Shown here in pieces: positions 1 through 33,771 of a DNA stretch of 33,771 nucleotides. Where the stretch lies: positions 1-33,771 of the forward strand of contig JBEKTG010000001.1 of assembly GCA_049516275.1 (NCBI GenBank), given 5' to 3'. How positions within the stretch are numbered: position 1 is the stretch's first letter; each line of letters begins with the position of its first letter. This stretch comes from Candidatus Acidiferrales bacterium. Its GTDB lineage: Bacteria > Acidobacteriota > Terriglobia > Acidiferrales > UBA7541. The notes beneath the pieces are model-generated. The model was not told the DNA's origin. It made no database searches and saw nothing but the letters and a program-made list of their open reading frames with translations. The translations under genes and the position numbers were made by a program.

Positions 1-1835
1 GTTTTGCGGATGCCCACCGGATAACGAACGATCAGTTCCAGCCCGCTGTCGCCAAATTGCAGTTTCGCATCCGGCCCCGGGACGGTGATCTGGAACTCCA
101 CGCGTCCCTCGATAGAACTGGTCTGCCGTTCGATGTCATCCCGGTACTGCTCGTAGATGGCATTCACAGCCGCCGCGACCTTGTCCTGAACCGCCTTGTG
201 ATTTCCTCCTGCCGTCAAATCCAGCACCACTTCGTGCCATGTGTAATCGGTGCCCGGAAGCTGCTTAAAGAGCGGCGTCGTCGCCTGGAAGAGCACCGAG
301 TTAGAGAACACCACGATTCGCCCGGTCGGGTAGAGGTCCACCGCCGGCCCCGATAGCTCCATTAAATACAGGCGGACCAGTCCGATGTCGATCACATCTC
401 CGGTGACGCCCGCAATGCTGATGCGGTCTCCCACGCGAATGCCGTAGCGGCCGATCACGAAAAAATAGGCGGCCACCGAGAGGAGAACGGTCTGCAATCC
501 GACGGCGACACCGGCGGTCACAAATCCCGCGAACGTGGCCAGCGAGCTGAACTCGCTCACAAATCCCAGGATGATCACGATGCCGAATAAAAATCCAACG
601 ACGATTCGGCGCATGATCATGAATTGGCGGCGCCGCCGCTGATCGCGCACATACTTGAACGCGAGCCGCCGCCATATCTCGGACAGGAACAGCACCAGTC
701 CGAGTGCGAGAGCGATTCCCGTCACCCGCGTGAGCAGCGATTCGAGCGTGCCCCGCGATTCCCTCGCAATCGACCGCCTCCAGTCGGCGAAATTCGAGCG
801 GCTTTCGTCGAGAACCGTCATCTCCTGCGCGAGCGGCACCAGGGCCGCCGCGTACTGCTTGAAATTGTTCGTGAGGCTCCGGTATTCGCTCTGCACGCTT
901 GCCGGAGGAAGCGCCGCAGCGGAAGGTGGCGCCTGTGACCCGGAGGAACCCATCAACGCGTTGCCCCGGCGAACCGTAGCCACCAGATTGTCTCGCAGCG
1001 GGCTGCGGACGGCGGCAGCCGCATCGTGCACGCGCGCCGTTTGCGCAATCAATTGATCGAGTTCGTGCATGGCCGTCACCTGGTCGTAAAGCGAAAGCGC
1101 TTGCCCCACGAGGCCAGCCGAATTGGAACTCTTCGGCGGTGCGGTCGCTGGCTTTGTGCTGGAAGCCGTCTTACTCGTAGCGAGAACTTCCGGCACCGAT
1201 CGGGCCAGGGTATTAACCGTGCCCGCCAGCCCTTGGCTCGCCGTTTCACTGCTCTCGGCAAAACTTGCGATTTTTTCAATCGAATCCTGCATCGCTTTGT
1301 TGAGGTCCAATTCACCCTGCAGAGCGTCGCGCTGGGAAAGAAGCCCCTGTCGCTTGCCGGCCGCGGAGCCGGCGATCTGTTTGTCGAGCGCTTCAATTTC
1401 AGCTTGCAGGTTGGCAATCTGAGCGGAAACCTGCGTTTCCATCTGGCTGTAGTTGGCGGGCTGCACCCCACCCGAACCGGGCTGATTCGCGTTGTTTGCG
1501 GCGGCTGTGCTTCTGTTTGCGGCGTCAATCAGGGCCGCTTCGGCGTTGGCCGATTGGAAGGCCAGTCGCAGAGCCTGCATCGCCAGATTTTGCGCGGTGT
1601 CCTGATAAACCACGTCGCTGGGCAATCCGGGAGTCTGCACTCGATTGTTGGCATCGCGATACCAGCTAAGGGCTGCGTTCAGGTGATTCAACACCGCGGC
1701 GCGGTCCAGCCCCTGAGCATTCTGCACGGGGCCTTGCCCTGACGCGGCGCTTGCGCCAATTGCCAGGGCGCAGATGAGTGCGATTCTCGTCCCGAATTTG
1801 CAGCGGATGAAAGAATGATCGACGCGAGTGTTCAT
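1..1835 (-). CDS. MscS-family mechanosensitive ion channel with long N-terminal periplasmic coiled-coil region (MscK-like architecture); 3' end lies beyond the window
   Basis: Absent from the ORF track because the frame stays open to the window edge. My reverse-strand translation from ATG at 1835 is stop-free to position 1. It starts MNTRVDHSFIRCKFGTRIALICALAIGASAASGQ (signal peptide), followed by an Ala/Gln-rich coiled-coil-like stretch. TM helices follow (GIALALGLVLFLSEIW, IVVGFLFGIVIILGFV, FVTAGVAVGLQTVLLSVAAYFF). The MscS beta-domain signature is IGRYGIRVGDRISIAGVTGDVIDIGLVRLYL, and the C-terminal part reads LQFGDSGLELIVRYPVG. Confidence 0.85.
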   Translation of the reverse strand, partial: MNTRVDHSFIRCKFGTRIALICALAIGASAASGQGPVQNAQGLDRAAVLNHLNAALSWYRDANNRVQTPGLPSDVVYQDTAQNLAMQALRLAFQSANAEAALIDAANRSTAAANNANQPGSGGVQPANYSQMETQVSAQIANLQAEIEALDKQIAGSAAGKRQGLLSQRDALQGELDLNKAMQDSIEKIASFAESSETASQGLAGTVNTLARSVPEVLATSKTASSTKPATAPPKSSNSAGLVGQALSLYDQVTAMHELDQLIAQTARVHDAAAAVRSPLRDNLVATVRRGNALMGSSGSQAPPSAAALPPASVQSEYRSLTNNFKQYAAALVPLAQEMTVLDESRSNFADWRRSIARESRGTLESLLTRVTGIALALGLVLFLSEIWRRLAFKYVRDQRRRRQFMIMRRIVVGFLFGIVIILGFVSEFSSLATFAGFVTAGVAVGLQTVLLSVAAYFFVIGRYGIRVGDRISIAGVTGDVIDIGLVRLYLMELSGPAVDLYPTGRIVVFSNSVLFQATTPLFKQLPGTDYTWHEVVLDLTAGGNHKAVQDKVAAAVNAIYEQYRDDIERQTSSIEGRVEFQITVPGPDAKLQFGDSGLELIVRYPVGIRK

Positions 1836-1950
1836 AGCATCAGTATATTCGGTATTGCGCGACTCGAACGACGCCTCTTTGTGGGCGCTATTTTCGCGTT
1901 TTCGCCGACCACTTGCACGAACGCGCGTCTTCGACTAAAGATAAATTGGA

Positions 1951-2550
1951 ATGGTTACGGATCGTCCGCCGCGCAGACCCAAATCGCTCGCTGAATTTCT
2001 CGGCAGCGACCAGCGTATCGCCCTTCGAGTGCCCGTGGACGAGCGCCTCGTCACTCGCGCACAAGCCATCGAATCCGCGATGGAATCCGGCAAGCCTGCG
2101 GCGATCTCGTACGCGTGCAGCGACTTCCTCTCCGTCGCCGCCGATTTCTACGGAGTTCCGCGCCCCGAGGTTCGTGTTCTGGCGGCACGCCCGTTGCGCG
2201 TCCGGGAAGGTGGCTGGTCGGTGGAGCTGTTCGGGGACTACCACCCGCAAACCAGGCTCATCCGCATCTGGACGCGAACCGCCGTGCGCAAGCAGGTGAC
2301 TTCCTACGGCACATTCTTCAGCACCCTCTGCCATGAGTTTTGCCATCACCTCGATTGCCGCCTGCTGGGATTCGGCGATTCGCCGCACACGCGCGGTTTC
2401 TATCAGCGAACCGCCGCGCTCTATCACCACGCCCGCGGCACTCCCGAGAAGCAGTTGGCTTGGGTGAAAATGCCGCGCGGGCAGTGGCGGATCGACTGGC
2501 GGCGGATGAGAAGCTCCGCCCCGCCCAAAATCTTCACAGCCGCGGGTTAA
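1951..2550 (+). CDS. Hypothetical HExxH zinc-metallopeptidase-like protein (SprT/YgjP-like motif arrangement)
   Basis: 199-aa ATG-initiated ORF with a non-shadow composition. Motif LCHEFCHHLD followed by SPHTRGFY gives HExxH plus a downstream His/aromatic, as in SprT/DUF45-type minimal metalloproteases. Family assignment is tentative. Confidence 0.6.
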   Translation: MVTDRPPRRPKSLAEFLGSDQRIALRVPVDERLVTRAQAIESAMESGKPAAISYACSDFLSVAADFYGVPRPEVRVLAARPLRVREGGWSVELFGDYHPQTRLIRIWTRTAVRKQVTSYGTFFSTLCHEFCHHLDCRLLGFGDSPHTRGFYQRTAALYHHARGTPEKQLAWVKMPRGQWRIDWRRMRSSAPPKIFTAAG

Positions 2551-3107
2551 GCGCGCCTCGAGACGATTTCCGCCACGGGCCGCTTGTGCGCTGGGTCGTT
2601 CGACTTTCCTTCGTAGTAGTGGAGAATCTCGCAGTCTGAGAAGTATTGCCGCAGCTCGCCCGGGCGCAGCCGGTGGTCCGTCGGTTCTTCTCCAGCTTCC
2701 GCGATGTGGACGATCGCCAGCACAATGCCGCCCGGTCGCACTCCCCGCCTGGCCGGCTCGAATAGAGATGTCTGCAGGTAGAAGCACATAGCAATCAGGT
2801 CCCAGCAGTTCTCTTCGATCTCGAACGCGTTCTTTTCGAGATCGAAAATCCTCGCATCCACCGCGACGCCGCCTTCCAAGGCGCGGCACCGCAGAATCTC
2901 AATCGCCGTGGGCGCCCCATCCACCGCAGTGACGCTCCATCCACGCTGCGCAAGCCACATGGCATTGCGTCCAGCGCCGCAAGCCAGGTCCAGCGCCTTT
3001 CCAGCCGGCAGCTTCGAACAGGTCTCCACCAGAAGCGGATTAGGTTCGGTCTCCCGCTCCTCCGCCCTTCCTGACCGGTAGCGCTCGTCCCATCCTTGAA
3101 TTTCCAT
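2547..3107 (-). CDS. Class I SAM-dependent methyltransferase (TehB/thiopurine-MT-like small MTase)
   Basis: 186 aa. N-terminal WDERYRSG and the glycine-rich SAM motif I ALDLACGAGRNAMWLAQRGWSVTAVDGAPTAIE. Its stop overlaps the stop of the convergent gene (TTAA at 2547-2550). Confidence 0.85.
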   Translation of the reverse strand: MEIQGWDERYRSGRAEERETEPNPLLVETCSKLPAGKALDLACGAGRNAMWLAQRGWSVTAVDGAPTAIEILRCRALEGGVAVDARIFDLEKNAFEIEENCWDLIAMCFYLQTSLFEPARRGVRPGGIVLAIVHIAEAGEEPTDHRLRPGELRQYFSDCEILHYYEGKSNDPAHKRPVAEIVSRRA

Positions 3108-3243
3108 GCAATGATTGTTGAACGACGCAGACGAACGTGCAACCGCGGAACGAAGCAGCTCGCCTCACCCTTCCTCAGCGCATGTTCGGCGTGTTAGGCT
3201 CTGCCGTGAATAATTTCGCAGGAATTTCAGGGGAGAATCACCC

Positions 3244-3840
3244 ATGCGCCTGGGCATGTGCTTGAGCGTTCTTGTTTTCTTTCAACTATCGGCGACACCG
3301 GCGGCAATCCCCGACGAGCGCATCGCATCCCAGGCCTCAGCCAAGTCAACCAAAGATTCCAGCGACCTATTGCTACCCCCTTCGGAGGATTTGTCACGCG
3401 CCTGGGATGAAATTGGTGGCAAGCTCGTCGAGATGGCCCAGGATTTTCCCGAGGACAAGTACGATTTCAAGGTCCAAAAGGATCAGCGCACCTTCGCGGA
3501 AACCATCCTGCACATAGCCAACGACGATTTTCTGGCGATAACGGCAGTCAAGGGCTCCCAGGCCGGCCCCGATTTCCACGGCGAGCACCCCTCGCGCGCC
3601 GTCTATAAGTCCAAGGCGGACGTAGTCAAATTGCTGAAAGACGCCGTCGCAGCCGGCTCTGCCGTGATCAAAGCGCAGGGAGACGCCGGACTCGATAAGG
3701 CGATTTTCTCGCCCTTCACCGCCGACCCCGTGCGCGTTTCCACTCTCTGGTGGAGCGTCATCGAGGATGACGGCGAACATTACGGGCAGCTCGTCGTCTA
3801 CTACCGCGCCAACAATCTGGTGCCCCCGCGATCGCGTTAG
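3244..3840 (+). CDS. DinB-family (DinB_2-like) four-helix-bundle protein with signal peptide
   Basis: 198 aa. Signal-like MRLGMCLSVLVFFQLSATPA. Conserved His positions typical of the DinB superfamily (ETILHIANDDF ... GEHP ... DDGEHYGQLVVYYRANNLVPP). Confidence 0.8.
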   Translation: MRLGMCLSVLVFFQLSATPAAIPDERIASQASAKSTKDSSDLLLPPSEDLSRAWDEIGGKLVEMAQDFPEDKYDFKVQKDQRTFAETILHIANDDFLAITAVKGSQAGPDFHGEHPSRAVYKSKADVVKLLKDAVAAGSAVIKAQGDAGLDKAIFSPFTADPVRVSTLWWSVIEDDGEHYGQLVVYYRANNLVPPRSR

Positions 3841-5702
3841 CGTTCCGCGCGGCTGAGCGTGAACGCCGTATTCACCAGCGCCAGGTGCGAAAAAGCCTGG
3901 GGAAAGTTGCCGACGAAGCGCTTGGCCTCCGGATCGTATTCCTCGGAAAGCAACCCAAGATCGTTCTGCAATTGCAGCAGCCTTTCGAAGAGCTTCCGTG
4001 CGTCATCCAGTCTGCCGGAGTCGGCATAAGCGTCCGCCAGCCAAAAGCTGCACGGCAGGAACACGCCTTCTCCAGGAGGCAGCCCGTCATCGGCCTCCTG
4101 GGTGTGGTAGCGCTCCACAAAGCCGCCTCTTACGAGATCGCGTTCGATCGCGCGAATGGTCCCCTGCACGCGGACGTCGGACGCCGGGAGAAAATTCACA
4201 CGTGGGATCACCAGCAGGCTTGCGTCCAGAGCCGTCGAGCCGTAGGACTGCACAAAGCTGCCCATCTCGGCATTGAACCCGTTGCGGCAAACGTCGTCGT
4301 GAATCTCCTGGCGCACCCGCCGCCAGCGGTCCAGCGGTCCCTTCAACCCGAATTGTTCGGAGCTCTTGATCCGGCTGTCGAACGCAAACCACGCCATCAC
4401 CTTCGAATGCGTAAAGTGCCGTCGCGGCCCGCGTACCTCCCAAATGCCCTCGTCGGGTTCTTTCCAGATTTTTTCCAGGTGTTCCAGCAGTGCCTCGCCC
4501 AGCGCAACATCCGGTTCGCCGTCCGTAAGCCCCTTACGGGCGTGGTGCAGCACGCCCGCAACCTCGCCATAGATGTCGAGTTGCAGTTGCTCGGACGCGG
4601 CGTTGCCGATGCGCACCGGCTTCGACCCCTCATATCCCGGCAGCCAGGGTATCTCCCATTCCTTCACATGCCGCTCGCCCGCCAGCCCGTAGAGAATCTG
4701 CACCTTATCGGGACTTCCCGCCACCGCCCGCACCAGCCAGTCGCGCCAGGATGCCGCCTCTTCCTCGTAGCCCGCGTCCATGAGCACATGCAACGTGAGC
4801 GTGGCGTCCCGCAGCCAGCAGTAGCGGTAATCCCAGTTTCGTTCCCCTCCGATTTTCTCGGGAAGCGAAGTTGTGGGAGCCGCCGCGATTCCCCCGGTAG
4901 GCAGATACGTCAGCCCTTTTAAAGTGATCAACGATCGTTTCACCGCGTCAGCATAAGGCCCGCGATACTTGCACCCGCTAGTCCACTCCCTCCAGAATTC
5001 CACGGTCTTCAAATAAGCTTTCTCCGGATCGATCGCGCCCGGAGGAGGAAGGTGAGAAGCCCCATAGCCCAGCACGAACGAAACCGACTCGCCAGCTTTC
5101 ACGGTGAATTGCGACACGGTTTTCAGGTTTTCGCCCCGTAGCGCCACAGAACTCCGCAGCACAACCATGTGAGGCCCCGCCACGCCCTGCAATCGTCCGT
5201 CCTCGAGCCGCGCAATCCACGGAACCAGTTCGCCATAATCGAACCGAAGACTCAGTTCCATGTCCATGGGAACTTCGCCGCGCCGCCCGCGCACGATCCG
5301 AACCAGATGAGGGTGTTTCTCCCGTACCGGCATGAAATCGACGACAGTGACTCCGCCATCGCCAGTTTCAAAATCCGTCTCAAGGATCAAAGTGTCCAGC
5401 AAGTACCGCCGTGCAGTTTGTTTTGCGGATCCCGCCGGAGCCAGCTTCCAGCGTCCGTGTTCGGCGGTGCCCAACAGCGCCGCAAAGCAAGCCCCGGAAT
5501 CGAAGCGCGGCAAGCACAGCCAGTCGATAGACCCATCTCTACCAACCAGCGCCGCCGTCTCCAAATCGCCAATCATCGCGTAATCTTCAATGCGGGAAGC
5601 CATAGGTCCGTCCATGTGTGGCCGGCACGCGTCGCCGAAAGAAAGCGCCCGGCGATCCGCGCTCGCGACAAAGCCCTTGCCGTCAAATCCATCATAAGCC
5701 AT
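3837..5702 (-). CDS. Glycoside hydrolase family 15 protein (glucoamylase/trehalase-like)
   Basis: N-terminal hallmark IEDYAMIGDLETAALVGRDGSIDWLCLPRFDSGACFAALLG, and an (alpha/alpha)6 region with NWDYRYCWLRDATLTL. The start is uncertain: the ORF opens with GTG at 5705, the first ATG is at 5702, and internal ATGs at 5615 and 5603 sit just before the conserved IEDY block. Confidence 0.9.
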   Translation of the reverse strand: MAYDGFDGKGFVASADRRALSFGDACRPHMDGPMASRIEDYAMIGDLETAALVGRDGSIDWLCLPRFDSGACFAALLGTAEHGRWKLAPAGSAKQTARRYLLDTLILETDFETGDGGVTVVDFMPVREKHPHLVRIVRGRRGEVPMDMELSLRFDYGELVPWIARLEDGRLQGVAGPHMVVLRSSVALRGENLKTVSQFTVKAGESVSFVLGYGASHLPPPGAIDPEKAYLKTVEFWREWTSGCKYRGPYADAVKRSLITLKGLTYLPTGGIAAAPTTSLPEKIGGERNWDYRYCWLRDATLTLHVLMDAGYEEEAASWRDWLVRAVAGSPDKVQILYGLAGERHVKEWEIPWLPGYEGSKPVRIGNAASEQLQLDIYGEVAGVLHHARKGLTDGEPDVALGEALLEHLEKIWKEPDEGIWEVRGPRRHFTHSKVMAWFAFDSRIKSSEQFGLKGPLDRWRRVRQEIHDDVCRNGFNAEMGSFVQSYGSTALDASLLVIPRVNFLPASDVRVQGTIRAIERDLVRGGFVERYHTQEADDGLPPGEGVFLPCSFWLADAYADSGRLDDARKLFERLLQLQNDLGLLSEEYDPEAKRFVGNFPQAFSHLALVNTAFTLSRAER

Positions 5703-5914
5703 CACACAAATGGAACGTGTCAGGCGGGCGCCGCAACGGGCATCCGCAAAAACAGGTGAGCGGCAGCGGCGCAGTCGATCGCAAGTAGCTCAAACTGAAC
5801 TGCCATCAACCTTTGTCGCCCGTCCTTCGACACCGCTCCTTCATCGCTTGACACGCGGATTTGCGCAACCGAAACTGTGTTGGAATCGCAATTATCCGCG
5901 AAAGGAATTGGTGG

Positions 5915-7120
5915 ATGCCGCCTGCCTTTATTTGTGAGGGAGTTCGCACGCCGATCGGGCGTTATGGAGGCGCGCTGGCCCAGGTGCGCGCGGACGACCT
6001 GGCGACGGTTCCTTTGTCTGCGTTGCGAGAGCGCTTTCCCAAGAGCGATTGGGAGTCGATCGATGAGGTGATTCTGGGGTGCGTCAACCAGGCGGGTGAA
6101 GACAACCGCAATGTGGCGCGCATGGCGTCGCTGCTGGCGGGGATTCCCCATACCGTGCCGGCGGCTACCGTGAACCGGTTGTGCGGGTCCGGGATGGAGG
6201 CGGTTTCCGTTGCGGCGCGAGCTATCGGCGCCGGCGAGATTTCGCTCGCGATTGCGGGCGGAGTGGAAAGTATGAGCCGGAGTCCTTTTGTGATTCCGAA
6301 GGCGGCTGCAGCGTTTTCACGCGATGCGCAAATCTACGATACGACGCTGGGCTGGCGCTTCATCAATCCGCTGATGGAGCAGAAGTACGGCACCGATTCT
6401 ATGGCAGAAACCGCCGAGAATGTCGCCGAGGCTTACGGCATCGAGCGGCGCTACCAGGACCAGTTCGCGTTGCGCTCCCAGCAGAAAGCCGCCGCCGCTC
6501 AGAAGGCCGGCATCTTCGCAGAGGAAATCGTGCCGGTCAGTGTGCCGGGGCCCAAGGGGACGGTAAACGCGGTGACCGATGACGAGCATATTCGCGCGGA
6601 TACCACGATCGAGAAACTGGCGAAGCTTCCCGCGCCGTTCCGAAAAAACGGGACGGTAACTGCCGGAAATGCGTCGGGTATTAACGACGGGGCGTGCGCC
6701 CTCTTCGTCGCTTCGGAAGCTGCGGCGGTGAAGTTTGGATTGACGCCTCTGGCGCGGGTGGTGGGAACCGCAACTGCGGGTGTGGAACCACGCGTGATGG
6801 GCATGGGGCCAATTCCGGCAGTGCGGAAACTGCTGGCGCGGACTAGCCTCTCGATGGCGGACATCGACTTGTTTGAACTCAACGAGGCGTTTGCGGCCCA
6901 GGCGCTCGCCGTGACTCGCTCTCTCGGCCTGCCCGATGATAGTGAGAAGGTGAATCCCAATGGCGGGGCAATTGCGCTGGGCCACCCGCTGGGAATGAGT
7001 GGGGCACGACTGGTGCTGACTGCTTCGCGGCAACTGAAGCGCGCGGGCGGCCGCTATGCTATCGCGTCAATGTGCATCGGTGTGGGGCAAGGCATCGCGA
7101 TGCTTCTGGAACGGGTTTAG
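5915..7120 (+). CDS. Acetyl-CoA C-acyltransferase, 3-oxoadipyl-CoA thiolase type (PcaF/PaaJ-like)
   Basis: [34 protein letters not shown] is the typical N-terminus of PcaF/PaaJ thiolases. Active-site Cys context [11 protein letters not shown]; C-terminal [17 protein letters not shown] and [12 protein letters not shown]. The track ORF starts at TTG 5861; the ATG at 5915 fits the family N-terminus. Confidence 0.92.
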
Positions 7121-8187
7121 AACTGCTTGCGAGATGCCTCGGAAGCGGTACCCTTCCCGACAGTGTTCTTCGTGGCTTTCATGGCCGCCTGACCCGCACA
7201 GAATTCCACAATTCGTGCTTCCGACCAGAATCTTTCATCTCCCGACTCTTTTGAAATAAACGCGCAATGGCCGCCGTGTTTCGGCGCGAGCAGCGTGATG
7301 AAAGGGTTCTCCCGAATGGCGGGATGTTCGAATGCGGCGAAGGGGACTACCGGATCGTCCTGCGCAGTGACGATCAGGGTGGGGCGCCGAATGTGGGCGA
7401 TGATCCGGTTGGCGCTCGATTGCGCGTAATAATCGGCGGCGTCGCGGAAACCGCAGAAGCGCGCCGTGATGGCTTCGTCGAAGCCGCGCACCGTACGGAT
7501 ATGCCGCATCCGGCCGAGCTCGTAGCGATGCGGATACATCCTCGCCTTGTCGCGCATGCGGCGCTTCATCCGCCGGACGAAGCGGTGCTCGTAGAAGAAA
7601 TTCGCGGGTTCCTCGAGCGCAGCCGCGCAGCCGGCCAAGTCCATGGCGGGCGCCACCGCGGCAAATCCCCGCAATTCCGGGGGCGCGGCGTCGCCAAATT
7701 CCCCGGCCATCTTCAAAACCAGGTTACCGCCCATCGAAAAGCCCGCGGCGAATATGTTGCCGAGGCCATCCCGTTCGATCAATTCGAGAACAACAGTGCG
7801 AATGTCACCGCTCAAACCCGAGTGATAAAGAGTTTCGGTGAGGTGCTCGGTGTCGCCGCAATTTCTCTGATTCAACCGCACCACATTGAAGCCCGCGAGC
7901 CAGGCTTTTTCGGCGGTGCCGAGCATGTAGCCGGATTCGCTCGATCCCTCGAGGCCGTGAAGCAGGACGAGAACCGGGTGTTCCTTGGGTTGCGGCTGCC
8001 AATGACATTCACCGCGGACCTTCGTGCCCGGCTCCACGTCGAACTGCCTGGTTACGCTGGCCAGCAACCTCGGAAAACTGCGCCGCCAGAAGGAGCCGGC
8101 GATGGTCATCAGGTGACCGTTGCGCAGATGCTTCGGCGGTATGAACTTTTTCACCACAATCCATGTTAGGCAGTTCTGCTGACGCAT
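7117..8187 (-). CDS. Alpha/beta-fold hydrolase, YheT/ABHD1-3-like
   Basis: 356 aa. N-terminal [15 protein letters not shown] resembles the YheT-type F-P-x-NGHLQT start. [12 protein letters not shown] block and nucleophile elbow GFSMGGN. The stop overlaps the thiolase stop (TTAG at 7117-7120). Confidence 0.85.
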
Positions 8188-8589
8188 GCAATTGCGGAAG
8201 AAGATGAAGCAGAGGAGGTTGAGGAGGCAAAGGAACTAGAGGACCAGGGCTCGCGGGAAATTCGCCGCGAGCGGGGGGCGCTGCGCGCCGTTGTTTTTAT
8301 GCCCGAGATGAAAGAGTTCGTGTGGCAGGTGAATCGTCCCTGAGCGGCTGAAGCCCCTTTGATTTTCGGGCATTATCGGCACGGATAAATCCGTGCCCTG
8401 ACGAAAAACCGGCGTTGCCACAGAGACTCTGGAAGCTCCGACCTCCTAACCACCTTTTCCCTTGCTTAATTTTTGTTGCTTCGATCACGGGGCATCCGAA
8501 AAGACCGGGAAAGCGCTGGCGCGCGTAGACAGGCACAGTCGATGGCAAGAAGTTCAAACTGAACCAACTACCGTACCGTCCCGGCAGGC

Positions 8590-8763
8590 TTATTCGGCGG
8601 AGTTGTGGCGGGTAAAGTCGGAAACTACGTGTTTTGAGGATTTTCCGCAGTGGGTGCAGCTGATGCGCGTGTTTGAGCTTAGGCGGCCGAAATAGTCGAA
8701 GAACTCGTTGCATTTCTCGTTCTTACATTGCAGCTGCCAAAGGGTGTCTTTTGGTTCCGTCAT
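8590..8763 (-). CDS. Possible small zinc-ribbon protein (CX4C ... CX2C)
   Basis: The ORF (TTG at 8802, ATGs at 8775 and 8763) encodes MTEPKDTLWQLQCKNEKCNEFFDYFGRLSSNTRISCTHCGKSSKHVVSDF with two Cys pairs. No clear SD and no recognisable family, so this is a weak call. Confidence 0.3.
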   Translation of the reverse strand: MTEPKDTLWQLQCKNEKCNEFFDYFGRLSSNTRISCTHCGKSSKHVVSDFTRHNSAE

Positions 8764-9106
8764 GCCGTCTATCATACCACCTGCTAGTGGTGTAGGGGTC
8801 AACTATGCGCCGGTGAAAGAACCGATCGTCCGCTAAGTCTCGTGTCATGAGCGGCAGACGGGTGGCTACCGATTGCCGCGGGACCTGTACATTTGAAGTA
8901 ACGCTTTGCTTCTGCGTTGTCGACCACTCAGGACTTGGCGATCCCAACGAAGCCCTCGATCGAAGTGCGTCCTTTAACATTTCGTTAGCAGCAATACAGA
9001 GAGCAAATGGCTAATGCTCAAAAGTGTCTCTTTTGGGACAGTATTGGCTCGCGCAGTTAGATAGAGTGGAATCCGCCTCAGGTGTCCAAAAAAGGTAGCC
9101 CCGATC

Positions 9107-9235
9107 ATGGAGAAGGCAAAATCCTCATTGTTTGACGCCGAATTCCTTCTGGCTTCCGCTGGCGTGTCGCGAGAGGTTCTGGAGTGTCAGAGAAAAACCA
9201 CCATCGTCGCACAAGGCACTCATCCAATGACGTAA
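9107..9235 (+). pseudogene. N-terminal fragment (42 codons) of a Crp/Fnr-family cNMP-binding regulator
   Basis: My translation is MEKAKSSLFDAEFLLASAGVSREVLECQRKTTIVAQGTHPMT-stop. It matches the common Crp-family opening FDxxxFLxxxGxGxxxxxxxKxxxIfxQGd and then stops. No continuation was found in the other frames. Confidence 0.5.
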
Positions 9236-9363
9236 AGTATAAATCGACGCGTCCTCCCTACCCAGATCGCAGCTGTTCAGCGTAAGCGGCCACGCCGCCT
9301 CTGTCTGGATTCCGAAATTCTCCGGGTATTTACAAGATTTGACATCAAGCGCAGGGAGAATTT

Positions 9364-9750
9364 ATGGAGCGGAGCGTCAGAGTCCTGCTGCTGGACACGA
9401 CCAGACAGAGTTTCTGGCACATTCAGATGCAGTTAGAGAATCGTGGCTGCTCTTGTTGGTTCGCGTGTTCCACAGCGGAGGGTGCGAAGCTGCTGAACGA
9501 ATACTCCTTCGATTTAGTCCTCAGTACAATTCCCCTTCATCGGCCGAATCCGTTGCTCGCTGGTGCGGACAAATCTCGCACCAGTATTTTCTTCTGCCAC
9601 CGCGTGGAAGCGGGATGCTGGTGGCTGACGCTCGTCCTCAAGGGCCAAAAGTGCGTGGACGCGCCAGCCGTTCGCGCCAGCGAATTCGCAGGCCTACTCG
9701 ACCAGATCGTGAAGGAAATCCAGGTGTCACGACAAGGCCCGGCCGACTAA
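9364..9750 (+). CDS. Stand-alone receiver-like (pseudo-receiver) domain protein
   Basis: 128 aa with SD AGGGAGA 5 nt upstream. Receiver-like beta-alpha pattern RVLLLDTT...NRGCSCWFACSTAEGAKLL...FDLVLSTIPL. The position of the phospho-acceptor Asp (LLSD-IRMP in NtrC-like receivers) reads LVLS-T-IPL, and the N-terminal acidic pair is D-T. Confidence 0.65.
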   Translation: MERSVRVLLLDTTRQSFWHIQMQLENRGCSCWFACSTAEGAKLLNEYSFDLVLSTIPLHRPNPLLAGADKSRTSIFFCHRVEAGCWWLTLVLKGQKCVDAPAVRASEFAGLLDQIVKEIQVSRQGPAD

Positions 9751-9783
9751 CTACCCTGTGCGTTCCGGGGCTGTTTAGATCTC

Positions 9784-10761
9784 CTATTCGTCTTGATTGG
9801 ATGGGGCTGGCTTGACGCCAGTCGCCCGCCAACGGCGTCCTAAGGCTGGAATGATTGCTCCTCCGATGTTCGCAAGATTCATGTCGGGAAGGGGCGGTCT
9901 CTCGGACTTTGGGTTGATGGAGCGAATCAGCGAACCGAACAGACGAAGATGCGCTTTCAACTTTTCTCCAAGAGAGTGCGGAGATTGTTTCCCGCTGGCC
10001 TGAATCACCAGCAAGGTCACATCATCGTCGGATAGATTCTCAGGATAACGTTCCGCAATTTCCTTCAAAACCGCAACGCTCAACTTTGACGGTTCCAAGT
10101 CTCCCAGCAAGCGAACGATACGCAGCAACCCAGCTTCGCCCAGCATTTCGCCGTCCGCGTCGCGGGATTCAATAAGCGCATCTGTATAGCCGATCAGGCA
10201 ATCGCCGGGCTGTAATTCGACGTCAAACTGTTCGTAGAGCGCCATGTCCATGATTCCGAGCGGGATGTTGCTGGGCTTGCTTGGGTCGGCCGTATCTTCG
10301 TCGCCCAGGAAACTCCATTGGCGAGACGCTGCCCGGTACAGAAAGGGCCGCGGATGGCCGGCGTTGCACACCATCAAGCGCCCGGTGGAAGCAAAGAAAG
10401 TGGTCACAATCGCGGTTGCAAACGTTCCGGCCTGCGACAGCGCAGTGAACTGCTGATTGAGCAATCGCACGAATTCGGATTGGTCCAGATGATTGACGAA
10501 CCGCCGCATCAGCGTCCGCAGGTCGGCAGCAATCGCGGCCACGGCAATTCCGTGTCCCGAAACGTCGGCCAGCAGCAGTCTGCTGATACGGCCGGTGGCA
10601 CAGCTCGACGCGTAGTAGACATCCCCGCCGCGCGGGGCCTGTCCGTAGGGCTTGCTATAAACCCATACGTTCAACCCACCGAATTCAACCGCACGCGAAG
10701 TCAGTTGGCTCCCGCCCCATACTTCCATGCACTGCATCCGTTGTGGAGGTAAGTCGGTCAC
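9784..10761 (-). CDS. SpoIIE/PP2C-family protein serine/threonine phosphatase (stand-alone catalytic domain)
   Basis: 325 aa. MQCMEVWGGSQ...GGDVYYASSCATGRISRLLLADVSGHGIAVA...FATAIVTTFF...VCNAGHPRPFLY...GYTDALIESRDADGEMLG...DDDVTLLV are the metal-binding Asp blocks of the RsbU/SpoIIE clade. Confidence 0.88.
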   Translation of the reverse strand: MTDLPPQRMQCMEVWGGSQLTSRAVEFGGLNVWVYSKPYGQAPRGGDVYYASSCATGRISRLLLADVSGHGIAVAAIAADLRTLMRRFVNHLDQSEFVRLLNQQFTALSQAGTFATAIVTTFFASTGRLMVCNAGHPRPFLYRAASRQWSFLGDEDTADPSKPSNIPLGIMDMALYEQFDVELQPGDCLIGYTDALIESRDADGEMLGEAGLLRIVRLLGDLEPSKLSVAVLKEIAERYPENLSDDDVTLLVIQASGKQSPHSLGEKLKAHLRLFGSLIRSINPKSERPPLPDMNLANIGGAIIPALGRRWRATGVKPAPSNQDE

Positions 10762-11238
10762 GGCTCGGGATTATAGCTCAAGAATTTGTCCCGGTTCTTG
10801 GCTAGAGAGTGGCTTCCGGCCATTTCTTTGCGCGTAAGCATGACTGATGAAAGACTAGGCCACATCAACGGTTGGATAGCTTTCGATATATTCCTCTCCC
10901 TGTGAACCGTAGTATGTACATCGCCGAGCGATAAAATCGACCTATGACGCAGCAGCCGCTCGAACAGCATCCTTCGCGGTCTGTTTGGAAAAACTGCGAT
11001 CCCTTGCAGCCAAACCAGGCTGGCGCCCAGCCGCTCCGCTTCGGGAAGCTAACGGGGGCGGTAAGATCCCGTGTGTAACTAAACGCTTCAAGAGCATTCT
11101 TGGATTCGATTAGATTCAAGAACGACTGTTATTACTAACAGCTTGATCAAAGTCCGGATTACGGTTCTTCTGTTGTCAAAGTTCGAGTTGCGCTGGGCGC
11201 AAGAGCTTGGTAAGTCCTCTGATGAGGAGATTAACCGG

Positions 11239-11928
11239 ATGCATAATTTGAGTGCGGCTCGTCCTGCAACTGAACCCCTCTCAGTCGGGCTGTTCAAGGG
11301 TCTTGGCAATCGCGAGATTTGTGCAATCCGCACGGCGGCAACCAAGCGAACATTTGAGGCGTCTCAAATCATCAAAGATGCGGAGCAACCTGCGATGCAT
11401 CTCTTTCTCGTAGAGGCGGGCTATGTGGACTACTTCGTCTTAACAAACGACGGACGAGAAATTTTGCTACGGCGGCTCGTGCCCGGGAATGCGTTCGGGT
11501 GCGCCGCTTTGCTTACTGAGCCGAATGGTTATTTCGGTACGGCTAGAGCGGTCCACAAAACTGAGATGCTCCTGTGGGAGCACCGAGTAGTACGTCAACT
11601 TGCAGCGGCCTATCCCCGGCTGGTCGAAAACGCCCTCCACGCCTCTTTGCACTACCTCGCTCTGTATGCAAAGAGGCACATCCGGCTCGTATCGAACACG
11701 GCGCAGGAAAAAGTAGCACACGCATTGACTAACCTTGGATCGCGGACAGGACACGTGCTCCCCGGCGGGGTGGAAGTGGACATCAAAAACGAGGACCTAG
11801 CATCCTTGGCTGACGTGAATTTCTACACCGTTAGCCGGATTTTAGCAGCATGGGAAAGTCAAAAGGTAGTGTCAAAGAGCCGGGGGAAAGTGCTCATTCG
11901 GTGCCCTGAGAGGATGCTGGCAGCATAG
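11239..11928 (+). CDS. Crp/Fnr-family transcriptional regulator (cNMP-binding domain plus C-terminal HTH)
   Basis: LFKGLGNREICAIRTAA...MHLFLVEAGYVDYFVLTNDGREILLRRLVPGNAFG (beta-roll), and a C-terminal HTH DLASLADVNFYTVSRILAAWESQKVV. ATG at 11239 is preceded by GAGGAG. The track ORF begins at TTG 11143. Confidence 0.88.
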   Translation: MHNLSAARPATEPLSVGLFKGLGNREICAIRTAATKRTFEASQIIKDAEQPAMHLFLVEAGYVDYFVLTNDGREILLRRLVPGNAFGCAALLTEPNGYFGTARAVHKTEMLLWEHRVVRQLAAAYPRLVENALHASLHYLALYAKRHIRLVSNTAQEKVAHALTNLGSRTGHVLPGGVEVDIKNEDLASLADVNFYTVSRILAAWESQKVVSKSRGKVLIRCPERMLAA

Positions 11929-12377
11929 ACCTGGGAAACCTCTCCTCCTCACGCAGTCCTTATCGCATATGTGCCCAGAACGAAACGGTATTACAAACAC
12001 TTCGAAAACGAATCTTGATCACGGTTCCTCGCTTTTGAAACGGACGGTTCGGCTGCGAAAATACTCTCTAAACGCTCTGTTCGAGCAAGGTTTAATGCCT
12101 TGAACGGTCAACCCTTTCCGGGCGGAGCCTTGGGGCCGGTATCACTTTCTGCTGTTGCCTCTCTTGCTCACCTGCCGCTGGGGTCGTGGAGCATCCGGAT
12201 ATGAGTAGCACGCACGCGAGTACTATCAGTAATAGGTGTACCCCGTTTTCTATTGCTGAGAATTCACTTGTGCCCGACGCCTAGTAACGATAGCCTCGCA
12301 GGATAAATTTCCTCCAATCAATAGAAGGTTTCGACCCTGGTGTCGGCTCTGTTGCGTAGAGCCGTTGTCTACGTGCG

Positions 12378-15300
12378 TTGGTGCCGCAGGCGTGCAACGC
12401 GAAGTTCATGCTGCTTAGCGGGGGTATCGTCATAAGCGCAAGCGCGGGATGCGGCTTTGCCGGCCAGACCAAGATACTTCGCCTCTGGGTTCACCTCAGC
12501 CTGGCGGCGGTGTGGTTCTTCCTGTGCTGCACGTTCGCTTCGGCTCAAACGCAGCCGGTGCAATCCTACGATTTGAATACGTATGTCCCCACGTTGGAAG
12601 GGCAGTGGGAGGGGATTCGCTATGCGTCGGATGGGAACGTTTATTTTGCGAGTTCCACGCAGGATGCGCACCACGGCGCTGCTTTTTTCAAATTTAATCC
12701 CAACACGAATCAGCTCACCGTCCTCGCTCCGGACATCACCGTAATTTGCGGCGAAGATCCGTACACGAATCCGCAAGGCAAGATTCACAGTGACATCGTC
12801 GAGGCGAATGGCTGGCTTTACTTCTCGACGCACTTTGCCAGCGACCTTCCTGGCGCCTACACCACCTGGACCGGATCGCACTTGATCGGTTATCAGCTGT
12901 CGACAGGGAACTTTCGCGACTTCGGAGTGATTTATCCCAACTACGATTCCTACTCCGCAGTTGGCGTTGATCCGGTGCGGAATTACATCTACGTTTTTGT
13001 AACCGGCGAGAGCGCCGGCCAAGTGTCCTACATTTTTCGCTTCGATGCAGCGACTGGCGCAAAAACCAATCTCGGCCAAGTCGGGGGAGAGTTTGCCGCC
13101 TGTTTGTGGATGTTCGTGGACCAGCGGGGTGACGCGTGGTTCTCTCCGCAATACGGGAACGGCGTTTTGTACCGGGTGGAAGGTGCCACGGGCAACATCG
13201 ATGTTTATCAAAATGAGTTGCCGCCGAACTATCTCTGGAATGAAAACGAGATCGATCCAAGCAGCAGCGATCAGGCAGGGCGCTACATCCAGTGGATGCA
13301 GCCGCTCGATGGTAATCGCGCTGTTTTCTCACTGGGCGGCGGCATGCTCTATATGTTCGACTCCAGCAAGGTGATCGGCTCCGGCCTGGAATTCACGAAC
13401 ATCCAGTGGATTGGCTACAACTACATCGGCATGGCCGTGGGCAATAATCGCGTCTTTTGGTACCAGCGGGCCAACAACGGTTACGGCCATCAGGGCGACG
13501 ACGCTCCGCCGGGCACTCCGGTCGCAGACTTTCACCTCATGAGCGTCTCGCTCGATCCCGCAACTGGCTACGCGATCACCGACCACGGCCTCATTCAGGA
13601 CCAGAATGGACGCCTGGTTTGGCGAGTGCCGAGCATGATGACGGACGGGCACTCCCGCGTGTTCATGACCGGCGATTGGTGGCTTAATCCCGGCGATGTC
13701 GGCACTCTCCAATACACCTATACGAATGGCGTCGAGTCCTATGTGCCGCTGGACCGCGGGGAGTTCTTCGCCATGGCTAGTCACGTGATCCAGGATACGC
13801 TCACCATTCAATCGACTCCGGTGGCTGGCGCGCCGATCACCGGCACTGTGACGCAGAATACGAATGCCAGCATACAGCTCGACGACGGGACCGCGGTGAC
13901 CCTCACCGCGCCGGCCACATTCACCTCCGGCAGCAAGGTCTATTCGTTCGGCAATTGGCAATTGAACGGAGTCGCGCAAGTTGGCAATACGATTTCGTTT
14001 CAGCTCAACGCCAATGCTACCGCCATCGCGGTTTACACCTATTCGAGAACTTCCACCGTGGCGGTGACGCCTCCCAGCACGACTTTATATCAAGGCCAAA
14101 CGCAGCAGTTTGCCGCAACCGTGCAGAATGTGCCGAACCAACCGGTGACATGGTCGTTGAGTCCGAATGTTGGAACCTTATCGACTTCGGGGTCTTATGC
14201 GGCACCGGTTGCCATCACCGCAGCCCAGGTCGTAGTTGTAACAGCGACGAGCACAGCCGATTCAACCCAGTCTGCCACTGCGCTCATGCAACTGGAGCCG
14301 CCGGTTTCTGTTTCCGTCGCGCCTGCGACGGCGACGCTTGGCCGCTACCAGCCTCAGCAATTCACCGCTGCTGTGCAGAATTCAACCAATCAATCGGTCG
14401 CCTGGACGATCAGCCCGGCTACCGGAACCATCTCTTCCACGGGTGTTTATCTGGCGCCGTCGACCATTGCCTCGCAAACGACGGTCACCGTAACCGCGAC
14501 CAGTGTTATGGATCCAACGAAGTTTACTGCGTCCGTCGTTACCCTGGTCCCGAGCGCGGACCATTATGTTTCTCCCACCGGTACCCCGGCGGGCGACGGA
14601 AGCATGGGCAATCCCTGGGATTTGCAAACCGCTTTGAATCAGCCGTCATCTGTCGCGCCGGGAGACATCATTTGGCTTCTCGCGGGGACCTACAAAGGCA
14701 ACTTTGTAAGTCTGCTCAACGGAACGGCCACCGCGCCGATCATAGTGCGGAATTTTAGCGGGCAGCGCGCCACTCTCGATGGCAGCGGGTGCGGATTGCT
14801 GGTGCTTACGGTCAACGGTACCTATTCGTGGTTCTGGGGATTGGAGGTCCAGGATTCCGCGGACGACCGCATCGGCTTAGGCGCGTGTCCCGCTTTTGGC
14901 GTCGGAGTATACGGCGGTCCCGGAGACCAGTTCATCAACATGGTCGTGCACGACACCGGTGAGGGCTTCAGTGCCTACAACGCGTCTCCGAGCTCCGAGT
15001 TTTACGGAAATATCGTTTACTACAACGGTTTCGTAGGCCCCACCCGCAATATGGGCCACGGGATGTATTTTCAGAACAGCACCGGGACGAAGGTCGTTGC
15101 GAATAACTTCGTCGGGGACAATGCGTTTGAAGGCATTCAAATCTATGGTAGCGGCACGGCATCCATCGTTGGTTTCAACGTAACCGGCAACACTTTGTAC
15201 GATACAGATTCGTGGCCTACTCCCAATTACCAGTACAACCTGATCATCGCCGGCGGCGCGGAGCGCCAGAATATCCAGGTGGAGAACAATTACAGCTACT

Positions 15301-18300
15301 TCCCCTCCACGGCGACCACGGGCTACGTCAACGTGGGCCAGTACACGCCGGGCCTGGACGCAACCATAACAAACAATGTTTTTGCCGGCGGCTACTCGGG
15401 CTTCAGCATGGACGGGCAGACCGGACCGGTGGTGTTCACGGGAAACGTGGTTTCCACCAACCCGGCTTCGCCGGCGACGGTCGGGATCGGGTTGTTCAGC
15501 GGGCAAAATTTCGCCGACTATGTGTGGAACAACAACACCTACTACGGCGGGGATGTCTTCTCCACAGCCGGCTACGACGGAAACAACTTTTCCGGCATTC
15601 AATACCTGACGTTCCAGGGCTGGCAGTCGTCGACAGGATTTGACTCCAATAGCACTTTTACCCCGAGCGCTCCCACGGGATCGTGGGTCTATGTGCAGCC
15701 CAATAATTACGAACCCAAGCGCGCCAATATCACGGCCTATAACTGGAACTCGGCTGCGAGCGTCAGTGCGAGCCTGTCGGGAATCCTCAGTCCCGGCGAC
15801 CAGTATGTGATCCAGGATGCGCAGAATTTTTACGGGCCGCCAGTGGCCGGCGGCATATACGCCGGGGGTTTGACGACCATCCCGATGGTTGGCTTGCCCA
15901 AGGCCGCGCCCCTTGGATTCCCGGCGCCGGCGCACACGGCGCCACAGTTTGGCACCTTCGTGGTGATGACCACCACGTCGCTCTCGCCCGTGGGGCTTTC
16001 GCCCGTCGTGGTGACGCTCCATCAAGGCCAGTCGCAAACATTTACCGCGGTAGTGCTGAACTCGCCCGGGCAAGCGGTCAACTGGTCGATCAGCCCGCAG
16101 GTAGGGAGCATTTCCAGCGCGGGTGTTTACGCTGCGCCCGCTGCGGTCGCAACGACTCAGGTGGTCACCCTTACGGCCACCAGCACCGCGGACTCAACTA
16201 AATTCGGCACCGCGACGATCACTTTGGTGAGCACTGCGAATGTAGCTTTCGTGGGTACGGACGCTCTGACGAAAGGCAATTGGCAGAATGTCTACGGAGC
16301 GAACGGATATTCCCTCGCGAACGGTCCCCAGAGCCTTCCGCCCTACGATTCGGCCTTCACGGTCCAGGGCCAGTCGAACTACACGTGGACGTCTAATACC
16401 ACCGACGTGAGGGCGCTGCAGAACGGCGCGATGCGGCTGGCGGCGGCATGGTACAGCGCCACGACCTTCAGTTTCGACGTCAATCTTACCGATGGCAACA
16501 CACACCAGATTTCGCTCTACGCGCTCGATTGGGACAACTATGGCGGCGGAAGAACGGAAAAGGTGCAGGTCATCGACGTAGGAACAAACACTGTTCTGGA
16601 CACTCGCACGATTTCCGCTTTCAACAACGGGATCTACCTGGTCTGGAATATATCGGGGCACGTAAAGATCCTCGTCACCAACACCGGATCGAACGCCGTG
16701 CTGAGCGCGGTGTTCTTCGACCCGGTGTCTACCGGTAAGATCACGCCGACGATCACGTGGACCACGCCGGCGCCCATCGCGCAGGGCATCGCGCTTAGCG
16801 CCACACAGCTGGATGCGGTGGCGACCGTAAGCGGGACGTCCATCGCAGGCACCTTCGCCTATAACCCAGCCGCGGGTGCCGTGCTCGGCTCCGGGACCCA
16901 AACGCTGTCCGTGACGTTCAATCCCAGTGACACGACGGATTACCAGGCGGCGAGCGCCACCGTCACGCTGACCGTGAATCCGGGCGCGCCTAGCGCGCAG
17001 GCGAGCTTTGTTGGCTCCGATACCACCACGCAGGGAAGCTGGAGGGTCAAGTACGGAGCAGATGGATTTGCCATTGCGAACGACTCTCAGAGCCTTCCCA
17101 GCTATGATCCGACTTTTGCGCCGGCGGGACAGTCGAACTACACGTGGGCCAGTTCCACGACCGACCCCCGGGCGCTGCAGAACGGCGCGAACACGGGAAG
17201 AATCGCGGCGACATGGTTCAGCACCTCAAGCTTCAGCTGTGACGTCAATTTGACCGATGGAAAGACGCATCAGGTCGCGCTGTACGCGGTGGATTGGGAC
17301 AACTACGGCGGACGCGCCGAAAACGTGCAGATACTGGACGCGGGAACAGGAACGTCGCTTGACCAGCGCAGCATTTCGCAGTTTGTTAACGGCGTCTACC
17401 TGATCTGGAGCATCTCCGGGCACGTGAAGATCAACGTCGTGCTGACGGGCGGCGGGAATGCCGTGGTGAGCGGGGTATTCTGGGGCGGGGCGAGCACGAC
17501 GCAGATCACGCCTACTCTTTCCTGGGCCGCCCCGGCTGCGATTACTTACGGGGCTGCGCTGAGCGGTACGCAGTTGAATGCCGCCGCCAGCTACGGGGGG
17601 GCGGGTGTGCCGGGTTCCTACGTTTACACGCCCGCGGCGGGGGCGGTTTTGGGAGCGGGAAGCCAGACGCTATCGGTCACGTTCACCCCGACTGACAACG
17701 TGACTTACAAGCCGGTCAGCACTACCGCTTCGCTGGTGGTGAATCAGGCTGTGCCGGTGATCTCCTGGGCTACGCCGGCCCCGATTACCCAGGGCACTGC
17801 CCTGAGCGGCACTCAACTGGATGCTACGGAGACCGCGAATGGTTCGGCGATCGCCGGGAGTTTTGTCTATACGCCCGCGTTGGGAGCTGTGCTGGGCTCG
17901 GGGAGCCAGACTTTGTCGGTGACTTTTACGCCGTCTGACACCATGGACTATAAGCCGGCTAGTGCGACGGTGATGATTGCCGTCAACGCGGCGGTATCCG
18001 TCAGCGCGCAGGCGAGCTTTGTTGGATTCGACACGGCCACGCAGGGCACCTGGAAGGGGAAATACGGCACCGATGGCGATTCGATCGCTAACGATTCGCA
18101 GAGCCTTCCCGGCTACGCGGCATTTTCAATGCTGAACCAGTCGAACTACACATGGCTACCGAGCTCCACCGATCCGCGCGCGCTGCAGATGGGTAGCGGG
18201 ACCGGAAGAATCGCGGCCACGTGGTTCAGCGCCTCGTCGTTTACGTTCGATGTGAATCTCACGGATGGGGGCACGCACCAGATTGCGTTGTATGCTCTCG

Positions 18301-19274
18301 ACTGGGATACATATCTCGGAGGGCGTGCGGAAACGGTCGCCTTGCAGGACGCGAGCAGCGGCACGGTGCTGGACTCGCGGGCGATTTCCGCATTTACAAA
18401 TGGGATTTATCTGGTGTGGAACGTTTCCGGGCACGTGAAGATCGTGGTCACCAACAGTAAGAGCGGAAACGCCGTGGTGAGCGGAATATTCTTCGGGGCG
18501 GCGCCGCAGACGGCTCCTTCGTTCACAAGCGCTCCGGCGGCGGCGTTCACGATCGGATCGCTGGGAACATTTAACGTCACGGCGGCGGGCAATCCAGCGC
18601 CCTCGATCACCGAGAGCGGAACGCCGCCCAGTTGGTTGAACTTTAACCCGACTACGGGCGCGCTGAGCGGAACGCCGCCGAGCGGAACCAACGGGATGTA
18701 CACTCTGATGTTCAGCGCGAGCAACGGCGTCGGAGCGAATGCTTCGCAGACGTTCACTTTGACGGTGAACTTGGCCCCGGCGGGCGCCACGGCAAGCTTC
18801 CAGGGAACCGACACAGCGACGCAGGGGAACTGGCAGGGCAAGTATGGCGGAACTGGGTACTCGCTGGCGAACGGGCCGCAGAGCCTTCCGAGCTTCGATC
18901 CTACTTTTTCGGTTTCGGGCGGGTCGAACTACACTTGGGCGTCGGGCACGGCCGATGTGCGGGCGCTGCAGGACGGGTCGGGAAGGCTGGCGGCGACCTG
19001 GTTTAGCGCGACCAACTTTAGCTTCGACATAAACCTCACGGATGCCAACACGCACCAGGTGGCTCTGTACGCGCTGGATTGGGACAACTACCTCGGCGGC
19101 CGGGCCGAGGTGGTGCAGGTGATGGACGCGAACAGCGGAGCCACGCTGGACACCGAATCGATCTCCGCATTTACCAACGGAATTTACCTCGTATGGAATG
19201 TCTCGGGGCACATCAAGATCGTGGTTACGGTGAGCAGGGGAAACGCCGTGATCAGCGGCGTCTTCTTCAAATAA
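12378..19274 (+). CDS. Giant secreted multidomain protein 1 (about 2290 aa). Order: signal peptide, beta-propeller-like head, beta-sandwich, 2x Big_2, right-handed beta-helix, Big_2, then [A module / Ig-like spacer] x4
   Basis: Single uninterrupted 6.9-kb frame. Signal peptide KILRLWVHLSLAAVWFFLCCTFASA/QTQ. The track start is GTG 12378 and the first ATG is 12408. Domain order was read directly from the translation (see the sub-features). The protein ends with an A-module copy (NAVISGVFFK-stop). Confidence 0.93.
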   Translation: MVPQACNAKFMLLSGGIVISASAGCGFAGQTKILRLWVHLSLAAVWFFLCCTFASAQTQPVQSYDLNTYVPTLEGQWEGIRYASDGNVYFASSTQDAHHGAAFFKFNPNTNQLTVLAPDITVICGEDPYTNPQGKIHSDIVEANGWLYFSTHFASDLPGAYTTWTGSHLIGYQLSTGNFRDFGVIYPNYDSYSAVGVDPVRNYIYVFVTGESAGQVSYIFRFDAATGAKTNLGQVGGEFAACLWMFVDQRGDAWFSPQYGNGVLYRVEGATGNIDVYQNELPPNYLWNENEIDPSSSDQAGRYIQWMQPLDGNRAVFSLGGGMLYMFDSSKVIGSGLEFTNIQWIGYNYIGMAVGNNRVFWYQRANNGYGHQGDDAPPGTPVADFHLMSVSLDPATGYAITDHGLIQDQNGRLVWRVPSMMTDGHSRVFMTGDWWLNPGDVGTLQYTYTNGVESYVPLDRGEFFAMASHVIQDTLTIQSTPVAGAPITGTVTQNTNASIQLDDGTAVTLTAPATFTSGSKVYSFGNWQLNGVAQVGNTISFQLNANATAIAVYTYSRTSTVAVTPPSTTLYQGQTQQFAATVQNVPNQPVTWSLSPNVGTLSTSGSYAAPVAITAAQVVVVTATSTADSTQSATALMQLEPPVSVSVAPATATLGRYQPQQFTAAVQNSTNQSVAWTISPATGTISSTGVYLAPSTIASQTTVTVTATSVMDPTKFTASVVTLVPSADHYVSPTGTPAGDGSMGNPWDLQTALNQPSSVAPGDIIWLLAGTYKGNFVSLLNGTATAPIIVRNFSGQRATLDGSGCGLLVLTVNGTYSWFWGLEVQDSADDRIGLGACPAFGVGVYGGPGDQFINMVVHDTGEGFSAYNASPSSEFYGNIVYYNGFVGPTRNMGHGMYFQNSTGTKVVANNFVGDNAFEGIQIYGSGTASIVGFNVTGNTLYDTDSWPTPNYQYNLIIAGGAERQNIQVENNYSYFPSTATTGYVNVGQYTPGLDATITNNVFAGGYSGFSMDGQTGPVVFTGNVVSTNPASPATVGIGLFSGQNFADYVWNNNTYYGGDVFSTAGYDGNNFSGIQYLTFQGWQSSTGFDSNSTFTPSAPTGSWVYVQPNNYEPKRANITAYNWNSAASVSASLSGILSPGDQYVIQDAQNFYGPPVAGGIYAGGLTTIPMVGLPKAAPLGFPAPAHTAPQFGTFVVMTTTSLSPVGLSPVVVTLHQGQSQTFTAVVLNSPGQAVNWSISPQVGSISSAGVYAAPAAVATTQVVTLTATSTADSTKFGTATITLVSTANVAFVGTDALTKGNWQNVYGANGYSLANGPQSLPPYDSAFTVQGQSNYTWTSNTTDVRALQNGAMRLAAAWYSATTFSFDVNLTDGNTHQISLYALDWDNYGGGRTEKVQVIDVGTNTVLDTRTISAFNNGIYLVWNISGHVKILVTNTGSNAVLSAVFFDPVSTGKITPTITWTTPAPIAQGIALSATQLDAVATVSGTSIAGTFAYNPAAGAVLGSGTQTLSVTFNPSDTTDYQAASATVTLTVNPGAPSAQASFVGSDTTTQGSWRVKYGADGFAIANDSQSLPSYDPTFAPAGQSNYTWASSTTDPRALQNGANTGRIAATWFSTSSFSCDVNLTDGKTHQVALYAVDWDNYGGRAENVQILDAGTGTSLDQRSISQFVNGVYLIWSISGHVKINVVLTGGGNAVVSGVFWGGASTTQITPTLSWAAPAAITYGAALSGTQLNAAASYGGAGVPGSYVYTPAAGAVLGAGSQTLSVTFTPTDNVTYKPVSTTASLVVNQAVPVISWATPAPITQGTALSGTQLDATETANGSAIAGSFVYTPALGAVLGSGSQTLSVTFTPSDTMDYKPASATVMIAVNAAVSVSAQASFVGFDTATQGTWKGKYGTDGDSIANDSQSLPGYAAFSMLNQSNYTWLPSSTDPRALQMGSGTGRIAATWFSASSFTFDVNLTDGGTHQIALYALDWDTYLGGRAETVALQDASSGTVLDSRAISAFTNGIYLVWNVSGHVKIVVTNSKSGNAVVSGIFFGAAPQTAPSFTSAPAAAFTIGSLGTFNVTAAGNPAPSITESGTPPSWLNFNPTTGALSGTPPSGTNGMYTLMFSASNGVGANASQTFTLTVNLAPAGATASFQGTDTATQGNWQGKYGGTGYSLANGPQSLPSFDPTFSVSGGSNYTWASGTADVRALQDGSGRLAATWFSATNFSFDINLTDANTHQVALYALDWDNYLGGRAEVVQVMDANSGATLDTESISAFTNGIYLVWNVSGHIKIVVTVSRGNAVISGVFFK
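12546..13787 (+). other. Domain: beta-propeller-like head of giant protein 1
   Basis: Repeated blade-like strands: DGNVYFASS, NGWLYFSTHF, NYIYVFVTGE, YIFRFDAATG, GVLYRVEGATG, GMLYMFDSS, NRVFWYQRA, SRVFMTGDWW. No specific family was recognised. Confidence 0.5.
14043..14555 (+). repeat. Two tandem Big_2-like (bacterial Ig-like group 2) domains
   Basis: VAVTPPSTTLYQGQTQQFAATVQNVPNQPVTWSLSPNVGTLSTSGSYAAP...VTATS, and VSVAPATATLGRYQPQQFTAAVQNSTNQSVAWTISPATGTISSTGVYLAP...VTATS. Confidence 0.8.
14556..15975 (+). other. Domain: right-handed parallel beta-helix (pectate-lyase fold) with C-terminal beta-sandwich
   Basis: Typical opening HYVSPTGTPAGDGSMGNPWDLQTALN...VAPGDIIWLLAGTYKG. Coil repeats follow: INMVVHDTGEG, GNIVYYNG, ANNFVGDN, TGNTLYD, VENNYSY, ITNNVFAGG, FTGNVVS, WNNNTYYG. 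Confidence 0.8.
15999..16232 (+). repeat. Big_2-like domain
   Basis: SPVVVTLHQGQSQTFTAVVLNSPGQAVNWSISPQVGSISSAGVYAAPAAVATTQVVTLTATSTADSTKFGTATITLVS. Confidence 0.8.
16233..16721 (+). repeat. A-module copy 1 (163 aa, unassigned Trp-rich module)
   Basis: TANVAFVGTDALTKGNWQNVYGANGYS...QSNYTWTSNTTDVRALQ...AAAWYSATTFSFDVNLTDGNTHQISLYALDWDNYGGGRTE...GIYLVWNISGHVKILV...NAVLSAVFFD. Confidence 0.9.
16740..16982 (+). repeat. MBG/YG-type Ig-like repeat (1 copy, 81 aa)
   Basis: ITPTITWTTPAPIAQGIALSATQLDAVATVSGTSIAGTFAYNPAAGAVLGSGTQTLSVTFNPSDTTDYQAASATVTLTVNP. Confidence 0.75.
16992..17486 (+). repeat. A-module copy 2 (165 aa)
   Basis: SAQASFVGSDTTTQGSWRVKYGADGFA...QSNYTWASSTTDPRALQ...RIAATWFSTSSFSCDVNLTDGKTHQVALYAVDWDNYGGRAE...GVYLIWSISGHVKINV...GNAVVSGVFWG. 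Confidence 0.9.
17505..17987 (+). repeat. MBG/YG-type Ig-like repeats (2 copies)
   Basis: ITPTLSWAAPAAITYGAALSGTQLNAAASYGGAGVPGSYVYTPAAGAVLGAGSQTLSVTFTPTDNVTYKP..., and AVPVISWATPAPITQGTALSGTQLDATETANGSAIAGSFVYTPALGAVLGSGSQTLSVTFTPSDTMDYKP... Confidence 0.75.
18003..18497 (+). repeat. A-module copy 3 (165 aa)
   Basis: SAQASFVGFDTATQGTWKGKYGTDGDS...QSNYTWLPSSTDPRALQ...RIAATWFSASSFTFDVNLTDGGTHQIALYALDWDTYLGGRAE...GIYLVWNVSGHVKIVV...GNAVVSGIFFG. Confidence 0.9.
18513..18770 (+). other. Domain: putative Ig domain (He_PIG / dystroglycan-type cadherin-like)
   Basis: APSFTSAPAAAFTIGSLGTFNVTAAGNPAPSITESGTPPSWLNFNPTTGALSGTPPSGTNGMYTLMFSASNGVGANASQTFTLTVN. The LPxGLxxNxxTGxxSGTP pattern is characteristic of this domain. 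Confidence 0.75.
18783..19271 (+). repeat. A-module copy 4 (163 aa); forms the C-terminus of giant protein 1
   Basis: GATASFQGTDTATQGNWQGKYGGTGYS...GSNYTWASGTADVRALQ...RLAATWFSATNFSFDINLTDANTHQVALYALDWDNYLGGRAE...GIYLVWNVSGHIKIVV...GNAVISGVFFK-stop. Confidence 0.9.
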
Positions 19275-19701
19275 TTCAGCTGAAACTTGGCGGGAACGGG
19301 CGCTTTTAGGCAGCCATCTTGAGTGCGCGGATGGTGTTAGTGTGTCGGGTAGCGAGTACACCGGCTGTTTGTTTTGTTTTGCTTACGCTTGGTTTTACCT
19401 GATACCCCTGCTGTCCAAGTTGGGCTCACCAAGAAAATCGCCTCTCAACGCAAATCGTCGCAGAGTTCCACCGCCTCTCAAAAGCCAATTTGGACAAGAG
19501 CGAATGTTGCTGCATTACGCAAACGTCGATGGGTTGTCCTTGCTTTCTTGGTTGGGAGGCCTTAGTAAGGTTTCGTGGCACAGAGATGATTTTAGTTCCG
19601 CGATGAAGGGCCGGCACCGCGCCTTTTCCCCTCCGTGGGTGTCCGGTTATGAATGGGCAAGATCTAGAAACCTGCGAGACACATGGAGCGAAAAGTCTGT
19701 G

Positions 19702-22700
19702 ATGAGCGATCCATTTCGGGTGCTTCGCGGCGGCTGGCTCTGCATCTTGTTGATGATGGGGGCGGCTAACCTCAACGCTCAATCCGGAGGGCAGGTTCTC
19801 TATAATGGCATCGCCCTCCCCCAGCAATGGCCGCCGGTGGGAGGGCCGAGCCAGAATTACAATGTTCCTTCCTATATCACCAATCCTCCTGCCGTCATTC
19901 CCATAAATACCGGACGCCAACTGTTCGTCGATGACTTCCTAATTCAATCGACCACGTTGACGCGGACGCAGCACCAGCCGCTGATGTATCCCGGCAACCC
20001 TATCCTGACCCCGGGTTCTTCGGATACGACGGGGAACGCATTCCCTTATAGCGATGGCGTCTGGTTCGATCCAGCCACGGACCAGTTCAGGATGTGGTTC
20101 TACTGTGGAGCGGGAAACATGGTTTGTTATGCCTACTCCACAGATGGCAAGAGCTGGATTAAGCCTGCCCTGGCAAACGCGGTAACTCCCAATACGGATC
20201 AAGTGCTGGAAATTTCCCCGGCGCGCGACTCCGGCACCGTGTGGATGGACCTGGCCGACCCGAATCCGGCGCGGAAATTCAAGGCATTCATCTTCAATGG
20301 GTACGGAATCGTTGTGTACTTCTCGCCGGACGGGATCAGCTGGACTCAGCAGAGCCAGTCCCAGTATCCCGTCGGTGTGATCGACGATCGGACCACACTG
20401 TTCTGGAATCCGTTCCGGAATGTGTGGGTTGATAGCATAAAAAACTATCTTCCTCTCCCGGCTTCGGGGAGCCGTCCTGGCTACACCAGCCGCGTGCGCT
20501 ATTATGCGGAAAGTCCGGATCTGACGACCTGGACGCCCGCAGATTTTACCGACAGCTTCTGGACCGGGCCGGACGTGAACGATCCGCCATACGTCACCGG
20601 AGGACTGTACCCGCAGCTCTACAACCTGGACGCGGTCGCTTATGAAAGCGTGATCGTCGGGCTGTTCAGCTGGTATTACCCAGGACCGGCATACCCCTCC
20701 GACGATCCGAGCGGGTTGCCGGGGCCGGCGCTGGTGGAACTGGGAGCCGGGTTCAGCCGCGACGGATTTCAGTGGGTGCGTCCGACGCGGGGCAGTGGAC
20801 CCAGCAACGCCTTCATTCCGGCGTCGAACCTGTCGGGAACCTGGAACATGGGCGATACGCAGTCGGCGGGCGGGGGGTTCCTCGTCGTGGGCGATGAGCT
20901 GTGGTTCTATTTCAGTGGACGCAACGGCCCGCACGGCGTTAGTACCGTCGGGGCGACCGGTCTGGCGACATTGAGGCGCGACGGCTTTTACTCGATGGAT
21001 GCGGGTTCGACGCAGGCCGAGTTGACCACGCGTCCTGTGCAGTTCGCCGGCAACTACATGTTCGTCAATGTGAACGATCCCAGCGGTCAACTGCTGGTGG
21101 AAGTCACCGACACCAGTGGCAACGTGATCGCGCCTTACTCGAAGGCTAATTGCGTTCCGCTGAGCGTTAACAAAACGCTCCAGCAGGTTAACTGGAATGG
21201 CGCCACCGATCTTTCGAGTTTGGCGGGCCAGTCGGTGCGGTTCAATTTCTACCTCACGTCCGGAAGTCTGTACTCGTTCTGGGTGACTTCGAGCCTGTCC
21301 GGCGCGAGCAATGGATACGTTGCCGCGAATGGCCCCGGCTTTACCGGCCCGACGGATAATCAAGGCAGCGCTGCGTATCCCACCACCGTTGCCACGCCGG
21401 AGATCATTCCAGCCGGCGCGTTATTCAACAATTCCACCACCGTCACCCTTTACACCGGAACAGCGGGAGCTACCATCAACTACACGCTCGATGGTAGCCC
21501 CCCCACGGCGCTATCGCCGGTCTATACGGCGCCGTTTTCGTTGACGGCCAGCGCTACAGTCAAAGCCGTGGCCTCGGCTGCTCATATGACGACCAGTGCT
21601 ACCGCTTCGGCGGCCTTCACCAGGAATAACACCCCTCCCACTATTTCGCTCACATCCCCCGCGAATGGCCAGAGCTTGTTCGGAGCCATCACGCTATCGG
21701 CGAGTGCATCGGACGTGTTGGGAATTGCAAGCGTGCAGTTTCTCGTCGATGGAGTTTCCGTAGGAACCGTCGCCAGCGCGCCCTACACCCTGGCATTCGA
21801 TACCGCCACGTTGGCCAACACGACTCACCAGATCACTGCTGTCGCGGTTGACACGGCGGGCAACCCGGCAACTTCCAGCCCCGTGACAGTGACATTTAAC
21901 AATGTGGTCAGCGGACCGACCAGCGGGTTGGTAGGTTACTGGAGCTTCGACTCCGCCTATACGATCGGCTCGACCGTGTTCGACCAGTCCGGCAACAGCG
22001 GCAACGCTACAGCCTACTCGACTACATCCGTGCCCGGCGAAGTAGGGCAGGCACTGCAGTTCAACGGTTCCTCCAGCTATGCGCAAGTTGTTACCGGTTC
22101 CCAGGCATACGATCTTCTGAGTAATTTGAGCCTGTCTCTATGGGTACAAACCACCAATGCGAGCCGCGACGAAGCGCTGGTCAGCAAATATTCAGCGGCA
22201 GGATCGGGGTATGGCTACCTGTTGCGAACCACACCGGCCGGAACGGCGGAGCTTCTGGTTGGCGGCGCCAACGTGATATCCGGACCCGAAGTTGCTACGG
22301 ATGTGACGAAAATCAATGATGGCAACTGGCATCACCTTGCAGTCGTAATTCAATTGGGAACCAGTGTGACCTTTTATGTGGATGGCGTGCTGAGTTCAAT
22401 CGTGACCATGAATTCCGGGGCCGGCGCGGCCGCCACGTGGTTTCAGATGGGCTTGAACCCATGGTCTCCCTTCGGCACTTTCTTTACCGGCAGCATGGAC
22501 GAGGTGCGGGTTTACAACCGCGCTCTGTCCGCCAGCGACGTGCTTGCTTTGGCCGGGCCGGTGGTCGTGTCGCCCCGAAGCGCGACGCTGGTCCAGGGCC
22601 AGACCCAGCAATTCACAGCAATCGTAAAGGGCGTAACAAACCAGTCTGTGAACTGGTCCATGAGCGGGACAACGGGAAGCGTTTCGTCCGCGGGGCTTTA

Positions 22701-25563
22701 TACGGCTCCCGCCAGTGTTGCGAACAGCCAGACAATCAACGTAACGGCGACCAGTGTTGCAAACTCGTCTCTATCCGGCACGGCAACCGTTTCTCTGGTT
22801 TCCGGTGTAGCTGCTACTACGAGCTTCGTTGGATTCGATACGGTCACCCAAGGCAGTTGGCACGGAGTCTATGGAGGTGATGGGTATTCCGTGGCCGGCG
22901 ACTCGCAGAGTATTCCCTCCTACGCTACGCTTGCCGTTCAAAACCAGTCGAACTATACCTGGGCTTCCAGCACGACCGATCCACGCGCTCTGCAAACCGG
23001 CAGCAACTCGGGAAGAATCGCAGCGACCTGGTACAGCTATACAACCTTCAATTTCGACGTCAATCTCGGGGACGGAAACACTCATAGGGTTGCGCTCTAT
23101 GCCTTGGATTGGGATAACTATGGCGGAGGCAGGGCGGAGCAAATTCAGATTGTCGACGCGACCACCGGCAGCGTGCTCGATACCCGCAACATTTCGAGTT
23201 TCACGCAAGGGGTTTATCTTGTTTGGAACATTTCCGGCCACGTCAAAATCAACGTCATGTTGACGGGCGGCGGGAACGCGGTCGTCAGCGGAGTTTTCTT
23301 CGGCGGCAGTGGCGTCACTCAAAGCGCGCCGACGATTACGTGGGCGGCTCCTGCTGCCCTCACTTACGGGACCACGCTCGGCGGCACGCAGCTTGATGCG
23401 GCGGCCAGTTTCAACAACGCTGCGGTGCCGGGCAGTTTTGTCTACACGCCCGCAGCCGGCACGGTACTAACGGCTGGAAGCCACACGCTGTCGGCGACCT
23501 TCACTCCCACCGATACGATTCATTACACAACGGCCACAGCCACGGCCAGTATCATCGTCAATCAGGCTACGCCTGCCATCGCCTGGGCGGCACCTGCTGC
23601 CATCACTTACGGTACGGCGCTCAGCAGCACACAACTCGATGCGTCGGCTAGTTTCAACAACGCAACGGTGCCGGGCAACTTTGCTTATACGCCGGCATCC
23701 GGCACGATTCTCGGGGTGGGGAGCCAGACTCTTTCCGTCCTGTTCACGCCTACGGATACGACCGACTACAAGGCGGCGAGTTCTTCGGTCACGCTGGTAG
23801 TCACCAATCAAAACATCCCGGCCATTAATTGGCCAGCTTCCGCGGCCGTCACGTACGGCACCCCGCTCGGCGTCACGCAACTCGATGCGACGGCCAGTTT
23901 CAACGGCGCAACGGTGCCGGGCAGCTCTGTCTACACGCCCGCGGTCGGCACATTGCTGACGGCTGGAAGCCACACGCTGTCGGTGACATTCACTCCCACC
24001 GATACCACTCACTACGCGACGGTGACGGCTACGGTCGGCATAACCGTGAATCAAGCCGCGCCCACTATCACCTGGGCGACACCTTCGTCCATCTCCTATG
24101 GCACGGCACTCAGCAGCACCCAGCTGGATGCGTCGGCTAGTTTCAACAGCTCAACGGTGCCCGGCAATTTTGCCTATACGCCGCTGGCCGGCACGATTCT
24201 CTCGGGAGGAAACCAAACTCTGTCGGTCACTTTCACTCCTACGGATATGACGGACTACAAGGGGGCGACGGCCGCGGTCACGATTGTAGTTACGACTTCG
24301 GGCACGCCGTCGAGCCAGGCTACCTTCGTTGGCGCTGATACGGTCACGCAAGGCAATTGGCACGGCGTCTATGGAGGAGACGGCTATTCAGTAGCCGGGG
24401 ACTCACAGAGTATTCCGTCTTATGCGGCTTTCTCCATCCAAAATCAGTCGAACTATACATGGTCTTCCACCACGACCGATCCGCGGGCTCTGCAAACCGG
24501 CAGCAACCTGGGAAGAATCGCGGCAACCTGGTTTAACGGCGCAGCTTTCAACTTCAATATCAATCTGACTGACGGCAACACCCATCAGGTTGCGCTCTAT
24601 GCTCTGGACTGGGATAACTATGGCGGAGGAAGAGCGGAGCAAATTCAGATAGTCGACGCGGCGAGCAGCACCGTGCTCGATACCCGCACGATTTCCAGCT
24701 TCACTCAGGGCATTTATCTGGTTTGGGACATTTCCGGCAACGTCAAAATCAACATCACACTCACGGGCGGTGGCAACGCGGTTATCAGCGGTGTATTTTT
24801 GGGAAGCACCGCCATTGGAGTCGGCGTGAATCCGCCGAGCGTCACCCTCGCTGGCGGGCAAGCGCAGCAGTTCACAGCCCAAGTGACAGGCACTTCGAAT
24901 AAAACCGTGACGTGGTCCATCAGCCCGGCATCGGGAAGCATTTCGGCCACCGGCCAATACGCGGCTCCCGCGACAATCTCGAACGCCCAGACGGTGACCG
25001 TAACCGCCACGAGCGCCGCGAGCGGCACCGCTTTTGGCACAGCAACGGTCCAGTTGAGCACCGCCGCAGGCGCCATCGCGAGCTTCACGGGCTTCGACAC
25101 GGCTACTCAAGGCAACTGGAAAGGAGTCTACGGAGCGGACGGATACTCCATCGCCAACAGTTCCCAGAGTCTCCCCGCCTATGCTTCGGCGTTTGCGGCG
25201 CAGAATCAGTCGAACTATACCTGGGCTTCCGGCACCATCGATCCGCGGGCCCTGCAAACCGGCAGCGGCTCGGGAAGAATTGCGGCGACGTGGTTCAGCG
25301 GCACGACATTCAATTTTCTTCTCAATCTCACTGACGGAAACACGCATCGGGTCGCGGTATATGCCCTGGATTGGGACAACTACGGCCGATCGGAAACCAT
25401 TCAGGTTCTCGACGCCGCGACGAACGCCGTCCTGGACAGCCGCAGCATTTCCGCCTTCACGCAGGGAGTCTATCTGGTTTGGAATATTTCCGGCAACGTC
25501 AAGATCAACGTAACGACAACCGGCGGCCTGAATTCGGTGGTCAGCGGAGTGTTTTTCAAATAA
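19702..25563 (+). CDS. Giant secreted multidomain protein 2 (about 1953 aa). Order: signal peptide, GH32/43-clan-like propeller plus beta-sandwich, CHB_HEX_C-like, Ig-like, LamG, Big_2, A, 4x MBG, A, Big_2, A
   Basis: The frame is open from GTG 19342, but ATG 19702 (GGAG 14 nt upstream) starts a canonical signal peptide MSDPFRVLRGGWLCILLMMGAANLNA/QSGG. Domain order was read from the translation. The protein ends with an A-module copy (NSVVSGVFFK-stop). Confidence 0.93.
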   Translation: MSDPFRVLRGGWLCILLMMGAANLNAQSGGQVLYNGIALPQQWPPVGGPSQNYNVPSYITNPPAVIPINTGRQLFVDDFLIQSTTLTRTQHQPLMYPGNPILTPGSSDTTGNAFPYSDGVWFDPATDQFRMWFYCGAGNMVCYAYSTDGKSWIKPALANAVTPNTDQVLEISPARDSGTVWMDLADPNPARKFKAFIFNGYGIVVYFSPDGISWTQQSQSQYPVGVIDDRTTLFWNPFRNVWVDSIKNYLPLPASGSRPGYTSRVRYYAESPDLTTWTPADFTDSFWTGPDVNDPPYVTGGLYPQLYNLDAVAYESVIVGLFSWYYPGPAYPSDDPSGLPGPALVELGAGFSRDGFQWVRPTRGSGPSNAFIPASNLSGTWNMGDTQSAGGGFLVVGDELWFYFSGRNGPHGVSTVGATGLATLRRDGFYSMDAGSTQAELTTRPVQFAGNYMFVNVNDPSGQLLVEVTDTSGNVIAPYSKANCVPLSVNKTLQQVNWNGATDLSSLAGQSVRFNFYLTSGSLYSFWVTSSLSGASNGYVAANGPGFTGPTDNQGSAAYPTTVATPEIIPAGALFNNSTTVTLYTGTAGATINYTLDGSPPTALSPVYTAPFSLTASATVKAVASAAHMTTSATASAAFTRNNTPPTISLTSPANGQSLFGAITLSASASDVLGIASVQFLVDGVSVGTVASAPYTLAFDTATLANTTHQITAVAVDTAGNPATSSPVTVTFNNVVSGPTSGLVGYWSFDSAYTIGSTVFDQSGNSGNATAYSTTSVPGEVGQALQFNGSSSYAQVVTGSQAYDLLSNLSLSLWVQTTNASRDEALVSKYSAAGSGYGYLLRTTPAGTAELLVGGANVISGPEVATDVTKINDGNWHHLAVVIQLGTSVTFYVDGVLSSIVTMNSGAGAAATWFQMGLNPWSPFGTFFTGSMDEVRVYNRALSASDVLALAGPVVVSPRSATLVQGQTQQFTAIVKGVTNQSVNWSMSGTTGSVSSAGLYTAPASVANSQTINVTATSVANSSLSGTATVSLVSGVAATTSFVGFDTVTQGSWHGVYGGDGYSVAGDSQSIPSYATLAVQNQSNYTWASSTTDPRALQTGSNSGRIAATWYSYTTFNFDVNLGDGNTHRVALYALDWDNYGGGRAEQIQIVDATTGSVLDTRNISSFTQGVYLVWNISGHVKINVMLTGGGNAVVSGVFFGGSGVTQSAPTITWAAPAALTYGTTLGGTQLDAAASFNNAAVPGSFVYTPAAGTVLTAGSHTLSATFTPTDTIHYTTATATASIIVNQATPAIAWAAPAAITYGTALSSTQLDASASFNNATVPGNFAYTPASGTILGVGSQTLSVLFTPTDTTDYKAASSSVTLVVTNQNIPAINWPASAAVTYGTPLGVTQLDATASFNGATVPGSSVYTPAVGTLLTAGSHTLSVTFTPTDTTHYATVTATVGITVNQAAPTITWATPSSISYGTALSSTQLDASASFNSSTVPGNFAYTPLAGTILSGGNQTLSVTFTPTDMTDYKGATAAVTIVVTTSGTPSSQATFVGADTVTQGNWHGVYGGDGYSVAGDSQSIPSYAAFSIQNQSNYTWSSTTTDPRALQTGSNLGRIAATWFNGAAFNFNINLTDGNTHQVALYALDWDNYGGGRAEQIQIVDAASSTVLDTRTISSFTQGIYLVWDISGNVKINITLTGGGNAVISGVFLGSTAIGVGVNPPSVTLAGGQAQQFTAQVTGTSNKTVTWSISPASGSISATGQYAAPATISNAQTVTVTATSAASGTAFGTATVQLSTAAGAIASFTGFDTATQGNWKGVYGADGYSIANSSQSLPAYASAFAAQNQSNYTWASGTIDPRALQTGSGSGRIAATWFSGTTFNFLLNLTDGNTHRVAVYALDWDNYGRSETIQVLDAATNAVLDSRSISAFTQGVYLVWNISGNVKINVTTTGGLNSVVSGVFFK
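19786..21288 (+). other. Domain: five-bladed-propeller glycoside-hydrolase-like head plus C-terminal beta-sandwich (GH32/43/68-clan-like, family not assigned)
   Basis: GRQLFVDDFLI...GNPILTPG...SDGVWFDPATDQFRMWFYCG...YAYSTDGKSWIKP...GIVVYFSPDGISWTQ...DELWFYFSG...ATLRRDGFYSMDAG...LLVEVTDTSGNVIAPYS...LAGQSVRFNFYLTSGSLYSFWV. This resembles GH32-type propeller plus jelly-roll proteins. Confidence 0.65.
21391..21621 (+). other. Domain: chitobiase/beta-hexosaminidase C-terminal-like (CHB_HEX_C_1-like) Ig fold
   Basis: ATPEIIPAGALFNNSTTVTLYTGTAGATINYTLDGSPPTALSPVYTAPFSLTASATVKAVA. Confidence 0.65.
21904..22557 (+). other. Domain: LamG / concanavalin-A-like lectin (Laminin_G_3-like)
   Basis: GLVGYWSFDS...VFDQSGNSGNATAY...GQALQFNGSSSYAQV...LSLSLWV...NDGNWHHLAVV...VTFYVDGVL...FTGSMDEVRVYNRALSASDV. 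Confidence 0.8.
22558..22809 (+). repeat. Big_2-like domain
   Basis: PVVVSPRSATLVQGQTQQFTAIVKGVTNQSVNWSMSGTTGSVSSAGLYTAPASVANSQTINVTATS. Confidence 0.8.
22810..23304 (+). repeat. A-module copy 5 (165 aa)
   Basis: AATTSFVGFDTVTQGSWHGVYGGDGYS...QSNYTWASSTTDPRALQ...RIAATWYSYTTFNFDVNLGDGNTHRVALYALDWDNYGGGRAE...GVYLVWNISGHVKINV...GNAVVSGVFFG. Confidence 0.9.
23326..24300 (+). repeat. Four tandem MBG/YG-type Ig-like repeats (80-82 aa each) in an A-B-A-B pattern
   Basis: Unit boundaries are 23326-23565, 23566-23811, 23812-24054 and 24055-24300. Units 1 and 3 share ...AGSHTLS.TFTPTDT.HY.T.TAT..I.VNQ. Units 2 and 4 share ...YGTALSSTQLDASASFN..TVPGNFAYTP..GTIL..G.QTLSV.FTPTD.TDYK. Confidence 0.85.
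24310..24804 (+). repeat. A-module copy 6 (165 aa)
   Basis: SSQATFVGADTVTQGNWHGVYGGDGYS...QSNYTWSSTTTDPRALQ...RIAATWFNGAAFNFNINLTDGNTHQVALYALDWDNYGGGRAE...GIYLVWDISGNVKINI...GNAVISGVFLG. Confidence 0.9.
24814..25068 (+). repeat. Big_2-like domain
   Basis: IGVGVNPPSVTLAGGQAQQFTAQVTGTSNKTVTWSISPASGSISATGQYAAPATISNAQTVTVTATS. Confidence 0.8.
25069..25560 (+). repeat. A-module copy 7 (164 aa); forms the C-terminus of giant protein 2
   Basis: GAIASFTGFDTATQGNWKGVYGADGYS...QSNYTWASGTIDPRALQ...RIAATWFSGTTFNFLLNLTDGNTHRVAVYALDWDNYGRSE...GVYLVWNISGNVKINV...LNSVVSGVFFK-stop. Confidence 0.9.
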
Positions 25564-27387
25564 CTATGGACCGAAAGCCAGGAGTACGTTTCCGGGGACG
25601 CTTGCTCCAACGACGTAACCTGAACCCACGAAAAGCATTCCACCGGCGACGACTGGGCCCGGGCCTGCCATGGAACCTCCTTTTGCCGCGACACCATTCA
25701 CCGTCTTGAATTCGCGCACCGTGTCATATTCCCAAATGCGCTGGCCATTCTTGGTGGAGTAGGCACGCAGGATGCCGTCCCATCCCCCGGAGAATATGAC
25801 CGCTGGAATACCGGTAACGGCTGCGGTCTGTCCTCTTACATGGGTGGAATTATGATCGTCGTCCTCAGTTGCAAACCACTTTTTGCTGCCCGTCGCGAGG
25901 TTTATGGCGGCGACTCCTCCATCTTTTAGACCAAAATAGGCGGCTTGGTCATCCGCGGCGCCGCCGAATGTGATTTCCCCGGGCGCCAGGGTGTCCGAAA
26001 GTTGAGTCTTCCAGACGACAGCGCCCATCCGGCTGGCGTCGTGTGCCCAAACAACCCCGCTTTTCTGACCGGCAATCAGAATCCTGCGTCCATCCGGCAG
26101 CACTTTCAAAATCGGGGAGGAGCCGAAGTCAAAGTCGGGACCCAATTTTGCCGGACAGTTTCCACTGGCGTATCCAGGACGGCAGGCATATAGCCAGACA
26201 TCACCTCCAGTATCTTGCACCGACCAGATGACTTTCCCGGTGTACATGTCGAGGGCCATGACGGCATCGATGGTATTGGGCGCCGGTTCGGTATAGGAAT
26301 CTCCGGTGCCGATATAAATGGCGTGAGCCTGGGCGTCGACCGTGGGGGAATCCCAGACTCCTCCGCCGGCGGGTGCCCAGCGCTGTGCTCCATTCGGAGT
26401 TTTGCCGGCGAGTTTGGGCTGATCGGGTATTACATAGGTCTTCCAGATTTGCTTGCCCGTGCCGGCGTCAAGGGCGGCGACGCTGCCTCGAAAGGTGCAA
26501 CAGGGGTAGTTTACGCCAAGGCCGGCCACCCATTCTTCGATCGAGGCAACCGGTACATATAAACGATCGCGATATAACGCCGGTGAGCCGGTGATTCGCG
26601 CGACGGGATTGTCCTCGATTTTTACCTTCCAGAGCAGCTTGCCGCTGCGAGCATCGAGTTTGTACAAGTTCGCTTTGATGTCACCGAAATAAACAGCAAA
26701 TTTTGAAAGGTCTTTGCCCTTGACCGGAGCGATGCTGATCGCGTTGCGCACTCCAGCATCCGCTTCAAACGACCAATACACGCAGCCCGTTCTTGCATCG
26801 AGCGAATACACCATCCCGGTATCGACACCAATGAAGACGCGGCCGGCCCAGACGCTCGGCTGCCCGTACACCGCTTCGACATCGGGAAAGCCGAAGGCCC
26901 ATTTAAGCTTCAGTTGCGGAACCTGATCCGGGAGTAACCCCGCGGCTCGTGCCGGTTGAAACCGCGAGTTCGCCGTGTCGGCACCCCAGCCGCTCCACTC
27001 CGGATCGAATTGGCCGGATCGCAGAGCGGGATTGCTTGTGCATCGATTCGCTCCAGGTGTGGCGCTCGCTCCTTTGGCCAGCCTCACCTTACGGCCCCCC
27101 AGGTACTCGGCAATCGAAAGCTTTTCATTTTCGGGAATGTTTTGAATCGACGTGTGCGCCGGGAGCTTCGCGATAGCGCTATAAACCGCCTCTGGTGACA
27201 TTTTCAGAAGTTGCAGATCGTCGGGGATATTGTTCCGGCGGCTCGAATTCTCATGGCAGGTGGCGCAGTGCCGCTCGTACAGACGCAGGTTGGGCGCCAG
27301 TTGACCGAATGCAGGGGCGGTGAAGGAAAGCAGTATCAGAGCCACCGTCACCAAGGACGAAAGAAGGGCTCCCGTCACGCGAGGCAT
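25564..27387 (-). CDS. Quinohemoprotein-type dehydrogenase: N-terminal cytochrome c domain plus PQQ-repeat beta-propeller (polyvinyl-alcohol-dehydrogenase-like arrangement)
   Basis: Signal peptide MPRVTGALLSSLVTVALILLSFTAPAFG, then the heme c motif CATCH. PQQ-type repeats LDARTGCVYWSF, LDARSGKLLWKV, LDAGTGKQIWKT, LDMYTGKVIWSV, INLATGSKKWFA and YSTKNGQRIWEY. A vicinal Cys pair NYPCCTFRG resembles the Cys-Cys ring of quinoprotein alcohol dehydrogenases. The track start is TTG 27405 and the first ATG is 27387. Confidence 0.85.
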   Translation of the reverse strand: MPRVTGALLSSLVTVALILLSFTAPAFGQLAPNLRLYERHCATCHENSSRRNNIPDDLQLLKMSPEAVYSAIAKLPAHTSIQNIPENEKLSIAEYLGGRKVRLAKGASATPGANRCTSNPALRSGQFDPEWSGWGADTANSRFQPARAAGLLPDQVPQLKLKWAFGFPDVEAVYGQPSVWAGRVFIGVDTGMVYSLDARTGCVYWSFEADAGVRNAISIAPVKGKDLSKFAVYFGDIKANLYKLDARSGKLLWKVKIEDNPVARITGSPALYRDRLYVPVASIEEWVAGLGVNYPCCTFRGSVAALDAGTGKQIWKTYVIPDQPKLAGKTPNGAQRWAPAGGGVWDSPTVDAQAHAIYIGTGDSYTEPAPNTIDAVMALDMYTGKVIWSVQDTGGDVWLYACRPGYASGNCPAKLGPDFDFGSSPILKVLPDGRRILIAGQKSGVVWAHDASRMGAVVWKTQLSDTLAPGEITFGGAADDQAAYFGLKDGGVAAINLATGSKKWFATEDDDHNSTHVRGQTAAVTGIPAVIFSGGWDGILRAYSTKNGQRIWEYDTVREFKTVNGVAAKGGSMAGPGPVVAGGMLFVGSGYVVGASVPGNVLLAFGP

Positions 27388-27413
27388 CTGCGCCGGGGTA
27401 TCCAAGGCGCGGC

Positions 27414-28187
27414 TCAGGACTTATGAACGCAATAGAAACGCTCGCGCTCGTAGCTTTGCTGACTTTCCAGATTTGCGATGCGGAGAACGCCCGCCACCCT
27501 TGGGGTTGGGCATCGGTTCGCGACGCTGCGATGCACGGCATTCCCGCTCATGATGCAGCAGTCGCCCAGTTCGACATCGAGGATTTCTTCCCGGGCTTCT
27601 TCGCCAGCCTCCAGTTTCGACTGCATCTGTTTGAAGAAGCCGTTTTTCAGGAAGGTCTCCGTTTCGCGTATGCCAGCTTGATGAGAACCGGGTATAACGC
27701 TGATGGTTCCTGTCATTTGGGTTGTGCTGCGATTGACGGGAAACCAGAGCGTCAGGAAATTCTGGCACCAGGGATAATATGCCCCGTCCTGATGCCACGT
27801 GTAGTCGAATCGCTCGTCGGACGGCAGCTGTATGATGAGGTACATCGGCATCATATGTAAGTTGGCTTTTTCGAAACCAGTCGCGGAGCAGATGGCGTCA
27901 AAAATCCGCGACGAGCCGAGCAGTTGGCAGGCAGCGGCGCTGGAGCCCATCGCTTGGGCGGCCTTATAGACCAGACTGTGGTCTTGGCTCTCACGTTTCA
28001 GGATCAGTTCCTCGATCGTGGCGTTCTCGGCGCAGCCAGTCGGAGTGCCCTGTTCAAGCACGGCGCGGAGACAATCAGCGAGCAAGCTCAGATTCTCTGC
28101 GCTGAAAACCTTCTTCGCGAAAACATAGCCTTCGCGAGAATAGCAATCGCGCAGGGTTTCATGCTGGGTGACCAAGTTTTCCCCCAA
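27414..28187 (-). CDS. Phytanoyl-CoA dioxygenase (PhyH)-family Fe(II)/2-oxoglutarate-dependent oxygenase
   Basis: 257 aa. N-terminal YSREGYVFAKKVFSAENLSLL, the HxD facial-triad motif in DYTWHQDGAYYP, and a distal His in GNAVHRS. TTG start (28187 or 28175) overlaps the upstream methyltransferase stop by 17-29 nt. Confidence 0.82.
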   Translation of the reverse strand: MGENLVTQHETLRDCYSREGYVFAKKVFSAENLSLLADCLRAVLEQGTPTGCAENATIEELILKRESQDHSLVYKAAQAMGSSAAACQLLGSSRIFDAICSATGFEKANLHMMPMYLIIQLPSDERFDYTWHQDGAYYPWCQNFLTLWFPVNRSTTQMTGTISVIPGSHQAGIRETETFLKNGFFKQMQSKLEAGEEAREEILDVELGDCCIMSGNAVHRSVANRCPTPRVAGVLRIANLESQQSYERERFYCVHKS

Positions 28188-29160
28188 GGCTGCGTTCTGC
28201 GATGATGCGATGGTGCCCCTCGCCGATAAGCGCTGCGCGTAACTCTTCTTCGGTAATGTGCCCCGACTGGCACTGCCGCTCCAGTTCGCGTGCGGCCGCT
28301 ATCACACTGCGACACACGTTTGAACAGTGCAACTGAATGGCAGCTTTCTGAGGATTGGAGGGGCAAACCTCTGTCTCATAAAGCCGTCCCCGCTCCTCCA
28401 TTTCCTCGATCAGAACGCCCGCGTTACTCTCATGATCCAATTGCGCCGAATTCCATCTCCGCCAGCCGCAAAAGCCTGCCGACTTCAGGAGTCGCTCCAC
28501 CCGTTCCTTGGAGTACCTCTCCAATATGGGTGTGAATGTGTCGTCGAGAAGCACCCGGCGTTTGTTCGCCGCACAACCCATGTTATCGAGTGCCTTCTCT
28601 AGATATTGCTCGCCCAGCAGCGCCGCCAACGGCCGCAAGAGATCGTTTAACGGCCAAAACAATCCTCCGGCGCCGTAAAGCAACAGGTACGTGAATCCGC
28701 CTGGTTTGAGCACGCGGTAAATTTCCTGCAAGCCTTTTTCCACGCACGGCGTGTGGTGCAGCACCCCGCTGCAACAAACGAAGTCGAATTGTTCATCGGG
28801 GAATGGCAGCTCAAGCGCAGACGCATGCATGAAGCGAACGTTGCTTAGCGGGAAAGCCTCCCTTCTTTTTCTTGCATCGGCGAGGCCCGTCTCGCTGAGG
28901 TCGATACCCACAACGCTTCGCGCACCCATCCGAGCCATGGCAAAAGAATACCGGCCGCCGCCGCATCCCACATCAAGGCATACCTTATCTCTGAAGAAAT
29001 CCGGATCCTCGCCGTTCGCAAGCCAGCGAGAGGCAAACAGATCTACAGATTCGGAGAAGAGTTCATCGCCATATCGGGGCCATAATTTGCCGTAAAGGTT
29101 AGCTGTGCGAAGATCAACCGAAGAAAGGGATACGGTTTCCGTGCTATCAGTTTCTCTCAT
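28159..29160 (-). CDS. Class I SAM-dependent methyltransferase (Methyltransf_11/25-like) with about 130-aa C-terminal extension
   Basis: 333 aa with an ATG start. Motif I VCLDVGCGGGRYSFAMARMGARSVVGIDLS, and post-I/II motifs FDFVCCSGVLHH and LKPGGFTYLLLYG. Confidence 0.88.
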   Translation of the reverse strand: MRETDSTETVSLSSVDLRTANLYGKLWPRYGDELFSESVDLFASRWLANGEDPDFFRDKVCLDVGCGGGRYSFAMARMGARSVVGIDLSETGLADARKRREAFPLSNVRFMHASALELPFPDEQFDFVCCSGVLHHTPCVEKGLQEIYRVLKPGGFTYLLLYGAGGLFWPLNDLLRPLAALLGEQYLEKALDNMGCAANKRRVLLDDTFTPILERYSKERVERLLKSAGFCGWRRWNSAQLDHESNAGVLIEEMEERGRLYETEVCPSNPQKAAIQLHCSNVCRSVIAAARELERQCQSGHITEEELRAALIGEGHHRIIAERSLGGKLGHPA

Positions 29161-29219
29161 TTTGACGTTACCAACAGTGGAGCGTGCACTCCAAGATGCA
29201 AGCTGTAACCGTAACTGGC

Positions 29220-29237
29220 TACTAGTACTAACAGTAC
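29220..29237. promoter_or_regulatory. Overlapping palindromes TACTAGTA and GTACT-AAC-AGTAC upstream of the methyltransferase operon (candidate operator)
   Basis: Read directly: ggcTACTAGTACTAACAGTACagt, 60-77 nt upstream of ATG 29160, in an AT-rich stretch. No cognate regulator was identified. Confidence 0.25.
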
Positions 29238-29364
29238 AGTAAACTGCTCAAAACTTAGCAGAGGTTCATATGATGAGTCAATGACCCGATGGTACGGTGT
29301 CAAACCCCGTTAGAAATGAAGGCAGTCCCGGCGGCATTCAGGGCTGTCACGAACCAAGATAGAG

Positions 29365-29801
29365 GTGAAACCGTTTGGGAAAGTTGTCCGCAGCATGTTT
29401 CCGGTTACGCCGCGGTGTCCGTTAGGTGCGGTGAAAAAGCCCGCTTCGCCGATGATGACCAGGGAAGCCATCCCCCCCGGAGCTGCTGGAAGCGCGGAGC
29501 CGTCCTCGGCAAGTTTCCGCCCAATTGAGGGAGCGACCTCCTTAATGATCGGGCCAAGACGCTACTCCGGGGCCCTCTGCAAGTTGAATTGCAGCCGACA
29601 CTTGCTGCGGAGACTTCGCGACGGTTCGTACCATTCGCGGCTCTGCTGGGGCATACCAGCATTCAGATGACAATGCGCCACGTCCCTCCGGCCGTGGAGC
29701 ACAAATGGGAAGCGACTGCAAAGTTTGAAAACTTCAAGGTTGCAGAGGCAGTGCAGCTTGCGCAAAGAGTCAGCAAGGGGCTACAAATTTGGCTAGACTG
29801 A
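29365..29801 (+). pseudogene. Degraded tyrosine recombinase (phage-type integrase) C-terminal remnant
   Basis: Frame of ORF 29589-29801 reads FVPFAALLGHTSIQMTMRHVPPAVEHK, the LLGHxSIxMTxRY box with the catalytic Tyr position reading His. The upstream box-II-like SRHLLRRL (HxLRR) is in a different frame (ORF 29365-29670), so there is at least one frameshift. It ends 45 nt from the tRNA-Pro 3' end. Confidence 0.55.
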
Positions 29802-29845
29802 GGGCCGCCAACTGATGAGCGCCGCTCTCAACTCGTTGAAGATAA

Positions 29846-29922
29846 TGGTCGGGGCGTGGAGATTTGAACTCCAGACCTCCTGCGCCCAAGGCAGGCGCGC
29901 TACCAGGCTGCGCTACGCCCCG
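29846..29922 (-). tRNA. tRNA-Pro (anticodon UGG), CCA encoded
   Basis: The reverse complement is CGGGGCG TA GCGC AGCCTGGTA GCGC G CCTGC CTTGGGC GCAGG AGGTC TGGAG TTCAAAT CTCCA CGCCCCG A CCA. This is a perfect 7/4/5/5 cloverleaf of 77 nt, with anticodon loop CT-TGG-GC. Confidence 0.95.
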
Positions 29923-29941
29923 ACATATCTAACATCTTATT

Positions 29942-30280
29942 CTACCGCAATTTGCGAACATTTCTTCTGCGATGATCGGCCTTGCTGTGCCAAAACTGTC
30001 CCCAATGCGCGCACTTTTTGGATATTGGCACAGATGTGGACCTGTGGGAGTCGGATATGGGAAGCTCGAGGCTCCCGTGCAAGAGCCGGTTCACCAGCCG
30101 TATCGACACGATAATCAGAAGCAGAATTCCCAGCGGCCGGTGGATCGATATCAGCCAATGGTAATCGGCGAGCGAAGCGATCATCGCCACACCGATGCCG
30201 AGCATGGTCAGCACCATCGCCGCCACTAGCCAGTGGAAGAACCGCACCGAACCTGAGAATTGCTTTCGTTCGCTCGTCAT
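29942..30280 (-). pseudogene. Cytochrome b561-family protein, apparently truncated after the second TM helix
   Basis: From ATG 30280: MTSERKQFSGSVRFFHWLVAAMVLTMLGIGVAMIASLADYHWLISIHRPLGILLLIIVSIRLVNRLLHG. This matches the N-terminal half of CybB/YodB-type proteins (HW...H...G...R). The remaining 43 aa are hydrophilic and lack TM3/TM4 and the second His pair. The ORF ends 20 nt from the tRNA 5' end. Confidence 0.6.
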
Positions 30281-30288
30281 GGTCGCGC

Positions 30289-30611
30289 TCACTGTCTTAT
30301 GTCGGCCATCGTAATCGCGCTCGGCTCTGCTTTCTCGCTCGCCCGTCTGGTAAACGATTCGGAATAGACCCCCGACCGGGCGCTCAGCAACGGGTCGTCC
30401 GACGGCGAAATCCCCGTCCGCAAAACCAGCGGATCGAAATTCACCACGTGCGTGGGACTTGTTTCTTCCGCTTCCACCGTGTTTAGGGTCAGGGTTCCCG
30501 CATCCACTTGCTCCCGCCCGGCCGGCCACTCGGAGGTCGAGTTGTTCGTCGAGTCGCCGGGCTGCCCCAAGGTGAGAATCAAATGCCACTTCAGCGGATG
30601 CTGCAGGATGC
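30289..30611 (-). pseudogene. C-terminal fragment of a catalase-related (SrpA-like catalase-family peroxidase) gene
   Basis: The frame of ORF 30289-30735 reads KWHLILTLGQPGDSTNNSTSEWPAGREQVDAGTLTLNTVEAEE...VVNFDPLVLRTGISPSDDPLLSARSGVYSESFTRR. This is the C-terminal FDP...G(I)xPSDDPLLxARxxxYxxSxxRR block of catalase-family proteins. There is no start codon or heme-proximal region, and the upstream part of the frame overlaps the hydrolase gene. Confidence 0.5.
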
Positions 30612-30637
30612 ACTGGCAACAGACGTCCGCACTTGTG

Positions 30638-31435
30638 CTATCGGGAGGCTGAGGCAGTTGCGGCCTTGGCAGCACCGTTCGCTGCCTGTGTGATGACGTC
30701 CGCGACTTTCTCAGGTGCCTGAAGCATGGCGACATGACAAGTGGGCAGCTTAACCGCGACTCCGCCGGATCGTTTCGAAGCGTCTTCTTCCATCGCCGGG
30801 CTCAAGGTGCGATCGTTCATCGAAACCACGTTCCACGACGGCTTTGACTTCCAAGCGACGTGGGTCAACTTCTCATCGAACATAGGTCCGTAAGTCTGTC
30901 CTTGAACCGCCAGTACGAGGCGCCGCTCCGCCATTGGAAGTCCATCTGCGAAGTCATTGATGACGCCTTCTTCAGACAGCGACGCGAAATGCTGCGCATC
31001 GACCTTGATTTCTCTCAGTACGGGGGTTGGGGGAAATGGCTCGCCGGTTTGATTCGCGGACGTACCGATGTCGGGCATCCATGCTGCGACGTATACGAGC
31101 CCAACCACCTTGGGGTTATCTCCGACCTCGGTGATGACAGCGCCTCCCCAGGAGTGCCCCACGAGAATCACCGAACCGTCCTGCATGACGACGATTCGGC
31201 GCGTCGCATTTGCATCGTCAGACAACGACGTGAGCGGATTTTGAACGGCGACGACGTGAAAGCCGCGCTTTTCGAGGATTGGAATGATCTTGGCCCAACT
31301 CGTGCCGTCTGCAAAGGCTCCGTGAACAAGAACTATGTTTTTCGCGGGGGGTTGCTGCGATTGAGCGCCTGTGGCGCCGGAGAACGCGGTGGCGGCTCCG
31401 ATGCTTGCTGCGAGAACACTCTTGGCGATTTTCAT
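30638..31435 (-). CDS. Secreted alpha/beta-fold hydrolase (AB_hydrolase_6 / esterase-like)
   Basis: 265 aa. Strong SD AGGAGG 7 nt upstream of ATG 31435. Signal peptide MKIAKSVLAASIGAATAFSGATGAQS. Contains VLVHGAFADGTSW, the nucleophile elbow GHSWGG, and a C-terminal His in CHVAML. Confidence 0.88.
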   Translation of the reverse strand: MKIAKSVLAASIGAATAFSGATGAQSQQPPAKNIVLVHGAFADGTSWAKIIPILEKRGFHVVAVQNPLTSLSDDANATRRIVVMQDGSVILVGHSWGGAVITEVGDNPKVVGLVYVAAWMPDIGTSANQTGEPFPPTPVLREIKVDAQHFASLSEEGVINDFADGLPMAERRLVLAVQGQTYGPMFDEKLTHVAWKSKPSWNVVSMNDRTLSPAMEEDASKRSGGVAVKLPTCHVAMLQAPEKVADVITQAANGAAKAATASASR

Positions 31436-31486
31436 TTTTCTATCCTCCTGATCGATCTAGAATTTTTAATTACCGTACTAAGCCCA

Positions 31487-31953
31487 CTACGCTCGATGTG
31501 CTTTCGAAGTCTCGGACACTGGGGTCTCCGGCTTCATCTCATACGACCTCTGTAAACTCGCAGGCCGCGTGCCCAGACCGTCCCTGATCTTCTTACTCCA
31601 GGGAGCATCGATGAGACGCTTGGTTTCTTTGAGCATCGACTTTGGTTCGAGATTGCGATAGGTATCAACCTCTCCTGCGGCGACAGCTGTCAGCGTGGCG
31701 TATACCGGTTCCGGATCGAACTGGGCACGGGGGAAGGTAAGCTTCAAGTAGTCGAATAATCTCTGGGAAGAATCGTCTTCCCAACTCCTCCACGTCTCGA
31801 AGCGGCGATCGTTGAAACCTGTGAGGAACGGTAGGGCTGGACCTGGGCCCAGATCTCGACGGTGGCGATTACATCGAATCCCTTCTCCGCAAGTCGCATG
31901 GCGGCCTCATGTCCAAAGCCCGTGCCTGACCCTGTAATCAAGACCTTCTTCAT
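31487..31953 (-). pseudogene. Short-chain dehydrogenase/reductase with internal deletion plus frameshift
   Basis: The N-terminal Rossmann start MKKVLITGSGTGFGHEAAMRLAEKGFDVIATVEIWAQVQ joins directly, in another frame, to the C-terminal tail LTGFNDRRFETWRSWEDDSSQRLFDYLKLTFPRAQFDPEPVY.... The whole catalytic core (NNAG, S-YxxxK) is missing. The total span is about 155 codons against about 250-280 expected. Confidence 0.65.
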
Positions 31954-32078
31954 AGTTTGCCTCCTCAAAGATCTGCCGGCCAGAGAACCGGGCAGAAATC
32001 TCAGCCGAGTTCAATCAGACCGAGCATTGAGCGCACTATCGCCCACAAGGGAAGCAATATCTATTCCATGTTTCTTGA

Positions 32079-32414
32079 ATGCGCTGCGAGCGCGTGGCCT
32101 TGTTGATCACCGCAGCCGCTTTGGGGTGCTGTGTGTTTGCGCGCTTCCATGGGATGCCGCAAGGTGTTTGGGGTGCATTACTATTGATCGAAAGTGGCGC
32201 GGCGCTTCTCCTCCTGTTGGGGTTGTGGACCCCAGTTGCGGGCGTGGTGATAGCGTGCTGTGAGTTATGGATCGTTTTTTCAGGAGGCGGAGAGTTCTGG
32301 CTGCCCCTTGTCTTGGCGACCCTCGGAGCTACTCTCGCAATGATCGGACCCGGTGCTTGCTCTATCGATGCGCTTCTTTTCGGCAGAAAACAGATCAGAC
32401 CTTTTTCTCGTTAG
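32079..32414 (+). CDS. DoxX-like small integral membrane protein (possibly 5'-truncated)
   Basis: 111 aa and hydrophobic. LIESGAALLLLLGLWTPVAGVVIA...LATLGATLAMIGPGACSIDALLFGRK resembles the C-terminal two thirds of DoxX-family proteins (GxGxxSLDxxL ending). An in-frame TGA lies immediately upstream of the ATG. Confidence 0.45.
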   Translation: MRCERVALLITAAALGCCVFARFHGMPQGVWGALLLIESGAALLLLLGLWTPVAGVVIACCELWIVFSGGGEFWLPLVLATLGATLAMIGPGACSIDALLFGRKQIRPFSR

Positions 32415-32813
32415 GCGCCTACCGCAATATGGGTAGCAACGAGCCCACCCATGTGGTTATTTCAAAACCCGCCCATTTGCCGTTTTCTGGGATCCGGTCA
32501 TCAGGGCACAATGACGCCCGATATCGTCAATCACCCCAGTTGACGAAGGGCACAAGGCGACCCGCTGAGGGTCATTTAAGAGCAGCAACAGGATTTAGGA
32601 GATTCCATGCGACGACTTCGACCTGTAATGACGGCAATGCAAACCCCACCAGCATTTGAGCCAAAAGGGGTGAGTGGCTTCCATCGCCACGATCGAGGCA
32701 ACTCCGCACCGCTGCAGGCCGTATTTGCGACCGCTGCGAAAGGTACACATTACAGCTTGCCTTTTGAGGATTTGGGAAGCTTTGGCAGAGGAACCCAGTC
32801 GGGTGGTGGCAAG

Positions 32814-33579
32814 GTGCAATTCGAAGAAACCATCGTGCATATCCTCCGCGACGATCCCGTTAGAACAAAGCAGCTGACGGAATTTTTTTGCTTCGAAGGG
32901 ACTGAGCGTCGTTACTTTCAGAACCGCTGCCGAATATATGTCGGCCGCGCGGGACGATAGACCTACGTGCTTGGTCCTCGATTTGAGCTTTCCCCATCTG
33001 CACGGACTATATATCCAAAGCAGGCTAGCCCAGAGAGGTGCTCCTCCAGTCGTTTTTGTAACATCAAACGGCGATCCCGTTTCTGTGGTGCGCGCCATGA
33101 AGAATGGAGCAATCGATTTTATAGTTGAACCAATTGATTACGCCCATTTGATGGCCGCCGTCGAATTCGCTTTGGCCGAGGACTTGAAAAATCGCAGTGA
33201 GCGGATCGAACGGACGTCCTTGCTTGCACGGTGGCGGTCTCTGACGCCGCGGGAAAGAGAAGTATTTCACCACACCGTGGCAGGGCTCTTGAACAAGCAG
33301 GCTATTGCAGAACTGGGTGTAGCTGAAAACACTTACCAGGTTCATCGAGGTCGCGTTATGCGGAAGGTGAAGGCAAATTCCTTGGCGGACCTTGTGCGCA
33401 TGTCCACAAAACTTGAACCGATCCTTCGGACACAGTGCCAAGGAGAATCTGATGCGCCGCGTCCGATGTGTTCCCTCGAAGAACCGATTACCATTCTAAC
33501 TTCTCACGCTCCAACGTATCGACTTCCAGAGTTGCAAAGACAAGGAAGTGGGAGGGCCAGCGTAGTCCGCGCTTCTTGA
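32814..33579 (+). pseudogene. FixJ/LuxR-family response regulator (receiver plus LuxR HTH) interrupted by a frameshift in a T7 run
   Basis: Frame 0 reads (V)QFEETIVHILRDDPVRTKQLTEFF. After the T7 run at 32883-32889, the +1 frame continues ASKGLSVVTFRTAAEYMSAARDDRPTCLVLDLSFPHLHGL...VVFVTSNGD...AIDFIVEP...LTPREREVFHHTVAGLLNKQAIAELGVAENTYQVHRGRVMRKV. Removing one T restores a continuous FixJ-like protein. Confidence 0.75.
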
Positions 33580-33631
33580 ACGCGCCATGCCAGCAGCGTT
33601 AAATTGGCCAACATCACCAAGGGCGACATTG

Positions 33632-33771
33632 ATGAATACTGCGATTACTGAACGAATGCTGATCGAAGGATGTAAGGCTAGGAATCACGTCGCACTCGCG
33701 GAGCTAATTCACCAGAACTCGCCCACTGTGCGGCGCGTAATTCGTGCTATTACACGCGGCCCCGCAGATGT
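33632..33771 (+). CDS. ECF-type RNA polymerase sigma-70 family factor, 5' part only (runs off the window)
   Basis: My translation is MNTAITERMLIEGCKARNHVALAELIHQNSPTVRRVIRAITRGPADV.... It fits the region-2 opening of ECF sigma factors (L..r...gd..Af.eL...y...v.r.......AeD). It is not in the ORF track because no stop lies in the window. Confidence 0.5.
   Translation, partial: MNTAITERMLIEGCKARNHVALAELIHQNSPTVRRVIRAITRGPAD

What the first reader, a model, noticed from the sequence alone, without database searches (positions are those of the whole stretch)
12378..25563. Paired giant exoprotein genes with different catalytic-looking heads and a common modular tail
Two same-strand genes separated by 427 nt occupy about 13 kb, more than a third of the window. 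Gene 1 carries a propeller-like domain plus a right-handed beta-helix (the fold of polysaccharide lyases and hydrolases). Gene 2 carries a GH32/43-clan-like five-bladed propeller with jelly-roll, plus a LamG lectin domain. Both then switch to the same tail grammar, an A module alternating with Ig-like spacers. This looks like a two-enzyme extracellular glycan-processing pair sharing one substrate-targeting device. A Crp/Fnr regulator lies immediately upstream. There are no TonB/SusCD, PEP-CTERM, T9SS or LPXTG signals, so the anchoring or export route beyond Sec is unclear.
Basis: inference. Interest (0 to 1): 0.75.

Follow-up and report, generated by a model that had tools for sequence, protein, structure and literature searches.

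The report
Two exoproteins sharing an unannotated tail
Two neighbouring giant secreted proteins of a soil Acidobacteriaceae bacterium carry different enzyme-like heads. Both end in arrays of the same unannotated 160-residue sugar-binding-like domain, but that tail is a generic add-on found on many unrelated enzymes, so it does not mark a dedicated two-enzyme system.

Summary
Gene 1 (12408-19274) and gene 2 (19702-25563) lie on the same strand, 427 nt apart.

- **Tails:** they end in 4 and 3 copies of a ~160-aa "A module", separated by Ig-like spacers.
- **Gene 2 head:** a confident five-bladed propeller plus beta-sandwich resembling GH32/GH43/GH130. It has no Pfam hit and lacks the GH32 motifs.
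- **Gene 1 head:** a ~410-aa domain with only weak propeller evidence, plus a PL6-like beta-helix.
- **A module:** no Pfam, NCBIfam or PDB sequence match. Its model (pLDDT 97) is a CBM6/35-like jelly-roll. It defines a family of more than 5000 clusters in Acidobacteriota and Planctomycetota.
- **A-module position and partners:** it ends the polypeptide in about 90% of complete proteins sampled. It is fused to unrelated heads, most often subtilases.

- The gene pair is seen only in two closely related assemblies, and in none of 77 other loci.
- The Crp/Fnr gene is missing from a relative with 91-94% nucleotide identity.
- There is no PUL context.

Best reading: two independently assembled modular exoenzymes that share a generic, multivalent glycan-binding retention tail.

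The parts
11143..11928 (+). Crp/Fnr-type regulator (cNMP-binding plus HTH_Crp_2). It is upstream of gene 1, but strain-variable.
   Evidence: Pfam hits. The segment at about 11036-12199 is absent from L002, and tblastn finds no Crp there; the gene is present in L001.
12408..12545 (+). Gene 1 start and Sec-type signal peptide (first in-frame start is TTG 12378; the likely start is ATG 12408).
   Evidence: Translation and sequence. Homologues start their mature domain at the equivalent QxQxVQS, 20-40 residues after Met.
12546..13787 (+). Gene 1 N-terminal head ('head1N', ~414 aa). It has no Pfam family and is probably a 6/7-bladed beta-propeller with many invariant His/Asp/Glu. Elsewhere it is usually a stand-alone secreted protein of ~480 aa.
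13788..14597 (+). Ig-like linker region: one InlB-B-repeat-like unit and two Big_2-like units.
   Evidence: Homologues carry PF18998 and PF02368 over this stretch.
14598..15992 (+). Right-handed beta-helix domain with a C-terminal sandwich. It is a distinct family with conserved HD and GHGHG motifs.
   Evidence: Pfam Beta_helix at E 4e-5, sub-threshold. Profile hit to PL6 lyase 6qps at E 1.3e-4. It recurs fused to head1N in the opposite order in other phyla.
15993..16244 (+). Big_2-like spacer.
16245..16718 (+). A module, gene 1 copy 1.
16719..17000 (+). HYDIN/ASH-type Ig spacer (81-82-aa unit).
17001..17486 (+). A module, gene 1 copy 2. This is the copy that was modelled: pLDDT 96.9, all-beta jelly-roll.
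17487..18011 (+). Two HYDIN/ASH-type Ig spacers.
18012..18497 (+). A module, gene 1 copy 3.
18498..18791 (+). He_PIG Ig-like spacer.
   Evidence: PF05345, E 3.8e-10.
18792..19274 (+). A module, gene 1 copy 4. It ends the protein (...GVFFK, then stop).
19275..19701 (+). 427-nt spacer between the genes. It has no terminator-like or promoter-like consensus site and no Rfam match. 161 nt of it (19281-19442) are missing in L002.
19702..19782 (+). Gene 2 start and Sec-type signal peptide.
   Evidence: The model shows helix 4-24.
19783..21336 (+). Gene 2 head ('head2'): five-bladed beta-propeller plus C-terminal beta-sandwich. It belongs to a large un-annotated family of stand-alone proteins of ~550 aa.
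21409..21840 (+). CHB_HEX_C/Fn3_assoc and Big_7 Ig-like domains.
22066..22542 (+). LamG (Laminin_G_3, concanavalin-like) domain.
   Evidence: E 4e-25. PDB hit 4qvs.
22558..22758 (+). Big_2 spacer.
22822..23304 (+). A module, gene 2 copy 1.
23305..24318 (+). Four tandem HYDIN/ASH-type Ig spacers (243-246-nt period).
24319..24804 (+). A module, gene 2 copy 2.
24805..25077 (+). Big_2-like spacer.
25078..25563 (+). A module, gene 2 copy 3. It ends the protein (...GVFFK, then stop).

Best explanation
The locus encodes two separate, Sec-exported, modular exoproteins of an uncultured Acidobacteriaceae bacterium. Each was assembled by domain shuffling from three kinds of part.

1. **Heads that can stand alone.** Gene 1 carries a ~410-aa, probably propeller-type domain of unknown function and a PL6-like right-handed beta-helix. 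These two recur as a fused pair, in either order, in other phyla. Gene 2 carries a five-bladed propeller plus beta-sandwich of the GH32/43/130 structural superfamily, followed by a LamG domain.
2. **Ig-like spacers.**
3. **A terminal array of the A module.** This ~160-aa jelly-roll is CBM6/35-like, matches no Pfam or NCBIfam model, and almost always ends the polypeptide.

Inferred mechanism: the repeated A modules, held apart by rigid Ig spacers, bind a repetitive glycan multivalently. The glycan could be the cell's own capsule or EPS, or an environmental polysaccharide matrix. This binding keeps the catalytic heads concentrated at that surface.

The tail is a generic retention or targeting device used by many unrelated exoenzymes. 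It is not a device specific to this gene pair. The adjacency of the two genes most likely reflects local duplication or shuffling of tail cassettes within this lineage.

- **Shown:** the architecture, the folds, the family sizes, the diversity of heads, the terminal position of the A module, and the lack of conserved pairing.
- **Inferred:** glycan binding, a retention role, and catalytic activity of the heads.
For: **Architecture**
- Domain layout and repeat copies.

**A module**
- It has no Pfam or PDB sequence match and no NCBIfam match.
- The AF2 model has pLDDT 96.9 and is all-beta.
- Foldseek top hits are CBM6, CBM35, CBM36, CBM61, CBM32, CBM-like domains of Cry protoxins, receptor-binding domains of binary toxins, and the malectin-like ANXUR2 (E 1e-4 to 3e-3, TM 0.35-0.52).
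- Invariant or nearly invariant residues include W14, Y18, W49, R57, H90, D98, W99 and R105.
- The family is large: 5018 representative clusters at E<=1e-3, with up to 12 copies per protein.
- It is terminal in 112 of the 150 best proteins. In 39 of 43 complete proteins, 0-4 residues follow the last copy.

**Heads on A-tailed proteins are heterogeneous**
- Peptidase_S8 in 8 of 43 proteins.
- Also DUF7948/SBBP, NosD/Beta_helix, GH94 supersandwich, GSDH, arylsulfotransferase, pro-kumamolisin and Abhydrolase_4.

**Positional analogy to a known glycan binder**
- The gene 1 homologues P0121, P0124 and P0163 carry Malectin domains, alternating with Big_2 or He_PIG and ending the protein, exactly where gene 1 has A modules.

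**Heads**
- Head2 belongs to a family of more than 5400 proteins, mostly stand-alone and ~550 aa.
- Its model (pLDDT 80.5) matches GH32, GH43, GH130 and GH62 structures.
- Invariant D118, D229, D310 and E315 lie in or just before the first strand of blades I, III and IV.
- Head1N and the beta-helix co-occur in the opposite order in Verrucomicrobiota and Saccharibacteria proteins.

**Pairing**
- The gene pair is seen only in L001 and L002, not in the 77 other loci.
- Crp/Fnr is absent from L002.
Against: - No binding or activity data exist. The fold matches of the A module are weak (E ~1e-4, TM <=0.52), and a jelly-roll fold is not proof of glycan binding.
- hhalign of the A module against malectin gives only 1.6% probability.
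- The two genes are adjacent and on the same strand, with no terminator-like site between them. Both heads have folds typical of glycan-active enzymes, so functional cooperation is not excluded.
- The ligand is unknown: own surface glycan or environmental substrate.
- The fold of head1N was not modelled.
- Only one species-level lineage holds true orthologues of the pair, so conservation of the pairing could not be tested at intermediate distances.
Confidence: 0.6

Rival explanations
1. The two genes form a dedicated, co-transcribed two-enzyme system, for example a lyase or hydrolase plus an exo-glycosidase. It degrades one extracellular polysaccharide, and the A-module tails are substrate-specific CBMs that target both enzymes to that polymer, under Crp/Fnr control.
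For: - The genes are adjacent on the same strand, 427 nt apart, with no terminator-like site between them.
- The GH-like fold of head2.
- The beta-helix with a PL6-like N-terminal cap.
- The CBM-like fold of the A module.
- The pair is retained in L001 and L002.
- Crp/Fnr lies upstream in the window and in L001.
Against: - The pairing is absent from all 77 other head1N loci.
- A tails occur on subtilases, sedolisin, dehydrogenases and sulfotransferases.
- The Crp/Fnr gene is deleted or never inserted in L002, while both exoprotein genes remain.
- The window has no transporter, SusC/D or sugar-catabolism neighbours tied to the pair.
- The A copies of gene 1 and gene 2 are old duplicates (64-69% nucleotide identity).
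- Head2 homologues are scattered orphan genes.
Confidence: 0.2
2. The terminal A module is primarily a C-terminal sorting or attachment domain. It would be recognised by an unknown export or surface-anchoring pathway of Acidobacteriota and Planctomycetota, functionally like a T9SS CTD or an S-layer anchoring domain. Under this model it is not a lectin for external glycans.
For: - The module ends the polypeptide in about 90% of complete proteins, with 0-4 residues after the last strand.
- It is attached to many unrelated secreted enzymes, as sorting domains typically are.
- No other sorting signal is present in either protein.
- When the nearest relative is sought in other proteins, terminal copies pick another terminal copy in 43% of cases, against a 19% base rate.
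Against: - Each protein carries 3-12 copies, most of them internal. Sorting domains are usually single.
- Terminal copies are not a separate clade: 72 of 105 are closest to an internal copy of the same protein.
- At 160 aa, with a CBM6/35-like fold and conserved aromatic residues, the domain fits ligand binding.
- Malectin occupies the same position in homologues.
Confidence: 0.1
3. Both proteins are non-catalytic adhesins or lectins, for example biofilm-matrix or cell-cell adhesion proteins. Under this model the propeller, beta-helix, LamG and A modules are all binding domains.
For: - The proteins are giant, Ig-rich and repeat-rich.
- Neither head reaches the gathering score of any enzyme family.
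- Beta-helix and propeller folds also occur in adhesins.
- Head1N has no detectable relationship to an enzyme.
Against: - The head2 family keeps a set of invariant Asp/Glu at blade positions matching the catalytic triads of GH32 and GH43.
- The beta-helix family keeps HD and GHGHG motifs.
- Head1N keeps many invariant His/Asp/Glu across phyla.
- Both heads mostly exist as small stand-alone secreted proteins, which is typical of enzymes.
Confidence: 0.1

Closest known systems
Modular secreted CAZymes with appended CBM6/CBM35-type modules and Ig/Fn3 linkers (for example multi-CBM xylanases such as Xyn30D-CBM35, or CBM6-bearing enzymes)
   Same: - A catalytic-type head, Ig-like linkers and repeated beta-sandwich modules.
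- The A-module model superposes on CBM6, CBM35, CBM36 and CBM61 structures.
   Different: - There is no sequence membership in any CBM Pfam family.
- The arrays hold 3-12 copies and nearly always end the protein.
- The same module is most often on proteases and other non-glycan enzymes.
- The ligand is unknown.
Bacterial malectin-domain exoproteins (PF11721), for example the Bryobacteraceae protein P0121
   Same: - The same gene 1-type N-terminal head.
- The same grammar of binding module alternating with Big_2 or He_PIG.
- The binding module sits at the extreme C-terminus.
   Different: The A module is not demonstrably homologous to malectin (hhalign probability 1.6%).
GH32 (clan GH-J) fructanases, GH43/GH62 (clan GH-F) and GH130 phosphorylases
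   Same: - Five-bladed propeller with, as in GH32, a C-terminal beta-sandwich. The top Foldseek hit is levanase BT1760 (E 5e-10).
- Conserved acidic residues at the start of blades I, III and IV.
   Different: - Only 8-15% identity.
- No Pfam GH32, GH43 or GH130 hit.
- The WMNDPNG and EC motifs are absent.
- The substrate is unknown.
PL6-type right-handed beta-helix polysaccharide lyases and NosD-like beta-helix proteins
   Same: - An N-terminal PGDxIxLxxGxY cap motif and parallel beta-helix repeats.
- Other A-tailed proteins carry Beta_helix or NosD heads.
   Different: - The similarity is limited to about 60 residues (E 1.3e-4).
- The Pfam score is below the gathering threshold.
- The PL6 catalytic and Ca2+ residues were not mapped.
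C-terminal sorting or anchoring domains of secreted enzymes (T9SS CTD, SLH, dockerin)
   Same: - A terminal position.
- Attachment to a wide variety of secreted enzymes.
   Different: - Multiple internal copies.
- A larger, CBM-like fold.
- No match to the NCBIfam or Pfam models of these signals.

Membership tests
GH32 (clan GH-J) | Five-bladed beta-propeller followed by a C-terminal beta-sandwich. | tested here: met
   The AF2 model has pLDDT 80.5. Foldseek aligns it over its whole length to the GH32 levanase 7znr and to invertases at E 5e-10 to 1e-8.
GH32 (clan GH-J) | Sequence membership (Pfam Glyco_hydro_32N/32C) and the WMNDPNG, RDP and EC catalytic motifs. | tested here: not met
   There is no Pfam hit for the window protein, and only 1 of 22 family members hits Glyco_hydro_32N, at E 0.09. 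The WMNDPNG and EC motifs are absent; only an RDS motif is present.
GH43 / GH130 five-bladed propeller enzymes | Profile-level sequence similarity and a catalytic Asp/Asp/Glu (GH43) or Asp (GH130) in the central funnel. | tested here: inconclusive
   The profile hits to GH130 structures are weak (E 0.0014 and 0.04). Fold hits have TM 0.57-0.65 when normalised to the target. D118, D229, D310 and E315 are invariant at blade starts, but no structural superposition was available.
CBM6 / CBM35 (galactose-binding-like jelly-roll CBMs) | Beta-jelly-roll fold superposable on CBM6/35. | tested here: met
   Foldseek hits to CBM6 (1gmm, 8j3x), CBM35 (4qb1, 2w1w), CBM36 and CBM61 at E 5e-4 to 2e-3 and TM 0.36-0.51. 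The similarity is weak.
CBM6 / CBM35 (galactose-binding-like jelly-roll CBMs) | Sequence membership in the family models. | tested here: not met
   None of the 7 copies has a Pfam hit even at E<=10, and the profile has no PDB sequence hit.
CBM6 / CBM35 (galactose-binding-like jelly-roll CBMs) | Demonstrated carbohydrate binding. | not testable with these tools
   This needs binding assays.
Malectin (PF11721) | Profile-profile homology to malectin domains. | tested here: not met
   hhalign of the A-module profile against malectin domains from P0121, P0124, P0163 and P0166 gives probability 1.6% and E 0.03.
Right-handed beta-helix polysaccharide lyase (PL6-like) | Parallel beta-helix repeats and the PL6-type N-terminal cap. 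| tested here: inconclusive
   Pfam Beta_helix scores 23.6 bits against a 25.9-bit cut-off. The profile hit to PL6 6qps is at E 1.3e-4 over about 60 residues only. The domain was not modelled.
Polysaccharide utilisation locus (SusC/SusD type) | An adjacent SusC-like TonB-dependent transporter and a SusD-like lipoprotein. | tested here: not met
   The Pfam scan of 20 neighbouring ORFs in the window shows none. The Bacteroidales head1N loci that were sampled also showed none.
Known C-terminal sorting signals (T9SS CTD, PEP-CTERM, LPXTG) | A match to the NCBIfam/TIGRFAM or Pfam sorting-signal models at the C-terminus. | tested here: not met
   NCBIfam returns 0 families for both proteins. Both C-termini are the last strand of an A module...GVFFK.
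Conserved two-gene functional pair (operon-like module) | Co-occurrence of the two genes as neighbours in related genomes. | tested here: not met
   The pair is present only in L001 and L002, which are close relatives at 91-96% nucleotide identity. It is absent from 77 other head1N loci within +/-10 kb. No relatives at intermediate distance carrying true orthologues were available.

The most novel reading that the evidence does not exclude
A-module arrays are a previously unrecognised exoenzyme-retention system shared by Acidobacteriota and Planctomycetota. A new CBM-like family, almost always placed at the end of the polypeptide, would tether dozens of unrelated secreted enzymes (proteases, glycan-active enzymes, oxidoreductases) to the producer's own capsule or EPS. 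That would make it a functional counterpart of SLH, dockerin or T9SS-CTD anchoring, in phyla where surface display of exoenzymes is unexplained.
Probability: 0.2. Interest if true: 0.7.

Novelty: new member of a known kind. Interest (0 to 1): 0.38.

Why it matters
Acidobacteriota and Planctomycetota are major degraders of soil polymers, yet it is poorly understood how they export and retain their very large exoenzymes.

This locus is a clear example of three widespread domain families that are missing from Pfam and NCBIfam:
- the A module, with more than 5000 representative clusters;
- a GH-like five-bladed propeller family, with more than 5400 proteins;
- a cross-phylum family of ~410 aa, probably a propeller.

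Defining the ligand of the A module would annotate the tails of thousands of secreted enzymes at once. It would also show whether these bacteria keep their enzymes on their own surface or on the substrate.

The specific idea of a dedicated enzyme pair is not supported, so the locus itself is fairly ordinary.

Tried and rejected
- **Direct sequence searches against PDB:** the full proteins gave nothing for either head or for the A module. Only LamG and the Ig domains hit.
- **NCBIfam:** no hits for either protein.
- **A-module profile against PDB and Pfam:** no hits even at E<=10.
- **hhalign of the A module against malectin:** not significant. Malectin membership is rejected.
- **Head1N fold:**
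  - Profile against PDB gave only E 0.017 to a 7-bladed propeller-like protein.
  - A deeper cross-phylum profile gave no PDB hit at all.
  - Self-hhalign showed no internal repeats.
  - The 'propeller' call therefore rests on convergent sub-threshold Pfam hits.
- **Exact look-up of gene 2:** not on record.
- **Neighbourhoods:** the surroundings of head2 homologues and of Bacteroidales head1N loci gave no functional clue and no PUL.
- **Short 'stand-alone' A-module proteins:** most are mis-called fragments of repeat proteins.
- **Literature:** two full-text searches found no description of the A module or the head families. The five-bladed beta-galactosidase Lac161_ORF10 (PMC5342196) is assigned by its authors to DUF377, which head2 does not match.
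- **Recent gene conversion between the two tails:** rejected, because the DNA copies in gene 1 and gene 2 are only 64-69% identical.
- **Lipoprotein signal:** no lipobox fits around the Cys residues of either signal peptide (read directly from the sequences).
Full report
**1. Observation**

The window holds two long same-strand ORFs, 12378..19274 and 19342..25563. Their translations show likely starts at ATG 12408 and ATG 19702.

A relative, L002, supports the gene 2 start. Only 36 codons are open upstream of its equivalent Met, and it lacks 161 nt of the spacer.

A ~160-aa unit, the "A module", occurs four times in gene 1 and three times in gene 2, with phmmer domain E-values of 1e-64 to 1e-109. 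The copies are 62-73% identical as protein and 60-82% identical as DNA. They are old duplicates, and there is no sign of recent exchange between the two genes. Both proteins stop immediately after an A module (...GVFFK*).

The spacers are 81-82-aa HYDIN/ASH-type Ig units, Big_2-like units and one He_PIG unit. Gene 2 also carries CHB_HEX_C, Big_7 and LamG.

**2. The heads**

*Gene 2.* Its first ~545 residues have no Pfam or NCBIfam match. They belong to a very large family of more than 5400 proteins, mostly stand-alone and ~550 aa, from Acidobacteriota, Planctomycetota, Verrucomicrobiota and Armatimonadota. NCBI labels a few of them "glycosyl hydrolase family 32".
- An AF2 model (pLDDT 80.5) is a five-bladed propeller plus beta-sandwich.
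- It matches GH32 levanase and invertases over its full length (E 5e-10), and GH43, GH62 and GH130 propellers, at 8-15% identity.
- The profile hits to GH130 are weak.
- The GH32 signature motifs are absent.
- Invariant acids sit at the starts of blades I, III and IV: D118, D229, D310 and E315.
- So it is GH-like by fold and plausibly catalytic, but it belongs to no described family and its substrate is unknown.

*Gene 1.* It has two head domains.
- Residues 57-470 form a family with no Pfam match.
- A genome scan found 127 relatives and kept 79 loci, in Acidobacteriota, Verrucomicrobiota, Bacteroidales (including rumen MAGs), Spirochaetota, Anaerolineae and others. Most encode a stand-alone secreted protein of ~480 aa.
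- Evidence for a propeller fold is only weak and convergent: sub-threshold hits to SGL, Lactonase, Reg_prop, SBBP, Kelch and DUF5074, and a 7-bladed propeller-like PDB entry at E 0.017.
- A deeper profile found nothing in PDB.
- Residues 741-1205 are a right-handed beta-helix. The Pfam hit is sub-threshold, and the best PDB profile hit is a PL6 lyase N-terminal cap at E 1.3e-4.
- The beta-helix and the N-terminal domain recur fused in the opposite order in Verrucomicrobiia and Saccharibacteria proteins. They probably work together.

**3. The shared tail**

The A module has no Pfam, NCBIfam or PDB sequence match. An exhaustive profile search found 5018 representative clusters, with up to 12 copies per protein. 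One carrier is a protein of the cultured planctomycete Aquisphaera giovannonii.

Its AF2 model is very confident (pLDDT 96.9). It is a beta-jelly-roll whose nearest solved structures are:
- CBM6, CBM35, CBM36, CBM61 and CBM32;
- CBM-like domains of Cry protoxins;
- receptor-binding domains of binary toxins;
- a malectin-like receptor domain.

These matches are all weak (E 1e-4 to 3e-3, TM 0.35-0.52). Conserved aromatic and charged residues (W14, Y18, W49, R57, H90, D98, W99, R105) are compatible with a ligand site.

Two properties stand out.
- **Terminal position.** The module ends the polypeptide in 112 of the 150 best proteins. In 39 of 43 complete ones, 0-4 residues follow it.
- **Heterogeneous heads.** Peptidase_S8 is the commonest (8 of 43). 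Others are DUF7948/SBBP, NosD/Beta_helix, GH94 supersandwich, glucose/sorbosone dehydrogenase, arylsulfotransferase, pro-kumamolisin and alpha/beta-hydrolase. A few proteins carry the gene 2-type head or the gene 1-type beta-helix.

Homologues of gene 1 from Bryobacteraceae and Solibacteraceae carry Malectin domains in exactly the A-module positions. There the Malectin domains alternate with Big_2 or He_PIG and end the protein. The A module is not detectably homologous to malectin.

Terminal copies are not a separate clade. 72 of 105 are closest to an internal copy of the same protein.

**4. Context**

The source is an Acidobacteriaceae lineage. L001 is 96% identical and collinear with the window, and L002 is 91-94% identical. 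Both keep the gene pair.
- None of the 77 other loci with the gene 1 N-terminal domain has a gene 2-type head or an A-tailed gene within 10 kb.
- The Crp/Fnr gene lies in a 1.16-kb segment that L002 lacks entirely. It is not a conserved part of the locus.
- The inter-gene spacer has no terminator-like or promoter-like consensus site and no Rfam match. Co-transcription is possible but untested.
- Neighbouring genes are unrelated housekeeping or miscellaneous functions: GH15, thiolase, hydrolases, SpoIIE phosphatase, a PQQ propeller, PhyH and a methyltransferase. None is a SusC/D or TonB receptor.
- The two stand-alone head2 homologues inspected have no adjacent glycan-utilisation genes, apart from one BNR sialidase-like gene about 5 kb away.

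**5. Interpretation**

The best-supported reading (confidence ~0.6) is two independently assembled modular exoenzymes that share a generic, multivalent, CBM-like tail. I infer that the tail binds a repetitive glycan and keeps the heads at that surface. The glycan could be the cell's own EPS or capsule, or an environmental matrix. The basis for this is the fold, the copy number, the rigid Ig spacing, the malectin analogy and the diversity of heads.

The rivals are:
The non-conserved pairing, the protease-rich head spectrum and the dispensable regulator count against it.
- **A C-terminal sorting or anchoring signal (~0.1).** The terminal position favours it. Internal copies and the lack of a terminal-specific clade count against it.
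- **Purely adhesive proteins (~0.1).**

**6. Novelty and score**

The architecture (head, Ig linkers, repeated beta-sandwich modules) is a familiar kind. The A module and both head families are un-annotated but widespread, so this is a new member of a known kind.

Interest is moderate (0.38). The proposed pair mechanism is not supported. The A module is still worth a binding study, because one result would annotate thousands of exoenzyme tails.

Noticed in passing
window 11036-12199 (contains the Crp/Fnr gene 11143-11928), compared with L002 9640-9660: The 1.16-kb segment carrying the Crp/Fnr regulator is cleanly absent from the close relative L002 (91-94% nucleotide identity) but present in L001. 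The regulator is therefore an insertion/deletion polymorphism between closely related assemblies.
   Followed up: yes
window 19281-19442, compared with L002 16738-16745: 161 nt of the gene 1-gene 2 spacer are missing in L002. This shows that the long upstream extension of the gene 2 ORF (19342-19701) is non-coding.
   Followed up: partly
L002 9779-16728: In L002 the gene 1 orthologue is split into two overlapping ORFs (9779-13681 and 13198-16728). This is a frameshift, which could be either a pseudogene or an assembly error.
   Followed up: no
L056, L063, L064, L065, L071, L076, L077 (about 7100-9885 in most): In rumen and gut Bacteroidales MAGs, the stand-alone homologue of the gene 1 N-terminal domain is always immediately preceded, on the same strand, by a conserved ~900-aa ORF. 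These ORFs are 49-86% identical to one another. The one scanned (L056) has no Pfam hit, and none shows BLASTP similarity to gene 1. This is a possible functional partner of that domain family.
   Followed up: partly
L016, L019-L022, L006 (and proteins P0125, P0141-P0146): The beta-helix and the gene 1 N-terminal domain occur fused in the reverse order (beta-helix first) in Verrucomicrobiia, Saccharibacteria-binned and other Acidobacteriota contigs. This suggests a two-domain functional unit.
   Followed up: partly
P0303 (WP_148596404.1, Aquisphaera giovannonii): A cultured planctomycete encodes a 2548-aa protein with 12 A modules. It is annotated 'TAP-like' and 'dockerin type I repeat-containing', and could serve as an experimental handle for the A module.
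   Followed up: no
window 25564-27405 (-): A 613-aa PQQ/BamB-like beta-propeller protein is encoded convergently. Its ORF ends at the base next to the gene 2 stop codon, so there is no intergenic space at all.
   Followed up: no
window 29846-29922 (-): tRNA-Pro (TGG). It is the only RNA gene detected in the window.
   Followed up: yes
window 3837-5705 (-): A GH15 glucoamylase/trehalase-like gene (Glyco_hydro_15 plus TREH_N). It is the only enzyme in the window that is classifiable as a CAZyme, and it is unlinked to the pair.
   Followed up: no
window 14598-15992 (beta-helix family alignment A6): The beta-helix family keeps invariant HD and GHGHG-type motifs (H118-D119 and H154 in domain numbering). 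This hints at a metal or active site that differs from the classical pectate-lyase residues.
   Followed up: no

Follow-up and report, generated by a model that had tools for sequence, protein, structure and literature searches.

[quoted passage not shown] Generally, members of CBM61 (TmCBM61, PDB 2xom/2xon), CBM35, CBM6, CBM22 and CBM32 are non-catalytic all-beta sandwiches of a size similar to that of the module, which are appended to secreted enzymes and are often repeated. The receptor-binding domains of binary toxins, namely C. perfringens iota toxin Ib (PDB 9jsh/9jsl) and C. difficile CDTb RBD1 (PDB 9mdi/9mui), are CBM-like jelly rolls that serve target recognition. In addition, the cohesins of scaffoldins are beta-sandwiches of ~150 aa arranged in long tandem arrays, which sometimes adjoin a dockerin. 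A functional analogy is offered by the SLH, CWB2, GW and choline-binding repeats, which are tandem, often terminal and non-catalytic, are common to unrelated secreted enzymes, and retain the enzymes of one organism on a surface polymer. The phyla Acidobacteriota and Planctomycetota rank with the most abundant bacteria of soil and peat, and most of their very large secreted proteins lack annotation; to our knowledge, no anchoring mechanism of the SLH or T9SS-A-LPS kind has been described in these two phyla.

Locus Organization

The window, that is, the whole stretch of 33,771 nucleotides analysed from the genome of a Candidatus Acidiferrales bacterium, contains two adjacent genes for giant secreted proteins, and both of them end with the module, immediately before the stop codon. 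Gene 1 probably begins with ATG 12408, and the hydrophobic stretch encoded next resembles a signal peptide and closes with ASAQ; the gene product consists of an unassigned N-terminal region, Ig-like domains, a beta-helix, and four modules alternating with Ig-like spacers and a He_PIG domain. The product of gene 2 carries a head that resembles GH32/43 by predicted fold, followed by CHB_HEX_C_1, Big_7, Laminin_G_3, Big_2, a module, four Ig-like spacers, a module, a Big_2-like domain and a last module. The features are as follows.

12378..19274, + strand: gene 1, giant secreted protein, ORF of 2298 aa (ORF list, translation, Pfam)
14886..15182, + strand: right-handed beta-helix region, best Pfam stretch (PF13229, 23.6 bits vs gathering cutoff 25.9; marginal)
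16233..16721, + strand: module copy 1, gene 1 aa 1286-1448 (HMM 218 bits, profile positions 2-163; alignment)
16824..16979, + strand: Ig-like spacer of ~90 aa between copies 1 and 2 (PF24507, PF15780, PF22544)
16992..17486, + strand: module copy 2, gene 1 aa 1539-1703 (HMM 239 bits; alignment)
18003..18497, + strand: module copy 3, gene 1 aa 1876-2040 (HMM 237 bits; alignment)
18516..18770, + strand: He_PIG Ig-like domain between copies 3 and 4 (PF05345, 40.5 bits)
18783..19271, + strand: module copy 4, gene 1 aa 2136-2298, protein end (HMM 213 bits; stop codon directly after)
19342..25563, + strand: gene 2, giant secreted protein, ORF of 2073 aa; likely true start ATG 19702, MSDPFRVLRGGWLCILLMMGAANLNAQ
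19780..21366, + strand: gene 2 head, predicted five-bladed beta-propeller plus beta-sandwich (AlphaFold2 pLDDT 87.9, pTM 0.91)
21409..21606, + strand: CHB_HEX_C_1, gene 2 (Pfam, 56 bits)
21637..21840, + strand: Big_7, gene 2 (Pfam, 68 bits)
22066..22542, + strand: Laminin_G_3 (concanavalin-like), gene 2 (Pfam, 89 bits)
22558..22758, + strand: Big_2, gene 2 (Pfam, 19.0 bits vs cutoff 22.8)
22810..23304, + strand: module copy 5, gene 2 aa 1157-1321 (HMM 250 bits; copy used for the AlphaFold2 model)
24310..24804, + strand: module copy 6, gene 2 aa 1657-1821 (HMM 243 bits; 79% identical to copy 5)
25069..25560, + strand: module copy 7, gene 2 aa 1910-2073, protein end (HMM 240 bits; stop codon directly after)

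The first-pass annotation regarded the flanking domains as easily recognisable, which holds for He_PIG and Laminin_G_3, both above the Pfam thresholds, whereas Beta_helix and Big_2 lie just under their cutoffs. Its assignment of MBG domains was not recovered in Pfam, where the ~90-aa spacers match Ig models of the Ig_CFAP65, HYDIN and ASH type instead; comparable Ig-like spacers separate copies 2 and 3, and gene 2 has others at 23650-23814 and 24139-24297.

The gene 2 head has no Pfam match and none among PDB sequences by phmmer, while its 6220 homologs are mostly stand-alone proteins of ~550 aa, a few of which are named ‘glycosyl hydrolase family 32’. The top Foldseek matches of its model are levanase BT1760, invertases, levan fructotransferase, GH43 and GH130 (E 1e-9 to 1e-7), suggesting by fold a glycoside-hydrolase-like head with GH32/GH43/GH130 architecture. 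The N-terminal region of gene 1 and its beta-helix (aa ~700-1170) gave no PDB sequence match. The earlier remark that the module is shared by two different heads is supported, with a GH32/GH43/GH130-like predicted fold in gene 2 and a marginal right-handed beta-helix in gene 1.

The locus is conserved in two other MAGs. Gene 1 shows 96.3% nucleotide collinearity with an Acidobacteriaceae MAG contig (L001), and in the second MAG the gene 2 ortholog adjoins the gene 1 ortholog (L002/L003). A further protein of equal length (P0185, 2298 aa) was rejected as the gene 1 counterpart, as it is a different protein with a local identity of only 35-49%.

The Seven Module Copies

Exactly seven full-length module matches were found in the window when an HMM built from 43 family members was run against both proteins and the six-frame translation, four in the ORF at 12378-19274 and three in that at 19342-25563, with scores of 213-250 bits and domain E-values of 1e-67 to 1e-79; the same search gave no module match in the window outside these copies. 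The HMM boundaries are identical to the base with those read earlier from the letters alone. Translation of the intervals yields seven segments of 163-165 aa in a nearly gap-free alignment, with a protein identity of 61-79% among copies (61-66% against copy 1) and a mean column identity of 78%. As many as 61 columns are invariant, including the five Trp (W17, W52, W73, W100 and W138) pointed out by the first-pass annotation, and the ordered motif blocks that it listed are present in all seven copies and, for the most part, also across 742 unique modules from many phyla. No signature in alignment or identities distinguishes the terminal from the internal copies in the window.

The DNA identity between copies is only 62-79%, and no DNA repeat was detected in the window by Tandem Repeats Finder; therefore, the seven copies are old, and none is a recent duplicate. 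These two observations, together with the retention of the locus in two other MAGs, rule out recent DNA duplication and assembly artefact. Moreover, dN/dS was 0.095 and 0.154 in the modules vs 0.172 and 0.149 in the rest of the proteins, showing that purifying selection on the modules is as strong as or stronger than on the remainder.

Comparison with Sequence Catalogues

No family for the module was found in Pfam-A (2025) by hmmscan of both proteins, the seven copies, 43 diverse and seven very divergent modules (E <= 10), and the modules gave only scattered single matches with E > 0.001. NCBIfam 20.0 returned nothing for the copies or for either whole protein. Profile searches of PDB sequences with the seven-copy and the diverse alignments were empty or gave synaptotagmin C2 at E >= 0.13, a relation that was discarded as noise. 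The earlier remark that the module fits no known Pfam family is therefore borne out, and it extends to NCBIfam and PDB sequences. In particular, the member families of the galactose-binding-domain-like group (CBM_6, CBM_35-type, F5_F8_type_C, NPCBM and P_proprotein) gave no consistent profile match in the hmmscan of the same 7, 43 and 7 modules (E <= 10), and the profile search of all PDB sequences showed no significant similarity to CBM61, CBM35 or CBM6 with solved structures. NPCBM, CBM_6 and P_proprotein do occur elsewhere in some member proteins, as separate domains.

No description of the module was found in the full-text literature on new CBM families, Acidobacteria, Planctomycetes and dockerin. 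Its homologs go only by ‘hypothetical protein’, ‘serine protease’, ‘PQQ-dependent sugar dehydrogenase’, ‘dockerin...’ and ‘TAP-like protein’, none of which is informative about the module. The last of these, given to a 12-copy member from Aquisphaera giovannonii (UniProt A0A5B9W8Y8), derives from Abhydrolase_4 (PF08386), which matches weakly at profile positions 44-78/103 in each module; no single stretch is significant, the 80-bit total is a sum over 12 repeats, and the module model is all-beta, so the name was rejected. The module is a new sequence family of known fold and kind, missing from the domain and structure catalogues searched.

Conservation across the 742 unique modules is strongest on the polar and aromatic residues of ordered loops as well as on core hydrophobics, while the mean module identity across phyla is about 50%. 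The G-x-W motif is present in 100%, YG in 96-99%, Y96 in 99%, D99 in 98% and R107 in 99% of them. The most conserved loop residues, placed in loops according to the predicted secondary structure of copy 5, are D9, T12, G14, W16, Y20-G21, D56-x-R58, R68, H91, D99-W-D101, R107 and N155, a pattern that points to a binding or metal site rather than to a mere spacer.

Predicted Structure

The AlphaFold2 model of copy 5 reaches pLDDT 97.7 and pTM 0.93, with 12 strands and no helix. Such a discrete, very confident all-beta prediction agrees with the beta-sandwich guessed from the spacing of Trp and aromatic residues, and differs from the disordered or non-globular structure that the first-pass annotation had named as an argument against a binding module. 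The best 50 Foldseek matches in PDB (TM 0.38-0.51, rmsd 4-7 A, 7-18% identity, probability 0.9-1.0) are dominated by CBM-type and receptor-binding members of the jelly-roll class, and the PDB fold matches comprise CBM61, CBM35, CBM22, CBM32, CBM6, CBM16, CBM51, malectin, the iota toxin Ib and CDTb receptor-binding domains, and Cry toxin domain III. Matches in BFVD are phage tail-fibre and minor-tail domains, in agreement with this fold class. The predicted fold therefore appears to be a divergent, enlarged version of the galactose-binding-domain-like jelly roll, in a remote placement.

The strongest PDB matches by Foldseek come from the families CBM61, CBM35, CBM6, CBM22 and CBM32 (E of 1e-4 to 3e-3 at a probability of about 1.0); however, the TM is only 0.38-0.45 at 11-18% identity, a sequence relation is not detectable, and the module is 20-35 residues longer than these CBMs, has long ordered loops and is joined mostly to non-CAZyme heads. 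The highest TM of solved structures belongs to the iota toxin Ib and CDTb RBD1 domains (0.48-0.51, rmsd 4.3-5.1 A over ~150 columns), which differ from the module in their identity of 7-10%, toxin context, single or double copies and lack of long C-terminal arrays. The structural likeness to CBMs is thus weak, and jelly rolls also serve protein-protein recognition.

As in CBMs, the module is a contiguous, independently folding and non-catalytic unit, judging from the confident model, the sharp HMM boundaries and the separation of copies by linkers or domains. A catalytic role, unlikely given the arrays of up to 12 copies, was rejected on copy number together with the absence of any enzyme-like fold match.

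Distribution and Partner Domains

With at least 5,698 cluster representatives at 50% identity, the module is not special to gene 1 and gene 2 but belongs to a family of thousands. Its hosts are Acidobacteriota, Planctomycetota (including cultured Aquisphaera), Verrucomicrobiota, Chloroflexota, Armatimonadota and others, a taxonomic picture biased toward close relatives by the narrow patterns of the seven-copy alignment used for the genome scan. The arrays contain from one copy to as many as 12 per protein, in which the modules follow one another head-to-tail or have Ig-like spacers of ~100 aa between them, and several module loci occur per genome. In 115 of the 150 top representatives the module ends the protein (<=6 residues from the C-terminus). 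Outside Acidobacteriota this position is not universal, and tails of 260-1900 aa may follow modules that are internal or N-terminal. In a Ktedonobacterales protein, a cytoplasmic region and one transmembrane helix are followed by a Pro/Thr linker and just one module, and therefore the module works alone and outside the cell.

Among the heads recorded in a census of 74 full-length proteins, Peptidase_S8 is the commonest enzyme (13/74), with propellers, beta-helices and dehydrogenases next in frequency; the other heads include SBBP and NHL propellers, NosD/beta-helix, GSDH, arylsulfotransferase, kumamolisin and astacin. Few heads are recognisable as CAZymes and most are not carbohydrate-active enzymes; no GH or PL catalytic Pfam family recurs in this census. 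Glycan binders co-occurring with the module are NPCBM (4), CBM6 (1) and CBM35_2 (1).

Discussion

We consider the module to be most plausibly an autonomous non-catalytic beta-sandwich of ~165 residues that acts as a multivalent ligand binder, most probably of a glycan, and tethers exoproteins (rough probability 0.6). The analysis shows the repeat, the size and distribution of its family, the fold class, the terminal position, the diversity of partners and the purifying selection, whereas we infer that the module binds at all, that its ligand is a glycan and that it tethers; glycan binding is probable from the fold class and the conservation pattern. Modules in multivalent arrays, usually at the C-terminal end of Sec-secreted proteins, would bind the ligand and hold the attached head, such as a subtilase, a GH32/43-like propeller, a beta-helix, or a PQQ or sugar dehydrogenase, on an insoluble polymer near the cell. 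Candidate polymers are the exopolysaccharide of the producer, an envelope glycan or a common environmental polysaccharide. The four copies in gene 1 and three in gene 2 would give both exoproteins avidity for the same ligand.

A classical substrate-targeting CBM, which targets a single polysaccharide of the environment, for instance a cell-wall glycan of plants, fungi or microbes, and concentrates its enzyme on the substrate, would be in line with the nearest folds (CBM61, CBM35, CBM22, CBM32 and CBM6), the GH32/43/130-like fold of the gene 2 head, the marginally scored beta-helix of pectate-lyase type in gene 1, the accompanying NPCBM, CBM6 and CBM35_2 domains, and the Pro/Thr linkers, typical of CAZymes, in Chloroflexia members. 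We nevertheless regard it as unlikely, as a recurring catalytic GH or PL family is lacking among the 74 members, and one ligand could hardly be the substrate of subtilases, dehydrogenases, sulfotransferases and propellers alike. General tethering or retention fits better because the partners are mostly non-CAZyme, with subtilases the commonest. It is quite improbable that the module is a purely structural spacer or stalk, extending or rigidifying the exoprotein without a ligand of its own: although long extracellular proteins show it in alternation with Ig-like domains, its conservation across phyla is unusually high for a spacer and includes invariant Trp, Asp, Arg and His in loops, its dN/dS is comparable with or below that of the remaining protein, and the extracellular part of the Ktedonobacterales protein is essentially a linker plus one module.

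Recruitment of partners, for example dockerin-bearing ones, by a cohesin/scaffoldin-like docking module is suggested by the resemblance of 12-copy arrays to scaffoldins and by the dockerin type I found directly before the array in Aquisphaera proteins and in 4/32 proteins of a second census, and a gene neighbouring the module gene in L040 also carries a dockerin. However, we hold this to be very improbable: cohesins, of which PDB holds many structures, are absent from the 50 best PDB fold matches and gave no Pfam match, the two window proteins and most Acidobacteriota members carry no dockerin, and the dockerin-bearing minority is mostly from planctomycetes, where dockerin-like domains are common in non-cellulosomal proteins. 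Another very improbable role, by analogy with the T9SS C-terminal domain or PPC, is that of a C-terminal sorting or export domain for secretion or surface attachment, perhaps cleaved afterwards. The C-terminal position in most top representatives and in both window genes would suit it, as would the frequent occurrence on subtilases, which often carry cleavable C-terminal domains; yet a sorting signal would need neither the repetition nor the internal placement seen in most copies, other phyla place modules N-terminally or internally, and terminal and internal window copies look alike. The Pfam models for the T9SS C-terminal domain and PPC matched only at noise level (Por_Secre_tail E 0.11, PPC E 0.09-0.3).

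Within the preferred reading of a multivalent, probably glycan-binding tether, a more specific version, which we consider doubtful, is that the module is a new lectin/CBM family binding the exopolysaccharide or envelope glycan of its producer and serves as the recognition unit with which soil Acidobacteriota and Planctomycetota retain their exoenzymes in general. A single ‘own surface glycan’ is unlikely to be the ligand for all members because the hosts (Acidobacteriota, Planctomycetota and Chloroflexota) have different envelopes. If true, C-terminal arrays would immobilise dozens of unrelated enzymes, such as proteases, glycosidases, lyases and dehydrogenases, in the capsule or biofilm matrix, and thereby form a functional counterpart of SLH or T9SS-A-LPS anchoring. 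Compared with the SLH, CWB2, GW and choline-binding repeats, the module is unrelated in fold and sequence and is found mostly in diderm Acidobacteriota and Planctomycetota, and anchoring is here a proposal.

The module is among the commonest building blocks of the large secreted proteins of these soil and peat bacteria, but Pfam and NCBIfam do not detect it, and in one cultured species it gives rise to a wrong protein name (‘TAP-like protein’). Thousands of proteins would gain an annotation from a family model, and should the ligand be a glycan, the module would become the founder of a new CBM family. Moreover, knowing the ligand would reveal how these bacteria retain proteases and glycosidases near the cell or the substrate, which bears on the turnover of carbon and nitrogen in soil.

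Module copies in two adjacent genes

The Trp-rich module of 163-165 aa occurs in two adjacent genes on the + strand, and the features of the window that bear on it are the following:

12378-19274, + strand: gene 1 ORF, 2298 aa; copies 1-4 at 16233-16721, 16992-17486, 18003-18497 and 18783-19271
12540-13787, + strand: gene 1 N-terminal region of ~415 aa (aa ~55-470)
19342-25563, + strand: gene 2 ORF, 2073 aa; copies 5-7 at 22810-23304, 24310-24804 and 25069-25560
19780-21366, + strand: gene 2 head, a predicted five-bladed propeller with C-terminal beta-sandwich, GH32/GH43/GH130-like
3837-5705, - strand: GH15 protein with trehalase-like N-domain, upstream flank
11143-11928, + strand: Crp-family regulator, just upstream of gene 1
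25564-27405, - strand: PQQ beta-propeller protein, downstream flank
29846-29922, - strand: tRNA-Pro (anticodon TGG), the sole RNA gene detected in the window

The seven intervals delimited in the first-pass annotation translate into seven segments of 163-165 aa, which align almost without gaps (61-66% identity to copy 1, 78% mean column identity, 61 invariant columns) and share the five invariant Trp residues it had reported (W17, W52, W73, W100 and W138). A family HMM built from 43 members was run against the two protein sequences and against the entire window translated in six frames; it recovered seven full-length matches (213-250 bits) at the same boundaries, and no eighth copy. In both genes, a stop codon directly follows the last module. 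Pairwise DNA identity between copies is 62-79%, the gene 2 copies being nearest one another (71-79% protein identity), and no repeat was reported by Tandem Repeats Finder; on this basis, the copies are ancient. Moreover, two further Acidobacteriota MAGs have contigs collinear with the locus (96.3% and about 94% nucleotide identity), which rules out an assembly artefact as the source of the repeat. Against the orthologs of these two MAGs, NG86 dN/dS was 0.095 for the modules and 0.172 for the rest of the protein in gene 1, and 0.154 and 0.149, respectively, in gene 2; the modules are thus under purifying selection as strong as, or stronger than, that on the remaining protein.

The N-terminal non-module parts (heads) of the two proteins are distinct. 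In gene 1, a right-handed beta-helix is marginal in Pfam, and the region at aa ~55-470, for which Pfam and PDB sequence searches were empty, contains recurrent NVYFASS, GWLYFSTH, NYIYVFV and VLYRV motifs that suggest a beta-propeller. The gene 2 head, likewise without a Pfam, NCBIfam or PDB sequence match, has at least 6,220 homologs at E <= 1e-5, mostly stand-alone proteins of ~550 aa, a few of which are named 'glycosyl hydrolase family 32'; the best Foldseek matches of its AlphaFold2 model (pLDDT 87.9) are GH32 levanases and invertases, GH43 and GH130. In gene 2, the long ORF opens at GTG 19342, and a convincing signal peptide (MSDPFRVLRGGWLCILLMMGAANLNAQ) starts only at ATG 19702, so that the about 430 bases between the genes (19275-19701) are probably non-coding. 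The genes on either side are of ordinary housekeeping or metabolic kinds and show no evident functional connection with the two exoproteins; the rest of the upstream flank (1-12000) encodes a thiolase, alpha/beta hydrolases and a SpoIIE phosphatase, and the rest of the downstream flank (25564-33771) PhyH, a methyltransferase, cytochrome b561 and a LuxR-type response regulator.

Sequence assignment and predicted fold

Pfam-A (2025 release, 24,736 models) gave no match across the modules in both whole proteins, none to the seven copies at E <= 10, no consistent match to 43 diverse modules, and none to seven highly divergent ones (from Chloroflexia, Verrucomicrobiota, Omnitrophota and Ktedonobacterales). 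NCBIfam 20.0 matched neither the copies nor either of the whole proteins, and module profiles searched against all PDB sequences returned nothing, or synaptotagmin C2 alone at E >= 0.13. In addition, the source names of homologs were uninformative as to the module, and full-text literature searches turned up no account of it. The proposal that the module belongs to no known family therefore stands at the sequence level for Pfam-A, NCBIfam 20.0 and PDB sequences.

The beta-sandwich anticipated from the sequence was borne out by an AlphaFold2 model of copy 5, computed from a 43-sequence alignment, which is very confidently all-beta (pLDDT 97.7, pTM 0.93, 12 beta-strands, zero helices) and has jelly rolls as Foldseek neighbours. 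There were 12 PDB matches at E <= 1e-3, and galactose-binding-domain-like jelly rolls dominate the 50 best listed, including CBM61 (2xom, E 1.2e-4), CBM35, CBM22, CBM32, CBM6, CBM16 and CBM51, as well as malectin, Cry toxin domain III and IFT25; the top TM-scores among these 50 (0.48-0.51) belong to the receptor-binding domains of iota toxin Ib and CDTb. A viral structure library agreed, with phage tail-fibre and minor-tail domains as matches. Since identity to the PDB neighbours is 7-18% and TM 0.38-0.51, the predicted fold is that of a distant, enlarged version within the galactose-binding-domain-like jelly-roll class. The module resembles CBM6/35/61-type modules in predicted fold and proposed mode of action but differs in sequence, all membership tests run at the sequence level having failed; we therefore regard it as a sequence family that is new but of a known kind, absent from Pfam, NCBIfam and PDB.

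Distribution and conservation of the family

Among 1.84 billion cluster representatives, a full HMMER scan retrieved 5,698 proteins at E <= 1e-3 (2,704 at E <= 1e-30), with the module present up to 12 times in one protein, so the earlier emphasis on a module shared by two genes was overstated, and the module is a building block in wide use. A pattern-based search of GTDB species genomes, biased toward close relatives, found 39 module loci, MAGs throughout, the majority in Acidobacteriota (Acidobacteriaceae, Ca. Acidiferrales, Terriglobia) and the remainder in Armatimonadota, Caldimonas, Verrucomicrobiota, Ktedonobacterales, Chloroflexia and Omnitrophota. Genomes may hold many loci, such as MAG MFD00082.bin.1.138 with at least seven, four of them inside 47 kb. 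Four of the scan loci (L004, L011, L013 and L016) fall within about 47 kb on a single Acidobacteriota MAG contig (CAVPVC010000001.1, 109,904-156,284); this cluster, which mirrors the gene pair of the window, suggests local gene-family expansion.

Cultured planctomycetes also carry the module, with six copies in Aquisphaera insulae WP_165219147.1 and 12 in A. giovannonii QEH36754.1 (UniProt A0A5B9W8Y8; member protein P0121), where they span aa 541-2548. The latter is publicly named 'TAP-like protein'. Each of its modules weakly matches positions 44-78 of PF08386 (Abhydrolase_4), and over the 12 copies the scores sum to 80 bits against a 21-bit cutoff with no single stretch significant; this identity was therefore rejected, and the name appears to be an artefact of summed weak matches. 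The same partial match is present in three other members (P0012, P0126 and P0127).

Among 742 unique modules, many of the most conserved positions, polar and aromatic, fall in ordered loops of the copy 5 model. G14 and W16 are 100% conserved, Y96 and R107 99% each, and Y20, G21 and G24 96-99%, while D56-x-R58, R68, H91, D99-W-D101 and N155 are also among the most conserved.

Pfam scans of 74 full-length members revealed heterogeneous heads: Peptidase_S8 (13/74), often alongside a fervidolysin pro-domain or P-domain; SBBP, DUF7948 and NHL propellers; and NosD/beta-helix, GSDH, arylsulfotransferase, kumamolisin, astacin and FG-GAP. Ig-like domains are numerous, separate known glycan-binding domains are NPCBM (4), CBM6 (1) and CBM35_2 (1), and recurrent GH or PL catalytic families are absent. 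In a ~300 aa Ktedonobacterales protein, a cytoplasmic N-terminus is followed by a lone transmembrane helix, a linker rich in Pro and Thr, and one C-terminal module, an architecture implying that the module works alone and extracellularly. This outward-facing, minimal, membrane-anchored form was found at two scan loci:

L030, 5566-6498: Ktedonobacterales
L031, 3075-4004: unclassified MAG

Proposed function

In general terms, we infer that the module is a non-catalytic, multivalent, glycan-binding tether of secreted proteins (probability about 0.6). Multivalent binding without catalysis is suggested by the fold class, the loop-centred conservation and the strong purifying selection, together with the tandem, mostly terminal arrays and the fact that unrelated heads carry the module. 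A glycan is the most probable ligand. An array would fasten secreted proteins to an insoluble polymer, which might be the matrix or envelope of the producing cell itself or a polysaccharide common in the environment; since the family spans phyla whose envelopes differ, a single lineage-specific surface ligand is less likely.

The likeness to CBM6/35/61-type modules could also be read as that of a classical substrate-specific CBM, but protease and other non-CAZyme heads dominate, which speaks against a CBM directing one enzyme class to its own substrate and makes this role unlikely. Arrays among the 150 best matches are either head-to-tail, with gaps of 2-10 aa, or broken up by spacers whose length is about 100 aa or a multiple of it; that the module is itself a structural spacer is quite improbable. 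Dockerins occur in some of the 74 members, chiefly planctomycetes, and cohesin-like protein docking by the module ranks just below the spacer role. The last module lies within 6 residues of the C-terminus in 115 of the 150 best matches, and some members outside Acidobacteriota carry modules N-terminally or internally; a sorting or cleavable C-terminal domain is the least probable role of all.

Fresh beta-sandwich modules in secreted proteins turn up regularly. The family of the putative glycan-binding tether is large, ecologically relevant and readily testable, and it is the source of at least one current misannotation.
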